Shown in pieces: positions 1 to 64,000 of a DNA stretch of 64,000 bases (its first letter is position 1; each line of letters begins with the position of its first letter). The notes under the pieces were generated by a model. It saw only the letters and a list, made by a program, of their open reading frames with translations. It had not been told where the DNA came from and made no database searches. The position numbers were made by a program, and so were the translations under genes. The DNA lies in the sequence record SRR31156797_707. One strand, 5' to 3'.

Positions 1-191
1 GTGATCATCTCTTCGTTGTTGGAATATGTAAGTTCAACTTTTATTCCTGTCTGCTTTTCAAACTTCTCAACAAGTGCCTTAGGTGCATAGCCTTCCCATG
101 TCAGAATCTTAAGCGTGCCCTGTGCAAAAAGATTAGCTGAGGTAACAGAAAGCATAAATACAGATAAAACTAATAGCTTAACAATTTTCAT
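1..191 (-). CDS. ABC transporter substrate-binding protein, PotD/PotF family (5' part, runs off window)
   Basis: Own translation from ATG at 191: MKIVKLLVLSVFMLSVTSANLFAQGTLKILTWEGYAPKALVEKFEKQTGIKVELTYSNNEEMI; signal peptide plus WxGY...FEKxTGIKV...SNEEM motif; AGGAG RBS upstream. Confidence 0.8.
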   Translation of the reverse strand, partial: MKIVKLLVLSVFMLSVTSANLFAQGTLKILTWEGYAPKALVEKFEKQTGIKVELTYSNNEEMI

Positions 192-497
192 CCCTTACTC
201 CTTTGTCATAATAATGTTATTAAGATTTAACCAGAACTTTCCGTTTCACATCTGGCTAGCAGACCTGCAAATGATTGCAAATATTATGAAACTGATGCCT
301 GCAACTGTGGAAATAAACCTAAATCTTAATAGCTTCGAATTCTAATGATACAATTAAAATGAAAAGGAATTTATATATACCTGTAAAATTTATGTAGTAA
401 GAATTTTATTAACATAAAAAGACTGACGAAAAGAATACTCTATCATAATTAAAAAAAAGACCAGCCCGCAAGTGACTGATCTTATAATAGAAAGAAA

Positions 498-569
498 TAG
501 AAACGGGCGGTTTCGAACCGCCGACCCCTTCCACGTCAAGGAAGTGCTCTCCCGCTGAGCTACGCTTCT
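498..569 (-). tRNA. tRNA-Val(GAC), CCA not encoded
   Basis: Reverse complement AGAAGCGTAGCTCAGCGGGAGAGCACTTCCTTGACGTGGAAGGGGTCGGCGGTTCGAAACCGCCCGTTTCTA folds as a cloverleaf; anticodon loop TT-GAC-GT; GTTCGAA T-loop. Confidence 0.95.
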
Positions 570-657
570 ATAAAGTAAAGAGATAATAGCGACCAAATGG
601 ATGTTAATCAAGAATTATTTTGCATACATTTTACATCTAATATGGTAAATTTATTGT

Positions 658-1065
658 ATGAGTGGTTTTGTTTCTTTCAAAAAAATACAACTTAAAGTCC
701 TCATTGTCGAAGATGATCATATAACCAGAACGTCTCTGGCACAGCTTTTAGACAGCCACTTTCAGGAAACTTACTACGCTGATGATGGTCAGACTGGACT
801 TGAAAAATATGCGCAACATAAGCCTGACGTAATTTTCACAGATATTATGATGCCAAATATGAACGGTGTTGAGATGCTCCACAGAATCAAAGAGCAGAGC
901 GGCAGAATGCCTACATGTATCATATTTTCTGCACTCGATGAAACAGATGATGAAAACAGTCTGGCGGGATTAAAAATATATCATACTATGAAAAAACCGT
1001 TTAATTTCAATGAACTGGAATCACTCGTTGCAGAAATCTCAAAATACCACAACCTAAGCCAATGA
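658..1065 (+). CDS. single-domain response regulator (receiver)
   Basis: VLIVEDD, D-I-M-M-P-x-M-N-G phosphoacceptor motif, KKPF. Confidence 0.9.
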   Translation: MSGFVSFKKIQLKVLIVEDDHITRTSLAQLLDSHFQETYYADDGQTGLEKYAQHKPDVIFTDIMMPNMNGVEMLHRIKEQSGRMPTCIIFSALDETDDENSLAGLKIYHTMKKPFNFNELESLVAEISKYHNLSQ

Positions 1066-1679
1066 TAAAAAACTCCGCATTTATAAACAATACAGACAGA
1101 TACGACCACTGGTTTGACAAAAACTCTATCGCATACGCCTCCGAGCTAAGGGCTTTCGAAAAGCTTAATATTTCAGGAAAATCTATTGAGATAGGTGTTG
1201 GCACTGGTAAGTTCGCAAAACCTCTCGGAATCACAATGGGAGTTGAGCCTACAGTGGAGATGCACAAGCGGGCAACAGGGGTAGACATCATCGAAGGAGT
1301 GGCAGAAAACCTCCCTCTTCTTTCAGAGGCTTTTGACTGGGTTATGATGGTTACAACTATATGCTTTGTAAATGATCATAAAAAAGCTATGTCTGAGATG
1401 CACAGAATTCTTAGAAAAGGCGGTAAGTGCGCAATCGGACTAGTGGATAAAGATACGGAACTTGGCGCAATATATCTGGCGAAAAAAGATAAAAGCGAAT
1501 TCTATAAAGAAGCTACATTTTTCAGCTCAGCGGAAGTCATAAGCTGTATGACCAGTGCGGGCTTTCAAAACATAGGCGCATATCAAACGCTGACATCCAT
1601 GAGCATAACCCACCCTGAAGAACCTCAGGACGGGCACGGAACAGGTGGATTTGTTGTAATTTACGGGGAAAAACTCTAG
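1062..1679 (+). CDS. class I SAM-dependent methyltransferase
   Basis: EIGVGTG SAM motif, AENLP, FD-x-V; ATGA overlap with upstream gene. Confidence 0.88.
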   Translation: MIKNSAFINNTDRYDHWFDKNSIAYASELRAFEKLNISGKSIEIGVGTGKFAKPLGITMGVEPTVEMHKRATGVDIIEGVAENLPLLSEAFDWVMMVTTICFVNDHKKAMSEMHRILRKGGKCAIGLVDKDTELGAIYLAKKDKSEFYKEATFFSSAEVISCMTSAGFQNIGAYQTLTSMSITHPEEPQDGHGTGGFVVIYGEKL

Positions 1680-2368
1680 CCCCAGCTAAGTTTACCACCG
1701 TTAAAACCAACAACAGCCAGCACAGGAATATTAGCAAATATCATAAAGTTATAAAAAATACTCATCCCACCACTACCATAGGCTACATCAGGGACATTAT
1801 ACCTGATGATAAGCTCAACGATCCCCATAAAGAGCAGGACAAAAGAGAAAACTATCTTATACATAAATATTTTATTAACTGTCAGCTCATAGTTAACCCA
1901 CCAGCTGACCATACCGGAAGCTATGGTAGGAAACATAAAAACCACTGCAACAACAAGCGCATACACAGATGCCAGCTCGAAAGAGCTCTTCTTAGTGTAA
2001 AGGAGCATCATCTGCATAATCACTACAAAACCTAAAAGTCCCATAGGGAAATGAATAAGCATCGGGTGTGGGTGAAAGAGCCTGTAAAGCTTTTTGATAA
2101 GTGCCTTTTTACCTTTCTCTTTCTTAACACGAAAACCTTCTATTTTATCAATCTGTTCAAACCGATCAAACACTTCCATACCGTGCGGAGCAGCATCCAT
2201 CGCTTCAGTAAGATCCATACCGGCCTCATGCCTGTTTACATGCTTACCATTCTTCCATAGCCTACTGCCGGAAACGTCATAAACCTGTCCCTTATAAGAG
2301 ACATAAGCCTTCTCGCCTTCTTTACCGTGAAATTTTTGCAGATCATCCTTTTTCACAAAATACTCCAT
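1676..2368 (-). CDS. cytochrome b5-like heme/steroid-binding domain fused to DUF2231-type membrane domain
   Basis: YxGxVYDVS...W-x-x-G-x-H...H-x-AG-x-DLT...APHG; then HPMLIHFP and about 4 TM helices. Confidence 0.8.
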   Translation of the reverse strand: MEYFVKKDDLQKFHGKEGEKAYVSYKGQVYDVSGSRLWKNGKHVNRHEAGMDLTEAMDAAPHGMEVFDRFEQIDKIEGFRVKKEKGKKALIKKLYRLFHPHPMLIHFPMGLLGFVVIMQMMLLYTKKSSFELASVYALVVAVVFMFPTIASGMVSWWVNYELTVNKIFMYKIVFSFVLLFMGIVELIIRYNVPDVAYGSGGMSIFYNFMIFANIPVLAVVGFNGGKLSWG

Positions 2369-2417
2369 ATGAGAACATTATTATTTATATTAACAGAAAA
2401 TTGGCGATAATACAGTT

Positions 2418-3194
2418 ATGTTATATTTAAGACTAATAATATTATCTCTTTTTGCTCTAGTTTTAGTGTCATGTTCATCGAAAGGATATAATGAGTCAGC
2501 TTCATACTCTGCTGCTAAAAAATATTCTGTAAAGTCGAAAAGATCTCTTTCGTCAATGCAATACACCATTCAGGCTGGTGCATTCAGAAGCCTATCCAAT
2601 GCTGTAAGGCTTGAAGCGAAGCTTGACAGAGACGGTTTAGAGGCTTACTACTTCCTCCATAAGGACGGACTTTACAAGGTTCGCTTCGGAAATTTCCGTT
2701 CGAAAAGCTCCGCACTAAAAACTGCGCAAAGGTTCAAGTCGAAAGGTTATATTGACGCTTACTATATAGTTGCGCCAAACCAGTATTTCGCTGCCAGACC
2801 AGAGTTTAAAACAAATGTCACAGGTCTCAGAGCTGAGATAGTCAGAACAGCTAAAAGCTATATAGGCACACCTTACAGATGGGGCGGAACAACAAAGCGT
2901 GGTTTCGACTGCAGCGGACTGACCATGGTTACTTACAGGGTAAACGGGCTTAACCTCCCACGTGTTTCCCGCTCACAATATAAGTCTGGTTCATTCGTTT
3001 CAAAGTCTAAGATGGAAGCTGGCGACCTCGTATTCTTCGCAACTGGCGGAGGGAAAAGAGTTTCCCATGTCGGTTTATACATAGGCTCTAACAGATTTAT
3101 CCACGCACCAAGCCGAGGCAAGAAAGTTCGTATAGACTCAATGTCAAACTCTTACTACAGAAGAACTTTCGTAGGTGCTAGAAGCTACATCTGA
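2418..3194 (+). CDS. SPOR-domain plus NlpC/P60 peptidoglycan hydrolase lipoprotein
   Basis: Lipobox [16 protein letters not shown] motif; GTPYRWGG...GFDCSG, HVGLY, FIHA catalytic motifs. Confidence 0.92.
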
Positions 3195-3239
3195 TTTATC
3201 TTAAGTAATCTCTAAACCTGACGATATGTGATAATACTT

Positions 3240-3896
3240 ATGATAGAAGCTATTATGACCGGAATGACCGGAAGAATATCAAATCTGCATAGGGTCGAAC
3301 CTGTTCGCTCTGTTAAACAGGAAGAATCAGAACAGGATCAGGCACCCCAATCTCTGGACAAGGTAAGCTTGTCTTCAGAGGCCGTCGAGCTGTATAATAC
3401 CCAATCCGTCAATAATGTATCAGACTCTGAGAACTATACAGAGGATGATAACAACCCTGCTGCACTGTCCGAAGATGAACAAACGGAAGTGACTGAGCTC
3501 AAACGTAGAGATCAGGAAGTCCGCCAGCATGAGCAAGCGCACAAGTCTGCGGGTGGTCAATACGCTTCAGCTGCTACTTATGAATACACCAGTGGTCCTG
3601 ATAACAAGCGTTACGCTACTGGCGGTGAGGTTCAGATAGACACCAGCGAGGAATCCACACCTGAAGAGACTATCGAAAAAGCTAAGACGATCAAAAGGAG
3701 TGCTAACGCTCCGGCTGAACCGTCATCACAAGATAGAAAAGTTACCGCACAGGCATCACAGATGGAGCAGAAAGCTCAAGCTGAATTACGTCAGCAGGAT
3801 ATACCTCAGACTAATAAGCCATCAAATTACGGCATTCAGGCGTATATGCAGGCAACTGCACCAACAGCCGGCTCAATGCTGAACATCTCTTTATAA
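3240..3896 (+). CDS. SprA-related family protein (putative metalloprotease CJM1_0395-like)
   Basis: LKRRDQEVRQHEQAH, GPDNKRYATGGEV, APAEPSSQD motifs; exact start uncertain (3228/3240/3255). Confidence 0.8.
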   Translation: MIEAIMTGMTGRISNLHRVEPVRSVKQEESEQDQAPQSLDKVSLSSEAVELYNTQSVNNVSDSENYTEDDNNPAALSEDEQTEVTELKRRDQEVRQHEQAHKSAGGQYASAATYEYTSGPDNKRYATGGEVQIDTSEESTPEETIEKAKTIKRSANAPAEPSSQDRKVTAQASQMEQKAQAELRQQDIPQTNKPSNYGIQAYMQATAPTAGSMLNISL

Positions 3897-4832
3897 TAGA
3901 ATCATCTGAAAAATTGATATCCACAGAGGCATAGTGAATATGCTGAGAAGTGTCGTTGCGATTATAACCGGAACTGACGCCTGAGCATCCGCATTAAAAT
4001 ATTTCACAATCACAACAGTGCTCATCCCCGCAGGCATAGACGCCTGAATAGCTGTAATCATCTTCACCTCTCTTGCTATAGGGAGGAGTGAAACTATGCA
4101 GACAACCACAGCAGGGATAATAAACATCCTTAAGGCGACCGAACCGCGCATTATCTTGCGTCCGTCCTTATTGCTGAAAAGTCCCATATTATCCGCAAGT
4201 GTGGCACCGCTTATAAACAGCCCGGCAGGGATCGCTATCTGAGTTATTATAGATGTGATGGACTTAAGCAGAGGAGGCATAGGGGCACCGCCGGAGATGA
4301 AATTTACCGTGAGTGCTATTATAATAGCCATGATCGGAGGATTCTTAAGCAGCCTTACAGGGTTGTATATACCGCTTCCGGTGAGAAGCCCCACCCCAAC
4401 AGACCATACAGCAATATCATTACCCAAGTTATGCACCAGAAGTACACCAACTATATCTTCACCGTAAAGGGCAAATGTTAGAGGTATAGAAAAGAAAGCG
4501 TAATTGTACATCCCCACTGTAAAAGCGAATGAACGGATCGACTCAATCTTTTTTACACCGATGAAACCAGCGGAGAAGTAGCCTATTATAAACCCGATTA
4601 TTATGCTGAAAAAGCCCACAATCGGAGCCGAAGCTATCCTTGTAAAATTATCCATCACAGGGTTTCCTATGATAAAATTAAAGGCGAGTGCAGGAACCAT
4701 AACATTGATAAGCATAAACTGGAGATACTTCTCCGGTCTGCCTTTGCTGATACCTATTCTGTTGCTTACTATACCTATCAGAGCATAGCCCATGTAGGGG
4801 AGTAGAGTTAGGAGTATATTAAAATAATTCAT
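3891..4832 (-). CDS. AEC family transporter (auxin efflux carrier / malate permease-like)
   Basis: About 10 hydrophobic helices; N-Y-A-F-x-x-I-P, NPP, MPAG, TTLLS motifs. Confidence 0.85.
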   Translation of the reverse strand: MNYFNILLTLLPYMGYALIGIVSNRIGISKGRPEKYLQFMLINVMVPALAFNFIIGNPVMDNFTRIASAPIVGFFSIIIGFIIGYFSAGFIGVKKIESIRSFAFTVGMYNYAFFSIPLTFALYGEDIVGVLLVHNLGNDIAVWSVGVGLLTGSGIYNPVRLLKNPPIMAIIIALTVNFISGGAPMPPLLKSITSIITQIAIPAGLFISGATLADNMGLFSNKDGRKIMRGSVALRMFIIPAVVVCIVSLLPIAREVKMITAIQASMPAGMSTVVIVKYFNADAQASVPVIIATTLLSIFTMPLWISIFQMILL

Positions 4833-5611
4833 TAATCGTCGTTATCTCTGATGCTGAAATCAGATTTGTCGTCGTCTTTCTCTATCGGTGATAGCATATC
4901 AAGAAGGCTCATCACTTTATTTTTATCAAGATCAAGAACAGCATCAAGTGCCTTAACCGCAACCATCTCCTGCCTGACAGAGTTATTAAGCTCGATGATG
5001 TCCTCTGTGAGAGAACCGTTCACAGCCGCATTAGCCTCTGCAAGATTGACATTAGCGTTCATAAGGTTATCAATGCGCGCCTCAAGGGTAGACATAGCTC
5101 CGCCTGTCTCAACTGTTTTCCTGTTGATTACATTAAGGGCGTTATCTATAGAGGAGATAGTCATATCAGAGTTAAAATCAAAACCTTCAAGCCCAAGAGC
5201 CTCAAGACCTGTATCTGCTATGAGTGAATGAGAGTTAAAACTAGATGTTTTAGCCATAGAATCTATGTCTGACATAAGAGCGTTCGCCTGAGAGGTTATA
5301 AGCTCTTTATCAGAGCCAGCGAGTGTCGGATTGCCCATGCTTACCGCCAAACCTCTAAGCTGATGTAACATACTTGTGACAGATTGCAGAGCACCGTCTC
5401 TCGTCTGCATATAGCTCATAGCGTCCTGAGCGTTTCGTGCGTTGAGATAGTTCTCATTATAGGCACTGTTCAGCCTTACTGTGACATTTCCGTCAACGAC
5501 ATTGTCCGGCTGACCGGCTAGTCCGTCTGTCACCTTATCTAAGGCACTGGCTGTCTTTTTCGATGCCCTATCCACATTAGCGGCAAGGGCTGAGGTTACT
5601 TTATCTATCAT
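4832..5611 (-). CDS. divergent flagellin-like protein
   Basis: RNAQDAMSYMQTRDGAL...L-x-x-LR-x-LAV...FN (flagellin N domain); IDNALNVI...G-x-x-x-S-x-LE (flagellin C domain). Confidence 0.7.
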   Translation of the reverse strand: MIDKVTSALAANVDRASKKTASALDKVTDGLAGQPDNVVDGNVTVRLNSAYNENYLNARNAQDAMSYMQTRDGALQSVTSMLHQLRGLAVSMGNPTLAGSDKELITSQANALMSDIDSMAKTSSFNSHSLIADTGLEALGLEGFDFNSDMTISSIDNALNVINRKTVETGGAMSTLEARIDNLMNANVNLAEANAAVNGSLTEDIIELNNSVRQEMVAVKALDAVLDLDKNKVMSLLDMLSPIEKDDDKSDFSIRDNDD

Positions 5612-5614
5612 CCA

Positions 5615-6580
5615 TTAGTCCATCGTCTTTATATAAAGAGTTCTGTCTGTTGTGTTACCGCCATTATCTGTTATCTGTATTTTAACACGATATGAGGAAT
5701 TTCCTAAGCCTGTATTATTTGATCTCACCCTGAGGAACTCACCATTCTGGCTTCCACCCCCGACAGTAAGGGCTGTCGCACTGCCATTCCTAACAAACTG
5801 TACCGTAACATTACTATCAAGACCTCCGTCTTCTGTAAGTTCAAAATAGTATTCCTCTACAGTGGATGCTCCTGCCTGAGGGAACGGCACTCCGCCTTCA
5901 GGGAAAAGATTAAAAGAGAAATCGTCACCCGATTCAATCACAGGTATATCGGCATCTTTTATAGTGAGCCTTTCGGCATCACAGCCGGCCTTGCTTCTCA
6001 GTTCGGAGAGTGTTGTCCAGTCTACGATATCATCATAATCTGTTGCATTAGTGCCGTCGCCAGCAAATACATCAAAAGCAGATCCTTGTTCGTATACATC
6101 CACTACGTTAGCAACAGTATTAGTCTGAATATTTCTGTCTTCATACCCGCTGACTATTACAAAAGCTATATTTGGAACAGATGTAAAAGAGCTACAGTCG
6201 GTATTAGTGCATATATTAAGCTGCAATGTCGTGCTTTTTGTTCCGCAAACCGGTCTGAAATCAAGCTCATCATTCAGCTCTGTATACTTTATCTCATCAG
6301 CGAGATAAACTTGGAAATCTCTATCAAAAACATCTAACGGGTATGAAAGGCTGACATTAGCTGACTTTATACCAACATCTGTGTCCTGTAAATATCCATC
6401 CTCAGCGGCAATGCTTATAAGGGCATCCTTATTAGACTGAATTCTCTCTCTGGAGCGTTCCGACTTACCCATATTAACGAACATGCTGACTATTCCGGAT
6501 GCCGATGAGAGTATCAGCCCGAAGATAACCAGAACAATTGCCATTTCCAGTAGAGAAAAGCCCTTTTTATTCGTTAGCAT
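5615..6580 (-). CDS. prepilin-type N-terminal cleavage/methylation domain protein
   Basis: KKGFSLLEMAIVLVIFGLI class III signal peptide. Confidence 0.85.
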   Translation of the reverse strand: MLTNKKGFSLLEMAIVLVIFGLILSSASGIVSMFVNMGKSERSRERIQSNKDALISIAAEDGYLQDTDVGIKSANVSLSYPLDVFDRDFQVYLADEIKYTELNDELDFRPVCGTKSTTLQLNICTNTDCSSFTSVPNIAFVIVSGYEDRNIQTNTVANVVDVYEQGSAFDVFAGDGTNATDYDDIVDWTTLSELRSKAGCDAERLTIKDADIPVIESGDDFSFNLFPEGGVPFPQAGASTVEEYYFELTEDGGLDSNVTVQFVRNGSATALTVGGGSQNGEFLRVRSNNTGLGNSSYRVKIQITDNGGNTTDRTLYIKTMD

Positions 6581-6683
6581 TGTAAATCTTACTATATTTC
6601 TCCCTTATAAAAAAGTGCAAAACTATGTATATTGATATAGTAAGTTTATTTAATTATTACATATATCAAATGTTGGTAAGTAT

Positions 6684-8744
6684 ATGCATAGAAAAGGCTT
6701 TACACTTGTTGAGCTCGCTATTGTACTTCTGGTAGCGGGGTTCCTTATCGGCGGCGGATTGACTGCTACAAACTCGTGGCTTAACTCCACCAGATACTCA
6801 AGTGTAAAAATAAATGTTGAAGCCGCAATAAAAGCTGTTGCTGAGTATTCAGGAAGAGCCCAGATGATACCTGCAACCGGTAATTTAGGCACAGCAGTTA
6901 CAAAAACTAAAGACAGCCATGGAAATGCATTTCACTATCAGTCCGCAACAGCTCTTAGCTCTGCCTATGGAGCGATATGCAATACTGACAAAACCACCCT
7001 TACAGTAAGAGAGTGTGACGATGCCACGTGCTCTTCGAGTACCGATCGTACTAACATAGCTTATTTCATCTCAAGCAACTCTATAAACGAAACAAGAGAG
7101 ATAACACTTACCTCCACCACAGAAATACGCATCTATAACGACACAATAATCAACGGATACGACGATGTCACCGGATGGGTGACCCTGGATGCACTTAAGA
7201 AATATGCAGGATGCGAAGAACTGACTATGGAGATAGCTGAAAGAAAACTCCCTCCTCTATATTATTTTTACGACAAAGGGGACAGCACTAATTTTTATGA
7301 CGGCTTTGATTTTGATCTGCACCCTATTGGCGGTATATCATCCTATCAATGGTGTGTTGAGTCGAGTAACGAAAACGTAAGGAGTTACTTAAAATATGGG
7401 GCTAATAACCTGGCTGAAGACTGCACAAATAGCTATATAAACGCCAATTCAGGAGGCGACATCAAAATTAATGCAGCGGATGCTGAATTAGATGACACCG
7501 ACAAATTACCTATTTCATCAAAATTAACTGTTTACCTTAAAGACAGTAATGGAAATATAGTGGCCAGAGACTACCTGCTTGTTGTTAAAGAGGCACACTC
7601 CTTAGGCTATACACTTTCTGAGCCATCCACTGTAATAATCCCTCCTGTTACTGGCGGAAGTGTTGATAACGTGACAGTATTCATGAACAACCCTACAGGA
7701 AGCGGAACAGGTAACTCGGATTATCTGACGATAGACTCTGATGATGATGGCGTATATGATGGCATAAAAATACTTCAGAGTGCTGACACTGATGCCATCT
7801 CAGCATTTTACGGATGCGAATCAGCGGAGAACTCCACCCCTTGCCCTGAATTTGGCAACAAAGGGATACTCACCGCCTATTTCACTGCTGAATTTTATCA
7901 TAAAACATCTCACTGGCGTACACCACAAGGTTTCACATTTGCAGTGCTAAGAAGCGTATACGAAGATAAAAATAGTACAACATACTCTACTGAAAGTGCA
8001 GTTGGAGATTCTAACTCAGGGCTGGGCTACGGTGGCTATGATGGTGATCATTACGAAAATGGTATCACTGGCGGCAACAGCTTCGCTGTAGAGTTTGATG
8101 TATACCAAAACACTACACAAGAAGACCCAGATGATGACCACATAAGCATATTGTCGTATGTAAATATTAATGATTACAATGGGTCATGGGTAAATGGTTC
8201 GCAAGTAGGTTATACTTATTCCACTTACGGGAACAACATCCACACATCAACAGGTGACGGCACAGGCTGGACAACCACCTTCAACGATACATGTACAACA
8301 ACCAGAGGGGACGGCTGTTACTACAGCACAACTGAAGATGTAATACCTAATACACATGACGACTCTGACAACCTTTTTGGTGTGAGGATAGAAGCTATTT
8401 CAGGGTGTAACTCTGACGGCTCAGTATGCAATAAGCAAACCGGAGCTGACAACCATATCTGTGTTTACATGTGGAAAGAGATGAAAACAGCCATGGACGC
8501 AGACACAACCCTTGATTCAGACATGAGGAACGTTACCACAAGCCACATTTATAATAATATCACCTTAAACACAACAATACCTCTCGGTACACCGCTGGTA
8601 AAAGACTGCATTGTCGACGACACCACCACCCGCAACCATTTGGATAAGATACGCTTCGGTTTTACATCCGGCGCAGGACATACAGGTCAAAATCAATTCT
8701 ACTTCGAGCTCACAAATTTAAGTGTTAACGTAGGTGCTTACTAA
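6684..8744 (+). CDS. large prepilin-type protein with C-terminal L-type (legume) lectin-like domain
   Basis: RKGFTLVELAIVLLV signal; GFTFAV, SFAVEFDVYQN, DHISI, FGFTSGAG lectin-type motifs. Confidence 0.75.
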   Translation: MHRKGFTLVELAIVLLVAGFLIGGGLTATNSWLNSTRYSSVKINVEAAIKAVAEYSGRAQMIPATGNLGTAVTKTKDSHGNAFHYQSATALSSAYGAICNTDKTTLTVRECDDATCSSSTDRTNIAYFISSNSINETREITLTSTTEIRIYNDTIINGYDDVTGWVTLDALKKYAGCEELTMEIAERKLPPLYYFYDKGDSTNFYDGFDFDLHPIGGISSYQWCVESSNENVRSYLKYGANNLAEDCTNSYINANSGGDIKINAADAELDDTDKLPISSKLTVYLKDSNGNIVARDYLLVVKEAHSLGYTLSEPSTVIIPPVTGGSVDNVTVFMNNPTGSGTGNSDYLTIDSDDDGVYDGIKILQSADTDAISAFYGCESAENSTPCPEFGNKGILTAYFTAEFYHKTSHWRTPQGFTFAVLRSVYEDKNSTTYSTESAVGDSNSGLGYGGYDGDHYENGITGGNSFAVEFDVYQNTTQEDPDDDHISILSYVNINDYNGSWVNGSQVGYTYSTYGNNIHTSTGDGTGWTTTFNDTCTTTRGDGCYYSTTEDVIPNTHDDSDNLFGVRIEAISGCNSDGSVCNKQTGADNHICVYMWKEMKTAMDADTTLDSDMRNVTTSHIYNNITLNTTIPLGTPLVKDCIVDDTTTRNHLDKIRFGFTSGAGHTGQNQFYFELTNLSVNVGAY

Positions 8745-9601
8745 GCCTCTGTCTGCTCTTCCGGAGCTTCTTCAACAGGTGCTGGCTCTTCAGCCTTAGT
8801 CTCTGTAGCCTCTTCCTCAACAGGCTTCATAGTAACCTTACGAGCTTTTACAAGGAAGGCAGAGTGATTATACGTCCACATCTCAGGGCGAACAGAACGA
8901 CCATCAATCTTCCACGGGCGCTTAGTGAACTCAAAAGTCTCTATCTCTTCGAAAATGCCGGATTCTTTCAGATGCTCAACAAACTGTACTGCCTGAAGGA
9001 TAGTAGGAAGGTAGCCAACAATTATACCACCATCACGAAGCCCTTCAGGACAGTGTTTAATCACGTGCCAAGGCTCAGGCAGGTCTAGCATTATTCTGTC
9101 AAAAGTTCCGTCTATACCTTCGTATACACTTCTGATCTCTATGCTGTGATTATCCGCATCGCCATGAAATTCCTGAATAAAGCCAGCAGCATCCGCAGCA
9201 AATTCTTCTCTGATCTCATAGCTGACAAGCTCGCCTTTTCCGCCCATAGTGTTCAGGATCGCTATCGATAGTGCTCCCTGCCCTATACCGGACTCAAGAA
9301 CTCTCTGACCGCCCCTGATGTCACCCCACATAAGCATAGCCGCACTGTCTTTCGGGTAAATAATCTGAGCTCTGCGCTTGATATTCATCACATAATCGCC
9401 GTATGTAGGATAGAAAAACCTATATCCAGGTCCTTTGGATGCGTTTATATAACATCCGTCGCCGCCTTCGACGATATCGCTATGGTCAACATAGCCGTAC
9501 ATAGCGGTGAACCTGTTACCCTCTTTTAACCTGAGGAGGTGCCTCTTCCCTTTTATCTCATCTACTGCGATACATAGTGATCCGTATTCTAATTTGCTCA
9601 T
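8741..9601 (-). CDS. trmI: tRNA (adenine(58)-N1)-methyltransferase
   Basis: RRAQIIYPKD, ESG-x-G-x-GAL, SYEIRE, DLPEPW, VRP motifs; start moved to MSKLEY (9601), overlapping the ttuA stop. Confidence 0.9.
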   Translation of the reverse strand: MSKLEYGSLCIAVDEIKGKRHLLRLKEGNRFTAMYGYVDHSDIVEGGDGCYINASKGPGYRFFYPTYGDYVMNIKRRAQIIYPKDSAAMLMWGDIRGGQRVLESGIGQGALSIAILNTMGGKGELVSYEIREEFAADAAGFIQEFHGDADNHSIEIRSVYEGIDGTFDRIMLDLPEPWHVIKHCPEGLRDGGIIVGYLPTILQAVQFVEHLKESGIFEEIETFEFTKRPWKIDGRSVRPEMWTYNHSAFLVKARKVTMKPVEEEATETKAEEPAPVEEAPEEQTEA

Positions 9602-10491
9602 TTTAACTTCTCCAGCATTAAACAGAATGAACAGGTGGGCAGAAAACTCTCCATCCCGCAAACTGCGCAATTGTGCATTTCCGGTCTCTCCTTCTCCACC
9701 TTGAACTTATCAGCGGCGGTTCGAAGAAACTCATTATAAAAATAATGCTTTGTGCCCGGCATCTTGCTCTCAAGCTCATTCAAAGCATTCTTATACGCCA
9801 TAGATGTCGCACCCAAAGCTTTCGGGCACTCCTCTGCGATATAATCTATCCCTTTCATAAAGGCGTAAGCACCAACTTCAAGCTCTGTCAGCCTGATGAG
9901 AGGTTTCACCTTCCTTTTTATGTAGTCACCATCTTCCGGCAGGTTAGGATCCATCTTACTAAGATAAGAAGCATCCCACTTCATCACATTACCGAGAAGC
10001 CTTGCTGATTCGTCGTCAAGGTTATGCCCTGTGGCGACCACATCAAACTTATTCTCGTATGCAACTTTATTAAAATAATAACGCTTGGCTGTACCGCATA
10101 TAGCACAAGCTTCACGTTTTATATTCTTTGCCATGAATGATATAGGGTGTCCAAGCTCAGTCAGGTTTACCACTATCGACTTAAGCCCGTGCTTCTCAGC
10201 GAATGAAATCACCTTCTCGTGAGATTTCATAGAATACGCCCCGATACCCAGATTTATATACATCCCCGTCGTATCAAAGCCCATCTCATGAAGCATATGC
10301 CAGAGGACAAGGCTATCTTTACCGCCGGAGACACAAACCATAATCTTATCAGACCAGTCAAACATCTTATGTTCACTGATACCCTTCTCGACCTGTCTGG
10401 TGAAAAACTCGACAAAATGATCTTTACAGAAAGAGGTATTGTGCCTTTTCAGTCTTATAAGTGCTCTCTCATCACATTTACGGCACTTCAT
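9598..10491 (-). CDS. ttuA: tRNA 2-thiolation enzyme, TtuA/Ncs6 type (TIGR00269-like)
   Basis: N-terminal CxxC...CxxH, PP-loop SGGKDS, CxxC, GHNLDD, ECP, C-terminal CxxC...CxxC zinc finger. Confidence 0.85.
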   Translation of the reverse strand: MKCRKCDERALIRLKRHNTSFCKDHFVEFFTRQVEKGISEHKMFDWSDKIMVCVSGGKDSLVLWHMLHEMGFDTTGMYINLGIGAYSMKSHEKVISFAEKHGLKSIVVNLTELGHPISFMAKNIKREACAICGTAKRYYFNKVAYENKFDVVATGHNLDDESARLLGNVMKWDASYLSKMDPNLPEDGDYIKRKVKPLIRLTELEVGAYAFMKGIDYIAEECPKALGATSMAYKNALNELESKMPGTKHYFYNEFLRTAADKFKVEKERPEMHNCAVCGMESFLPTCSFCLMLEKLK

Positions 10492-10679
10492 CCGCCGCTC
10501 ACCACAGCGATAATCCTTATCTCATCTTCGTGTCTGAGAACAATGTCCGGTGTAAGGAGTTCATCGCCCATAGCCACAAGCACTTCATTATCATTTAAAT
10601 GGAGTTCTTTCAGTATATCTTTTACTACTCTGCGCTTACATTCTTTAACTTTACCGTCAGGCATATGTACAATAACCAT
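10488..10679 (-). CDS. ttuB: ubiquitin-like MoaD/ThiS family sulfur carrier
   Basis: 63 aa ending VVSGG; translationally coupled to ttuA. Confidence 0.8.
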   Translation of the reverse strand: MVIVHMPDGKVKECKRRVVKDILKELHLNDNEVLVAMGDELLTPDIVLRHEDEIRIIAVVSGG

Positions 10680-10742
10680 TTCTTCACTCGCAATAATATT
10701 CGTGATAATAAGTAATTGATTAGACGTGGATTGTCAAACTAT

Positions 10743-11519
10743 TTAGAAATAAGAGGCACGCCTGATGGTGTCAGCATACCTTGTGATATCAACCTGACAG
10801 ATAACCTTACCGGACGAAGCCTGTTCTACATCAACAATCTTCGACTGGTCGTCATCCTCTGACTGGTCGCCTACATTCTGCCCCTGAACCTCAACCTCGA
10901 CAATGTTTATCTCAGCAGGAAAAGTGAGCTTAGTCATAGCTTTAACAGCTTTGAGGTTGTAAAGCCCCTCAACTATTTTATTGTTTTCAAGACGGGTTTC
11001 GAGTGTTATCTCAGTAAGGTCGAGCTCTATATCCTGAAGTGTTGGAGATTCTGAAAGCTTCGGCTTTATAAACCTATCGAGAACAAGCATCATACGGGAC
11101 TGGGCATGGTTAGCCACTGCACCGTTTAGGGTGTTAATCCTGTCAGCAAAGTTCTTCATAATACGATATGTGAGCTCGTGTGTTGAGAAAAGACCTCTGA
11201 TGAACATCTGGTTAGGACATTCGAGAGCCTTTACAACAGTTTTAGCTTTAACTGTAGCTGAGCGTTTATTATTAAGAAATGCCCCCATCTCTCCGACAAT
11301 ATCGCCGACACCTATTGTGGCGAGTATATTTTCGTTACCAAATCTATCTTCCCGGATAACTTCAGCCTCTCCAAATAGGACTATATACACTGTATTAGAG
11401 TAATCACCCTGTTTAACAATGTTCTTTCCTTCTTCATAGGCTTTGAGCTTTCCGTACTGTTTGAAAAGGGCTGTGATTTCCTGATTAACTTTAAAAGCAA
11501 ACCCTGCTTTTTTATTCAT
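10743..11519 (-). CDS. cyclic nucleotide-binding (Crp/Fnr-like) protein with atypical C-terminus
   Basis: QGD...YIVLFGEAEV...GDIVGEM...RSATV cNMP motif; start uncertain (11528/11519). Confidence 0.75.
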   Translation of the reverse strand: MNKKAGFAFKVNQEITALFKQYGKLKAYEEGKNIVKQGDYSNTVYIVLFGEAEVIREDRFGNENILATIGVGDIVGEMGAFLNNKRSATVKAKTVVKALECPNQMFIRGLFSTHELTYRIMKNFADRINTLNGAVANHAQSRMMLVLDRFIKPKLSESPTLQDIELDLTEITLETRLENNKIVEGLYNLKAVKAMTKLTFPAEINIVEVEVQGQNVGDQSEDDDQSKIVDVEQASSGKVICQVDITRYADTIRRASYF

Positions 11520-11579
11520 ATAACACACACTCGCTTGTTTATTAGATTGAGTTTAACCGGAAAACTGAAATTATGAAAC

Positions 11580-11606
11580 AAAAAAGCCCCGCCAAAATGA
11601 CGGGGC
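11580..11606 (-). terminator. intrinsic terminator
   Basis: GCCCCG/CGGGGC stem with U tract on minus strand after the 880-aa gene. Confidence 0.8.
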
Positions 11607-11631
11607 CTGAATATTATATTAACTAATTATC

Positions 11632-14274
11632 TTAGTTAGGTGTGTAGCCTGTAGCGAGCTCGCCATCTACGATAGCAGGGTCGCCGTTGTTAACAAGCTC
11701 AGACGCTGCGGGAACCTGTCCCATCATGCCATCAGATGTAGGATCTACCCAGTTATCAAGATTGATAAACTGCTCAGTATAGTCTACGATAGCCAGCCCG
11801 TCTGCTGTACAGTTTGCTGTATCAACTACTCTCATGTAGTGCTCTTCTTCGAGAGCTTTGATAACAACTTCTACTGTTGTACCGGATGCGTTCTTATAGG
11901 TTGCAAGAGCGCCGGCAGGGATAGTTATCTCATTTCTCATCTGGAGCCAACCATCATACTCGCCGTCCCAGCCCATTTCGTTCCACGGACAATCGATTTC
12001 TGTACCTGTTTCGCCGTCAAAGCACTGCTCAGGGATACCCCAGAGGTTACCGAAACCTTCGTACTGAAGCATGTATGTCTTACCATTTGCAGCATGCTCA
12101 TACTTAAGGTTCAGAGGCTGCTGGAATGCTACTACGTTGTTGCTCGCATCTTCGATAGATACAAGCTTGTTCCAGCTATCTTTACCAGTTTCCCAGCGGT
12201 AAAAAGCATCCGCTGTAGACTCAAGCATCCATCCGCATGTCTGTGTATTGTCCCAGTCACACTGGATCATAGCAGACGTGATATCAGCAGTAGGTACAAG
12301 TGCACCGGTTGAAATTCCCCACATACCTTCAGGAGCATCTGCAGGGAATGCAATTTTGTTTGCAGTAGCTACGCTGTCTTTATAAAGAGACATACTAGCC
12401 TCATCAAAGATGTATGTGTAAGCTGTTGAGCTGTCCCAGTTACCACTCTGATGGTCAATATACTGATTAGCTTGATCATCAAGCTGAGTCGGATCAGGAC
12501 AGTTCTGGTAACATGAAAGAGCTACGCCGTCGAGAGCCGTTGCTACAGAGTCACCAGGGAGAACTTCAGTCTCAGCATAGAATGTTACAGTTACGTGATC
12601 GTCGTCAAGTACACCGGAACAGTCGAAAGAATCGTTGCTCCAGTCCATATCATCAACGTTAGATTCTGTACATCCATCGATCTGGATTCTTACATTACCG
12701 TTAAGCTGCTCTGACCAGAAGTAAAGATCAGGCCACTGAAGAGCAGACATATCAACCTCAGAATCAGATGTATCTTCATCCCAGTACCAGTTAGAGTCAC
12801 GTATAGCATCTATAGCGAATTTTGTTCCGTCCCATGATACACGGTACTCGTCACCTGTAGCGTTATCCCAGTAGTTAAGCTGGACATCCTGAATCTTAGA
12901 AAGATTAGTTGTCTCTTTAACTACCTTGCGGAGCTTACCAGGGAATACGTTGATTGTGTAGCTTTCAGATGTATCTAAATCGTAATCTGCCCAGTCGAAA
13001 GCGTAAACAGTCTGACCATCAAGTGTAGAGATGTCTACCTCACCGTTATCAGTGTAGAAGTTTACACCCCAGTAGCCAGCCCAGCCCTGAATGACTTCGT
13101 CGCCGCTTGCATAACCGACCTGAATACCACTGGATATTTCAACTCTGTCGCCAGTAGAATCATAAACTCCGTAGCGCCATGCATTTCTATTAGGGTTTGC
13201 TCTGTCGAAACATTTAGCTTCGTCGCCTTCGTACTGTCTCATAAAGTAATTGTCATTATATGCAATATTAAATTCTTCTTGAATCTGCTCAAAGCCACCA
13301 GGACCAAAATCGAAATCTGCCATACTAGCAGCACCACGACCACCGTTTGTGTTTTTAGCCATAATAACTTTTTCATCAACTTCAATAGTTACAGGAATAC
13401 CTTCGATCTCTTCATCCATTTCACCAAAGTTTGTGAAAGCGAGAAGATTCTCTCCAGCAGTGTTAACGAAAGATTTCATCATACCGCTAAAGTCAGATTC
13501 AGCAGTAAGATCAGCCTCTTTCTCAGAACCTGTAGCAAATGGAAGGATTTTGAAGTTCATAGTGAAAACTCCGAAAGGAGGAACTTCATCTCTGTCCTTA
13601 GTAACTACGATTCTTGCAAAGATGATACCACTAGGTCCACCGTCTCCCCCATCTTCAGACTCAGGTATCCAAGCCTCAACAACCTGAGGTGAGTTCTCAT
13701 CAGCTCTTAAAACATTGACAACCCAATACTCATAGTCCGGAACGTCAACAGATTCCTGACCAGTACCCTCCTGCTGTCCGCCAGAACCAGTCTCACGAGC
13801 TTCACAAAGTTCGGAGTTGATCTGAGCAATATACGGACCCTGGTTAACCATAAGGTCTGTTCTGGTTTGCTCAATCATACAGAGAATTTCATTTGGTGTG
13901 CCAAAAGCCTCTACAGACCTATCGTTTACCCATACTTCTGTTTGGTCAACGTTATAGTCTACTGTCGCAGAAAATGCATCAGTATCAATAGCTCTGAGAA
14001 TTGCTTTTGCAAGACCAAACTCAGCAATGCTGGAAGCCGATGCTGTTGAGTCAACAACAGAAACTCTTGAAGCCATATCAAGTGTCTCAATACCTGTAGC
14101 ACCTTTGGCTACAACTAAAGTACCATCAGCGGCATCCGCCTCTTCCGTAGAAATAGTTGTTGAAGTGTCTGTAGTTGTCGGTGTCGTGCTGCTCCCTCCA
14201 CTGCCGCCGCAACCTGACAGTGCTAATGAAACTGTCATAATTGAGGCAATAAAGAGAATTCTTAAATTAATCAT
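11632..14274 (-). CDS. large acidic lipoprotein of unknown function
   Basis: 880 aa; lipobox LSGC followed by GGSGGSSTTPTTT linker; Asp/Glu/Trp/Cys-rich; GGAGG RBS. Confidence 0.85.
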   Translation of the reverse strand: MINLRILFIASIMTVSLALSGCGGSGGSSTTPTTTDTSTTISTEEADAADGTLVVAKGATGIETLDMASRVSVVDSTASASSIAEFGLAKAILRAIDTDAFSATVDYNVDQTEVWVNDRSVEAFGTPNEILCMIEQTRTDLMVNQGPYIAQINSELCEARETGSGGQQEGTGQESVDVPDYEYWVVNVLRADENSPQVVEAWIPESEDGGDGGPSGIIFARIVVTKDRDEVPPFGVFTMNFKILPFATGSEKEADLTAESDFSGMMKSFVNTAGENLLAFTNFGEMDEEIEGIPVTIEVDEKVIMAKNTNGGRGAASMADFDFGPGGFEQIQEEFNIAYNDNYFMRQYEGDEAKCFDRANPNRNAWRYGVYDSTGDRVEISSGIQVGYASGDEVIQGWAGYWGVNFYTDNGEVDISTLDGQTVYAFDWADYDLDTSESYTINVFPGKLRKVVKETTNLSKIQDVQLNYWDNATGDEYRVSWDGTKFAIDAIRDSNWYWDEDTSDSEVDMSALQWPDLYFWSEQLNGNVRIQIDGCTESNVDDMDWSNDSFDCSGVLDDDHVTVTFYAETEVLPGDSVATALDGVALSCYQNCPDPTQLDDQANQYIDHQSGNWDSSTAYTYIFDEASMSLYKDSVATANKIAFPADAPEGMWGISTGALVPTADITSAMIQCDWDNTQTCGWMLESTADAFYRWETGKDSWNKLVSIEDASNNVVAFQQPLNLKYEHAANGKTYMLQYEGFGNLWGIPEQCFDGETGTEIDCPWNEMGWDGEYDGWLQMRNEITIPAGALATYKNASGTTVEVVIKALEEEHYMRVVDTANCTADGLAIVDYTEQFINLDNWVDPTSDGMMGQVPAASELVNNGDPAIVDGELATGYTPN

Positions 14275-14555
14275 CCTACCCTCCTAGATATATTTTCTAC
14301 ACATTTTACACATGAGAAACACATCGTTGTATGTCGTAATAATATCCATATTAATCTCTGCTAAACAAGTAAATTTTACCTAAAAATTTATTAGCATAAC
14401 AACCGTCTGCAGTATAATTACCAAACATTCATTTATTAGATAAATTATGACAAAAAACTTACAAAATCATGCTACTTATCTCAAAAAGCCTTATAAAACA
14501 TAGATTGACATTTGTTTTATTTTACTTTATAAGTTTTAGGTTGGAGGAATAATAT

Positions 14556-15662
14556 ATGTGTCGTATTGGTGCTATTAAATCAAAAAACTACATTCACCCT
14601 TCCAAGGCTCTTACACTAATGAGATCAATGCAGAAAGGACATGACAATTCCGGCTTTGCAATGATCATGCAGGACCTTGGCGGGCGATTCGCAAATTATA
14701 AAGAATTACCGATTCTTTCCATGGCTTGCACGGACGAAGGAACTAAGATCGCTGAAGATATTCTTCACGAAGTTGGCTTCTCACGTGTTATGCAGTGGAA
14801 CCCTGAGATAAATCCAGACCCAGAGCTTGACATAGAGCCTATGCCTGACTATATCTTTCAGGTTCTCCACTACCCTAAGAGCTATAAGTACGCTCCGGAT
14901 GAAGAGAGAGAGGAGCTCCTCGTTGAAACGAGACTCCGCATAAGAGAAGCGCTTGAGGCTACCGATGACGGCTACGTCTATTCTTTCTGGCCTGATGTTC
15001 TCACACTGAAAGAGATCGGTGACCCGACTGATATCGGAACATACTTTAACCTATGGGAAGAAGATGAGGACTTCACTGCTAAGATTATCACTGCTCAGTG
15101 CCGTCAGAACACTAACTACGACATCGTACGTTACGCTGCTCACCCGTTCTTCCTTCAGGGATATACTGCTCTCGCTAACGGTGAGAACACATTCTACGAG
15201 AAGAACAAAAACATACAGAAGAGCCTTTATAAAGGATATATCGGTTTCGAATCCGACTCACAATGTTTCCTTTACACACTCCACTACATCCACAAGATGC
15301 TCAAGTGGCCTCTTCAATATTACAAACACACCATCACTCCTCTTCCGTTCGAAGATGCGCAGAGAAGAGATGATAACGAAATCCTCGGCAGCATCCGTGC
15401 GGCACTTGGAAACCTTGAAATCAACGGACCAAACACTATTATCGGCGTTCTCCCTGACGGAACCATGTTCAACACCTGCGACGCTAAAAAGCTCCGCCCT
15501 GTTGTTATCGGACGTACAGAAGACACTGCTGTTCTCGCATCAGAGGTAACAGGTCTCAACGAGATCCTCCCTGAGCGTGACTGGTCAACAGATATATATA
15601 CTAACGAACGTGAAACTGTTGTAATCACTAACGATCTGGAGGTGCAGAGATGGCAACAATGA
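14556..15662 (+). CDS. glutamate synthase, class II glutamine amidotransferase subunit
   Basis: N-terminal M-C nucleophile; RQNTN, AHPF, NGE, SDS, NGP, KKLRP, ASE motifs. Confidence 0.88.
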   Translation: MCRIGAIKSKNYIHPSKALTLMRSMQKGHDNSGFAMIMQDLGGRFANYKELPILSMACTDEGTKIAEDILHEVGFSRVMQWNPEINPDPELDIEPMPDYIFQVLHYPKSYKYAPDEEREELLVETRLRIREALEATDDGYVYSFWPDVLTLKEIGDPTDIGTYFNLWEEDEDFTAKIITAQCRQNTNYDIVRYAAHPFFLQGYTALANGENTFYEKNKNIQKSLYKGYIGFESDSQCFLYTLHYIHKMLKWPLQYYKHTITPLPFEDAQRRDDNEILGSIRAALGNLEINGPNTIIGVLPDGTMFNTCDAKKLRPVVIGRTEDTAVLASEVTGLNEILPERDWSTDIYTNERETVVITNDLEVQRWQQ

Positions 15663-17290
15663 AGGTAAACGACATCTCCAGAGACGATCTGGATTGGAAA
15701 ATTGCATACAGACCTGACCGATGTACACTCTGCGGTAAATGCGTGGCTTCATGCCCGTTCAAAGCTATCGAAGTTGGCGTTGAAAAACGCAGAAAGGTAG
15801 TTAGCGACCACTTCACGCCAGACCCAAAGGTAGAATTCAAAACTATCCCTGTAATCAGACAGGTTGTAAACGTATACGATTTCTGCCGTGGATGCGGACT
15901 TTGCGAAAGAGTATGCCCTAACGAAGCTATCAATCCTGAGCGTAACACAGACGCCAGAATGGGCGCAAAATACCGTGCAACAGTGGCAGACCCATATAAA
16001 AGAGGCGGACGTGCGAACCTATCAACAGGCAACCGCACACTCGACAAGATCAGAGTTGGTCGTATCTCTCAGATGACTGACCCATCTCTCGACGCTCTCA
16101 GACACACATTCGATATGCTCGCACCATTTGGTAGGGTTTTACCTGCTGATGAGATGCCATTCGACATTCAGAACGGCAAGCTTGTTATGAACGATGCAAC
16201 ACCGAAGGTAAACTGGATTTACCCTATCGTAATCGGTGACATGTCCATCGGTGCTCTATCATGGAGAATGTGGGAAGCTATGGCGATCGCTACTGCCTAC
16301 CTGAACGAAGAGTGCGGTATCCCTATCCGTATGTGTTCCGGTGAAGGTGGTGTACCTGTCAGACTTCTTAAGTCGAGATACCTTAAGTACACAATTCTTC
16401 AGATCGCTTCCGGTCACTTCGGCTGGAACCGTATCATAAACGCTATGCCTGATATGAAAGAGCTTCCTGGCGGAGTTCTTATCAAGATCGGTCAAGGTGC
16501 GAAACCTGGTGACGGCGGTCTCCTTCAAGCTAAAAAGGTTGCACCGCACATCTCTGAGATTCGTGGAGTTCCGAAGGCTGACCTTCTCTCTCCTCCGAAC
16601 CATCAGGGGCTATACTCTATTGAGGAATCAGTACAGAAGATGTTCCTCTCATTCAATGCGGCATTCAAATTCGAAGTGCCTGTAGCTATTAAGGTGGCTG
16701 CATCATCCACTTCGGTTTCCGTATATAACAACCTGCTCCGTGACCCTTACAACATCGTCGGCGGTTTCTTCCTCGACGGTATCAACGGCGGTACGGGTGC
16801 GGCTAACGAGATATCACTCGACCACACTGGTCACCCTATTGTGTCTAAGCTTCGTGACTGTTACAACGCAGCTGTTCACCAAGGTAAGCAAGGTCAGATT
16901 CCACTCTGGGCTGCTGGCGGTCTCGGTGCTAACTGGAACCTCGCCGCTGACGCTTTCAAGATGATGGCGCTCGGTGCTAACGGTGTTTTCACCGGAAAGC
17001 TTATGCTCCAGCTCGCTGGTTGCGTTGGTAACGACAAAGGTAAGTGTAACGCATGTAACACTGGTCTCTGCCCTGTAGGTATCTGTACTCAGAACCCTGC
17101 ACTGGTTAAGAGACTCGACATAGACAAGGCGGCAGAAGCGATTGTTAACTACTTCATCTCAACTGATTACGAGCTGAAGAAGATGCTCGCTCCTATCGGT
17201 AACAGCTCACTCCCTGTTGGGCGTTCAGACTGTCTTATCTCTGAAGATAAGGCTGTGGCTGATCAACTTAACATACAGTACGGCTGCTAA
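15650..17290 (+). CDS. glutamate synthase FMN-binding subunit with N-terminal 2x[4Fe-4S] ferredoxin
   Basis: Two CxxCxxCxxxCP; MSIGALS, SGEGG, QIASG, KIGQGAKPGDGG, SPP-x-H, GGTGA, CPVGICTQ. Confidence 0.9.
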   Translation: MATMKVNDISRDDLDWKIAYRPDRCTLCGKCVASCPFKAIEVGVEKRRKVVSDHFTPDPKVEFKTIPVIRQVVNVYDFCRGCGLCERVCPNEAINPERNTDARMGAKYRATVADPYKRGGRANLSTGNRTLDKIRVGRISQMTDPSLDALRHTFDMLAPFGRVLPADEMPFDIQNGKLVMNDATPKVNWIYPIVIGDMSIGALSWRMWEAMAIATAYLNEECGIPIRMCSGEGGVPVRLLKSRYLKYTILQIASGHFGWNRIINAMPDMKELPGGVLIKIGQGAKPGDGGLLQAKKVAPHISEIRGVPKADLLSPPNHQGLYSIEESVQKMFLSFNAAFKFEVPVAIKVAASSTSVSVYNNLLRDPYNIVGGFFLDGINGGTGAANEISLDHTGHPIVSKLRDCYNAAVHQGKQGQIPLWAAGGLGANWNLAADAFKMMALGANGVFTGKLMLQLAGCVGNDKGKCNACNTGLCPVGICTQNPALVKRLDIDKAAEAIVNYFISTDYELKKMLAPIGNSSLPVGRSDCLISEDKAVADQLNIQYGC

Positions 17291-17305
17291 GGGAGGGGAT
17301 GAGAA

Positions 17306-19642
17306 ATGGCTAATAAAACTGCAAAAATAAACGGTATTGTTGATGGAAAGAGGATTTCCACTCAGAAGCTCCTCTATGAAGTATATGACAAGCTGAACGA
17401 AGGCGTTAAAGAGTTCGAAATCGACGCTAACGGTCAGCACAACATCGGCGGTTCCCTCTGGGACGCTGATGGTGCAACACTAAAATTCAAAGTGACTAAC
17501 CCGGGACAGCGTGTCGGCTCTATGGGTATGTTCGGTACAGAGATAGAGATCATCGGTTCTGCTCCTGCGGATGTGGGCTGGCTTAACGCCGGTGCTAACA
17601 TCGTGCTCAAGGGTGACGGTGGTGACACTACTGCTCACTGTGCGGCTACTGGTAATATCTATGTAGCGGGTAGAACAGGAACACGTTCCGGCGCACTGAT
17701 GAAGGACGACCCGAAATTCCCTGCTCCTGAGTTCTGGGTACTTAGAAGCACAGGCTCTTTCAGCTTTGAGTTCATGGGCGGCGGTATAGGTGTTGTCTGC
17801 GGTTTCGACTGTGATGAGATGGACTCTATCATGGGCGACAGAAGCTGCATCGGTATGGTTGGCGGTACTGTCTATTTCCGAGGCAAAACAAAAGGTCTCG
17901 CAGAAGACGTATGGGTCATGGATCTCGATGCTAATGATAAAGAATTCCTTACAGAGGGTCTCCCTAGATTCCTCGAAAAAATAGATAGAAAAGACGCTCT
18001 CGATAAGCTCACAGACATGAGCCAGTGGAAGAAGGCAGTAGCCAAAACTTACGAAGAGCGCAAGATGAAGTCACTCATGCCTATGCGTGATTTCAGACAC
18101 GAAAGATGGGTCGAAGGCGGAATCTTTGGCGACATCATCGATGAAGATTACTATGTAGCACAGTACGTTGAGACTGGCGAATACAGACTTAAATACCCTG
18201 AGTGGCAGAATGCGCACTACTCTGCACCTTGCGAGTATAACTGCCCTGTCTTCATCCCGACACAGAAGCGTATCGCACTGCTCCGTCAGGACAAAGTTCA
18301 GGAAGCACTCGAGCTTGTACTAGAATACAGCCCGTTCCCTGCATCCGTTTGCGGTCAGGTCTGCCCTAACCTCTGTCAGGATATATGCTCACGTAAGCAT
18401 GTGGACATCCCTGTTAAGATCAAAGAGCTCGGAGCTCTCTCACAGAAAGCTGAGGCGAAAGGCTTCGATGCACCTGAAAAGAAAGAGAAGGTCGCTATCA
18501 TCGGTTCCGGTGGTGCAGGTCTCACAGCGGCTTGGCACCTTCGCAAGATGGGCTATAAGGTTGACGTTTTCGAAGAAGACTCAGTGGTAGGCGGTAAGCT
18601 GAAGCAGGTTATCCCTAACGAGAGGCTCGCTGCTGACATCCTCGAAACAGAGATTCAGAGAATCCTCGACAAGGGCGTTAATGTTCACACTAATACTCTT
18701 GTAGACAAGGATAAGTTCAATAAACTTACAAAAGACTTCGATGCTGTTGTAATAGCTGTCGGTGCTCACATACCTGTGGTCATCCCGTTCGAAGGGCACG
18801 AAAAGCTTGTTAAAGGTCTCGACTTCCTAAAGGAAGTTAATAAAGGTCAGAACCCGAAAGTCGGCGAAAAAGTTGTCGTTATCGGTGCTGGTAATGCGGC
18901 TATGGACGTTGTTATCGGTGCATACGAGATGGGCGCTAAGGAAGTCACAGCTATCGACATCCAGAAGCCTGCGGCGTTCGATGTTGAGATCGAGCATGTT
19001 AAAAAACTCGGTGCAAAGATACTCTGGCCACGCTTCACAGACAAGGTTACAGACGAAGGCGTTGTCCTCAAAGACGGCACACTCATCGAAGCTAATACGG
19101 TTATAATCGCCATCGGCGACAGACCAAACTTCGAGTTCCTCGAACGTGACTGGCTCAATGAGAAAGGGCTTGTGAAGATGAACGAATTCCTTCAGTGCGA
19201 TGGCAACGAAAAAGTTTTCATGACTGGTGACGCCATCACTCAGGGGCTTTTCACACACGCACTCGGCGACGGACGTAAGGCAGCCATCAATATCGATAGG
19301 ATGATCAACGGTCGTAAACTAGACAATTTTGAGAAAGCTCCTGTTATCCCGCAGGATAAGATAAAAGACGAATATTACCATCCACTTAACGCTACTCGTG
19401 TTTCCGATATGGACGCTGGTGACGAGACAATGCGTTGCATGAGCTGTGGTTTCTGCCGTGACTGTTCTTTCTGCCTTGAGGTTTGCCCTGAGCAAGCTAT
19501 CACAAGGACAGAAAACCCTGACGGCACATTTGAGTATCTGTCTAATCCATCGAAATGTATCGGATGCGGAATATGCTCCGGCGTTTGCCCTTGCGGCGTT
19601 TGGACTATGCACGACATGGTCGACAAAATGATGGAGTCCTAG
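17306..19642 (+). CDS. glutamate synthase GXGXG domain fused to GltD-like FAD/NAD(P) oxidoreductase and C-terminal ferredoxin
   Basis: GXGXG repeats (GQRVGSMG, GSFSFEFMGGG); PCEYNCP, CGQVCP, IIGSGGAG, IGAGNAAMD; two C-terminal CxxCxxCxxxCP. Confidence 0.88.
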   Translation: MANKTAKINGIVDGKRISTQKLLYEVYDKLNEGVKEFEIDANGQHNIGGSLWDADGATLKFKVTNPGQRVGSMGMFGTEIEIIGSAPADVGWLNAGANIVLKGDGGDTTAHCAATGNIYVAGRTGTRSGALMKDDPKFPAPEFWVLRSTGSFSFEFMGGGIGVVCGFDCDEMDSIMGDRSCIGMVGGTVYFRGKTKGLAEDVWVMDLDANDKEFLTEGLPRFLEKIDRKDALDKLTDMSQWKKAVAKTYEERKMKSLMPMRDFRHERWVEGGIFGDIIDEDYYVAQYVETGEYRLKYPEWQNAHYSAPCEYNCPVFIPTQKRIALLRQDKVQEALELVLEYSPFPASVCGQVCPNLCQDICSRKHVDIPVKIKELGALSQKAEAKGFDAPEKKEKVAIIGSGGAGLTAAWHLRKMGYKVDVFEEDSVVGGKLKQVIPNERLAADILETEIQRILDKGVNVHTNTLVDKDKFNKLTKDFDAVVIAVGAHIPVVIPFEGHEKLVKGLDFLKEVNKGQNPKVGEKVVVIGAGNAAMDVVIGAYEMGAKEVTAIDIQKPAAFDVEIEHVKKLGAKILWPRFTDKVTDEGVVLKDGTLIEANTVIIAIGDRPNFEFLERDWLNEKGLVKMNEFLQCDGNEKVFMTGDAITQGLFTHALGDGRKAAINIDRMINGRKLDNFEKAPVIPQDKIKDEYYHPLNATRVSDMDAGDETMRCMSCGFCRDCSFCLEVCPEQAITRTENPDGTFEYLSNPSKCIGCGICSGVCPCGVWTMHDMVDKMMES

Positions 19643-19741
19643 CAGGACATGATAAGTACAATACTGTGAACGCCTCTTGTGCGTCCACACTTTGCGGTTT
19701 CCGATGGAAACCTGATATATAACATACTACAACTTCCAACC

Positions 19742-19772
19742 AAAAAGCCCACTCTAAACTGTGGGCTTTTTT
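19742..19772 (+). terminator. intrinsic terminator of the glutamate synthase operon
   Basis: AAAAAGCCCAC...GTGGGCTTTTTT. Confidence 0.8.
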
Positions 19773-19861
19773 AATGAGACTTTTAAATGTTTTTGCTATT
19801 ACTTGTCCACTCGAATTGTTATCATACTGCATATGAAAAGAATAACCATAAGGGGTGCATA

Positions 19862-20428
19862 GTGAATAACATTTCAAATGAGAACAAGAAAAGTAATACC
19901 AAGATTTTTAAGTACGTCCTTGCCTCTGCTCTCTTGCTCCTCATAATAATCATGCTGTACCCATCAAAAAATATCGGCTATGACGAAGGAACAATAAAAA
20001 ATTACAAACTAGTTTCTATAGATGATTCGAACATGCCTACCTCTGCATCAGCTGTGGTTTACTCACCGGCTGACACCCTCGAAAACAGAGCAGCTACAAT
20101 CATTAAGGCAGCGATGGATATACAATATGAGCACGGTTTTGAAAAACTCAAAGTATCTATGATGTGTGATACAGGCTCTGGAAACATGTGTGCATCAGCA
20201 GAATTTACTCCTAGTACAGACAAATGGAAAGTAATGTCTAGCGCTGAAATAGCAACCGCTGTTCAGCTTGATGTATCAACATTATGGAAGATGAACAGTG
20301 AAAAATTTACTGAGAATAACTACCTTGACGAACATCAGCTCTCTAAATACATAGCAAGCCAGCTGAAAATAAATATCAAAGCGGTAAAGCTTCCTTTTTA
20401 TGATTTAACAATGGTTTATAAAAACTAG
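19862..20428 (+). CDS. hypothetical membrane-anchored protein
   Basis: One N-terminal TM helix; GTG start after AGGGG chosen over 19787. Confidence 0.6.
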   Translation: MNNISNENKKSNTKIFKYVLASALLLLIIIMLYPSKNIGYDEGTIKNYKLVSIDDSNMPTSASAVVYSPADTLENRAATIIKAAMDIQYEHGFEKLKVSMMCDTGSGNMCASAEFTPSTDKWKVMSSAEIATAVQLDVSTLWKMNSEKFTENNYLDEHQLSKYIASQLKINIKAVKLPFYDLTMVYKN

Positions 20429-20453
20429 CCCACATATTCTAAGTTGTATAAAA

Positions 20454-20837
20454 CTATGCACAATCGCTAATCTTCGAAAGCAAGCCGTCTTTGAATTCGA
20501 AAAGTGAAAAACCTTCAACAGACATTGTTTCGCCAGCTTTTACACCGTTAGGCAGGTCAATAGCGAACTCTGCGTTAAAGCCTATATCTACCCTAACTTG
20601 AATCTCTTCGTGAGTGATTTTCTTTATGCTCTGCTCACGCACTCTGAATAACTGCAATGTCTGTGTGGCGAGTTGTATGAGTGAGTTTTTACCGTAAATC
20701 TCCATGTTCACCACGTCGCCAGCCATATTTCGGAATACAACCTCGTCGTGCGCACAGGCAACCATGCCGTCCACATCCTTCGAGTTGTAAGCTTCTATAT
20801 ACCTCATAATTAATTGTTCTTTCTCTAATTCAGTCAC
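20454..20837 (-). CDS. NTF2-like / SnoaL-like domain protein
   Basis: YIEAYN-x-x-DVDGM...V-x-F-x-N...G-x-S-x-FEF-x-DG; AGGAG RBS 6 nt before GTG. Confidence 0.8.
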   Translation of the reverse strand: MTELEKEQLIMRYIEAYNSKDVDGMVACAHDEVVFRNMAGDVVNMEIYGKNSLIQLATQTLQLFRVREQSIKKITHEEIQVRVDIGFNAEFAIDLPNGVKAGETMSVEGFSLFEFKDGLLSKISDCA

Positions 20838-20850
20838 ATCATACTCCTAG

Positions 20851-20876
20851 AAAAAGCCCGCCAAAAGACGGGCTTT
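20851..20876 (-). terminator. intrinsic terminator immediately upstream of the SnoaL-like gene RBS
   Basis: Minus strand AAAGCCCGTCTTTTGGCGGGCTTTTT, then CT-AGGAG. Confidence 0.8.
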
Positions 20877-20880
20877 AAGT

Positions 20881-20955
20881 TTATGCGAATTTACGCTTAA
20901 AATATTTTTTCAGTTTGTCCCAAACACTTGGGACATGACATAAAAGTCAAAGCAT
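20881..20955 (-). CDS. candidate 24-aa selenopeptide MLULLCHVPSVWDKLKKYFKRKFA
   Basis: ATG CTT TGA CTT TTA TGT CAT...GCA TAA; UGA at 20949-20947; SECIS-like hairpin starts 11 nt downstream; no obvious RBS. Confidence 0.45.
20916..20935 (-). promoter_or_regulatory. SECIS-like hairpin
   Basis: TGTCCCAA-GTGT-TTGGGACA perfect 8-bp stem; G-first loop 19 nt after the UGA. Confidence 0.5.
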
Positions 20956-20976
20956 TTTTATTACTACACTTTTTTA

Positions 20977-21091
20977 ATATGCTACGCCTAAAACTTTCCG
21001 GCTCCAGATTGTCGCCTTCCAAATACTACATAAGGCGAGTAACCGAGCCGACGAACGTGGAACTACAGCCAACGTTCACAGCCTAACATAT
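20977..21091 (-). repeat. multi-stem structured intergenic element (REP-like repeat or ncRNA)
   Basis: Outer stem ATATGTTA/TAGCATAT; inner stems GAACG..CGTTC, CGGCTC..GAGCCG, TCGCCTT..AAGGCGA. Confidence 0.5.
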
Positions 21092-21111
21092 CGCCCGCAG
21101 GTGCTACCTGA

Positions 21112-22041
21112 TCAGCCGTCAGCGTTGATGGAGATGATAAGCTCTTTAAGCACATCCTCAGCCTTATCGTTAGCCACCTGACAGGTACCAGCGTTCATAT
21201 GACCGCCGCCGCCGTAACGGAGCATCAGCTCGCCGATGTTTGTATTGGATGATCTATCGAAGATAGATTTACCTGTCGCGAAAACAGTATTCTGCTTTTT
21301 AAGCCCCCACATAACATGTATGGAGATATTCTGCTCAGGAAAAAGAGCGTAAACTACGAACCTGTTACCAGTGTATATGATCTCTTCCTCACGAAGGTCG
21401 AGAACAACGAGGTTTTTATGTGTTGTCGCACATCTGTTGATCTGGGTGATGCACTGGATCTGCTGGCTAAGGTAAAGCTCTGCCCTCTCCTTCACATCAG
21501 GATCTTCCATAATCTTATCAATAGGCTGATCTTTACAGAGGTCGATAAGCTTCATCATGAGGTCGTAGTTTGAGATTTTGAAATCTCTGAAACGACCGAG
21601 ACCGGTTCTAGCATCCATAAGGAAGTTCATAAGATCCCAGTCCCTAGGGTTAAGTACCTGGTCCTGTGTGAAATCCGCAGAGTCACCTCTGTCTACCGCT
21701 TCCATCATTTCTACAGAGATAGAAGGAAACTTTTTCTCGCCGCCGTAGTAGTTATAAACAACTCTCGCAGCAGATGGAGCATCCGGATCAATTATATGGT
21801 TGTCCTTCTCTTCCACTCTGATAGTTTCGCTAAGGTGGTGGTCGAAAGCGATGTGTACGCCTTCTACGTATGGAAGGTTAGTGGTAATGTCGTTTCCAGT
21901 GATCTCAATAAGCCCATCTTGCATGTCCTTTGGGTGAACAAATTTAATGTCGTCGATGAGGTCAAGGTCCTTCAGCAGAACTGCGCAAACGAGTCCGTCG
22001 AAGTCACTTCTGGTAACAAGTCTAAATTTGTTATCAGCCAT
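21112..22041 (-). CDS. DHH family phosphoesterase (NanoRNase/pAp phosphatase-like)
   Basis: RSDFDG, FDHH, PSAARV, GGGGH motifs. Confidence 0.85.
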   Translation of the reverse strand: MADNKFRLVTRSDFDGLVCAVLLKDLDLIDDIKFVHPKDMQDGLIEITGNDITTNLPYVEGVHIAFDHHLSETIRVEEKDNHIIDPDAPSAARVVYNYYGGEKKFPSISVEMMEAVDRGDSADFTQDQVLNPRDWDLMNFLMDARTGLGRFRDFKISNYDLMMKLIDLCKDQPIDKIMEDPDVKERAELYLSQQIQCITQINRCATTHKNLVVLDLREEEIIYTGNRFVVYALFPEQNISIHVMWGLKKQNTVFATGKSIFDRSSNTNIGELMLRYGGGGHMNAGTCQVANDKAEDVLKELIISINADG

Positions 22042-22627
22042 TTGTATCTCCTGTATATTTTTTTGCTAAATCGTAATCGTCTCTTGTATTAATATTTATA
22101 AACGATTTTTTCTCATTTTCCGAGCTAAAAAGGGAATCTTCACCTAAATAAACTGTATCGAGTTTTTTGACTGTCTTCATAAGACTAAACTCACCCTTCT
22201 CTACAGCAGAGTCAAGGTTCTGTATAATATTTGTATTATAACACGCATATAAAGGATGTACCTTACTATCTATCTCGGGCATTGCACATACGTGATCACC
22301 AAGAGAATTTAAAAGCTTTTTAACGTGCTCCGGCTCAGGGAAAGGTACATCTGCGGCAACGATGAATATAGGCGTCTGAAAGTGTTTCAAGGCTGTCAGA
22401 ATACCAACCATCGGGCACTGCACCTCATAAGCGTCTGTAATACAGGGTACATTAGTAAAATTGTATTTTGAACAATCTTTCGCCACTATTATAATATTAT
22501 CAGCAATAGGGGAAAGAGCGTCTATCGGGTGCCGAATGAGAGGCTTGCCGTCAAAAAGCTCTAAGGTTTTATCACCGTCAAACCTTCTGCTCTGACCGCC
22601 CGCCATGACAGCTATATTTATTTCCAC
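22034..22627 (-). CDS. mobA: molybdenum cofactor guanylyltransferase
   Basis: MAGGQSRRF-x-x-DK, P-x-x-GI, DVP, HPL-x-A-x-Y, NINT. Confidence 0.9.
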   Translation of the reverse strand: MEINIAVMAGGQSRRFDGDKTLELFDGKPLIRHPIDALSPIADNIIIVAKDCSKYNFTNVPCITDAYEVQCPMVGILTALKHFQTPIFIVAADVPFPEPEHVKKLLNSLGDHVCAMPEIDSKVHPLYACYNTNIIQNLDSAVEKGEFSLMKTVKKLDTVYLGEDSLFSSENEKKSFININTRDDYDLAKKYTGDTNG

Positions 22628-22699
22628 TGGTTATCCTTCTGCTTGCATTTTATACAGTTTACACATAAATTTGAAATTACACAAATAGATGGAGCAGTT

Positions 22700-23200
22700 A
22701 TGAAACCTTTAATATCATTTGTAGGTACATCAGGATGCGGAAAAACTACCCTTATAGTAAAAGTGATTAGCGAGCTAGTCAGCAGAGGATATAAAGTATC
22801 AACAATTAAACACGATGCACACGATTTTCAGATGGATAAAGAAGGGAAAGATACATGGAGACACAAAGACGCAGGCGCATCAGCTATCGTCATCTCTAAC
22901 AAGCGGAAATTTGCAGTTATCAGCGACGTTGAAGAGGAAAAGTCGATTTTTGAACTAGCAGAGATGCTCCCTGAGAATACTGATATTATTATCGCAGAAG
23001 GCTTTAAGCAGGAGCTTCAAAATAAGATAGAAGTTTACCGATACGGCTATTCAACAAAACTTCAGTGCCGTAATGATGAAAAGCTTATTGCCATCGCCAC
23101 AGACTGCCCAAGCGATCCTGAAGTCCAAGGTTTCAGACATCTGGACCTTAATAATGTAAATGAAGTTTGTAACTTTATCGTAGAAACACTAGATATTTAA
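22700..23200 (+). CDS. mobB: molybdopterin-guanine dinucleotide biosynthesis protein B
   Basis: G-x-SG-x-GKTT, IKH-x-x-H, GKDTWRH, EGFK; ATG after GGAG. Confidence 0.92.
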   Translation: MKPLISFVGTSGCGKTTLIVKVISELVSRGYKVSTIKHDAHDFQMDKEGKDTWRHKDAGASAIVISNKRKFAVISDVEEEKSIFELAEMLPENTDIIIAEGFKQELQNKIEVYRYGYSTKLQCRNDEKLIAIATDCPSDPEVQGFRHLDLNNVNEVCNFIVETLDI

Positions 23201-23811
23201 GCAGAATAGACATCAAAGATAATATCAATTGCCGCTGATATAACTTCCAGATCACGCTCTGGTCTTGGCTGTTCAAACATACCGATCATCACCGGCCAGA
23301 AGAGTGACTCTTTTATCATTCCTACGTACTGCTGGGCGGCGAGTGGAACGTCGTCAGTTTTGATAATCCCTGAGTCATTCAACTTAACAAAAAATTCCTC
23401 AATAGAACCTAGTATAGTCTTTATGCCATGCTCAGAATATAAATTCTTAAGCTCAGGAAACCTGCCTGACTCACCCATAACAAGACGCATCATCTTAGTA
23501 AACCGGTCAGAACGAAGCATTTCAAGAGTGCTGACAGTATAGTCGATAAATATTTTTTTAATATCCGCACCATCGTCAAACTCAAGTGAAGGTCTGTCAA
23601 AAGAAGCCCATATAAGCTTCACTATCTCGCCAAAAAGCTCCTCTTTTGATGAAAAGTGGTTATAGACAGTTCTTTTGGAAACACGTGCCTTGCACGCAAC
23701 TTCATCCATAGAAACATTACCGTACCCTTTATCTAAAAATAGATTTGATGCAGCACTAACGATGGACTCTCTTTTTTTCTCAGAAAACTTACTGCACTTT
23801 TTACCAAACAT
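23197..23811 (-). CDS. TetR/AcrR family transcriptional regulator
   Basis: LFLDKGY...SMDEVA...VSKRTVYNHFSSKEELF HTH. Confidence 0.92.
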   Translation of the reverse strand: MFGKKCSKFSEKKRESIVSAASNLFLDKGYGNVSMDEVACKARVSKRTVYNHFSSKEELFGEIVKLIWASFDRPSLEFDDGADIKKIFIDYTVSTLEMLRSDRFTKMMRLVMGESGRFPELKNLYSEHGIKTILGSIEEFFVKLNDSGIIKTDDVPLAAQQYVGMIKESLFWPVMIGMFEQPRPERDLEVISAAIDIIFDVYSA

Positions 23812-23894
23812 TTCATCCTCTTTATGATTCTAAGTATATGTAAAACTTTATAAAAAATCGACATAAAAAAAATCTATTGACAGATCAGTTTTAA

Positions 23895-23918
23895 AAACTA
23901 CACTATACAGTGTAGTTT
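23895..23918. promoter_or_regulatory. palindromic operator over the aldo/keto reductase promoter (probable TetR site)
   Basis: AAACTACACT-ATAC-AGTGTAGTTT; TTGACA at 23877, TACACT -10 inside the palindrome. Confidence 0.7.
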
Positions 23919-23938
23919 ACATTAACGGAGGATTTATT

Positions 23939-24925
23939 ATGAAAACGAGAAAGATCGGAAATCAAGGGCTGGAATCTTCAGCAATGGGACTCGGTTGTAT
24001 GGGAATGAGTGACTTCTATGGTGACAGAGATGATAAAGAGTCAATAAATGTCATACATGAAGCAATCGATAAAGGGGTAACACTCCTTGACACTGCCGAT
24101 ATGTATGGAATCGGTGCAAACGAAGAGCTTGTCGGGAAAGCTTTAAAAGGCAAAAGAGAAAAAGTCGTGTTAGCTACAAAATTCGGTATTGTTCGTGAAG
24201 AAGGAAATATGAATTTTGGTATAAACGGCAGACCGGAATATGTTAAATCCGCATGCGAAGCTAGCTTAAAGAGGCTTGGTGTAGAGACTATCGACCTTTA
24301 TTACCAGCATAGGAAAGACCCCGAAGTTGAGATTGAAGAGACCGTTGGTGCTATGTCTGAGCTTGTCAAAGAAGGTAAAGTCAGATATTTAGGACTTTCA
24401 GAAATGAATGGAAGCACGATCCGCAGAGCCCACGCTGTACACCCTATTTCAGCACTCCAGTCTGAGTATTCGCTCTGGACAAGGGATGTTGAAGAGGCAT
24501 CTATGAAAGAGTGCCGAGAGCTCGGAATAAGCCTTGTTGCATACAGCCCGCTAGGGAGAGGTTTTTTGACCGGATCATTTAAAAAAACTGATGATTTTGC
24601 AAATAATGACTACAGGAAATTCAGCCCTAGGTTCGCCAAAGAAAATATTGAAGAGAACTATAAGATGGTTGAAAAGCTTATACAATATTCTGACCAGCTC
24701 GGTATCAAACCATCACAGCTTGCTATAGCCTGGACAATGGCTAAGGGTGAAGACATCATCCCTATCCCGGGGACTAAAAGGATGAAATATCTTTTAGATA
24801 ATATCGAAGCGGCGAATATCAAATTTACACCAGAACAGCTAAAACATATCGAAGAGATCATAGATATAGATAAGGTTAAAGGGCTTAGGTATGCTGAAGA
24901 ATCGATGAAAGCTATTAACCTTTAA
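23939..24925 (+). CDS. aldo/keto reductase
   Basis: GLGCMGMS, DTADMYG, ATKFG, IDLYYQHR, GLSE, YSPLGRG, IPIPGT. Confidence 0.95.
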   Translation: MKTRKIGNQGLESSAMGLGCMGMSDFYGDRDDKESINVIHEAIDKGVTLLDTADMYGIGANEELVGKALKGKREKVVLATKFGIVREEGNMNFGINGRPEYVKSACEASLKRLGVETIDLYYQHRKDPEVEIEETVGAMSELVKEGKVRYLGLSEMNGSTIRRAHAVHPISALQSEYSLWTRDVEEASMKECRELGISLVAYSPLGRGFLTGSFKKTDDFANNDYRKFSPRFAKENIEENYKMVEKLIQYSDQLGIKPSQLAIAWTMAKGEDIIPIPGTKRMKYLLDNIEAANIKFTPEQLKHIEEIIDIDKVKGLRYAEESMKAINL

Positions 24926-24949
24926 TACCTCTCACAACACCTCTGGAAC

Positions 24950-24983
24950 AAAAAAAGCCCGCTCCTAATAAGAACGGGCTTTT
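24950..24983. terminator. bidirectional intrinsic terminator
   Basis: AAAAAAAGCCCG...CGGGCTTTT between convergent genes. Confidence 0.8.
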
Positions 24984-25031
24984 ATATTTATTAGTCTACC
25001 CACTTAGAAAGCAGGTTAAGCATTACGCTTA

Positions 25032-26237
25032 TTACTCACCAATTTTGCAAGGCTGAGTGTCACAATTAACGCCAGCATCTACGAAATAGAATCTATCAAG
25101 ATCAGCAGGCTTGCAATCGTCAGCGAGGAAGAAGTAAGTCTCTCCAGCTCTACCGCCAGATGCACAATGGAAAACTACTTTTCCTTCAGGCATTTGTGCG
25201 AGGAAAGCATCACAACCTTTAGCAACTTCTTTAGAACTTACCTTTACTGTACCAGGGATAGCGCCAGCAGCGATTTCGTCAGCGTTACGAACGTCAACAA
25301 CAGTTACGCCAGCAGCAGCTCTTTTAGCTGGGTCAAGAAGGTTAGAGATAAAGAACTCAGTAGTAACGATTCCTGGCTCTTCAACAGGAAGACCAGCAGT
25401 GGATGCAGCAGCTTTCTTCATAGGAGCAGCGGCAGCAGCGCCACCTTTAGACATTGGGAGTCCAGCTTTTTTCCATGCAGGTGCGCCAGCAGCGAGTACG
25501 AATACTTTTTTGTATCCCATCTTAACCATGTGGCGAGCTACAGCGTGAGACTTCTCACACTTGAATCCGCCGCAGAAAGTAACTGCAGGAGCTTTTTTAT
25601 CTTTAGGAAGGTTGCCAACAAACTGAGCAAACTTTGTATCAGGAACTACAACAGAACCAGTGATTGTGCTCTTCTTAAACTTTCTTTCAGGACGTGCGTC
25701 GATGAAAGTAGCTTTTTTCTTGTAGAGCTTCTCAGCGCCTTTAAGAGTAACTTCGTTGTAGTTACCAGCTTTGTTCCAAGCAGGCTGACCAACGAGGAAA
25801 ACTTTTACATTTGTGTAACCGAGAGATCTAAGTTTCTTAGCTACGATAAGCGATTTTCCACATTTAACACCACCGCAGTATGTTGCGATAAGTGCATCTT
25901 TAGGAAGATTAAGTTTCTGGAAAGCAGGAAGGTACATGTCCATTTTTGTATCAGGAATAAGCTTAGCTGTAGGAACGTGACCACCGTCAAACTTTCTAGC
26001 AGGACGAGCATCTACGAGAGTTCCTCTCTTAGCATTCCATACACCGTTACCAACGATAGCTTTAGCTGTAGCGAGATCGATCATCTCAAATCCAGCAGCC
26101 TTAACTTTGTCAGCTACACTAGCTTTTCCGTGTCCACCATCAGCAGGCTTAACTTCTTTAGCAGCCTGTCCACAACCGAGAGCCATGAGTGCAACCATAA
26201 GTGCAACTACTATGAGCATCTTGTTCATAAAACGCAT
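25032..26237 (-). CDS. triple rhodanese-domain sulfurtransferase lipoprotein
   Basis: Lipobox LGC; three D-A/V-R repeats with loops YCGGVKCGKS, FCGGFKCEKS, HCASGGRA; GGAGG 6 nt before ATG 26237. Confidence 0.88.
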   Translation of the reverse strand: MRFMNKMLIVVALMVALMALGCGQAAKEVKPADGGHGKASVADKVKAAGFEMIDLATAKAIVGNGVWNAKRGTLVDARPARKFDGGHVPTAKLIPDTKMDMYLPAFQKLNLPKDALIATYCGGVKCGKSLIVAKKLRSLGYTNVKVFLVGQPAWNKAGNYNEVTLKGAEKLYKKKATFIDARPERKFKKSTITGSVVVPDTKFAQFVGNLPKDKKAPAVTFCGGFKCEKSHAVARHMVKMGYKKVFVLAAGAPAWKKAGLPMSKGGAAAAAPMKKAAASTAGLPVEEPGIVTTEFFISNLLDPAKRAAAGVTVVDVRNADEIAAGAIPGTVKVSSKEVAKGCDAFLAQMPEGKVVFHCASGGRAGETYFFLADDCKPADLDRFYFVDAGVNCDTQPCKIGE

Positions 26238-26449
26238 AAACAACCTCCAACGTTTTGTTTCTTCTTTACTTATAACATTGTTCTATTTGCTGTATATTAA
26301 TATCTGAATAGTAGTATATAATAGTATTCATATCTTAATATACTTGCATATTATTGTTTACTTAACAAACCTTTACAAATACCACACTCGTAAAGACATT
26401 TTTCAACAACAGTTTGATTATACATCATATTACATGTTTCGCAATGTTT

Positions 26450-26461
26450 ATTGTATACAAT
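26450..26461. promoter_or_regulatory. ATTGTATACAAT palindrome (GntR-type operator candidate)
   Basis: Perfect 12-bp palindrome upstream of the rhodanese gene; recurs in the window. Confidence 0.6.
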
Positions 26462-26476
26462 CTTTAAAAAACTTAC

Positions 26477-26505
26477 AAAAAAAAAGGCGACCAAAAGGCC
26501 GCCTT
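26477..26505 (-). terminator. intrinsic terminator of oxidoreductase operon 1
   Basis: GGCGGCC/GGTCGCC stem plus 9 U on minus strand. Confidence 0.8.
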
Positions 26506-26528
26506 AAATAACTAATAGTTTTTAGTTC

Positions 26529-27740
26529 TTAGTGATGGTCAGGTGTATCAAGTTTAAGGAATTTTTCAGCACTGAAGTAAAGTACAAGAGCTGTACCTAT
26601 TCCGAGCATAAAGATTCCCCACTCACCAGCAGAAGCTGAGTAAGCAGCAAGACCACTAGCATCAGTTATAACACCGGAACCGAGGTCACCGGATCTCATA
26701 ACAGGAAGCTGTCCAGCAACTACGAAGTCAAATCTTGTGAAGAAAAGTCCTACCATGAAGACAAGTCCTGCAAGACCGAACATCTTAGTGTTCCCTTTAG
26801 CTACAAGAAGAATGAGAAGAGGAACTATGATAGCAAGTCCCATTTCGCCAATCCAGAAGTTTGCAGCAAGCGGACCAGAGATAAGAGCCATAACAGACTC
26901 ATAAGCGCCGTCAGGAGCGTTAAAAAGGGATGAGAGGATTTTCCAAAGATAGAGGAACATCATCATACCAATACCACCGCCCATAAGCTTAGCGAGAGAT
27001 TTCATAGGTTTTTCAAGTTCTGCTGGGATGTTAAACTTGTATACAATGTTATGCACGAGCATAAGTAGTCCTGCACCCGCTGTGATACCTGATATCACAA
27101 GGAATGTGGAGAAATATATGCCGTGGAACCAAGGTCTTGCACTCAGTGAACCGAATACAAATCCGAGGTTAGATGTAGCAAGTGTACCAACAAGAAGAGC
27201 AAGGAAACCGAGAATAGCCGCAAGTTTGTGGTCTTTCTCAGTAGGGTTAGACTTGAATACGAGGATAAGCTCGAATGCAAGAATCACAAGCTCTATACCG
27301 TAGAAGACACCCATCCAGAGGATAGGAGCTTTAAGGTTAGGAGTAAGGATCATGTATATCATCATTCTGATAGGGTGACCGATCTCCATAAGGATCTGTG
27401 TAAAACCAGCGATGAGAACGAAAGTAGCGAGTACAACGATTCTTCTGCTGATTTTGTTATAAGACTCAAATCCAAAAGCGTGTCCGAGACCGCCGATGAA
27501 TGCGAGACCTGTAGATGTAATTACGAAGTAAGCGTAAGTAGCGATGAGCATTCCCCAAGGCACTTGTCTTGTTACGCCGTACATTTCGCCGTGACCTTTT
27601 ATGAAAACCATAAGAGCTGTCACAGCGCCAATTCCTGCAAGCACAAGTCCGATGAGGATAAGTGGCAATACAGGGATATCTTTATTGTAAGTTATAAGCC
27701 CAGCGAGAGGGCTTTTCTTAGTTTCTGCGTGTGCTGACAT
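26529..27740 (-). CDS. NrfD/PsrC-family membrane anchor subunit (operon 1)
   Basis: VPWG-x-x-I-x-x-Y-x-YFV-x-x-STG, EIGHP-x-R, ARPWFHG, RFDFVVAGQ; about 10 TM. Confidence 0.9.
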   Translation of the reverse strand: MSAHAETKKSPLAGLITYNKDIPVLPLILIGLVLAGIGAVTALMVFIKGHGEMYGVTRQVPWGMLIATYAYFVITSTGLAFIGGLGHAFGFESYNKISRRIVVLATFVLIAGFTQILMEIGHPIRMMIYMILTPNLKAPILWMGVFYGIELVILAFELILVFKSNPTEKDHKLAAILGFLALLVGTLATSNLGFVFGSLSARPWFHGIYFSTFLVISGITAGAGLLMLVHNIVYKFNIPAELEKPMKSLAKLMGGGIGMMMFLYLWKILSSLFNAPDGAYESVMALISGPLAANFWIGEMGLAIIVPLLILLVAKGNTKMFGLAGLVFMVGLFFTRFDFVVAGQLPVMRSGDLGSGVITDASGLAAYSASAGEWGIFMLGIGTALVLYFSAEKFLKLDTPDHH

Positions 27741-27754
27741 TATTATCCTCCACC

Positions 27755-28309
27755 TTACTTAATGTAGAAAAGTCTTGGCTTAGTCTTCTTATCAGCCTTA
27801 AGCTGGTAAGTAGCATTTTTGCCTTTAAGTTTAGCTACTTCTGAGTTTGGATCATTAAGATCACCAAAAGTACGAACCTTTGTAGGACATGTTTCTACAC
27901 ATGCTGGCTCTCTACCTTCTGCAAGTCTGTGGTAGCAGAAAGTACATTTCTCGATCGCATGGTGTGCATGTGAGTCGAATCTAGCGTCGTATGGACAAGC
28001 TGTCATACAAGCTTTGCAAAGGATACATTTCTTGTAGTCGATAAGTACAACACCCTCTTCTGTCTTATAAGTAGCAGAAGTAGGACATACTGTCGCACAA
28101 GGTGTATTTTCGCAGTGCTGACACTGAGATGGCTCAAATTCCATGCTAAGGTTAGGATATGTTCCCTGAACAGGCTTTTGTGTTACCCAAATTCTATAGT
28201 TATCGTCACCAGGGTGAATAACATTTTCGAATTTGCAGGCAACAGTACATGCTTTACAGTTCAGGCATTTTCTTGCATCAAGTACAATTCCGAATTTCTT
28301 TTCGCTCAT
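27755..28309 (-). CDS. 4Fe-4S dicluster electron-transfer subunit, PsrB/NrfC-like (operon 1)
   Basis: CLNCKACTVAC, CQHCENTPCATVCP, CILCKACMTACP, KCTFC...PACVETCP. Confidence 0.93.
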   Translation of the reverse strand: MSEKKFGIVLDARKCLNCKACTVACKFENVIHPGDDNYRIWVTQKPVQGTYPNLSMEFEPSQCQHCENTPCATVCPTSATYKTEEGVVLIDYKKCILCKACMTACPYDARFDSHAHHAIEKCTFCYHRLAEGREPACVETCPTKVRTFGDLNDPNSEVAKLKGKNATYQLKADKKTKPRLFYIK

Positions 28310-28320
28310 TGTTGCCTCCG

Positions 28321-30654
28321 TTACGCCTTAGTAATTGTTACAAATGTTTCGTGCATCGCAGCGTTACCTGAGATAGGCTCGATGTAATCTTCGAGAATCT
28401 CAGCCTGTGAAGCACCTTTCTTGTAAACATAGCTAAGCTGAGGAGAGAGACGACCGAATCCGTGTGCGTAGAATACGCAGTCAGGGCGGATCTTCTCAGT
28501 TACATAAACCTCAAGCTCCTGCTCACCTACTTTACTTGTTACTTTAACTCTTTCGCCGTCCACGATACCGAGTTTTTTAGCTTCTGCTGTGTTCAGCCAG
28601 AGAGTGTTCTCTTTCTGAATTTCCCAGAGGAAACCGTTGTTCTGTGTACCTGTGTGTGTGTTCCATCCGTGACGACCGAGGATAAAGCGGTATTTACCCG
28701 GCTCAGGCTGGATAGGCGCTTTGTAAACAGGAAGCGCATCGAGACCTTTTGATGGGTATTTAACGTTAGCAAGCTCTATCTTACCTGTTCTAGTCTTAAA
28801 TCTGAAACCAGGCTTACGTGTTTTACCGTATGTAGGTTTATCAGAGATATAGAACAGACCTTCTTTCATCATCTGCTCGTAAGCACCAGGGTAGCTCTTA
28901 AGCTGAAATTTGATGTAATCTGTCATCGGCTTATTAAGAATGCCGTCTAAGATGTCTGATTTGTAATCTTCAACATCCATCTCGTCTGCATCATCCCAAA
29001 GCTCAGGAATTTTGATCATTTCGTTAGCTACACCAGCAGCAATCTCGAACATAGACTTAGTCTTGAACACAGGCTCTACAACCGGCTGACGGAATGTTGC
29101 GATCGGCCAGATACCAGAGAGTGAGTGAACAGCGTCCCAACGCTCAAGATATGTTGACTCAGGAATAACGAGGTCAGCGTAGTGAGCAACCTCTGTCATC
29201 TGGATATCAATAGCACAGATGAATTCCATCTTGTCGATCATCTTCATAGTTTTCTGTCTGTTAGGAACAGCTTCGATGAAGTTCTGCTTGTAGATAACCA
29301 TTGCATCTACTGTGTATGGCTTACCTTTGAGAACTGCTTCTCTCATACGGAGCCATGAACCATCTTTCTCAGAAAGATAAGCACATGAATCTTCTGGAAG
29401 ACCAGCTTCTTTTCTTTCATCATCAGGAAGATAGTTTTCGAAATCTCCAAAAGAGCCAACATCCATTCTGCCCTCAGACTGCTCGAAGAACGGGAAGAGT
29501 ACATCATGCTTGTTAAGCTTAACAGGAGACTTAGGTACGATAGCGCCTTCTGTATCCCAGCAGCCGCAAATAGCTGTGAGGATAGCACAGGCACGACGGA
29601 AATAAACGTCGTTTACATACCAGCTAGTTCTACGGCCTGGGTAAGCAACTGAACGTGGAGCGTATCTTGCGAACTCTCTAGCTGTCCAGTAGATCTCTTC
29701 TGCAGAGATCTCACACTCGTTCTCAGCCCACTCTGGTGTGTACTGCTGAACGTGTGCAACAAGCTCATCAAAACCGTGTGTATATTCTTTAACGAAGTCA
29801 TCGTTATAGAGTTTTTCTTTGATGATTACATTTATAAGAGCAAGCACAAATGCAAGGTCTGTACCAGGCTTCACAGGGTACCATTTGTCAGCTTTCGCTG
29901 CAGTAGCTGTGAATCTTGGGTCGAGATATACAATCTGCTGTCCCTTAGGTCTGTTTTTCTGAATATCAATTGAGTCAGGAGTTACGATAGCTTCCGCTCT
30001 GTTAGCACCAAACATGATAGCGAACATAGCATTGTGCATATCCGCATCAGGGAAAGCACCATATACAGAAGACCAGCCCTGAATAACAGAAGAAAGACAA
30101 AGGGTCGGGTGTCTTACTGTGTTAGTAGAACCGTATGACTGTACGAGAAGGTGGAACGCATGTTCCTGAAAACCTTCAGAAGATGCGAAGAGTACAGAAG
30201 ATCTGTTCTCGTGCTTCTTCTTCTGCTCAGCGAGTTTATCTGCGAGCATTTTGAAAGCTTCATCGTAAGATATTTTCTTCCACTTACCCTCGCCTCTTTT
30301 GCCAACTCTGACAAGAGGAGAAGTAAGTCTTTCGTGGTTATAAGGCTCTTCAGCACCCGCGTTACCACGAGCACAAAGCATAGCACGGCTTTTAAAGAAC
30401 TTAGGGTTAGGGTTAAGTTTTTTAATTTTACCGTCAACTACGTGAGCATAAAATCCACACTTGTTAACACACATCTCACATGAAGATGGAATGTGCTTTT
30501 CGCCTTTTTCACCAGTAGGTGTCGGAGCATCGTGACCACTGCTTGCTACAGCCTTAAATGTTGTAAGGTTTGCAGCAAAAACACCAGCAGCAACTGCACC
30601 ACCTGAAGCCGCGAGAAATTTTCTACGGCTCAGATTCATACCGGAAAGCTTCAT
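28321..30654 (-). CDS. molybdopterin oxidoreductase catalytic subunit, PsrA/PhsA/SrrA family (operon 1)
   Basis: Tat motif SRRKFL; CEMCVNKC...LCARG; RHPTLC; PGTD, PESTYLER, HTGTQN; start corrected to 30654 after GGAGG. Confidence 0.9.
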   Translation of the reverse strand: MKLSGMNLSRRKFLAASGGAVAAGVFAANLTTFKAVASSGHDAPTPTGEKGEKHIPSSCEMCVNKCGFYAHVVDGKIKKLNPNPKFFKSRAMLCARGNAGAEEPYNHERLTSPLVRVGKRGEGKWKKISYDEAFKMLADKLAEQKKKHENRSSVLFASSEGFQEHAFHLLVQSYGSTNTVRHPTLCLSSVIQGWSSVYGAFPDADMHNAMFAIMFGANRAEAIVTPDSIDIQKNRPKGQQIVYLDPRFTATAAKADKWYPVKPGTDLAFVLALINVIIKEKLYNDDFVKEYTHGFDELVAHVQQYTPEWAENECEISAEEIYWTAREFARYAPRSVAYPGRRTSWYVNDVYFRRACAILTAICGCWDTEGAIVPKSPVKLNKHDVLFPFFEQSEGRMDVGSFGDFENYLPDDERKEAGLPEDSCAYLSEKDGSWLRMREAVLKGKPYTVDAMVIYKQNFIEAVPNRQKTMKMIDKMEFICAIDIQMTEVAHYADLVIPESTYLERWDAVHSLSGIWPIATFRQPVVEPVFKTKSMFEIAAGVANEMIKIPELWDDADEMDVEDYKSDILDGILNKPMTDYIKFQLKSYPGAYEQMMKEGLFYISDKPTYGKTRKPGFRFKTRTGKIELANVKYPSKGLDALPVYKAPIQPEPGKYRFILGRHGWNTHTGTQNNGFLWEIQKENTLWLNTAEAKKLGIVDGERVKVTSKVGEQELEVYVTEKIRPDCVFYAHGFGRLSPQLSYVYKKGASQAEILEDYIEPISGNAAMHETFVTITKA

Positions 30655-30718
30655 ATAGGGACCTCCTAGTATTTTCAATAACATTATCAGTTATTTATAT
30701 AATTCTGCATAAAATTAT

Positions 30719-30742
30719 TTTGTATACGGTATACAATATACA
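30719..30742. promoter_or_regulatory. tandem GTATAC/TATACA operator overlapping -10 of the operon 1 promoter
   Basis: TTTGTATACGGTATACAATATACA; minus-strand TTGCAT(30763-30758)-17-TATATT(30740-30735). Confidence 0.55.
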
Positions 30743-30770
30743 TAGCATAAGGTCGTAATGCAAGTGATTT

Positions 30771-30874
30771 TTTAGGCTTATGCCCACATTTTATAACCGT
30801 GTTTTCGCTTCTTTCACAGTAGTATAAGATATTTATAATAAACAATAAAATTGTCTTTCAGGCTTATGCTCTTA
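30771..30874. promoter_or_regulatory. two degenerate GGCATATGCC-type palindromes upstream of operon 1
   Basis: TTTAGGCTTATGCCCACA (30771) and TTCAGGCTTATGCTCTTA (30857). Confidence 0.5.
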
Positions 30875-31091
30875 TTGCTATCAAATTAGTAGGATTACAC
30901 ACGCCCATAACGAGTTTTAAAATTAAATTTCTATTACTTACACGTGTTTATAAAGACACCTTCTTGGTGTTAAAACTTTGTAAAGAAAATTAAGATTATT
31001 AAATAAATATGCGTTTTTATTGCAGAAATAAAAAAAGCCGAGGTGTTAACCCCGGCTCGAAACGTTTAAATTGAATTATATAAGGAAAATA

Positions 31092-31448
31092 CTATCTTAC
31101 GAGTTCCCCTTTATTACCCATGCAGTCTTCCGGATTATCGGAATCGTGCGCATGGTGAAAAACGAAATCATAGATAAGGCTCCACTCTTTCTCGTTCAGG
31201 GTGTTAAATTCCATCTTGTTATGAAATTTCCTGATGTACTCCTTATTATTCTTAAAGCTGTTCTTCCACTGTGTCTGAGTTTTAGAATCTGGTGAAAGTA
31301 CAGGGCTTCCGTTAGTGTCGCCGTCATGACATGCTATGCGGCAGTTCTTCTTCCAGACGTTGCGTCCGCTTTCGTGGTTACTCCCTGCAAATGCCATAAC
31401 TGTGCTGAGCACCATTATTATAGTAAAAATGATTATATTTTTTTTCAT
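31092..31448 (-). CDS. small periplasmic cytochrome c with CX3CH motif
   Basis: Signal peptide; CRIACH; LSP-x-x-KT-x-x-QW; C-terminal HAHDSDNPEDC. Confidence 0.75.
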   Translation of the reverse strand: MKKNIIIFTIIMVLSTVMAFAGSNHESGRNVWKKNCRIACHDGDTNGSPVLSPDSKTQTQWKNSFKNNKEYIRKFHNKMEFNTLNEKEWSLIYDFVFHHAHDSDNPEDCMGNKGELVR

Positions 31449-31458
31449 GATCTACCCC

Positions 31459-32415
31459 CTATTCCAGACCTATAGCGTGGATTGCATTCTCTCTGAGCGG
31501 CTTATCAAGCTTTGACGCTGCTCCTGTAACTGTTGGGTTGCAAAGAACGAAGAAGCCGTGCTTCTCCATAACTTTCGCAGCTTCATTTGAGAGGAGGTAT
31601 TTTGCAAATTTAACCGCCATCTCTCTGTTCTGCACAGTAGAAGGGATAGTAAGGCTGTAATAGATACAGGCAGCTTTGATCTTGTCCATGTCCATATCTA
31701 TATTCTTGTTCTCTATCTCAATGTCCTTATACATATCTGAGTATCTTGCGGAGAAGAGATTGATTTCTTTCGGAAGAGATACATACTTAAAGCCCTTCTC
31801 TTTAGCGTAGGTCTTATATGTAATGATATAGTCAACCTTACCGGAGATAAGATCGTTCACAACTGCCATATCGCTTTTACGCTCGTAAAGTGCGTTTTTA
31901 AGAACCTTATCTTTGAATCCTTTAACTCCGTAGAGCTTCTCTGCCATAGCGAGAACCATCATTGATCTGTAACCGCAAGGCTCGTCGTCAGCGGCAGATA
32001 CGCCCATCTGAACACCACTCTTAGTAATTGTCTTGTACCAGTTCTTAGAATTTACAGAACCGGAGTGTTTACTCTTTGATGTATAGCCGAGAACCATTTC
32101 GTTCTTAGCAAACATCATATTCCAATCAGCGAACTTATTTTTAACAAGAAGCTCATCAATAACTGTGTAGTCAGCACTGATAACAAGGTCGATAAACATA
32201 CCGTAGTCTTTGACCTCCTTTGCGGCCTTACCGCTGCATGTGCTTTGAGTCTTGATAGTCACCCCTTCTTTCTTTTCGAAGTTTTGAGCAAGTTCATTAA
32301 CCACACCTTCGAAGCTTCTTGGCAGTGTAACTTTGAGTATTGTCTCAGAGTACGCGGACCCTGCGCCCATAACCATAATGAGCATCACCAGTAAAGAAAT
32401 CGCTAAATGTCTCAT
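31459..32415 (-). CDS. WtpA/ModA-like oxyanion-binding protein (divergent, no permease nearby)
   Basis: SADY-x-x-ID, FAKNEMVL-x-YT, NWY, PCGYR, Y-x-x-LP-x-EINL, I-x-Y-x-LTIP. Confidence 0.8.
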   Translation of the reverse strand: MRHLAISLLVMLIMVMGAGSAYSETILKVTLPRSFEGVVNELAQNFEKKEGVTIKTQSTCSGKAAKEVKDYGMFIDLVISADYTVIDELLVKNKFADWNMMFAKNEMVLGYTSKSKHSGSVNSKNWYKTITKSGVQMGVSAADDEPCGYRSMMVLAMAEKLYGVKGFKDKVLKNALYERKSDMAVVNDLISGKVDYIITYKTYAKEKGFKYVSLPKEINLFSARYSDMYKDIEIENKNIDMDMDKIKAACIYYSLTIPSTVQNREMAVKFAKYLLSNEAAKVMEKHGFFVLCNPTVTGAASKLDKPLRENAIHAIGLE

Positions 32416-32554
32416 AATAAACACCTCTCGGTTTAATAAAATTGTTATATGTCTCTTTGCCCTGCGCTTTTCTACCTGCGCATAAGCTCATAACCATTTT
32501 GTTAAGTTATTGTCATTATTGACTTTTTAGCCTATGACAAAAACTCAGATACTT

Positions 32555-32592
32555 AAAAAAATAGCAGGAACCGCAACCGTGGCGACCCCTGC
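32555..32592 (-). terminator. intrinsic terminator of oxidoreductase operon 2
   Basis: GCAGGGGTCGC...GCGGTTCCTGC followed by a U tract. Confidence 0.7.
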
Positions 32593-32606
32593 ATATTTTA
32601 AGTTTA

Positions 32607-33797
32607 TTAGTCCTCAGTGAGATTAAGAAACCTCTCTGCGGCTAGGTATAGTGCTGCACACGCTACGATAGCACCTGCAACAATTGTTATCTCAGAAGCA
32701 CTCGGTGTATAAACAGCAAGCCCTTCAACAACGCCCTGAACACGGGAACCGGCAGTAGCCTCTCTCATAGGGACAAGCTGACCAGCAACAACAAGGTCGT
32801 ATCTCATAAAGAAGATACCGACAACTGCTGAACAGGATGCAATAAGAGCAGCCTTAATACTGTTACCCTTAGTAGCAAGGATAATAACGAACGGAATCAC
32901 CATTCCGAGCAGTATCTCAAAGAACCAGAAGTTGACAGACAGAGGACCAGCGATCATCGCCATCACTGTCTCATACTTCTCAGGCGGAGCACCATATACT
33001 GATGTAAGAACTTTCCAGATATCAAAGAAGATGATGATACCGAGGAGAAGTCCGAAAATCTTCGCAATACCGAGGAGAGCGTCCTTAGCCTTCTGCGGCA
33101 TGTTAGCCTGTCCGCCGTATGCGATGTTAAAGATAATGATAACAAGCGCACATCCTGAGATGAGAGCGGAAAGGATGAAGTAAATCGGAAGATACGGTCC
33201 GTGCCAGAAAGGTCTTGCCTCGAGGAAACCGAATACAGCACCAAGGTTAGAGTGAGCTGAGATACCCGCCACAAAACCAGCGAGACCAGCATAGAAAGCT
33301 CCCTTATGGTTATGTGTCATAAGGAAGTAGAACTCAACTATGATACAGAAAAGGTATAAGCCGTAGAGTGTACCCATCCACCAGATAGCTGATGCGAGGT
33401 TAGGAGATATAACATTATATATCGCCATTCTTATAGGGTGACCAATCTCTGTAGCGATCACTCCGAATCCACAAAGGATAGTGAGTATCGCAAGGATTAT
33501 CGCTCTTTTCCCGATTACTTCGTACTTTTCAATGTTGAATACGTGCCCCATTGAAGATATCAGACAGAGTCCTGTACTTGATACAACAAAGAACACATAT
33601 GTAGAGATCAGAAGCCCCCATGGAACAGACTTAGTTGTTCCGAGGGAAGCAGCATGACCCTTGGTCAAAATATTAAACACACCGTATAAGCCGACAAGAG
33701 CTATCGCACCGAGTACGATAATGAGCGACATAGGTATGCGTGTATTGCCGTTAAACATTTCTGAACGGCTTTTTGTTACTTCTGCATGACTGGACAT
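32607..33797 (-). CDS. NrfD/PsrC-family membrane anchor subunit (operon 2)
   Basis: VPWGLLISTYVFFVVSSTG, EIGHP-x-R, ARPFWHG, RYDLVVAGQ. Confidence 0.9.
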   Translation of the reverse strand: MSSHAEVTKSRSEMFNGNTRIPMSLIIVLGAIALVGLYGVFNILTKGHAASLGTTKSVPWGLLISTYVFFVVSSTGLCLISSMGHVFNIEKYEVIGKRAIILAILTILCGFGVIATEIGHPIRMAIYNVISPNLASAIWWMGTLYGLYLFCIIVEFYFLMTHNHKGAFYAGLAGFVAGISAHSNLGAVFGFLEARPFWHGPYLPIYFILSALISGCALVIIIFNIAYGGQANMPQKAKDALLGIAKIFGLLLGIIIFFDIWKVLTSVYGAPPEKYETVMAMIAGPLSVNFWFFEILLGMVIPFVIILATKGNSIKAALIASCSAVVGIFFMRYDLVVAGQLVPMREATAGSRVQGVVEGLAVYTPSASEITIVAGAIVACAALYLAAERFLNLTED

Positions 33798-33808
33798 CAG
33801 TTCCTCCC

Positions 33809-34366
33809 TTATTTAATGTAGAAGAGTTTAGGGTTAGTACCCTTTTCAGGTTTCTGAACCTCTGTTGATTCTGTCTGAAGGAGCTTTGTTCCCTCATCAC
33901 TCTTATCCATAAGGTTAGTAAAGACCCTAACCTTCGGAGGACAAGTTTCAACACATGCAGGTTCTCTGCCTTCTGCCAGTCTGTGGTAGCAGAATGTACA
34001 CTTATCTATTGCGTGTATCTCTGTGTTCTCATAACGAGCGTCGTAAGGACAAGCTGTCATGCAGTATTTACAAAGGATACATTTGTGATAATCCACAAGC
34101 ACGATACCGTCGTCTGTCTGGTAAGATGCTCTTGTAGGACAAACATGTACACACGGCGGGTTATCACACTGCTGGCACTGGCTAGGGCGAAACTTTCTGC
34201 TGATATTAGGGAATACAGCTCTATCGTTCTCAACTTCGCCAACCCAGTTACGGTAAGCATAGAAGCCTGCCGGTACACTGTTTTCGCACTTACATGCTAC
34301 AGTACATGCTTTACAATCGATGCAGGTCGCATCATCAAGTATTATTGCGTATTTTTTATTACTCAT
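33809..34366 (-). CDS. 4Fe-4S dicluster electron-transfer subunit (operon 2)
   Basis: Four Fe-S motifs, colinear with 27755-28309. Confidence 0.93.
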   Translation of the reverse strand: MSNKKYAIILDDATCIDCKACTVACKCENSVPAGFYAYRNWVGEVENDRAVFPNISRKFRPSQCQQCDNPPCVHVCPTRASYQTDDGIVLVDYHKCILCKYCMTACPYDARYENTEIHAIDKCTFCYHRLAEGREPACVETCPPKVRVFTNLMDKSDEGTKLLQTESTEVQKPEKGTNPKLFYIK

Positions 34367-34378
34367 AGGTCATCATCC

Positions 34379-36703
34379 TCACACTTTTTCTACTGTTACA
34401 AAAGTTTCGTGCATTGCGCAGTTACCGGAGATTGTCTCAACGAAATCTTCGATAATAGCCGCATCAGATGCACCCTTTCCATAGATGTTAGTGAGGCCTT
34501 TTGACATCCTTCCGAAACCGTGAAGGTAGTAGACCACATCTTCTCTGATGAACTCAGTGGAAAGCACCTTAACTTCCTGCTCGCCAACATTACTCTTAAC
34601 CTTAACCCTGTCGCCAGACTTAAGACCGCGCTTTCTGGCAACTTTAGCGTTTATCCAGATAGAGTTCTCCGTGTCACCGTAAGCTTCAAGGAGCCACATA
34701 TTGTTTTGAGTATTAGCGTGTGTGAACTGACCATGTCTTCCGACTACAAAGCGGAATTCGCCAGCCTTAGGCTCTTCATGAGCAGTATACTCAGGAAGCG
34801 GCTTAAGACCTTTATCAAGATATCTCTGTGAGAAAATCTCAATTTTACCTGTTCTTGTCTTCAGCTTGCCATTCTTGTATGTCTGTCCGAAAACAGGCTT
34901 GTCATGGATCCAGAAACATCCGTCTTCAAGCAGCTTTTCGAATCCGCCAGGGAAACCTGACATCTGATGCTCGATGAAAGAATGTACCGGATTAGCAGTA
35001 AGTCTCTCAAGACAGCCCTCTCTAAACAGCTCAAGATCCTCTTCGGCTGTATCTTCCCAGAAATCTTTCCTGTCCATAAGCCTGTGAGCTATCTTACACA
35101 TGATATCAAACATAGGCTTGGTATCGTGAATAGTCTCAATGACCGGCTGACGGAAAACAACGATTGGCTGAATACCGCTAAGGTTATGAGCTGGATCCCA
35201 TCTCTCAAGATATGTTGACTCAGGGAGTATGATATCTGAGAAGTGAGCAGTGTCACTCATAGCAACGTCGATAGTACAGATAAAATCAAGCTGCTTGAGC
35301 ATCTGAAGAGTTTTAGCTCTGTTAGGGATAGACTCGACAGGGTTCTGCTTGTAAACAAACATACCTCTAACCGGGTAAGGCTTCTTATTAATGATAGCCT
35401 CACGGAAGATCGGCCACGAACCGTCTTTCTCTGAGAGATAAACACAGGAATCCTGCGGGAGACCTGCATCTGTCTTCTCATGGTCAGGAAGGATATCATC
35501 AAGGAAAGGAAGCTTCCCTGCATCTATTCTGTCCATAGACCAGTCGAAGAACGGGAATACGATATCGTGCTTCTTAAGAGGAACCTTAGATTTTGGTACA
35601 AGACCACCAGGCTTGTCCCAAGCGCCTAAAATAGCGTTAAGGATAGCAGCGGCTCTTCTGTAGTAAACGTCGTTACCGAAGAATGAGCTTCTTCTGCCTT
35701 GATACCACACAGAAGCAGGAGCGTTCTTAACAAACTCTTCCGCCATCCACACGATTTCTTCCTCTGCGATCTCAGTCTCTTTCGCCGCCCAAGGGATAGT
35801 GTATCTCTTTACACTCTTAGCAAGCTCATCAAAACCTACTGTCCACTCAGCCACAAATTCCTTATCGTACAGATCATTAGATATAATGTAGTTGATAATA
35901 GAAAGAACGAGAGCGAGGTCTGTACCTGGTTTGATAGGATACCACTTATCAGCAATCGCTGTGGTTTTAGTAGCTCTTGGGTCGATACAAACCAGCGTCT
36001 GCTTACGCTTGTTTTTTGCCATGTCGATAGTGTCTGGAGTAATGATAGCTTCTGCTCTGTTAGCACCAGCCATTACAACAAACTTCGCATTTTCGATGTC
36101 TGAATCAGGGAATGTACCATACACAGATGAATACCCCTGAATGTTAGATGCGAGACAGAGTGTCGGGTGTCTTACAGTGTTAAGAGAACCAACAATGTTA
36201 GCCAGGTCGACAAAGAACTCTTCCTGCATACCCTCGGTTGAAGCGAATGCAATAGTAGATCTGTTCTCTTCCTCTTTAACAAGCTTAACCACCTGCTCTG
36301 TCACATAGTCGAAAGCCTCATCCCATGAAATTTTCTTCCATTTACCTTCACCTCTTTCGCCTACTCTTATCATAGGGTACTTGATTCTGTCAGGATCGTA
36401 AGGGATCTTTGCGCCTGCGTTACCACGTGCACAAAGCATACCTCTCGACTTGAAGAACTTTGGGTTAGGATTGAGTTTTCTGATTACACCATTATTTACC
36501 TCAGCTATAAATCCGCACTTATTTACGCACACGGAACAACAGCTAGGTATATGTTTAGTGCCTTTGTTGCTGGTTTTTTTCTGCGTTGATGATGCGATAG
36601 CTTTAACTGCACTCACACTTGAGCTAGCAGCTATAACTGTTGCAGCAGCACCACCCGCAGCAAGGAACCGACGCCTTGACAATTTTGGGTTTTCAATAAA
36701 CAT
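34379..36703 (-). CDS. molybdopterin oxidoreductase catalytic subunit, PsrA/PhsA/SrrA family (operon 2)
   Basis: Tat motif SRRRFL; CSVCVNKC...LCARG; RHPTLC; PESTYLER; start corrected to 36703 after GGAGG. Confidence 0.9.
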   Translation of the reverse strand: MFIENPKLSRRRFLAAGGAAATVIAASSSVSAVKAIASSTQKKTSNKGTKHIPSCCSVCVNKCGFIAEVNNGVIRKLNPNPKFFKSRGMLCARGNAGAKIPYDPDRIKYPMIRVGERGEGKWKKISWDEAFDYVTEQVVKLVKEEENRSTIAFASTEGMQEEFFVDLANIVGSLNTVRHPTLCLASNIQGYSSVYGTFPDSDIENAKFVVMAGANRAEAIITPDTIDMAKNKRKQTLVCIDPRATKTTAIADKWYPIKPGTDLALVLSIINYIISNDLYDKEFVAEWTVGFDELAKSVKRYTIPWAAKETEIAEEEIVWMAEEFVKNAPASVWYQGRRSSFFGNDVYYRRAAAILNAILGAWDKPGGLVPKSKVPLKKHDIVFPFFDWSMDRIDAGKLPFLDDILPDHEKTDAGLPQDSCVYLSEKDGSWPIFREAIINKKPYPVRGMFVYKQNPVESIPNRAKTLQMLKQLDFICTIDVAMSDTAHFSDIILPESTYLERWDPAHNLSGIQPIVVFRQPVIETIHDTKPMFDIMCKIAHRLMDRKDFWEDTAEEDLELFREGCLERLTANPVHSFIEHQMSGFPGGFEKLLEDGCFWIHDKPVFGQTYKNGKLKTRTGKIEIFSQRYLDKGLKPLPEYTAHEEPKAGEFRFVVGRHGQFTHANTQNNMWLLEAYGDTENSIWINAKVARKRGLKSGDRVKVKSNVGEQEVKVLSTEFIREDVVYYLHGFGRMSKGLTNIYGKGASDAAIIEDFVETISGNCAMHETFVTVEKV

Positions 36704-36742
36704 ATACGCCTCCGAATTGGATGAATAAAATTGTATATCCAA

Positions 36743-36771
36743 ATAATAAAACTACTGACTAAAACTGTCAA
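36743..36771 (-). promoter_or_regulatory. sigma70-type promoter of operon 2
   Basis: TTGACA-17 nt-TATTAT. Confidence 0.7.
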
Positions 36772-36798
36772 TATAATTTTTTCTTTTTTATCAGTACT

Positions 36799-36876
36799 TT
36801 ATGGCATATGCCCATAATTATATATTCCAACTAAAAACGTATTAATAACATTGTTTTAATTGGCATATGCTCGCAA
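36799..36876. promoter_or_regulatory. two GGCATATGCC-type palindromes upstream of operon 2
   Basis: TTATGGCATATGCCCATAA (36799) and ATTGGCATATGCTCGCAA (36859). Confidence 0.65.
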
Positions 36877-36936
36877 AAATATTTAGAAATTATTTAGAGA
36901 AAACTAGAAAAGGGACGAGATAATAAAGCTTAAAAA

Positions 36937-37401
36937 CTAGCCCTTATTAATCCGTAATGGACACTCACAGTAATTGCCGCATCTCGCTCTTTTAATCACT
37001 TCACGGGAGTCACACTCAGGACACTTAACAGTATCATTGCTTTTAGGTCCAGGTAACATCCACTCATGACCACATTCGATACACTTAACTTCTCTGTCGA
37101 TAAATTCGATATTTGAATCTATCTCCATATTAAGTATTTTTCCATTAATGAGAGCTCTTGTAACGGTCTGACGTGCCTGCTCAATGATCCTGCCGAATGT
37201 CTGCCTTGAGACCTTCATAAACTCAGCAGCCTCAATATGAGACATACCCTCAAGGTCTGCAAGCCTCATAGCTTCCAGTTCGTCGATAGCAAGATTTACG
37301 CAGTCGGTCTCTTCTGTACATACATGACCTGCATTAAGAGGTCCGAAACTTGTGTAAGAGATTCTGTGCTTAACATATCTCTTCTTGGGAGGTCGAGCCA
37401 T
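36937..37401 (-). CDS. DUF134 family predicted DNA-binding protein with C-terminal zinc ribbon
   Basis: MARP-x-K-x-R, DELEAMRLADLEG, AA-x-x-M-x-VSRQTFGRII; CIECGHEW...CPEC. Confidence 0.88.
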   Translation of the reverse strand: MARPPKKRYVKHRISYTSFGPLNAGHVCTEETDCVNLAIDELEAMRLADLEGMSHIEAAEFMKVSRQTFGRIIEQARQTVTRALINGKILNMEIDSNIEFIDREVKCIECGHEWMLPGPKSNDTVKCPECDSREVIKRARCGNYCECPLRINKG

Positions 37402-37493
37402 AATAAACACCTTCAAAATAAAAAATAAATGTCTCTAATTAAAATTATAATACATAATACCTATTCGTCAACGCAAAATAAAACATTGTTTAG

Positions 37494-37567
37494 TTATGGG
37501 ATTATGCTCGTAACCAGCATATTTTTTTTAACCAAAAAACCTAACAGCTAAAGAGCATATGCCCCAA
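37494..37567. promoter_or_regulatory. two GGCATATGCC-type palindromes upstream of the DUF134 gene
   Basis: TTATGGGATTATGCTCGTAA (37494) and TAAAGAGCATATGCCCCAA (37549); promoter TTGACG-16-TATAAT at 37471-37444. Confidence 0.6.
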
Positions 37568-37742
37568 TGCGCCCAAAACACCTAAAACACTCTTTAAAAA
37601 GGAATCTGAGAAGATACTAGACAGAGTACAGATTAGATATATCTATACAGCAAAATAGAAAGTTTATTCTATAAAATTGTTTTAACATGAAAAGGGCAGC
37701 CCATATGAGCCGCCCTTTAATATTAGTTTCAACTTCAGATGA

Positions 37743-39815
37743 TTAGTATCTGAATGTGAAAGAAGCGTAGATTTTGTCTACTTTGTCAGCTACAGCCATC
37801 ATAGTGTTAAGACCGTTAGCATCTTCGATTTTCACAGGAGCACCGAGGTAAGAACCTGAGTTTGTGTAATCGTAATCGAAACGCTGGTAACCTACAGTAG
37901 CGAAAAGTCTCTTACCAACGATTGGCTGGTGGTAGTACATCTCGTAAACTTTACCGCGAACAGCAAGTTTAGAACCTACGAGGTCATCTTCAGCACCAGT
38001 CATAGAAACCCAGTACTTGGAACCTTGGTTGTATTCTATACCGAATTTACCGCCAGTAACTGGAAGTGCAGGTGTAGAGATACCAAACCAGATACTGTTA
38101 CCTGTTTTGCTCTTGTCAGAACCAAGCATTTGATCCTGATCCATGAACTGGTACATAGCAGCGAGTGATCTTCCGTCTGGGTGAGATTTAGACATAGAGT
38201 AAGAAGCGAACCAGTTAAGTCCGAATGTGTTACCCTGTGCGAGGAATGAGTGCCATTCCATGTCACCAACTTCAGCAGTTGCTTCAGTTCTTGATGAAGC
38301 TCCGGAGTAGTTAGGGAGAATCTCATATTCGTCGTATGAACTGTCTGCACTGAGATCAGTGTTATGACCAACAACAGTGAAAGGCATAACAGCAGAGCCA
38401 GTGAAACCATCAGTTACACCGAAACCTCTAGCGAAGTTGTACCAGAATTTGTAGTCATCATTATCGAAGAACTTAACGATAACACCGAGGAACTCAACGT
38501 CGTCAACTTCCGGTGTAGCGATAAGACCGTTGTTAGATGCTGTAGCGTTGCTTGAACCCCAGCCTGACTCGAAACCTTTACCGTAACAGATCTTAATGAA
38601 AGAACCTGGGAGGAATTCCATAAGGTTTTCGAAATCGAACTGAAGTGAAGCACCGTCGAACTGCCACTGGATGATGTGAGCGAGTGGTGAACCGCCAAGT
38701 GAAGCGTATTCAGCATTCTCTTTACCAGGGCCTGTTGCAGATGGTCTTCTACCGAAGGAGAAGTGCCAGCCGAGGTCACCTATTTCGTTCTTGTAAACGA
38801 AGTAAGCTCTCTCAACGTGGAGTTTATCATCTGTTGGAACCGCAGCAGCGTTTCCGTCCATGTACATTGATTTATATGTTCCGTCCATCCACTGAACATC
38901 AGTAGCGTCTGACCATACTTTATACATGGAGAGACGACCTGTGAAAGAGAGGTTCTCATTCACACGGCTGTTAAGACGAATTCTAAGTTTGTTTGTAAAG
39001 ATTGAACCGTTGTTCTGGTCATATTGACGAGGCTTAACACCTTTAAATATAGACTTGAATGTAGCAAGTTCCTGAGATGTAAGTGTTGTGTCGCTAAACA
39101 TATAACGAAGAACAGCGTACTGCACAAACGATTGAGCCTGCATCTGAGCCTGAGCTGCAGTAAGTGAAGGATCCATTGTTGCGAAAGCAGTACCAAGGTT
39201 GCTCATGAGAGTCATAGCATCTGTACCAGAAGCAAGCATACCCGCAAGAGTATCGCCCATACCATCTTGAGCATCATAGAATGCTGCATTAGCTTCAAGC
39301 ACTTTATTGAAGTATGTCTGATCAGAGATAAGAGTCATGTAGTTAGAAAGAAACTCAGCAGAAGCGTCGTTTGTTCCCATATTGAGACCTGCCATAAGAG
39401 CAGCAAACTCTGCACCATGAGTAAGACCATCAGCAGCCTGAGCATCATTCATATACCCATCGTTAAAGCCGTTTGTAAGCCCCATAGCGTCTGTTGCTGT
39501 ATCAAGGTATGACCCAGTATCAAATGTAGTGAGGTAGCCTCTGAGCCACAGCCCGAGCATGTCGTTAGCATACTGTGGAAGAGCGTTCATGTCGCTATAG
39601 CTGAGACTTTCAACTCTTGTGCGGAGTTCCACACCGATGTTGACCTTGTCCTTAATGCGGTGAACTTCGTTCTTATCCACACGACGGGACATTTTGTTAA
39701 CCTCTGTCTGAAGCTCTGTAATCTGGGATTTCAGCTCCTCAAGGGTTACATCCGCTGCAAATGCAAATGATGCAGGGAAAAGAACCAGAAGAATCAAAGA
39801 TAAAATTTTCTTCAT
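37743..39815 (-). CDS. DUF3373-type outer-membrane beta-barrel protein
   Basis: Signal peptide, coiled coil, F-x-GRLSMYKVW, VERAYF, SFGRRPS, KLAVRG; C-terminal FTFRY. Confidence 0.8.
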   Translation of the reverse strand: MKKILSLILLVLFPASFAFAADVTLEELKSQITELQTEVNKMSRRVDKNEVHRIKDKVNIGVELRTRVESLSYSDMNALPQYANDMLGLWLRGYLTTFDTGSYLDTATDAMGLTNGFNDGYMNDAQAADGLTHGAEFAALMAGLNMGTNDASAEFLSNYMTLISDQTYFNKVLEANAAFYDAQDGMGDTLAGMLASGTDAMTLMSNLGTAFATMDPSLTAAQAQMQAQSFVQYAVLRYMFSDTTLTSQELATFKSIFKGVKPRQYDQNNGSIFTNKLRIRLNSRVNENLSFTGRLSMYKVWSDATDVQWMDGTYKSMYMDGNAAAVPTDDKLHVERAYFVYKNEIGDLGWHFSFGRRPSATGPGKENAEYASLGGSPLAHIIQWQFDGASLQFDFENLMEFLPGSFIKICYGKGFESGWGSSNATASNNGLIATPEVDDVEFLGVIVKFFDNDDYKFWYNFARGFGVTDGFTGSAVMPFTVVGHNTDLSADSSYDEYEILPNYSGASSRTEATAEVGDMEWHSFLAQGNTFGLNWFASYSMSKSHPDGRSLAAMYQFMDQDQMLGSDKSKTGNSIWFGISTPALPVTGGKFGIEYNQGSKYWVSMTGAEDDLVGSKLAVRGKVYEMYYHQPIVGKRLFATVGYQRFDYDYTNSGSYLGAPVKIEDANGLNTMMAVADKVDKIYASFTFRY

Positions 39816-40001
39816 ACAATACTCCCTAGTATTTATATGTTGTTATCCACTGCCTGTATGAACAGTGAAAAACATTATAGAAGGCATCCAAAAATTTACC
39901 TTCTAATATATCCGCAGTTAGCGCACGGTTGAATGCTTAATCAAGACCCCAGCCTCTAAAGTGCTGTATAACCTCTTTAGCTCACCATACTAACTCAGCC
40001 C

Positions 40002-40694
40002 CTATTCTCCCCCGGACAGTACGTCCTCTAAAATAGGGTCTATATCCTTAAGGAAAGCTGCAAGTATCTTTGCAAAATCCCTATAAAAAGGCATATCGTC
40101 ACGCTTTGCCACTGCCGAAGCGAATTCGTCAGTAAGAATAGGCGCATAGTTGTCGAGCAGGTTGTAAAGGTTCTTGAGTGAAACATACCACTGCTCTATA
40201 TTTTCAGGCTCAGCGAGCCTCTTAAAAACCACTGAAACAAATTCCATCACTACATATATGTGGTCTTCAAGCTCAACGATTTCATCATCAAGTTGAAAAC
40301 CTTCCTCTTCCATCCACTCTCTGATATTAAAAGTGCTCTGTCCGTACAGAGTTTTATTCTCTTCGGTATAAAAGGAGATGTAAGGAACGATCTTATTCTT
40401 TTCCATATCCTGTTCGAAAAGCTTGATATAATCACTCTCCATCTCAACATGGTCATAAAGATCAGGTTTTACGTCTGTGTAATCATCCATAAAATCTTTA
40501 AAAGCATCCCAGTTGTCTTTGAGTGTGTCGTATACATCTTCTTCTGGATATCTGAAAGCGAGAGAGAGGAACATTGAAACATTGGAAATGGCGTTGAAAG
40601 TTTCTGCATCGAGTTCTAGGTCACCCAATAAAACTTTCGCCTTATCATACTCTCCGGAGAGAACATTCATTTTAAAATCATTATATATAAACAT
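40002..40694 (-). CDS. TorD/DmsD family molybdoenzyme maturation chaperone
   Basis: Y-x-x-LF, PY-x-S-x-Y, EDHI-x-x-x-x-EF, PFY motifs. Confidence 0.8.
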   Translation of the reverse strand: MFIYNDFKMNVLSGEYDKAKVLLGDLELDAETFNAISNVSMFLSLAFRYPEEDVYDTLKDNWDAFKDFMDDYTDVKPDLYDHVEMESDYIKLFEQDMEKNKIVPYISFYTEENKTLYGQSTFNIREWMEEEGFQLDDEIVELEDHIYVVMEFVSVVFKRLAEPENIEQWYVSLKNLYNLLDNYAPILTDEFASAVAKRDDMPFYRDFAKILAAFLKDIDPILEDVLSGGE

Positions 40695-40780
40695 TGCAAT
40701 AAACCTATGTATAGTAGTCTCTTATCTTTAACAAATATATTTTTTTTTTAAAGATTTGTAAAGGGATTTTGCAAGAAAAA

Positions 40781-40797
40781 TGTATATTGTATACAAT
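40781..40797. promoter_or_regulatory. TGTATATTGTATACAAT operator candidate
   Basis: Exact reverse complement of 42976-42992; upstream of the torD-like gene. Confidence 0.65.
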
Positions 40798-40803
40798 TAA
40801 ATG

Positions 40804-40832
40804 AAAAGAGGAGATTTTTAGTCTCCTCTTTT
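40804..40832 (-). terminator. intrinsic terminator of the fccAB-like operon
   Basis: AAAAGAGGAGA...TCTCCTCTTTT. Confidence 0.75.
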
Positions 40833-40862
40833 ATATCATATTATTAATAAGTTATCAGAAAC

Positions 40863-42164
40863 CTACAGAAGCATGTCGCTCCATATACTTGTAGCCCAAT
40901 CCTGAGCATGCTTACCAAAAAGAGCATCCCTCTCAGGTGAAAGACCGCCAGACGCTTTTCTGATCCTGTCAATCTTAGGGTCGTAGTTATAAGCGGCAGC
41001 AACAAAAATCGCTTCCTGCTCATTTACAAGTGAGTAGCATGTGTTTACATATGTTGGTTCGATAGGCTCCTTGCCCTGAAGCTTTCTAACCATCTGCACA
41101 GCAGCTACTTTCGCCATGGAATTCGCAACATATCCAGACTTAGGCACGCCGCCCACAGCACCGTTATGGGTTGAATCACCAACCACATGTACATTCTTAT
41201 ATTTATATGACTCGAAAGTTTTAGGATAAGCTCTCACCCACAAATCTTTCTCTTTAGCCATAAGACCGAGCTTAAAAGCTGTATCATTCGCTTTCATAGC
41301 AGGGATAATGTTTGTAACATCGGCAATCATCTCGCCCTGCTCAGAGACAACCTTACCTGTGCCTGCGTCAACAGATTTAAGATAGTTATCAGGTATATAC
41401 TCGATAATATCCTTATAGTACGCCTTCCATGCAGACATAAAGAGCTTACCTTTGGATGCGATACCGTCATTAGCATCAAACACAACAAGCTTTGAGCCTG
41501 GTTTATTCTTTTTAAGGTAATTCGCCACAAGGGATATTCTCTCATACGGTCCAGGAGGACATCTGTAAGGCTTTGGCGGAACAGTAATAAGCACAGAGCC
41601 GCCAGCTTTCATAGCCTGAAGCCTGTCTCTAAGCTTAACCGTCTCAGGACCTGCCTTGTAAGCATGAGGAAACTTATCAATCGCCTCAGGAGTACCGTGA
41701 CCTTCGATCTGGTCATACCTGAATGATACACCCGGTGATATAAGGATAAGGTCGAACTCAAGAGTTCCAGCAGTAGTCATAAGCTTACTGCCTTCAGCAT
41801 CAAGCTCCACAGCTTCTGTCTGGAGAACTTTTATACCGTAGTTTTTAGCGAGCATTTCGTAGCCCATAGTAATGTCGGACATCTTACGGAAACCGCCGAT
41901 AACCCAGTTGCTCACAGGGCAGGATACGAACTTCTCCTGTCTCTCAACCATTACTACATCTATTGAAGGGTCTTCAAGCTTGATGTACTTAGCAGCAGTA
42001 GCACCACCCCAGCCTCCGCCGAGGACAACTATTCTCTTACCCTTTTTAGGCATGATTATGCCTGATTTCTTATTAACATTCATCTCGTGGTGGCAGCCGA
42101 GAAGTCCGGTTCCAGCCACAGCAACAGATGTGTATTTAATGAAATTACGTCTTGATATACTCAT
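40863..42164 (-). CDS. fccB: flavocytochrome c sulfide dehydrogenase flavoprotein subunit (FccB/SoxF family)
   Basis: Tat SRRNFI; GGGWGG, SCP-x-SN, YRCPPGPYER, PKSG-x-x-AN, NTCYS. Confidence 0.88.
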   Translation of the reverse strand: MSISRRNFIKYTSVAVAGTGLLGCHHEMNVNKKSGIIMPKKGKRIVVLGGGWGGATAAKYIKLEDPSIDVVMVERQEKFVSCPVSNWVIGGFRKMSDITMGYEMLAKNYGIKVLQTEAVELDAEGSKLMTTAGTLEFDLILISPGVSFRYDQIEGHGTPEAIDKFPHAYKAGPETVKLRDRLQAMKAGGSVLITVPPKPYRCPPGPYERISLVANYLKKNKPGSKLVVFDANDGIASKGKLFMSAWKAYYKDIIEYIPDNYLKSVDAGTGKVVSEQGEMIADVTNIIPAMKANDTAFKLGLMAKEKDLWVRAYPKTFESYKYKNVHVVGDSTHNGAVGGVPKSGYVANSMAKVAAVQMVRKLQGKEPIEPTYVNTCYSLVNEQEAIFVAAAYNYDPKIDRIRKASGGLSPERDALFGKHAQDWATSIWSDMLL

Positions 42165-42176
42165 AATGTATCCCCC

Positions 42177-42764
42177 TTATCTGAGACTTGACAGATAGTT
42201 AGCAAGAACCTTGATCTCGGCATCTGAAAGCTCAGACATCATGCCCATCTCATCAGATTCTATTTGCCCTGCCTTATAGCGTTTCATAACTTCAAGCAGA
42301 TAGCCTTTATTCTGTCCGCCTAAACGAGGATATTCGTCCATACCTTCGCCGTTTTCACCGTGACAGTCCATACATCCGTTTTCAGCAGCTACGCTCTTGC
42401 CGGCTTCAACCAGCTTAGGGTTTGTCTCATTAGTAGAGTTAACCCACTTCTGAGCAGCGTAGTACATTGAGATAGAATTAAGCTGCTCTTCTGTATAGCC
42501 TTTTGCAACTATTGTCATCTCTACACTTGCAGGTCTCTCACCTTTAGAAAAACTAACAAGAACTTTTTTAAGAAAATCTACATTCTGTCCGCCGATTTTA
42601 CCTACATACTCACCAGGAGTATTACCAAAGGTACCGTGACACCCTGCACAAGTCTTACCCAACCTCTCGCCATCAGCGATGCTGGACTCTGCAAAACAGA
42701 CTGCCGGCAAACTCATGACAAGTGCCAGAACAGCCAAAATGAACAATGACTTTGTCTTTCTCAT
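42177..42764 (-). CDS. fccA: diheme cytochrome c (c4/FccA-like)
   Basis: CAGCH and CMDCH; P-x-LGGQN; start corrected to MRKTK after GGAGG. Confidence 0.8.
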   Translation of the reverse strand: MRKTKSLFILAVLALVMSLPAVCFAESSIADGERLGKTCAGCHGTFGNTPGEYVGKIGGQNVDFLKKVLVSFSKGERPASVEMTIVAKGYTEEQLNSISMYYAAQKWVNSTNETNPKLVEAGKSVAAENGCMDCHGENGEGMDEYPRLGGQNKGYLLEVMKRYKAGQIESDEMGMMSELSDAEIKVLANYLSSLR

Positions 42765-42975
42765 AAACGCCTCCACAAATATTAGACATATGTAAAGATA
42801 CCGTGAACAATTATACGTTGTCAAAGGAATCTACATAAATATAACACCTTTTTTATCCTATTTTTACATTACTGTCAATAAAAGTAATTATATAGACACA
42901 TATACTGATTAATGAATACTTAGTAAGCTTATGTGGTTGAAGATGAATTTTCACAAAGGGCAAAATATTCAGAAA

Positions 42976-42992
42976 ATTGTATACAATATACA
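42976..42992. promoter_or_regulatory. ATTGTATACAATATACA operator candidate
   Basis: 8 nt upstream of TTGAAA-17-TATCTT promoter of the 43084 gene; divergent region shared with fccA. Confidence 0.65.
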
Positions 42993-43083
42993 AAAATCTC
43001 TTGAAATAAAAATTCTAGGGTGTTATCTTACCCGTGAAAACCAAATACCAAACCACTGTTTGGTAATTTAAAAGGAGAGTTAT

Positions 43084-43419
43084 ATGTTCAAAAAAGCTAT
43101 GCTTGTTGTTATAGCTGTTGCTTTCATGGCTACTAGCGTTTTCGCTGTAGATATGGACTTCAACGCTGGTAACGGTAGAAAAGGTAAAAGACTTTGGAAA
43201 AGATATCACACAAAATGTGCTGACGGCACAAAACTCAGCGCTAAAGCTGGTGCTGCTACTCGCACACAAGCTCAGTGGAAAGACGCTTTCTCTAAGCCTG
43301 CAAAACTTCCTTGCGGCGGTAAATGGAGTGGCATCAAAACTAAAGAGGACATGGAAAACGTTTTCAGATACCTCTTCGACCACGCTGCTGACTCTGATCA
43401 GCCTGAGACATGTGGCTAA
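43084..43419 (+). CDS. cytochrome c-like periplasmic protein lacking CxxCH (paralog of 31092-31448)
   Basis: Signal peptide; GN-x-RKGK, T-x-x-QW, HAADSDQPETCG; HTKCA at the heme-motif position. Confidence 0.75.
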   Translation: MFKKAMLVVIAVAFMATSVFAVDMDFNAGNGRKGKRLWKRYHTKCADGTKLSAKAGAATRTQAQWKDAFSKPAKLPCGGKWSGIKTKEDMENVFRYLFDHAADSDQPETCG

Positions 43420-43445
43420 GATTTAGTTATTAGTTTTAAAATAAC

Positions 43446-43481
43446 AAAGGGCACTTGCTTTAAAGCTTGTGCCCTTTTTTT
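43446..43481 (+). terminator. intrinsic terminator
   Basis: AAAGGGCAC...GTGCCCTTTTTTT. Confidence 0.8.
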
Positions 43482-43509
43482 ACGTCTAAAATTTCAGAGA
43501 AACTATATT

Positions 43510-43839
43510 TTATTTGCTTTCCTGCTTAGGCTCCGGTCCTGCAAGCAGGTTAACCTTCTGGATAAGTGTCAGAGTAAGACCTCTGTGTTCTTTAAAAAGC
43601 TCAACTAAACTATCATAACTATCAGCGAGCTGACGGTTCTGTGTGCGAAGCATACCTATCTCTTTATTAGCCTTATCAAGCTCAGTCTCAAGCCTTAGCA
43701 TCCTGTCTGAGTTACTCTTAACGGTAAGCTCTACAGCTTGATATGCACCCTTATCTGGGGTTTTCACAACACTCTCTTTCGCTGCACCGCAAGAGATCAT
43801 AAAAAAAGGAACTGTCAGTAAAATAAAAGCTCTTTTCAT
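43510..43839 (-). CDS. hypothetical coiled-coil lipoprotein
   Basis: Lipobox ISC; heptad-rich helix. Confidence 0.6.
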   Translation of the reverse strand: MKRAFILLTVPFFMISCGAAKESVVKTPDKGAYQAVELTVKSNSDRMLRLETELDKANKEIGMLRTQNRQLADSYDSLVELFKEHRGLTLTLIQKVNLLAGPEPKQESK

Positions 43840-43993
43840 TACATACACCTTATTATATATTTGTACGAATTTAGCACTTTTGAAAGGGCTATAGCAAGTG
43901 GATATTATAAGTAATTAATTACACATATACTCTTGACATAGCACCCCCTTTCTGATAATCTCCAATGCTCATAAAAAAATAAGAGGTGAAGAA

Positions 43994-44263
43994 GTGGCTC
44001 ATACTCTCTCTGCAAATAAGAGAATTCGTCAAAGTGAAAAGAGAAAACTCAGGAACAAGGCATACAAGTCTCAAATGAGAACAATAATTAAAAGATTTTA
44101 CAGCGCAGCTGACGCTAACAATGTTGAGGATGCTGAAAAAGCTTACTCAGAAGCTGTTAAGATCGTAGGTAAAGTTGGACAGAAGGGTGTTATTCATAAA
44201 GCACAAGCTTCCAGAAGAGTTTCCAGACTTACCCTTAAGCTTAACTCTGTAAAATCTGCCTAA
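43994..44263 (+). CDS. rpsT: 30S ribosomal protein S20
   Basis: SA-x-KR-x-RQSEKR-x-x-RNK...KGVIHK-x-x-ASRR-x-SRL. Confidence 0.97.
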   Translation: MAHTLSANKRIRQSEKRKLRNKAYKSQMRTIIKRFYSAADANNVEDAEKAYSEAVKIVGKVGQKGVIHKAQASRRVSRLTLKLNSVKSA

Positions 44264-44287
44264 TTATTCCTGATTAAATATATTCAT

Positions 44288-44315
44288 AAAGCCGGAGTAG
44301 CAATGCTCCGGTTTT
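44288..44315 (+). terminator. rpsT terminator
   Basis: GCCGGAG...CTCCGGTTTT. Confidence 0.75.
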
Positions 44316-44351
44316 ATTGTTTAACTCTACACAATATCTTTCTAATCAATC

Positions 44352-45290
44352 ATGAAGAAAGCTCTGATAATAAAAAGCGGAGCTATCGGTGACCTTATAC
44401 TTATATCTCCGTTACTTTCTAAGTATAAAGAACTAAACCCATCAGAAAGCATCACGCTGCTCTGCGGTCAAAGCTGTTCGCACGTAATTTCACAAAATCC
44501 AGATATCTCGAATGTAATAGCATTCGACGATGACATAATATACAACGGAAACACACCTCAGAAGCTATTAGAGACTTTTAAGATCGTGAAAATGATAAAA
44601 GGGCACGATAAGTGCTTCATACTGCATCACGACCATAGATGGGAGATTATTGCAGATATTGCATCTATTAATGAGAAGCACATCCTTGAAAGCTATGTAT
44701 TCAACTATACTGAAAGCTATAAAAAGTGCCTGAACATAAAGGAGATAGCTCCTCTTAAATTCTATCCAGATAAAAGTTTCGAACCCCTAGGTGAAAATTA
44801 CATATGTATTGCTTCTGGCGGTGCGAGAAACATCAAAAATAATAATCCGTGCAGAAGATGGGCACACTACCCCGCCTTAACCAAAATGCTGCTGAAGGAG
44901 ACAGATTATAATATAATCATGCTGGGCAGCAGTGAAGACAGCCCGGGCATTAAGAGTGAAAGAATAATCGACCTATGCGGAAAAACTTCACTTAGTGAAG
45001 CGTATTCAATAATCTGCAATGCAAAAATCTTTATTGGCAACGACTCAGGACTTCTCCACCTTGCAGGGTGCACAGAAACTAAAACCGTAGGAATATTCAC
45101 TTCTACCTCACCTTATATTATTTTACCCTCAGACAGCAAAACAATCGCTATATCAAGCAAACTCAGATGCAGTCCTTGTGAAAGATTCGGAAATTTCAGC
45201 AGTGATTGTAATTTAGAATGTATCGAAGATATCAAACCTGAAGAGGTATTTAATCTTGTTCTTTCATTAAATTTACAGGAATCTCAATAA
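44352..45290 (+). CDS. glycosyltransferase family 9 (LPS heptosyltransferase-like)
   Basis: GAIGDL, DLCGKTSL, GNDSGLLHLA, C-x-PC. Confidence 0.88.
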   Translation: MKKALIIKSGAIGDLILISPLLSKYKELNPSESITLLCGQSCSHVISQNPDISNVIAFDDDIIYNGNTPQKLLETFKIVKMIKGHDKCFILHHDHRWEIIADIASINEKHILESYVFNYTESYKKCLNIKEIAPLKFYPDKSFEPLGENYICIASGGARNIKNNNPCRRWAHYPALTKMLLKETDYNIIMLGSSEDSPGIKSERIIDLCGKTSLSEAYSIICNAKIFIGNDSGLLHLAGCTETKTVGIFTSTSPYIILPSDSKTIAISSKLRCSPCERFGNFSSDCNLECIEDIKPEEVFNLVLSLNLQESQ

Positions 45291-47088
45291 TGAAGTCCAC
45301 CCCGTTTCCTTCTCTGTTTTCATAGGTGATGTTTCCGCCCATATGCTGTTCAATAATGACTTTTGTCATATAAAGTCCAAGACCGGCTCCCTTCCCTTCT
45401 GATTTAGTGGAAAAATATGGAGCAAATATGTTTGCGCCGATATTGTCTTTAATCCCGCACCCGTTATCAGAAATAATTATTTTTACATATTGATCGTCGC
45501 CGTATATATCAAATTTTATTTCGCCGGTTCTGATGTCACCTTTAGCCCTCTCTTCAGCTATCGCATCTATAGAGTTATTTACAATACACAGGATAGCCTG
45601 CTTAAACTCACTCACATATCCGAAAACTCTCGTCTTGCTATAGTCACACTCTGGCGTTTTCAGCGTATTATTACATTCGAACGACTTATGCTGACATTTG
45701 CAATTGAGGTTAAAGCTGATAAAATTTGTATCAAGTTGAAACTTTAAAAGCCTGAGCATTGATAAAATTTCAAAAACAACCTCAAACTTAGATTTACAGT
45801 GCTCACTTCTGAAAAAATAGCTGAAATCATCAATAGTTGCTGAAAGCCTGAGTATCATATCCATAGAGTCTTTTTCGAAATTATCTACATACTCTTTATC
45901 AATCTCACCACGCTCATAGCTATCTCCGACATCCTGAATATATAACCCAAGCGAATTTAAGGGCTGCCTCCAGTGGTGCGCAATAGCATTCATCATACGC
46001 CCCATATCAGCAATCTTATTTTGACTGTGCAAAAGCTCTTCATTCCTTCTATTCTTTTCTATCTCAAGCTCAACCCTCTTCTCAAGGTCTGTGTTTAAAG
46101 ACTCAAGCTCTCTGTTTGATTCGATATACTTAACCTCTATCTCATTTATAAGAGGAGTAATTTTCCTCCTTACAAATAGATTAACAACTACAATCAAAGC
46201 AATAATAAGAGTAGATACAACTAATATATATTTGATTATCCAGTGCAACAGATCTGTCCTGTCTGAAACAAGAATAAACTCCCCTAACGGCTTACCTTGA
46301 AAATCATTGATAGGGATAGACTGTATCGTTACATAACAGTTCCCATTAAAAAGAAAATATTTACCACGCTTACTCTTACCATACATATAGCCAAATAATT
46401 CAGGAGCATTATTAAAGACCTCATAGCTATCGCCTATTTTAGAAAAAGCCACATACTCAACAACACCTTCAACCCTCTCTTTATAAACCAATAAGCTTGT
46501 CTTAAGGTCAGTAATATCTTTAATATCTTTTGCAAGATGAGCCGCACCAAGACCAAACTCAGCAATCCCCAAATATTTATCACCTTTATAAACAGGGAAA
46601 AGAGCTCTTTGGAAAAGACCACTAAGCCCTAACTCAAACCCATGAGTAACTTCTCTATTCATATTGGCATGTTTAAGCATAGGTCTTACATCTTTAAGAT
46701 TATCGCCGTAATGAACCGGATCGTGAAACCTGTGGAATGTAGTCAAATCAGGAAAATGTATGTGCATATTGATTTTGCAGCCGTCATGGTGAATCTCATA
46801 TAACTTATTATAGTATTTCTGTCCGGATTTAATAAATGCATCCCGGTCTTTAGCTTCGTAGGCGTTAATTACATCTTCGTCATTTATGAATTCATCATAA
46901 ACAGAATCAAGGTAATCATGAGCTTCTTTCGGAAATTTATTAAAAACATTCTGGACAATTTTTATCTGCGCTTTTTCGAATAATTCGGCTGTTTTAACTT
47001 TAGAGAGAACGGTATGAATAACAAATAATACAATAATGACAAGTATAACTATAAATATGTATGCAGAAACTCTGTTAGTAACTGACAA
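45250..47088 (-). CDS. Cache-domain sensor histidine kinase
   Basis: Two TM; IAHHWRQPL H-box; NNSIDA, DNGCGI, FAPYFSTK, GAGLGL. Confidence 0.92.
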   Translation of the reverse strand: MSVTNRVSAYIFIVILVIIVLFVIHTVLSKVKTAELFEKAQIKIVQNVFNKFPKEAHDYLDSVYDEFINDEDVINAYEAKDRDAFIKSGQKYYNKLYEIHHDGCKINMHIHFPDLTTFHRFHDPVHYGDNLKDVRPMLKHANMNREVTHGFELGLSGLFQRALFPVYKGDKYLGIAEFGLGAAHLAKDIKDITDLKTSLLVYKERVEGVVEYVAFSKIGDSYEVFNNAPELFGYMYGKSKRGKYFLFNGNCYVTIQSIPINDFQGKPLGEFILVSDRTDLLHWIIKYILVVSTLIIALIVVVNLFVRRKITPLINEIEVKYIESNRELESLNTDLEKRVELEIEKNRRNEELLHSQNKIADMGRMMNAIAHHWRQPLNSLGLYIQDVGDSYERGEIDKEYVDNFEKDSMDMILRLSATIDDFSYFFRSEHCKSKFEVVFEILSMLRLLKFQLDTNFISFNLNCKCQHKSFECNNTLKTPECDYSKTRVFGYVSEFKQAILCIVNNSIDAIAEERAKGDIRTGEIKFDIYGDDQYVKIIISDNGCGIKDNIGANIFAPYFSTKSEGKGAGLGLYMTKVIIEQHMGGNITYENREGNGVDFIIEIPVNLMKEQD

Positions 47089-47278
47089 TTATTTCTCCCG
47101 CAAAGATGAAATACTCTAAACATATGCTATATATATTAAATTAGAAAAGTTGGATTTTCAACTACAATACAATGAAAAAAGGGGGCACACCACTAATGTA
47201 CCCCCAGGACAGTATAACGCGAATCTCTCCGCGCTTTCGACGCCAAATTTTGAGCCGGCATATTACCGGGTTGCGATG

Positions 47279-47686
47279 TCAAACGACAGTGAATCTCCAG
47301 AGGAGCTGCCTGATACGTTCGCAGAATTGTCTGTCATAGCCGTGATGGCTAGTCATATGGCTGAGCTTATTCAGCCTATACCTTATATAATCTTTAAAAC
47401 TGCATCTGTTTTCTTTGAGGAACCAGTTTTTCTGGTCTTTGAACATGCCTGATGTCGCCATAAGAGGTAGGGTCACGATGATAAAGTAGATGTAATCCAT
47501 CTCTCTGTTTGAGATGTCATCATCCGTTGCCATATCAACAAGCATATCCATCGCTTTCTCTGGGAGGGCTTCCGGGAAATCATAGACCCTGTCGAGGATC
47601 TGCTCATCCGGAGCAGCGTAAGCGATATCATCCTGATAATCACCGCTTATCTGAAAATGCTCTCCATTAACTGCAATTGATGCCAT
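47279..47686 (-). CDS. hypothetical protein
   Basis: AAGGAG RBS, sigma54-like promoter upstream, terminator-like hairpin near 47175-47205. Confidence 0.6.
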   Translation of the reverse strand: MASIAVNGEHFQISGDYQDDIAYAAPDEQILDRVYDFPEALPEKAMDMLVDMATDDDISNREMDYIYFIIVTLPLMATSGMFKDQKNWFLKENRCSFKDYIRYRLNKLSHMTSHHGYDRQFCERIRQLLWRFTVV

Positions 47687-47718
47687 GTTATGCTCCTTTT
47701 CTCTCTCGCTTAGTATAT

Positions 47719-47734
47719 AACAATTGGCGTGCCA
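47719..47734 (-). promoter_or_regulatory. sigma54-type -24/-12 promoter (variant -12 GT)
   Basis: TGGCACGCCAATTGTT. Confidence 0.5.
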
Positions 47735-47822
47735 GTTTTTTATGGAAAGATTTTCCAGATTTTATATAGTTTTCATGTAAATTGATCAAAAGAGCGTGGA
47801 AGAATTTTCCGAAGTGGGCAAA

Positions 47823-48008
47823 TTATGCATCTGACGGGAGCTTTTTATCGAGCATATCCTGCATACTGGTAATGATCATGTTAAGGCGATACCTCTGGGC
47901 ATCCATATCAGGTCCGTGCTTTTTCAGTCTTTCCAGAACCTTGCGCAGTTCGCTAACCCTTTCAGAAATATGTTCACGTGAGCTGTAGAAAGTTATGTCC
48001 GGTTTCAT
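47823..48008 (-). CDS. small hypothetical protein
   Basis: GAGG RBS before MKPDIT; helical. Confidence 0.5.
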   Translation of the reverse strand: MKPDITFYSSREHISERVSELRKVLERLKKHGPDMDAQRYRLNMIITSMQDMLDKKLPSDA

Positions 48009-48130
48009 AATGCACCTCATACGCTATATATGAGCAAAGTCTGTACCAGACAGCGGAGACTTCTCCACTGCCTGATATAGTATTATTCGGACACTTGATT
48101 AAATACTTAAATAAATCAAATAGAATAAAT

Positions 48131-48424
48131 TTATAGCTTAGCCATAACAGAGTCAACTTTCTTCTTTAGTCCGCCCTCTCTGTCTCTGCGGTAGTCTATT
48201 TTAATAGAGATAGATAGCCTGTTGCATTCCTCAAGCACCTCAGCCGCCTTATTTATAACACCGAGCACATCCTCAAGCTTTTCACCTTCGACAACAGTAC
48301 CCATAGGTGTGAGCTGCCATTCGAGACCGCTCTCTTTGATAATTTTCACCGCTCTTGAAACATACTGGGAAACAGACTCACTCTCCCCCAGAGGAGTTAT
48401 TGAAACAAATGCCATTGCACTCAT
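48131..48424 (-). CDS. MTH1187/YkoF family thiamine-binding protein
   Basis: S-x-x-PLG...SVS-x-YV, SGL-x-x-x-LTPMGT-x-x-EG, KIDYR. Confidence 0.88.
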   Translation of the reverse strand: MSAMAFVSITPLGESESVSQYVSRAVKIIKESGLEWQLTPMGTVVEGEKLEDVLGVINKAAEVLEECNRLSISIKIDYRRDREGGLKKKVDSVMAKL

Positions 48425-48502
48425 AAATCACCTCAATAAAATCGTTTTCATAAGATATCTGATAGTATAAGATGGGCATCTACAAACTCAAGGGAATAAA
48501 TA

Positions 48503-49393
48503 ATGCTAGAAAGAAAAAATATCACAATAAACTATTTCAGACTCGAAGCCGCAGAGGAAGTTTTCTATCACGACCTCGACGACAGGCTCACCACACTTGC
48601 CGAAGGCGGAATGGACTACGGATTTTTCGACGGTCGTTCCAGAGAATTAATGTTCAAAATCTTCGAACCTATCGAACTTCAGGACAGAAAGCTCCATTTC
48701 GTAAGCCTTATCAAAGAGAAACAGTTCCTGCCTGTATGGTTTAACAGAGAGGGAGAAGTGTCAGAAGCACCACTCGAAGGCGGCATGCTCGGCGACATAA
48801 GCTACGCACTCATCGACCCTATGAAGCAGTGCATAGTGATGTTCTCCGGCGGATTTGGTCCTGGAGCATCAGGTTTCGCTGACTTCGCACGCTGGCTAAC
48901 AGACGACCAGTCAGCAGGCGCCAGCCCTATATTCATCAATGATGCATACGATCAGGTCAGCCAGTGGGAAGTTTACCGCAAGCTGAACATATCTGTAGAG
49001 GCTCCGGCAGTGGATTTCGTAGATTCTGTTCTCACAAGCGAATACGGAAGCAACTTTGAGATGCTCGACACGCTGAAAGGACTCAAAATAGACCTGGCAG
49101 TCTCTATGGGACACGGTAAAGGTTCACTCGATAAAGACCTTGTGCGTAAATTCATGCAGAAGGTTCTGGAAGAGAATTTCGCAGGAAAACTGAAAATATC
49201 CGGTAAGAATTTTGACGAGCAATCAACGGAAGAACACGATCTTTACAGCGCAAAGCTTAAACATAAGACAGAGATAGCAGTTTCAGGGATGCACGTTTCA
49301 CCTGATGAGGCGAAGGCATCACTTTTTGAAGCTTATCAGGTTGGACTTGAGCATATTGATGCTTCTATAGTTGACGATTTCGGCGACGAATAA
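48503..49393 (+). CDS. hypothetical protein (possibly DUF6731-like)
   Basis: 296-aa ORF with normal composition; family call is tentative. Confidence 0.6.
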   Translation: MLERKNITINYFRLEAAEEVFYHDLDDRLTTLAEGGMDYGFFDGRSRELMFKIFEPIELQDRKLHFVSLIKEKQFLPVWFNREGEVSEAPLEGGMLGDISYALIDPMKQCIVMFSGGFGPGASGFADFARWLTDDQSAGASPIFINDAYDQVSQWEVYRKLNISVEAPAVDFVDSVLTSEYGSNFEMLDTLKGLKIDLAVSMGHGKGSLDKDLVRKFMQKVLEENFAGKLKISGKNFDEQSTEEHDLYSAKLKHKTEIAVSGMHVSPDEAKASLFEAYQVGLEHIDASIVDDFGDE

Positions 49394-50655
49394 CGTAAAA
49401 TATCTTCAAAAGCGTAAATTAGATTGCTGATGTTCTCTTCACCGAGGGCATCAGCATAAACGACCGGCGACTCACAGTAACCGTTATAAGAATCAGCGTA
49501 TAACCCCGCAAGAAAACCTATCACCCCGCTCTCATTAGCTTCCGGTTTATTTTTAAATGACAACTTCAGCTCTTCAAAAGTATTGCAATACTTAACTGTA
49601 GGCAGGTCATTAAAAAACATCTTGCTGAACGTATATGCGGGCACGCCTAAAAGACCGGCCTCAAAGCAGGCAGTACCGCTGACGGAAACCACAGCCTCAG
49701 CACTTCTGATCAGCTCAAGACTATCTCCTCTAACCATGACCACACCCGCAATATCAGAAACATCAACCCTATTCTTTCTCTTCGGATGTTCCTTTACCGC
49801 AAGCTTAACCCCATACGGAAGGCACTTTGCAACGTTTTTCACAAATTCATACTGATTATTGTAAAACTCACCAAGCACATCTAATGACGATTCAGGCTGA
49901 ACGTGTAGCGGCAGGTATATATACCTTTCAGGTGTCGGTTGTGTAGAAATCGGCTTGATACTTTTCAGCTTATCTTTCACAAGAGTTAAAAACGGCGGAA
50001 CAGTCATATCATTTACATCACCAACCAGATACCTCTTGATGTGATGAAAAACCGAGTGCCTAAGATTTCGTACAGGCTTATCCATATAAAACGGTCTATT
50101 ACTACCATTGTGAAACCTATTCAGTAACTCTCGTCCGGCGGCTATATCCGGTATATTTGACGTATTTACAATATGCTCCTGAGTAACACCATCGAAAAAT
50201 GCAAATCTCTCAGAAGTATATCGAACCGTAGCTGGCACTAAATACTTAGCCCCAAGCATACGGCACACAGAAGCTGCAACCAGCCCATGCGCCCAGGTAG
50301 CTTCACCGAAAACTATATCTATATTGTTATCATTGATAAGATTAAAAACTTTAGAGAACACATTTGAAATATATCCCAAAGCGAATAACTCAGATTTTGT
50401 AGAAAGTATTCTGTCAGATGCGATAATGCCCCTAATAGTCATTTCAGAGTGTTCCTCAATGGCTGATAAAGCTGTGTTATCAACTTCTGCTGCACCTGAT
50501 ATATCCACCACATTAGAGTAAGGCGCAAGGGTATTACGCATCCCATGTGAACCTGTGGCTATCCAGAAAACCTCATGACCGGATGCTATAAGATGATCAG
50601 CAATACGGCAGAAAACCGCATTACGAAGATTATCGCCAACAAAGACAATATTCAT
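49336..50655 (-). CDS. capsule polysaccharide biosynthesis protein (KpsS-like)
   Basis: YLPLHVQPES, VKEHP, SGT-x-x-FEA motifs. Confidence 0.75.
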   Translation of the reverse strand: MNIVFVGDNLRNAVFCRIADHLIASGHEVFWIATGSHGMRNTLAPYSNVVDISGAAEVDNTALSAIEEHSEMTIRGIIASDRILSTKSELFALGYISNVFSKVFNLINDNNIDIVFGEATWAHGLVAASVCRMLGAKYLVPATVRYTSERFAFFDGVTQEHIVNTSNIPDIAAGRELLNRFHNGSNRPFYMDKPVRNLRHSVFHHIKRYLVGDVNDMTVPPFLTLVKDKLKSIKPISTQPTPERYIYLPLHVQPESSLDVLGEFYNNQYEFVKNVAKCLPYGVKLAVKEHPKRKNRVDVSDIAGVVMVRGDSLELIRSAEAVVSVSGTACFEAGLLGVPAYTFSKMFFNDLPTVKYCNTFEELKLSFKNKPEANESGVIGFLAGLYADSYNGYCESPVVYADALGEENISNLIYAFEDILRYSSPKSSTIEASICSSPT

Positions 50656-50681
50656 AAACTATTTAACTGTCAGGAGATAAT

Positions 50682-51074
50682 TTAGAGTCCGACGTTAGCT
50701 GTGACTATATCGCACAGATTTTCGGCAGCGTCCTCAACCTGCTTTTCATCAGGACGGGGCGGAACGGCGACAACAAAAACGCTGAAACCGAGCACGTTAT
50801 TAATATACATTTTAACATCCTGAATTTTAGGGAACGCTTTAACTCCTTCTCCGAAAGAAGGTATAATAAGCATATCATAAGCTCTATGCTTAGCCAGTTC
50901 TTCGACTTCCTGCACACTCTTCTGGATTATGCCGGATGAAAAGAGGACTTTGATATCGTCCTTTTTAAGAACTCTGCTACCCTTCTTCAGCCCCAGCTTC
51001 TCTTTGGCACGCTTAATAACCTTGTCAGCCGCGCAGCCGTTTTCCACTGAAACTAATACAGTCATTTTTCTCAT
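50682..51074 (-). CDS. hypothetical protein
   Basis: GGAG RBS before MRKMTV. Confidence 0.55.
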   Translation of the reverse strand: MRKMTVLVSVENGCAADKVIKRAKEKLGLKKGSRVLKKDDIKVLFSSGIIQKSVQEVEELAKHRAYDMLIIPSFGEGVKAFPKIQDVKMYINNVLGFSVFVVAVPPRPDEKQVEDAAENLCDIVTANVGL

Positions 51075-51177
51075 TGCTAAACTCCATATAAATGACTTCG
51101 AAGAAGAATATATCCCCAAAGATAATGTTAATGATATCTACGTTTTGTGTTTAAAGACTGTAATAAGAGAGACGAAC

Positions 51178-53064
51178 CTAGTTCATCTTCATCGTTTTAA
51201 GCGAGTTGCCAAGATACTTTGTGATGAACTGAAGTGATGTCTTTAAACGCTCCTGATTGTACAGAGAGAGCTGTGAAGGGTCAATATTTTTATCAGGCGC
51301 TTTACCAATTTCCACCTTCGCTATCTGCTCTTTAAGCAGGATATCGACTATAGTCTCATAAGCACTTAAGAAATCCGAGACTGTCTCAGCAGCCAGCACC
51401 TTCTTACGCTCAAGATGGCGTGCACGCTCAAGAGTATTAAGGTCGTTAAGCCCTGTCTTCAGCACGTAAGCACGGGTTACATCAACAAGGAATGTAAGCG
51501 CAGATGTTTTAAGGTTGATCGTTCCTTTCTTGTCACCCTTCTTCTCAAGGGCGATATTCCCAAACATCGTCGTAGGCTGCTTTGTATTCGCATCCTTTTC
51601 AAGCATCTGGATAAGGAACACAGGTCGCTGGGGTACGTTTATAGATATAAACTCTTTGATATCCCAGACAAGCTTCTCGTCACCCTCAAATCTATCCATA
51701 TCAAAAAAAACAGCAGACCACAAAAGCCCCTCAGAACCGGGGTTGTTTATCCAGCCGGCGATGGTTTTCTTCCACTCTCTGAGTGTCTTAACCATTTCAG
51801 GATTTGACGCCATAATGTTACCTTTGCACTTCTCATATCCCACATAAGCGAGATTATCAGCGAAAACCTCACCAAAACGGATAAACTGCATCTTATCCTC
51901 TTCCGTAGCTCCGTCCTCAAGGATAAAAGCGTTATCCTGATCAGGGTCTAGCATCATCTCTTTGCGACCGCCGCTACCCATAATGATCATAGAATTCGTC
52001 ACCCTGTTCATCGTCTCAAGTATGTCACCGCTAACCTCTTTCAAGGTGAGTTCGTAAACCTTCTTCTGAATATTGATATGAACAGAGGAGATAACAGGCA
52101 GGATCGTACTCGTGAGCCTGGAATTCGCCACAAGAGTTTTTGCTATATCGAATATATTTTTATGCGCACCCCTGAGCTGCTCCAGAGTCGTCATACCATT
52201 TATATGAGAGTTATAGACATTGCTATTCTGAAAGATTATATTCATCAGGTCTTTATTGGATATAAGTCCGACAGGGATATCAGACTTAACAACAATGGCG
52301 TAGTCCTCACCCTTATGCTGGAGCTCAGCTATCGCCTCAACAATAGGGAACTCAGGCGGCATAGCGACAGGATTAGTGTTCATATAACCTGAAACATCCG
52401 TAGGCAGGCTATCTCTGTCCGGGTTTGCCATATATTTATGAACCAACTGCTTCGACGTTAAGATACCGGCAAGTTTACCCTCGCCGTTTGTGACAACCAG
52501 CGAGCCAATCTTATGCTCCGCCATTATTTTAGATGCACTAAATATGCTCTCTGCCACATCTATTGTGAAAACCGGGGTGGTCATACAACCGCCCACAGAC
52601 TTATATGTATTCTCAGTAACTGTCGCAGTTGAACTCCCAGAAACTTTAGAAAGCCGCTCAACAGTCATCTTATTATATTTTTCACGGAAATCTTCAAACT
52701 CTTCCATAAATTTATATATGCAGAGCTCCGGCATGAAAACCAGCTCACTATCCTCTTCCGCTTTCGAGGTTACATAGTAAGATGCTTTCCCTAGAAATGT
52801 TGTCAGTCCAAGCAGGTCGCCGTAAACCATTTCGAGACTGCTGCCGTTTTCGGTATACAGCTCGACCTTACCACCTAGAATTATATAGACACCTCTATGG
52901 TAAGACTCTCCCCTTTTGAAAAGGAACTCATCTTTATCGAGAGAGACGAGCTGCCCTTTGCTAATCATGGTGTTCAGCCTTTCAGGTGAGACATGATTAA
53001 ACAGATAGAGAGATTGAAGCTGTTGTAAAATATCGGAGCCTTCAGGTATATCTTTAAACTTCAT
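51178..53064 (-). CDS. cNMP-binding / CBS / DUF294 putative nucleotidyltransferase
   Basis: cNMP domain, CBS pair, MGSGGRKE-x-x-x-x-x-DQDN, C-x-GNIMASNP, INLK. Confidence 0.9.
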   Translation of the reverse strand: MKFKDIPEGSDILQQLQSLYLFNHVSPERLNTMISKGQLVSLDKDEFLFKRGESYHRGVYIILGGKVELYTENGSSLEMVYGDLLGLTTFLGKASYYVTSKAEEDSELVFMPELCIYKFMEEFEDFREKYNKMTVERLSKVSGSSTATVTENTYKSVGGCMTTPVFTIDVAESIFSASKIMAEHKIGSLVVTNGEGKLAGILTSKQLVHKYMANPDRDSLPTDVSGYMNTNPVAMPPEFPIVEAIAELQHKGEDYAIVVKSDIPVGLISNKDLMNIIFQNSNVYNSHINGMTTLEQLRGAHKNIFDIAKTLVANSRLTSTILPVISSVHINIQKKVYELTLKEVSGDILETMNRVTNSMIIMGSGGRKEMMLDPDQDNAFILEDGATEEDKMQFIRFGEVFADNLAYVGYEKCKGNIMASNPEMVKTLREWKKTIAGWINNPGSEGLLWSAVFFDMDRFEGDEKLVWDIKEFISINVPQRPVFLIQMLEKDANTKQPTTMFGNIALEKKGDKKGTINLKTSALTFLVDVTRAYVLKTGLNDLNTLERARHLERKKVLAAETVSDFLSAYETIVDILLKEQIAKVEIGKAPDKNIDPSQLSLYNQERLKTSLQFITKYLGNSLKTMKMN

Positions 53065-53134
53065 ATTAGCGTTTAACCTCTAATCAAAATTTGCACAATT
53101 AATTCATTTTAAAAACATGTTATAAATAACGAAT

Positions 53135-53151
53135 ACTGTATACAATGTACA
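53135..53151. promoter_or_regulatory. ACTGTATACAATGTACA operator candidate
   Basis: 15/17 match to 42976-42992; in the DUF294/actP divergent region. Confidence 0.5.
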
Positions 53152-53538
53152 AAACCTGCCAGTAAAATCACCCTCTTGAACCCTCTATATTAAAATACCA
53201 AATAATTTTTCAAATGTAAATTTATTCTTAATATTCAGGTGTTTATTTGTTTAAATATTTAATTTTTGATGGAACACCTCTGTTAAAATTGACTCAATAG
53301 TTAACCGCTAAAATGTTTATCAATAATAAAATTGTTTTTATTAGAGAATACACCATAAACTACTAATAATTAAAAAAAACGAAAAAACTTCTTGACACTC
53401 ACGAAAGATGATGCGATTAATGTCGCATTAAAAGAGAAAGATGTTTTAAAATACAGTCAACAAAGTTAACAACTAATGTTTATTCCCTGTTGACAGTATT
53501 TGTTTTTCTTAATTGTTAAAACTCATAAGGAGGCACAA

Positions 53539-53823
53539 ATGCAGGATGTATTGAATTCTGAGAGATTTAAAAATCTCATCAAAAGACGTTGGACGTTCAG
53601 TTTTTCTATGCTAATGGTTCTTTTCGCTATTTATTTTGGCTATGTTTTTACTATTGCACTGAACAAAGATCTAATCGCACAAAAAGTTGGTGAATACACC
53701 ACAGTAGGTATCTATATGACAGTTGGTGTTATCATAGCTGCCTGGTTACTCACGGTTATCTACGTTGTCTGGGCTAACAAAGTTTACGACCCGGAAGTAG
53801 AAGAACTCAAGAAGATGCTGTAA
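53539..53823 (+). CDS. DUF485 (YjcH-like) inner membrane protein
   Basis: F-x-x-L-x-x-RR, two TM, YV-x-WAN-x-x-YD; AGGAGG RBS. Confidence 0.88.
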   Translation: MQDVLNSERFKNLIKRRWTFSFSMLMVLFAIYFGYVFTIALNKDLIAQKVGEYTTVGIYMTVGVIIAAWLLTVIYVVWANKVYDPEVEELKKML

Positions 53824-53837
53824 GGGGGTATTGACTA

Positions 53838-55394
53838 ATGGATATTAAATTTGGAGAACCTAACGCGGTCGCAATCGGCTGCTTTGTCGTTGTTGTACTG
53901 CTCACATTTGCAGTAACATGGTTTGTTTCAAGAAAACAGCAGCAGTCTGCTGGTAGCTACTACACTGGTGGTGGTGGAATCACTGGTTTCCAGAACGGTC
54001 TTGCACTGGCTGGTGACTATATGTCCGCAGCATCCTTCCTCGGAATTTCCGGTATGGTTGCTCTTAAAGGATTCGACGGTATGATCTATGCTGTTGGTTG
54101 GCTTGTTGGTTGGCCTGCACTTATGTTCCTTATCGCAGAGCCACTTCGTAACCTCGGTAAATATTCTTTTGCTGACGTTGTTGCTTCAAGACTTAAAGAT
54201 GGTCCTATCAGAACTGCATCCGCTATTACAGGCCTTATGGTTGTAATTTCTTATACTATCGCACAGATGGTTGGTTCTGGTAAACTCATCGAGCTCATGT
54301 TCGGTATCCCTTATGAGCTTGCAGAAATCATCGTTGGTACCGTTATGCTTACATACGTTATCTTCGGTGGAATGCTTGCTACTACATGGGTACAGATCAT
54401 CAAAGCTTGTCTTCTTCTTTTCGGTGTTACAGTGCTTGTACTTCTCGCACTCTCACACTTCGACTTTAGTGTAAACAACCTTTACGGTCAGGTTTACAAT
54501 AATATTGGACCAGAAATGTTTGAGCCAGGCGGACTTATCAAAGGACCTGTAGAGGCATTCTCACTCGGTCTTGCTCTTATGCTTGGTCTTCTCGGTCTTC
54601 CACACATCCTTATGCGCTTCTTCACAGTGCCGGATGCTAAGGAAGCGAGAAAGTCTGTTGTTTACGCTACAACATTCATCGGTTACTTCTACCTCGTAAT
54701 TCCTATCGTAGGATTCGCAGCTGTTGTACTTCTTGGAAAAGATGCAATCATGGCTGTTGGTTCAGGTGGTAACATGGCTGCTCCTATGCTTTCCGCATTT
54801 GTTGGTGGTACACCTTTCCTCGGATTCATCTCCGCTGTTGCTTTCGCTACAATCCTTGCGGTTGTTGCCGGTCTTGCTCTTGCTGCTTCCGCTGCACTTG
54901 CTAACGACCTTTACATCAGCGCACTGAAAAAGGGGCAGGCTACTGACAATGAGAAGCTTAAGGCTGCCAGAATCGCTACTATGATCTACGGTGTTATCGC
55001 TGTTGGTCTTGGTATCCTTTTCAAAGGTCAGAACGTTGCTTTCCTTGTTGCTCTTGCATTCTCTATTGCTGCAAGTTCTAACTTCCCTGCTCTCTTCCTC
55101 TCTATCGTTTGGAAGAAACTCAGCACAACTGGTGCGGTTATGGGTATCCTCTTCGGTGGTATATCGGCGTTGGTACTTATCATCCTTTCACCTACTGTAT
55201 GGGTAACACTCATGGGTAACGAAGCAGCTATCTTCCCTTACAAGTTCCCTACAGTAATATCTCTTCCACTTGCATTCTTTGGTGCTTGGTTAGGTTCCGT
55301 AATGGTTCCGGACGTAGCAGCTCAGGAGAAGTTCGAAGAGCAGAAGATCCGTACTTACCTCGGTGTAGGTGCTGACGAAGCTTCTGATCACTAG
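53838..55394 (+). CDS. actP: cation/acetate symporter (SSS family)
   Basis: GFQNGLALAGDYMSAASFLG, ATTWVQIIKA, GLPHILMRFFTVP, AVAFATILAVVAGL. Confidence 0.92.
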   Translation: MDIKFGEPNAVAIGCFVVVVLLTFAVTWFVSRKQQQSAGSYYTGGGGITGFQNGLALAGDYMSAASFLGISGMVALKGFDGMIYAVGWLVGWPALMFLIAEPLRNLGKYSFADVVASRLKDGPIRTASAITGLMVVISYTIAQMVGSGKLIELMFGIPYELAEIIVGTVMLTYVIFGGMLATTWVQIIKACLLLFGVTVLVLLALSHFDFSVNNLYGQVYNNIGPEMFEPGGLIKGPVEAFSLGLALMLGLLGLPHILMRFFTVPDAKEARKSVVYATTFIGYFYLVIPIVGFAAVVLLGKDAIMAVGSGGNMAAPMLSAFVGGTPFLGFISAVAFATILAVVAGLALAASAALANDLYISALKKGQATDNEKLKAARIATMIYGVIAVGLGILFKGQNVAFLVALAFSIAASSNFPALFLSIVWKKLSTTGAVMGILFGGISALVLIILSPTVWVTLMGNEAAIFPYKFPTVISLPLAFFGAWLGSVMVPDVAAQEKFEEQKIRTYLGVGADEASDH

Positions 55395-55438
55395 GAACTT
55401 AAATTAACTCACTAAAGGTTTTTTTTAAAAGCCTTCAT

Positions 55439-55472
55439 GGGGATAGGGGTAATACTCTATCCCCTTTTTTTT
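55439..55472 (+). terminator. actP terminator
   Basis: GGGGATAGGG...CTCTATCCCC followed by a U tract. Confidence 0.8.
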
Positions 55473-55498
55473 GTCTTATATATATGTCACAATAGGCT

Positions 55499-56428
55499 AT
55501 GGAAACTATTATTAATGTTATTCTCGTATCGGGTAAAGCAGGCGTAGACATAGCACTTTACATTCTTCTCCCTGTAATGGTTGTCATGATGGGCTTCATG
55601 AAACTGTTCGAGGCGAAAGGGATTTTAGCATTCACTGCAAAAATCTTATCACCGCTGGTGCGACCTTTCGGGATCCCCGGGATAGGAATATTCGCTGCTC
55701 TCCAAATATCGCTCGTAAGCTTCGCCGCACCTATGGCGACATTTGCTATTATGGAGACAGATAACTCTGATAAGAGGAAAATGGCAACAGTATTTGCTAT
55801 GGTTCTCACCATGTCGCAAGCGAATGTGACCTTTCCTATGGCGGCAGTGGGGCTTAACCTGCCTGTTATTTTTGCAACCTCCATCATAGGCGGACTTATA
55901 GCAGCGACTCTGACATACTACTTCTTCGCTAAAAATCTAGGTGAAGATTCTCTCGTTGTGACATCCAATTTAGATACAGTAGATAATGACAATGCTTTAA
56001 ACACAGTTATCAAAGGCGGACAGGAAGCTGTTACTATTGTTCTCAAATCTATACCACTGCTGATTCTTGCCATATGTCTTGTTAATACCCTTAAAGAGAT
56101 TAACGCCATTACTTTCATAGAAGCGCTGTTATCACCTGTTTTAGGAGTATTCGGAATATCTGGAGTGAGCGTGCTGCCTATCGTTACTAAATTCCTCGCC
56201 GGAGGAACAGCTATGATGGGCGTAACATTTGACATGTTGAAGACAGGGATAATATCTGTGGATGAATTTAATAGAATCGCAGGATTTATTATCAACCCAT
56301 TCGATCTTGTCGGTATAGCTGTCCTCATGACAGCAGGGAGAAAGACAGCATCAGTAGCCAAACCAGCTATTTACGGCGCTATGATCGGTATCACAATCAG
56401 AGGCGTTCTGCACCTAATCATCTTCTGA
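55499..56428 (+). CDS. nucleoside recognition (Gate) domain membrane protein
   Basis: LP-x-MVVM...PFGIPG...VSFAAP; TK-x-LAGGTAMMG. Confidence 0.7.
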   Translation: METIINVILVSGKAGVDIALYILLPVMVVMMGFMKLFEAKGILAFTAKILSPLVRPFGIPGIGIFAALQISLVSFAAPMATFAIMETDNSDKRKMATVFAMVLTMSQANVTFPMAAVGLNLPVIFATSIIGGLIAATLTYYFFAKNLGEDSLVVTSNLDTVDNDNALNTVIKGGQEAVTIVLKSIPLLILAICLVNTLKEINAITFIEALLSPVLGVFGISGVSVLPIVTKFLAGGTAMMGVTFDMLKTGIISVDEFNRIAGFIINPFDLVGIAVLMTAGRKTASVAKPAIYGAMIGITIRGVLHLIIF

Positions 56429-57269
56429 TTAATGCCATAGCTGAAAGCACCATAGCAAGCCCGCCGAGATGCATAACAGTAAGCTTCTCACCGAGGAAAA
56501 CACTGCTTAACAGAACCGCACTGACAGGCATCACAGCTGTATAAACTGAAGCGTAAGCTCCGCTGACCTTACTGATACCTTTAAACCATAAGATGTAAGC
56601 AACCGCCGTAATAAATATTCCGTAATAAATTATCAGCAGATATCCCCTTACACTTATATCGTAAACAATCTCTCGTTCGCGAATCGCAAATAAAGTGAAA
56701 TATATAAAACCGTATAAAGAGACGTATAGCGACAACACCAACGATGACAAATCCTCTGGCAGTTTCTTACGAAGCAGAAGAAAACCAGCCTCACAAACAA
56801 CAGCCGCCAAAACCAACAGACTCCCTTTAATTGTTGCAGAAAAATCACCGGATTCCGCATTAATAAGCATAACTCCCGAAGCGGCTACAATAACCGCTAA
56901 TACACGAGATAAAGTAAGCCTTTCGCCGGTTATAACAACTGAAAGAATTAGAACTACCACAGGCAAAGTACCAGTGATGATTCCTGATGCCGATGCAGAA
57001 AGCGTTTTAAGCCCCTCAAGTAGAAACAGAGTGAACAGAACCGAGCCCAGCAAGGACTGCACTGCAATCAACCCATGTGTACTTAAGCTCAACCCTCTTA
57101 AGGAAAGCCCCTTATACCTTACAAAAAGAAACATAAACAAAGTTCCTATCAAAAATCTGATCGCCATGGAGTAGTAAATAGGCAGGTCTTTTACGACAAC
57201 TTTCCCCGCTGGAACAGAGCTTCCTACTATAACCATCGCCCCGATAAGGCATAAGTGATAAAACATCAA
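56418..57269 (-). CDS. DMT/EamA family transporter
   Basis: Ten TM in two EamA repeats; GER/GEK motifs. Confidence 0.9.
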   Translation of the reverse strand: MMFYHLCLIGAMVIVGSSVPAGKVVVKDLPIYYSMAIRFLIGTLFMFLFVRYKGLSLRGLSLSTHGLIAVQSLLGSVLFTLFLLEGLKTLSASASGIITGTLPVVVLILSVVITGERLTLSRVLAVIVAASGVMLINAESGDFSATIKGSLLVLAAVVCEAGFLLLRKKLPEDLSSLVLSLYVSLYGFIYFTLFAIREREIVYDISVRGYLLIIYYGIFITAVAYILWFKGISKVSGAYASVYTAVMPVSAVLLSSVFLGEKLTVMHLGGLAMVLSAMALIRR

Positions 57270-57381
57270 ACCACCTCTCTGGCTGTGATTATCTCAATTT
57301 TTGCGGTTAATTATAGAATGATGTTGCTAAACCTCCCCTAATAGTGCTTACTATTTTCATAATTATCTTAACGAGGGCAGG

Positions 57382-58002
57382 ATGAGTTTTGAAATTCTTT
57401 TGGCATTTTCTTTAACAACTATAACGCTTATTGCTATCCCCGGTCCTACAGTTATGGCGCTCATAGGATATTCTGTCACCCACGGTCGAAAAGCCGCTCT
57501 GCCTCTTATCACCGCAGTGGTTTTAGGTGACGGTACAGCTATACTTCTCTCCTTATGCGGGCTTGGAACTATACTCGCCAAATCTTCTGCGCTATTTCAT
57601 ACTATCAAAATAGCTGGTGGCATATACCTTTTATACCTTGGTATTAAACAAATTTATTCTGGTTTCAAGATAAACAGTACAGTAAGTGAAAAAACGAAAA
57701 TCTCTCGTAAGAAGATATTTCTCAACACGTATATGGTTACAACTTTAAACCCAAAGGGGATAGTGTTCTACGTTGCGTTTCTTCCTCAATTCGTAACTAC
57801 AGGCTCTAATGAGATTTTCCAGCTATCAATACTCTCTGGGACATTTATCTTTCTCGCTGTTATCAATGCGACTTTCTACTGTATTTTCGCAAGCAGAGCA
57901 AAAAGCTTTCTTACAACATCTAAAAGTCAGAGGTATTTTAATTTTTTCAGCGGCGGATTGCTTTCATCAGCAGGGATTTGGGCACTAACATCTAAGAGAT
58001 AG
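57382..58002 (+). CDS. LysE/RhtB family translocator
   Basis: IPGP, K-x-x-GG-x-YL-x-YLG, LNPK-x-x-x-FY-x-AFLPQF. Confidence 0.92.
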   Translation: MSFEILLAFSLTTITLIAIPGPTVMALIGYSVTHGRKAALPLITAVVLGDGTAILLSLCGLGTILAKSSALFHTIKIAGGIYLLYLGIKQIYSGFKINSTVSEKTKISRKKIFLNTYMVTTLNPKGIVFYVAFLPQFVTTGSNEIFQLSILSGTFIFLAVINATFYCIFASRAKSFLTTSKSQRYFNFFSGGLLSSAGIWALTSKR

Positions 58003-58822
58003 GGGTTCTGCTCATTCTTCTCGGTGTGAGACCGTAGATTTTCTTCAGCCAGCGGTTCATATGGCTCTGATCACTATATCCGCACTCGACTGCGGCATCT
58101 GCATATTTAACACCACTAAGCACCATCCCCTTAGCCTTCGCAGCCCGAAGTGATGATACATATTCATAAGGCGCTAACCCGACATCTGCACTGAAAGACC
58201 TTATAAAGTGAAACGGACTCACACCAGCTATACCTGAAAGCTTTGAAATTGTTATATTTGAGTTAAGGTTATCACGAATATAGGATTTTACTCTGCTCAG
58301 CTTCGAGCCTAGTTTATAGATACGCTTATCTTCCGGTCGCTTGTCTGTGTGTCTGTAGATTGTTCTGGAAAGGATAGATGTCAGCGAAGATTCAATATAA
58401 AGCCTGTCGCAATCCCCCGAAAGCATGACACCTGTCAGCTTTGCTATGTCAGAAGCAAGCTCACCGTCATTCATAACACCTGACGAGATGAAAGGAGTAG
58501 CATATTTATCAGCTATATTACTATAGGCATTACGAAAAATATCTTCCTCAAAATATAGCATATTATAACACCAGCCTGAGCTGTCATAGGAGTGTCCGTC
58601 ATGGATTTCATCAGGGTTAACGCTATTGAGATGACCAGGAACAGCCGTAAGATTCTCTCCACGATACTGGAATTTCATCGCTCCGGATGTTATTGTGCCT
58701 AGCCCGTAACCCTCGTGCCAGTGCTTAGCAAAGACCTGCTTAACATACCACGCACGCATTACGTCAATATCACCTAAATAGGTGGAGTACCTTACATAGC
58801 TCGGTTTATCTGCTTCCATCAT
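57992..58822 (-). CDS. AraC family transcriptional regulator
   Basis: F-x-x-H-x-H cupin; SPFHFIR-x-F...G-x-x-P; GYSDQSH; start overlaps the bioC end. Confidence 0.92.
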   Translation of the reverse strand: MMEADKPSYVRYSTYLGDIDVMRAWYVKQVFAKHWHEGYGLGTITSGAMKFQYRGENLTAVPGHLNSVNPDEIHDGHSYDSSGWCYNMLYFEEDIFRNAYSNIADKYATPFISSGVMNDGELASDIAKLTGVMLSGDCDRLYIESSLTSILSRTIYRHTDKRPEDKRIYKLGSKLSRVKSYIRDNLNSNITISKLSGIAGVSPFHFIRSFSADVGLAPYEYVSSLRAAKAKGMVLSGVKYADAAVECGYSDQSHMNRWLKKIYGLTPRRMSRTPIS

Positions 58823-59549
58823 CTTTGCGCCCATACATATAGAATATATTGTATGTCACAGGGATTCTACCATTTTCACCAAAAAGCTCCGGATAAAGCT
58901 CGGTAAACTTCTGATATGCAGACTTAGATGTGAATTTGCTCGCTCCGGTGAATGTTGCCCCGGTCCCCTTCTGCTTTTTCAGGAACTCTTTCGCTGAGCC
59001 GAACCAGAGAACATACTCCTTCTCCTCGTATTCAGCCTCCAGAATTCCTCTGTATTCATCACCAGCACGAAGATCGTAAACCGAACCGAAACCTGTCATC
59101 CCCTCAAGGATAGCCATCTCGGTGAAGGTTCCCTTCGCAAATATAGAAAATGCGAACTCGCCGCCAGGCTTAAGCAGTTTGAGCATAGCCGGGATGCTTA
59201 ATGAAGGATTTGAAAACCACTGAAGTGCAGACGAGCCGGTGATAAGGTCAAACTCCCCCTTAACAGGAAGGCATTCTCCGTCAGCACAGATGTAATTGTT
59301 CTCAGGGTGTTTCTCCATCGCACCTTTAAGAAGTGAGTGAGCAATATCAACGCAAGTTATTTTTGCATCAGGATATTTCGCACGGAGCAGGTCAGTATAG
59401 ATGCCAGTACCTGTGCCTATTTCCAGTATGTTTACATGCTTGCCGTCAAGCTTTTCAGCCAGATGGTCAGCCACAAGCCTCTGTATGTCGCAAGAAGAAT
59501 CGTATGTATTACAGGAAGCGTCGAACGAACGCTTTATGTGTATTCTCAT
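58806..59549 (-). CDS. bioC: malonyl-ACP O-methyltransferase
   Basis: F-x-x-x-x-x-TYD...Q, LEIGTGTG, LQW, GTF-x-E; bio operon context. Confidence 0.85.
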   Translation of the reverse strand: MRIHIKRSFDASCNTYDSSCDIQRLVADHLAEKLDGKHVNILEIGTGTGIYTDLLRAKYPDAKITCVDIAHSLLKGAMEKHPENNYICADGECLPVKGEFDLITGSSALQWFSNPSLSIPAMLKLLKPGGEFAFSIFAKGTFTEMAILEGMTGFGSVYDLRAGDEYRGILEAEYEEKEYVLWFGSAKEFLKKQKGTGATFTGASKFTSKSAYQKFTELYPELFGENGRIPVTYNIFYMYGRKDDGSR

Positions 59550-60133
59550 ATTTTATACTGCTTCAAAATCTCAGCCGGAATAAAATGCCCAACACCCTCC
59601 AGCTCAATAAGCTCGCAGTCTGATTTAAACTGTATATCACGTGAAGCCTCAACACTGACAATAACATCGTCCAGTCCATGCAGGCACTTTGTACCATTCA
59701 AATCATAGTTGAGGGTTTGTATATCTGTACGAATCAAATACCTGAGCTGATGGAGAAGTATATGAAAATGTCTCTCATCATATGTAGGTGTCTCTGGTGA
59801 TTTACAACGCTTAAAAAAGTCAGCTATTACCTTTTCAGGGAACTCAACAAACCTTTTCAGCATTTTCTCAAGGACACGCTCAGGGGTATATTTAGTAAAT
59901 TTTTCAAACGGAGCCGCCAACACAATATTCTCAAAATCAGGTTTTTTGCTCTGATCAAGGACGATATATGAACCCGTAGACCACGCAAACAGATTACGCC
60001 CACCCTCTCCTAGTAACTCACTGATATCTTGCAGTGAATGAGTTATAAACGGTACTACAAACTCAAACTCTCCAGCAAACTCGCCGAAAAGCTCCGGGTA
60101 TCCGCACCAGCCGGAAATGAATACATCTTTCAT
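59546..60133 (-). CDS. alpha/beta hydrolase, probable pimeloyl-ACP methyl ester esterase (BioH/BioG-like)
   Basis: SGW, AWSTG nucleophile elbow, HG-x-x-D, GHF; between bioF and bioC. Confidence 0.75.
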   Translation of the reverse strand: MKDVFISGWCGYPELFGEFAGEFEFVVPFITHSLQDISELLGEGGRNLFAWSTGSYIVLDQSKKPDFENIVLAAPFEKFTKYTPERVLEKMLKRFVEFPEKVIADFFKRCKSPETPTYDERHFHILLHQLRYLIRTDIQTLNYDLNGTKCLHGLDDVIVSVEASRDIQFKSDCELIELEGVGHFIPAEILKQYKI

Positions 60134-61287
60134 ATGCCTGCCGCCTTAAGCTCTTTAAATGCCTGCTTAATTCTGTCCATCTCATCAAGAACATCAAGCC
60201 TGAGTGACAAACGAAGCCTAGCACTATTCGCCGGTACAGTTGGCGGTCTGATCGCAGCAACATACATTCCTTTTTCAAGCAGAAACTCTTTCGCAAGGAG
60301 AGCACGCTTGTTATCACCTAGTATAACAGGAATGATCTGTGTCATACTTGCTCCTGTATCAAACCCTAAGTCCATAAGATATAAACGTAACTCCTCCGCC
60401 GCATCAAGGAGCCTGCCCCCTATTTCAGGGTATTTCGCCATATATTTAAGTGCACCGATCGTAGCCCCGATAACCGCAGGAGGGAGAGATGTGGAATATA
60501 TAAATGATCGTGATTTATTGCGCAGATAGTCAATTATAGTCTCATCAGAGGCAACATATCCGCCAAATGAGCCGAGAGCCTTACTAAATGTTCCCATGTG
60601 AATGTCGATCCTGTCAGCAAGACCAACCTCGTGTGCATAGCCTCGCCCACGACCGAAAACGCCCGTTGCGTGTGCCTCGTCTATGATGGTCATTGCGCCA
60701 TACTTCTCTGCTAATGACACAATTTTATAGAGCGGGCAAACGTCACCGTCCATACTGAAAACAGTGTCAGTGGTAATAACCTTCTCTTTTACGTCCTTAT
60801 GTTTTTCAAGGAGTTCTTCGAGGTCAGCCATATCCCTATGCTTATACCTAATGTGTTTAGCACCGGAGAGCTTTATGCCGTCTATGATACTTGCGTGGTT
60901 AAGCTTATCAGAGAAAACGTGAGTATCACGCCCGCATAGTGCTGAAAAAATAGCCAGATTCGCCGCATAGCCTGAGTTGTAAACAAGAGCCAATTCTCTA
61001 TTTTTATAACTGGCAACCTTACGCTCAAGATCGTCATAAATCTTATAGTTACCAGTAACTATCCTCGATGCACCGCTTGTTGTTCCGTAAGTTTCAACAG
61101 CTTTTACAGCTTCATCTCGGACTATATCAAGCTCAGACAAACCAAGGTAGTTGTTAGATGACAGATTCAGGTATTTTTTATCGTTTAGCACAATAAACTT
61201 ACCAGAGCCATTTTCAATTTGTGGCATCTCACGGTACAGGTCTTCGTTTTTGAACTTTTCCAGTTCTCTAAGTATCTTGTCTCTCAT
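60130..61287 (-). CDS. bioF: 8-amino-7-oxononanoate synthase
   Basis: SSNNYLGL, SGYAAN, LNHASIIDG, FSMDGD, DEAHA, GTFSKA, IRPPTVP. Confidence 0.95.
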   Translation of the reverse strand: MRDKILRELEKFKNEDLYREMPQIENGSGKFIVLNDKKYLNLSSNNYLGLSELDIVRDEAVKAVETYGTTSGASRIVTGNYKIYDDLERKVASYKNRELALVYNSGYAANLAIFSALCGRDTHVFSDKLNHASIIDGIKLSGAKHIRYKHRDMADLEELLEKHKDVKEKVITTDTVFSMDGDVCPLYKIVSLAEKYGAMTIIDEAHATGVFGRGRGYAHEVGLADRIDIHMGTFSKALGSFGGYVASDETIIDYLRNKSRSFIYSTSLPPAVIGATIGALKYMAKYPEIGGRLLDAAEELRLYLMDLGFDTGASMTQIIPVILGDNKRALLAKEFLLEKGMYVAAIRPPTVPANSARLRLSLRLDVLDEMDRIKQAFKELKAAGI

Positions 61288-61293
61288 AAAACG

Positions 61294-61321
61294 ATAATAT
61301 CAGAGTAGCCTAAAGTGTCAA
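61294..61321 (-). promoter_or_regulatory. bioF promoter, probably leaderless
   Basis: TTGACA-16-TATTAT, then 6 nt to ATG with no RBS. Confidence 0.6.
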
Positions 61322-61350
61322 TAATATGCTAGTCTATTAAGCAAAACTTA

Positions 61351-61449
61351 GTCATTGCGAAGCTCTGAAAGAGCTGTGGCAATCTTCTCACGTTGCACTA
61401 TCAAACCAGACTGGAAGACTGCCGCGTCGCTTCGCTTTCTCGCTGTGAC
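61351..61449. repeat. palindromic REP/RPE-like repeat element
   Basis: GTCATTGCGA...TCGCTGTGAC outer arms; GTGGCAATCTTC/GAAGACTGCCGC inner arms; AGCTC-TGAAA-GAGCT side hairpin. Confidence 0.7.
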
Positions 61450-61471
61450 ACATAAAAAATAAGGGCAAAAA

Positions 61472-62797
61472 ATGAAACCAGTTACAAATATATGGCACCC
61501 GTGTACCCAGATGAAAGACCACGAGAAATACCCTATAATCAAAATCGACAGGGGTGAGGGGATATACCTTTACGACGATAAAGGGAACGAATACATCGAC
61601 GCTGTATCAAGCTGGTGGGTAAATATTTTCGGTCATAACAACCCAAGACTTAAAGACGCGATCAAAAGACAGCTCGACAAGCTTGAGCACGTAATTTTTG
61701 CAGGTCTCACACACGACCCAGCCCTTGAGCTCACTGAAAGACTGCTCAAAATCACACCTGATAACCTTACAAAAGTTTTTTACGCTGATATAGGTTCCGC
61801 CGCTGTGGAATCAGCGATGAAACTTAGCTACGGCTACCGGAAAAATAACGGCATCACGGCGAAAAAACGCTTTATCTACCTCGACCACGGCTATCACGGC
61901 GAGACCCTAGGCGCACTATCTGTCTGCGGTGAACAGCTCTACACAGAGCTTTACGGCGACATTATGATGGATAACATCCGTGTGATAGGTCCCGACTGTT
62001 ATAAATGCCAATACGGAAAAACTCGTAATGACTGTAACGCTGAATGCTTCGAACATATGGAACAAGCGATGGAGAAACACGCCCACGAAACCACCGCAGT
62101 AATGATAGAGCCACTCCTTCAGTGTGCTGGCGGGATGAAGATGTTTCCGCCGATATACCTAAAGAAGCTTTGCGAGGCGGCAAAAGAGCACGATATACAC
62201 ACTATATTTGATGAGATCGCATCCGGCTTCGGTCGTACAGGAACCATGTTCGGCTTCGAGCAGGCTAATGTTAAACCGGATTTCGTTTGCGTATCTAAAG
62301 GGCTTACGTCCGGCTATCTCCCTCTGGCGGCGGTTCTCACCACTGATGAAGTTTATTCCGCCTTTTACGATGAGTACGAAAGCCTTAAAGCCTTCCTTCA
62401 CAGCCACAGCTTCACCGGAAATCCACTTGCGTGCGCAGTTGCAAATGAATCTATGCAGATGTTTGAAGAGCTTAATATCGTTGAAGAAAACAGAGCTAAG
62501 TTTAAGGTTTTGCAAGACTACTTAGACGAGAAATTCATAGGGAAACCACACGTTGGCGAAGTTCGTCACCTCGGAACAGTTAGTGCTGTTGAGCTTGTTA
62601 AAAACGTATCAACTAAAGAAAAATTCGACTGGAAAGACCGCGCAGGGTTCCAGATTTTCCGTAAAGCCATCACCAAAGGCGCATACCTCCGCAACATTGG
62701 CGATTCTATGTATTTCATGACACCTTACACAATCACCGAAGACGAGCTGATCAAACTTGCAGATATCTGCTACGACTCAGTTTACGAGGTTTTATAG
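61472..62797 (+). CDS. bioA: adenosylmethionine-8-amino-7-oxononanoate aminotransferase
   Basis: IWHPCTQM, SSWW, GYHGET, DEIASGFGRTG, SKGLTSGYLP, HSHSFTGNP. Confidence 0.95.
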   Translation: MKPVTNIWHPCTQMKDHEKYPIIKIDRGEGIYLYDDKGNEYIDAVSSWWVNIFGHNNPRLKDAIKRQLDKLEHVIFAGLTHDPALELTERLLKITPDNLTKVFYADIGSAAVESAMKLSYGYRKNNGITAKKRFIYLDHGYHGETLGALSVCGEQLYTELYGDIMMDNIRVIGPDCYKCQYGKTRNDCNAECFEHMEQAMEKHAHETTAVMIEPLLQCAGGMKMFPPIYLKKLCEAAKEHDIHTIFDEIASGFGRTGTMFGFEQANVKPDFVCVSKGLTSGYLPLAAVLTTDEVYSAFYDEYESLKAFLHSHSFTGNPLACAVANESMQMFEELNIVEENRAKFKVLQDYLDEKFIGKPHVGEVRHLGTVSAVELVKNVSTKEKFDWKDRAGFQIFRKAITKGAYLRNIGDSMYFMTPYTITEDELIKLADICYDSVYEVL

Positions 62798-63394
62798 ATG
62801 AAGAGAATATATATCACCGGAACAGACACAGAAGTGGGTAAGACATATTTTTCCGGCTTGCTATGTAAACATCTTGCAGATAAGGGTTATTCCGTCTGCT
62901 ATATCAAACCTGTTCAGACAGGGTATCCCGCTGATGATGACGCTAAAACCGTGGCAAAGATGTCAGGTGTTGCTGATTGTAAGGTACTGCATACGGCTGA
63001 GCCACCCGTTGCGCCGTATATAGCTTTCGACGAGTTCCCATATGAAGAGACTGTTGAGACTATCAACTCTGTCAGCGGTTTTGACTGGCTTATCGTCGAG
63101 GGTGCAGGTGGGATTATGGTTCCTCTGGACGGACAGTATATGAACTACGATCTGGCGAGAGACTGCAATCTCTCCTGTGTAGTTGTGGTTCCTAACAGAC
63201 TGGGCTGTATAAATCACTCACTCCTGAACAAGCATTTTATAGAAACTAACAAGATAGATTTCGCTGGGTTTGCGGTAAATAATCACTTTATGAAGAGTAA
63301 GTTCGACAGGTTTAACATATCCATGCTGAACGACCTGACAGCTCACTCTGTCAGGTACATTTTCAGCAAAGATTTAGAGTATATAAACGATTAA
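62798..63394 (+). CDS. bioD: dethiobiotin synthase
   Basis: ITGTDTEVGKT, KPVQTG, VEGAGG, LGCINH. Confidence 0.95.
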   Translation: MKRIYITGTDTEVGKTYFSGLLCKHLADKGYSVCYIKPVQTGYPADDDAKTVAKMSGVADCKVLHTAEPPVAPYIAFDEFPYEETVETINSVSGFDWLIVEGAGGIMVPLDGQYMNYDLARDCNLSCVVVVPNRLGCINHSLLNKHFIETNKIDFAGFAVNNHFMKSKFDRFNISMLNDLTAHSVRYIFSKDLEYIND

Positions 63395-63401
63395 CGGTAA
63401 G

Positions 63402-63869
63402 TTATGCGGTAATATAGCTTCGCATAGCTGAAACATCAGCGAGTGATCCGCCAGCTCCGGCCTTATTAGAGCCTGCGATAGCTTCGTAAATCTCGTCCGG
63501 TTCGATGTTATTCAGAGCATCCATATAGCGGTTAGCCACATCGAGTGCGCTCAGCATTTCATCTTCTGTCTTAGGGATTGTTATGTATTCTGAGCCGAAG
63601 TGAAAATATTTCTCTCTGGCGATCTCTATAGCTTCCTCAAGAACAGGATTGTCTTTATCAACATAGCCGAGAGCGTTAAGTGCTTCCGGTGCATATTCTT
63701 TTAGAGCTGCGTATGCCTCTTCTGAAAGCTGTACAGAATCAGCAATAGCCTTAGCCTCGCCGCCTGTTGTCTCTCTGAGGTGAGTCTCAAGTGACTCAAC
63801 ATGATTTGCAGATTCCTGCTCTATGTTTCCGTTTACTGACTGTTGGTAATAATTTCCATTAACTATCAT
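63402..63869 (-). CDS. hypothetical acidic protein
   Basis: GGGGG RBS; sigma54 promoter upstream; DSVQLSEEA motif. Confidence 0.7.
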   Translation of the reverse strand: MIVNGNYYQQSVNGNIEQESANHVESLETHLRETTGGEAKAIADSVQLSEEAYAALKEYAPEALNALGYVDKDNPVLEEAIEIAREKYFHFGSEYITIPKTEDEMLSALDVANRYMDALNNIEPDEIYEAIAGSNKAGAGGSLADVSAMRSYITA

Positions 63870-63904
63870 TTTTTGCCCCCGTTATAAGGTTTCACTGGTA
63901 TATG

Positions 63905-63920
63905 AGCATGTTGCGTGCCA
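63905..63920 (-). promoter_or_regulatory. sigma54-type -24/-12 promoter
   Basis: TGGCACGCAACATGCT (GG-N10-GC). Confidence 0.7.
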
Positions 63921-63942
63921 AAAATTAGCGGAATAATTTTCA

Positions 63943-64000
63943 CTATTCAGTTTCTTCAGCAGGTAATTCATATCCAAGTTGCTCTAACAGTTCAGGATTT
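63943..64000 (-). CDS. 3' end of a gene entering from outside the window
   Basis: ...NPELLEQLGYELPAEETE-stop. Confidence 0.5.
   Translation of the reverse strand, partial: NPELLEQLGYELPAEETE

Follow-up and report, generated by a model that had tools for sequence, protein, structure and literature searches.

A candidate 24-residue selenopeptide encoded by a conserved mini-frame with a SECIS-like hairpin in Deferribacterales

Results

The window analysed here is the whole stretch of 64,000 nucleotides taken from sequence record SRR31156797_707, and the genes of interest lie on its minus strand. A mobA-like gene (22034..22627), the first of a conserved gene string, overlaps the start of a gene for a 309-residue homolog of the pGpG phosphodiesterase PggH (21112..22041). 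A strongly folding, window-specific insert of 156 nt (20956..21111) separates the stop codon of the latter from a mini-frame at 20955-20881, which is made up of an ATG (20955-20953), a Leu codon that reads CTT, an in-frame TGA at codon 3 (20949-20947), 21 sense codons and a TAA (20883-20881). With the TGA read as selenocysteine (Sec, U) the product would be MLULLCHVPSVWDKLKKYFKRKFA. Inside the frame, over codons 7/8-14 (20935-20916), the transcript can form a SECIS-like hairpin of eight perfect pairs (arms 20935-20928 and 20923-20916) around a GUGU loop (20927-20924), with a local dG of -11.5 kcal/mol; the UGA is 11 nt (20946-20936) away from the stem and 19 nt from the loop. Four nucleotides after the stop codon begins a G+C-rich terminator-like hairpin with a T run (20876-20851; 10 pairs including an A-U extension, loop UUUU), ending 13 nt before the GTG of a gene for a 127-residue SnoaL_2-domain protein (20454..20837; AGGAG at 20848-20844) that always adjoins the mini-frame. 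The first-pass annotation had described this minus-strand ATG-CTT-TGA frame with its 24-residue product, the 8-bp GUGU hairpin 11 nt after the UGA, a terminator just beyond the frame and the lack of a clear ribosome binding site. The frame and the hairpin proved exact, the terminator-like hairpin lies where it was placed, and no Shine-Dalgarno-like sequence was seen 5' of the ATG in the window copy. An island of sulfur/selenium respiration genes had been put at about 4 kb; a rhodanese-domain protein and two PhsA/PsrA-like molybdoenzyme operons do lie 4-16 kb off, so that the placement was roughly right, with all of these assignments below the equivalog cut-offs.

The mini-frame was found in four sequences besides the window, three of them Deferribacterales genomes and one a metagenome contig: L001/L094 (genome G001), L096 (G020), L097 (G021) and L136 (the contig). 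The gene string mobA, PggH homolog, mini-frame, SnoaL-like gene is the same around all five copies. In the L136 contig the mobA and PggH genes are frameshifted. At three of the five loci the ATG of the mini-frame follows the stop codon of the PggH-homolog gene by 2-8 nt; in the window this close coupling is lost because of the 156-nt insert, of which there is no second copy in the window and no counterpart found in G001, G019, G020 or G021. An equivalent terminator-like hairpin is present at all five loci, and 13 to about 85 nt separate its T run from the start of the SnoaL-like gene. In the window, L097 and L136 the stop codon of the mini-frame comes 2-5 nt before this hairpin; in L001 and L096 it falls within the loop. 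The window hairpin was not called by a simple terminator scan, in our reading because the A-U extension of its stem absorbs part of the T run.

The motif is single-copy and specific: a pattern scan of 68 genomes of the phylum returned the three syntenic sites and one chance site (reversed control, 0), the latter in G036, where the match is inside another coding frame and contains a second TGA. The corresponding profile search of 68 genomes gave E values of 2e-14 to 2e-12 at the three syntenic sites, with the next best at 0.002. The motif was absent from 79 cross-phylum anchor loci, even with a looser pattern. In metagenomes, a pattern scan that allowed TGA, TGC or TGT at codon 3 yielded 23 stretches, of which one, with TGA, is a true copy and 22 are chance matches. 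Homologs with Cys at the Sec position are the customary supporting cross-check for selenoproteins; no credible form of this kind occurred among the 23 metagenome matches and none was returned by the profile search of the 68 phylum genomes, and the UGA/Cys swaps that had been suggested as a check thus did not turn up.

Taken by itself the window offers some room for coincidence. Of its 33 ATG-NNN-TGA sites, seven have 21 or more open codons behind them, and four SECIS-type rules are satisfied at 30 of its 2535 TGA triplets (1.2%). A chance open frame next to an ordinary hairpin, without function, would account for such figures, and in this one sequence the mini-frame exceeds chance only partly. 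A hairpin as good as that of the mini-frame is, by the same count, found at a single one of the 2535 TGA sites, the mini-frame itself, and the frame is never broken in five sequences whose flanking genes share about 74-85% DNA identity, a divergence that speaks against the copies being recent duplicates of one another. It is lifted well above chance because it is conserved in the four other sequences, and a functionless frame is barely credible.

The hairpins were assessed with our own implementation of the SECIS rules and a local ViennaRNA fold rather than with bSECISearch. The rules as given in the Fig. 2 legend of PMC13188914 are a loop of 3-9 nt, an upper stem of 4-16 bp, a G among the first two nucleotides of the loop, 16-37 nt from the UGA to the loop and a minimum free energy of -7.5 kcal/mol or below. 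All five mini-frame hairpins have this geometry, with 6-10 pairs, 17-19 nt from the UGA to the loop and the required G in each loop, and four of the five fall within the energy rule, the hairpin of L096 being weak at -4.8 kcal/mol. Among 2000 recodings that preserve the peptide, 12, 196, 67, 533 and 108 were as stable as the real hairpin in the five copies, the lowest count belonging to the window and the highest to L097; the actual codon choice thus outdoes most of the alternatives. The true SECIS of the selD gene in this clade, which was taken as the benchmark because G001, G020 and G021 contain no Sec-type FdhA, has 6-8 bp, a GGC loop and a spacing of 17 nt, and thus a geometry like that of the mini-frame hairpins. 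The two arms co-vary between copies. A column-wise consensus fold of the five frames was poor and uninformative because the register of the hairpin slips by one base between subgroups. The codons of Pro9 (CCN) and Trp12 (UGG) complement each other, so that some of the conservation in the peptide could be driven by the RNA.

Conservation nevertheless has the form expected of a coding sequence. M1 (as ATG), L2, the TGA at codon 3, C6, P9, W12, K20 and K22 are invariant in all five mini-frames, with Leu2 encoded by four synonymous codons (CTT, CTC, TTG and TTA) and Lys and Arg exchanged through AAA versus CGT, CGC or CGA. In each of the 10 pairwise comparisons non-synonymous codons are fewest in frame 1, whose differences gather at codon position 3. 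The pair L097 and L136 is the most telling: the 24-residue peptides are identical while the DNA differs at 11 of 75 nt, all of them synonymous (1 of 200,000 random sets). The partition along the frame is 7 of 7 synonymous differences in codons 1-14, including the Leu codons that flank the TGA (15 of 200,000), and 4 of 4 in codons 15-25 (127 of 200,000). For the same pair the PggH gene has 105 synonymous and 17 non-synonymous codon changes and the SnoaL gene 36 and 41, so that the non-synonymous rate of the mini-frame is below that of either neighbour. Purifying selection acts on both sides of the UGA. The conserved frame proposed as a check on the selenopeptide was therefore found, the frame, its ATG and TGA and the spacing of the hairpin being kept in all five sequences; as these belong to one narrow clade, few independent events lie behind the conservation. 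The first-pass annotation had also cautioned that another frame is open. That frame, +2, does exist in the window (MSCPKCLGQTEKIF), but as a rival gene it fails, since it reads ATG-TGA in L096 and shows 0 synonymous against 10 non-synonymous codon changes between L097 and L136; frame +1 was rejected as it is without a start codon.

These patterns also bear on what happens at the UGA. It might simply terminate, leaving a two-codon ATG-Leu-TGA mini-ORF and a separately translated frame downstream, or it might be passed by near-cognate read-through without Sec; if it terminates, re-initiation or a non-canonical or downstream start would give a basic peptide of 10-18 residues. Codon 15 would provide such a start, being ATG in four of the five sequences and CTG in the window, and the missing ribosome binding site of the window copy also counts in favour of this reading. 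Read-through without Sec is favoured by the C that follows the UGA in three of the five sequences, as UGA followed by C is a leaky context in E. coli. Opposed to this are the coding constraint that codons 1-14 carry on their own, by which we reject a start at codon 15 as the sole explanation, and the absence of any conserved ATG, GTG or TTG from codons 4-14 of the five sequences. The reading moreover leaves the selD-like SECIS spacing and loop of the hairpin unexplained, and we consider it improbable.

An RNA without a coding function was weighed on the same data. A small RNA derived from the 3'-UTR, or a structured spacer of the mobA-PggH transcript, could mimic a reading frame, and the order of hairpin, A-rich stretch and terminator is indeed the layout of Hfq-type small RNAs. 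The co-variation of the hairpin arms would suit such an RNA, as would several sub-threshold Rfam matches to small RNA and leader families over 20843-20991, the best being Ysr49 (23.6 bits against a gathering score of 95, E 0.05), with Phe_leader at 22.3 bits against 55 and Trp_leader at 16.4 against 41. These and the other sub-threshold matches are, however, driven by the terminator, and no family reaches its gathering score in the mini-frame region or the window apart from tRNA-Val. Constraint on RNA alone does not predict the third-position periodicity in every pair or the wholly synonymous differences between L097 and L136, nor a frame free of insertions and deletions between flanking spacers of variable length (2 to 156 nt on the upstream side). 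A purely non-coding origin is accordingly highly improbable.

Decoding of the UGA as Sec would require the corresponding machinery, and a search of the genome for it had been proposed. In the closest relative, G001, selB (293 bits), selA (524), selD (339) and tRNA-Sec (68.8) are all present above curated cut-offs, and selD carries an in-frame TGA of its own. Among the carriers, selB and selC were searched in G001, and G020 and G021 were covered for selA and selD; both have selA and a selD with an in-frame TGA. Over the order, selA occurs in 28 of 63 genomes, the three carriers included. The window itself contains no tRNA-Sec. Run X1 is the probable source sample of the window and, with its 1.5 million records, may be mixed. 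One of its contigs (92.8 kb) gives the only hint of a Sec trait in the organism of the window, a stretch of 98 nt that aligns without gaps, and with 9 differences, to the tRNA-Sec of G001.

The predicted peptide has 24 residues in the window and 24-32 in its relatives. As had been described for the window copy, the tail of every member is amphipathic and basic; its net charge is +5 or +6 and its helical moment 0.55-0.60. The U-x-x-C-H motif and its likeness to a heme c site held in part: the TGA at codon 3 and C6 are invariant, but a His at position 7 is shared only by the window, L097 and L136, with Glu in its place in L001 and L096, and a c-type heme site (CxxCH) was rejected on this ground. 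There is no room for a heme c export signal before a motif that begins at residue 3, and a lipoprotein or signal-peptide reading was likewise rejected, with only five residues before Cys6. Searches of NCBIfam release 20.0 and Pfam-A, with U read as C, gave no family at E values up to 10, a result to be read with the little power of a 24-residue query.

Discussion

The explanation that best accommodates these observations is that the mini-frame represents a real, undescribed family of tiny selenoproteins, to which we assign a probability of roughly 0.6. The conserved frame, start, UGA and hairpin in all five copies and the Sec machinery in the clade are matters of observation, and the proposal of an unannotated tiny selenoprotein has in this sense been borne out in silico. 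The family could already be contained in published lists of predicted selenoproteins. According to the proposed mechanism, 20955-20881 of the minus strand would be an unannotated coding gene for a selenopeptide of 24 residues, translated from its ATG. In the relatives, termination at the preceding PggH-homolog gene and initiation at the mini-frame would probably be coupled. SelB, recruited by the hairpin of codons 7/8-14 in the same frame, would deliver Sec-tRNA(Sec) to the UGA at codon 3, which we infer to be decoded as Sec rather than to terminate or be read through by other means. We found no precedent for Sec at codon 3, where a dipeptide alone is held on the P-site tRNA. In the product, a hydrophobic N-terminal part of some 12 residues, with U-x-x-C at positions 3 and 6, would lead into an amphipathic helix of strongly basic character. 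Our guess as to its role is a peptide at the membrane surface in which the selenol/thiol pair serves redox chemistry or the binding of soft metals or chalcogens. Such a role fits the operon shared with mobA and the position beside molybdoenzyme genes of sulfur respiration; it is still a guess.

The constant arrangement at the 3' end of the frame raises a second possibility, that the UGA is translated as Sec and the main job of the peptide is regulatory. Ample Sec-tRNA(Sec) would bring the ribosome to the stop codon, where it would block the terminator and let transcription run into the SnoaL-like gene; in the absence of selenium, release at codon 3 would allow the terminator to form. Such a leader peptide would be expected to have its stop codon just before or in the loop of a terminator-like hairpin, as it does at all five loci, and no sense-strand promoter between the T run and the gene it regulates. 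A simple and crude scan found no sigma-70-like site there at any of the five loci, so that the arrangement of a leader attenuator, a short frame ending at or in a terminator with no promoter before the regulated gene, is present at the level that such a scan can show. The mini-frame and the SnoaL-like gene, furthermore, always occur together, and five more distant SnoaL homologs (G026-G030) have no mini-frame upstream. Stops near terminators are, however, common at the ends of ordinary genes, the promoter scan covered sigma-70-type sites only, and no alternative antiterminator structure was noticed. A pure sensor would also have no need of protein-level conservation far from the UGA, as seen in C6, K20, K22 and the three-base K/R exchanges. 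We regard a predominantly regulatory peptide as unlikely. Since it too requires Sec decoding, it would extend the selenoprotein reading and does not exclude it; that one mini-frame should be the smallest natural selenoprotein, of 24 residues with Sec as the third, and also a dedicated selenium sensor that switches on the SnoaL-like gene is distinctly unlikely.

Bacterial selenoproteins are discovered through their homology to known families and through Cys/Sec pairs, and the ORF-prediction step described for BSepDB has a minimum of 200 nt. Because of both, such pipelines cannot see a frame of 75 nt that has no relatives. If the peptide is made, it would push down the size limit of selenoproteins, being by far the smallest described, it would show that SelB-dependent recoding is possible two codons after initiation, and it would add a family without a Cys form. 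Surveys of small ORFs in Sec-using organisms should then allow for in-frame UGA. If the sensor reading is true, a leader peptide with a Sec codon would be a type of attenuator not described so far. The mobA operon beside molybdoenzyme genes of sulfur respiration in a Deferribacterales lineage offers a concrete system in which to seek the function, and a length of 24 residues puts chemical synthesis and direct biochemistry within reach.

Several known systems share parts of this arrangement. In attenuators of the E. coli pyrBI type the leader frame extends as far as the terminator or into it. The mini-frame is likewise short, with its stop codon at or in a terminator-like hairpin that closely precedes the next gene; to our knowledge no UGA or Sec is involved in the pyrBI-type leaders. 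Likeness to leader families in Rfam is weak, with Phe_leader and Trp_leader below threshold over the region. The start of the peptide, M-x-U-x-x-C, has the spacing of MxCxxC, the metal-binding motif of heavy-metal-associated (HMA) domains, whose fold comprises about 70 residues; the likeness spans six residues only, with no Pfam match at E up to 10. Sec forms of MxCxxC-type proteins are represented in the table of PMC13188914, for example by a cation-transporting ATPase with UxxC. Bacterial UxxC selenoproteins more generally, as presented in that source, include Sec forms of thioredoxin, glutaredoxin, DsbA-like, Prx-like and other proteins (PMC13188914). They resemble the mini-frame in their in-frame UGA followed by a stem-loop within the coding region that fits the bacterial SECIS model, in the pairing of Sec with a Cys three residues on and in their restriction to genomes with selA, selB, selC and selD, and differ in being folded domains of roughly at least 80 residues with Cys homologs. 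The mini-frame, by contrast, would encode 24-32 residues with Sec as residue 3 and belongs to no fold family.

For a regulatory use of Sec decoding a model is fdhF-Sec of Treponema primitia, for which translation-coupled control of transcription by selenium is described (PMC3892789). As in the leader-peptide reading, decoding of the Sec UGA decides whether transcription goes on downstream; in T. primitia the UGA lies within the regulated enzyme gene (PMC3892789), whereas here it would lie in a dedicated mini-frame with an intrinsic terminator before another gene. Finally, SelW of Campylobacter jejuni differs from the candidate selenopeptide in its 80 residues, in belonging to a known family (SelW, CxxU) and in a Sec that is not N-terminal (10.1101/2022.11.09.515450). 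It is nevertheless a small selenoprotein that had been missed in much the same way, its UGA taken as a stop in a seemingly non-coding RNA, and although hidden in a transcript annotated as the small RNA CJnc60 it was confirmed by Ribo-seq and mass spectrometry (10.1101/2022.11.09.515450).

The mini-frame and its relatives

The candidate selenopeptide gene, a 24-codon mini-frame, lies on the minus strand of the window at 20955-20881 and reads exactly as in the first-pass annotation: ATG (20955-20953), CTT, TGA (20949-20947), 21 sense codons and TAA (20883-20881), which translate, with TGA taken as selenocysteine (Sec, U), to MLULLCHVPSVWDKLKKYFKRKFA. Within it lies the SECIS-like hairpin that had been claimed, starting 11 nt past the TGA, with arms at 20935-20928 and 20923-20916 (-), eight perfect base pairs and a GUGU loop, and the terminator said to follow the frame is present as a G+C-rich hairpin with a T run at 20876-20851 (-), its first base 4 nt past the stop. 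The mini-frame is housed in a 274-nt gap between two other minus-strand genes, a 309-aa gene upstream (21112-22041) and a 127-aa SnoaL_2-domain gene, the SnoaL-like gene, downstream (20454-20837); Rfam gave no family at gathering score in this region. There are 33 ATG-NNN-TGA sites in the window, seven with 21 or more open codons behind them, and 30 of its 2535 TGA triplets satisfy SECIS-type rules, with a hairpin of mini-frame quality at this site only. By itself, the single window sequence makes a weak case.

Relatives were sought with the 309-aa protein as anchor. Of 593 confirmed loci in reference genomes, 80 were kept; the sole close one among these 80, L001, is in a Deferribacterales MAG (89% identity), the others being 68-75% identical and from many phyla, and the mini-frame motif, even in looser form, is absent at all 79 cross-phylum loci. 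In the order of L001 the anchor is present in 17 of 63 genomes, with the mini-frame immediately 3′ at three loci (L094, which is the L001 site, in genome G001; L096 in G020; L097 in G021) and different genes at that position in the remaining 14. A degenerate pattern permitting TGA, TGC or TGT at codon 3 matched four of 68 genomes of the phylum (reversed-pattern control, 0 matches), namely the three mini-frame sites and one site in G036 that sits within an ordinary coding frame and was dismissed as chance; in a metagenome collection it matched 23 stretches, one a true copy (contig L136) and 22 chance. A peptide profile built from the five copies and run over all six reading frames, with stops translated through, returned the three known sites only (E 2e-14 to 2e-12, one TGA each; next best E 0.002). 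Neither the pattern, in the phylum and the metagenome collection, nor the profile, in the phylum, found the Cys/Sec swap that the first-pass annotation had proposed looking for. The gene order mobB (divergent), mobA, 309-aa gene, mini-frame and SnoaL-like gene is common to all five loci. No mini-frame accompanies five SnoaL homologs that are more distant and lie elsewhere in the phylum. At L136 1442-2960 mobA aligned as three pieces and the 309-aa homolog as two, the mini-frame and SnoaL-like gene being intact, which indicates frameshifts from assembly errors or decay.

Coding constraint across the TGA

The five products (24, 32, 26, 24 and 24 residues) share the pattern M-L-U-[LV]-[LI]-C-[HE]-[VL]-P-x-[VLF]-W-x-[KR]-[LM]-x-x-[YF]-[FL]-K-[KR]-K, with M1, L2, the TGA, C6, P9, W12, K20 and K22 invariant. 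Codon 2, ahead of the TGA, is CTT, CTC, TTG or TTA, Leu every time, and K/R exchanges among copies change all three codon bases. Frame 1 has the fewest non-synonymous codons in all ten pairwise comparisons, with differences peaking at codon position 3. L097 and L136 encode an identical peptide despite 11 differences in 75 nt, all 11 synonymous, a translation kept by one of 200,000 random sets of 11 substitutions. The mini-frame shows 9 synonymous and 0 non-synonymous codon differences in this pair, against 105 and 17 over codons 1-280 of the 309-aa gene and 36 and 41 in SnoaL; by these counts L097 and L136 are well diverged outside the mini-frame.

A start at the codon-15 ATG cannot explain this conservation, because codons 1-14 separately carry synonymous differences only (7/7; 15 of 200,000 random sets), as do codons 15-25 (4/4; 127 of 200,000). 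No conserved ATG, GTG or TTG occurs at codons 4-14 of the five copies, the alternative frame raised earlier is ATG-TGA in L096, and the third frame has no start codon. Given coding constraint on codons 1-14 and no other conserved start, translation of codons 4-14 in this frame therefore requires UGA decoding.

Translation initiation and the 156-nt insert

In L001, L096 and L097 the ATG lies only 2, 8 and 8 nt past the stop of the 309-aa gene, which suggests that translation of the mini-frame is coupled to that gene. At L136 the spacer is 32 nt long and contains AGGTG five bases ahead of the ATG. In the window, a G+C-richer, strongly folding 156-nt insert (20956-21111, -) separates the ATG from the 309-aa stop, so this copy has no upstream coupling, and, as the first-pass annotation had cautioned, no recognisable ribosome binding site either; together these are the main reason for doubting that it is well expressed. 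The whole gap folds strongly (z = -3.45). The insert is absent at the other four loci and has no second copy in the window; searches of G001, G019, G020 and G021 did not recover it, and Rfam gives no match. It may represent a small mobile element or the gene of a small RNA.

The SECIS-like hairpin and the Sec machinery

Frame, UGA and hairpin are kept in all five copies, with synonymous changes flanking the TGA. Each copy has its own hairpin over codons 7/8-14; two subgroups differ by one base in its register, which makes for a poor column-wise consensus fold, and the codons before Pro9 and after Trp12 co-change with pairing maintained. The bacterial SECIS model, as worded in the Fig. 2 legend of PMC13188914, has a loop of 3-9 nt, a stem of 4-16 bp, a G in the first two loop positions, a UGA-to-loop distance of 16-37 nt and an MFE at or below -7.5. 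Scored with our own implementation of these rules rather than bSECISearch, all five copies pass the four geometric rules (loops GUGU, GUCUU, AGUU, AGGUUUAUG and GCUUA; UGA-to-loop spacing 17-19 nt) and four pass the energy rule, L096 reaching just -4.8. Among 2000 peptide-preserving recodings of each copy, 12, 196, 67, 533 and 108 match or beat the real hairpin, so that the codons used favour the hairpin, a preference that is strong in the window and weak in L097. As a clade benchmark we used selD at L090, L170, L171, L172 and L173 (G001, G021, G026, G020 and G019), itself a selenoprotein there with an in-frame TGA at G-U-A-A-K; in four of the five genomes its hairpin has 6-8 bp, a GGC loop, a 17-nt spacing from the UGA and -8 to -12.6 kcal/mol. 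The mini-frame hairpins and the selD SECIS have the same geometry.

The Sec machinery called for by the first-pass annotation is complete in G001: selA (524 bits), selB (293 bits; cut-off 242), selD (339 bits, itself with an in-frame TGA) and tRNA-Sec (68.8; gathering score 47). Above-cut-off selA occurs in 28 of the order's 63 genomes, all three carriers included. The G001 tRNA-Sec aligns without gaps over 98/98 nt, with 9 differences, to a 92.8-kb contig of sequencing run X1, the probable source sample of the window; with 1.5 million records X1 may be a mixed sample, and the match is no more than a hint at Sec machinery in the window's own organism. The window itself has no tRNA-Sec and no further evident in-frame-TGA gene. 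Because searches of G001, G020 and G021 gave no Sec-type formate dehydrogenase, these genomes may have a small known selenoproteome.

Neighbouring genes

The 309-aa protein is closely homologous to PggH (PDB 7d62, E 1e-136), described in PMC8861645 as a pGpG-specific phosphodiesterase of Vibrio cholerae. Identity is 64-89% within the order and about 70% (68-75%) across many phyla; no Pfam-A or NCBIfam model matches at E up to 0.001, and mobA overlaps the start of the gene. The earlier placement of a sulfur/selenium respiration island about 4 kb away is roughly right: 4-16 kb from the mini-frame lie a rhodanese-domain protein (25032-26243), a WtpA-like binding protein (31459-32424) and a tandem pair of PhsA/PsrA-like operons, all below equivalog cut-offs. 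The molybdoenzyme-like operons (26529-30684 and 32607-36742, -) each have three genes, for a 787-aa catalytic protein, a 184/185-aa Fe-S protein and a 403/396-aa subunit without family match, and carry repeats 72-77% identical about 6057 nt apart. An intergenic A/T-rich repeat with a palindromic TTGTATACAA core (26447-26485, 30712-30742, 40767-40800 and 42962-43011) adjoins several operons and may be an operator of a shared regulator. At 14556-19642 (+) lie three genes that together look like a split glutamate-synthase-like enzyme, with products of 368 aa (no Pfam match), 546 aa (Glu_synthase and 4Fe-4S domains) and 778 aa (GXGXG, pyridine nucleotide-disulphide oxidoreductase and 4Fe-4S domains).

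Discussion

The carriers combine a conserved, selected frame, an invariant UGA, a SECIS-like hairpin at the clade's spacing and Sec machinery. We propose that the mini-frame is a genuine translated selenopeptide, with a probability of roughly 0.6 given comparative sequence from a small, narrow sample; every in silico test proposed for the original reading of an unannotated tiny selenoprotein supports it, save for the missing Cys/Sec swap. SelB would deliver Sec-tRNA(Sec) to a UGA two codons past initiation. Residues 1-12 are hydrophobic (mean Eisenberg 0.47-0.63) and bear U3 and C6, a stretch too short to span a membrane; a signal peptide would have no space. Residues 12-24, which include five or six Lys/Arg and reach a helical moment of 0.55-0.60, bear out the predicted basic amphipathic tail, and net charge is +5 or +6. 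The product may be a membrane-surface peptide whose selenol/thiol pair carries out redox reactions or serves as a ligand for a soft metal or chalcogen. The proposed heme c (CxxCH) analogy fails, because position 7 alternates between His and Glu; M-x-U-x-x-C is spaced like the MxCxxC loop with which heavy-metal-associated domains bind metal, and Pfam returns no match.

The same Sec decoding might instead serve mainly as a selenium-sensing leader for the SnoaL-like gene, which we think improbable. At all five loci the stop falls within the loop of the terminator-like hairpin or 2-5 nt ahead of it, and the stretch from hairpin to SnoaL-like gene contains no sense-strand sigma-70-like site, so that completing the frame could suppress termination and tie SnoaL expression to selenium supply. 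For selenium control of transcription by way of translation, Treponema primitia offers a precedent (PMC3892789). What probability remains falls to non-Sec translation, an RNA-only element or chance.

As a selenopeptide gene, the mini-frame would work as any bacterial selenoprotein gene does, but as a family it matches nothing. Pfam and NCBIfam return no family for the 24-residue peptide at E up to 10, and the family table of a 2026 review (PMC13188914), in the portion available, holds nothing resembling a 24-residue peptide with Sec at residue 3. Searches of the literature on small-ORF selenoproteins, Deferribacteres selenoproteomes and Sec-dependent attenuation turned up no such case, though supplementary lists of predicted selenoproteins could include the family. 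Among small selenoproteins that had been overlooked, the closest parallel is SelW of C. jejuni, of 80 residues and located inside the sRNA CJnc60.
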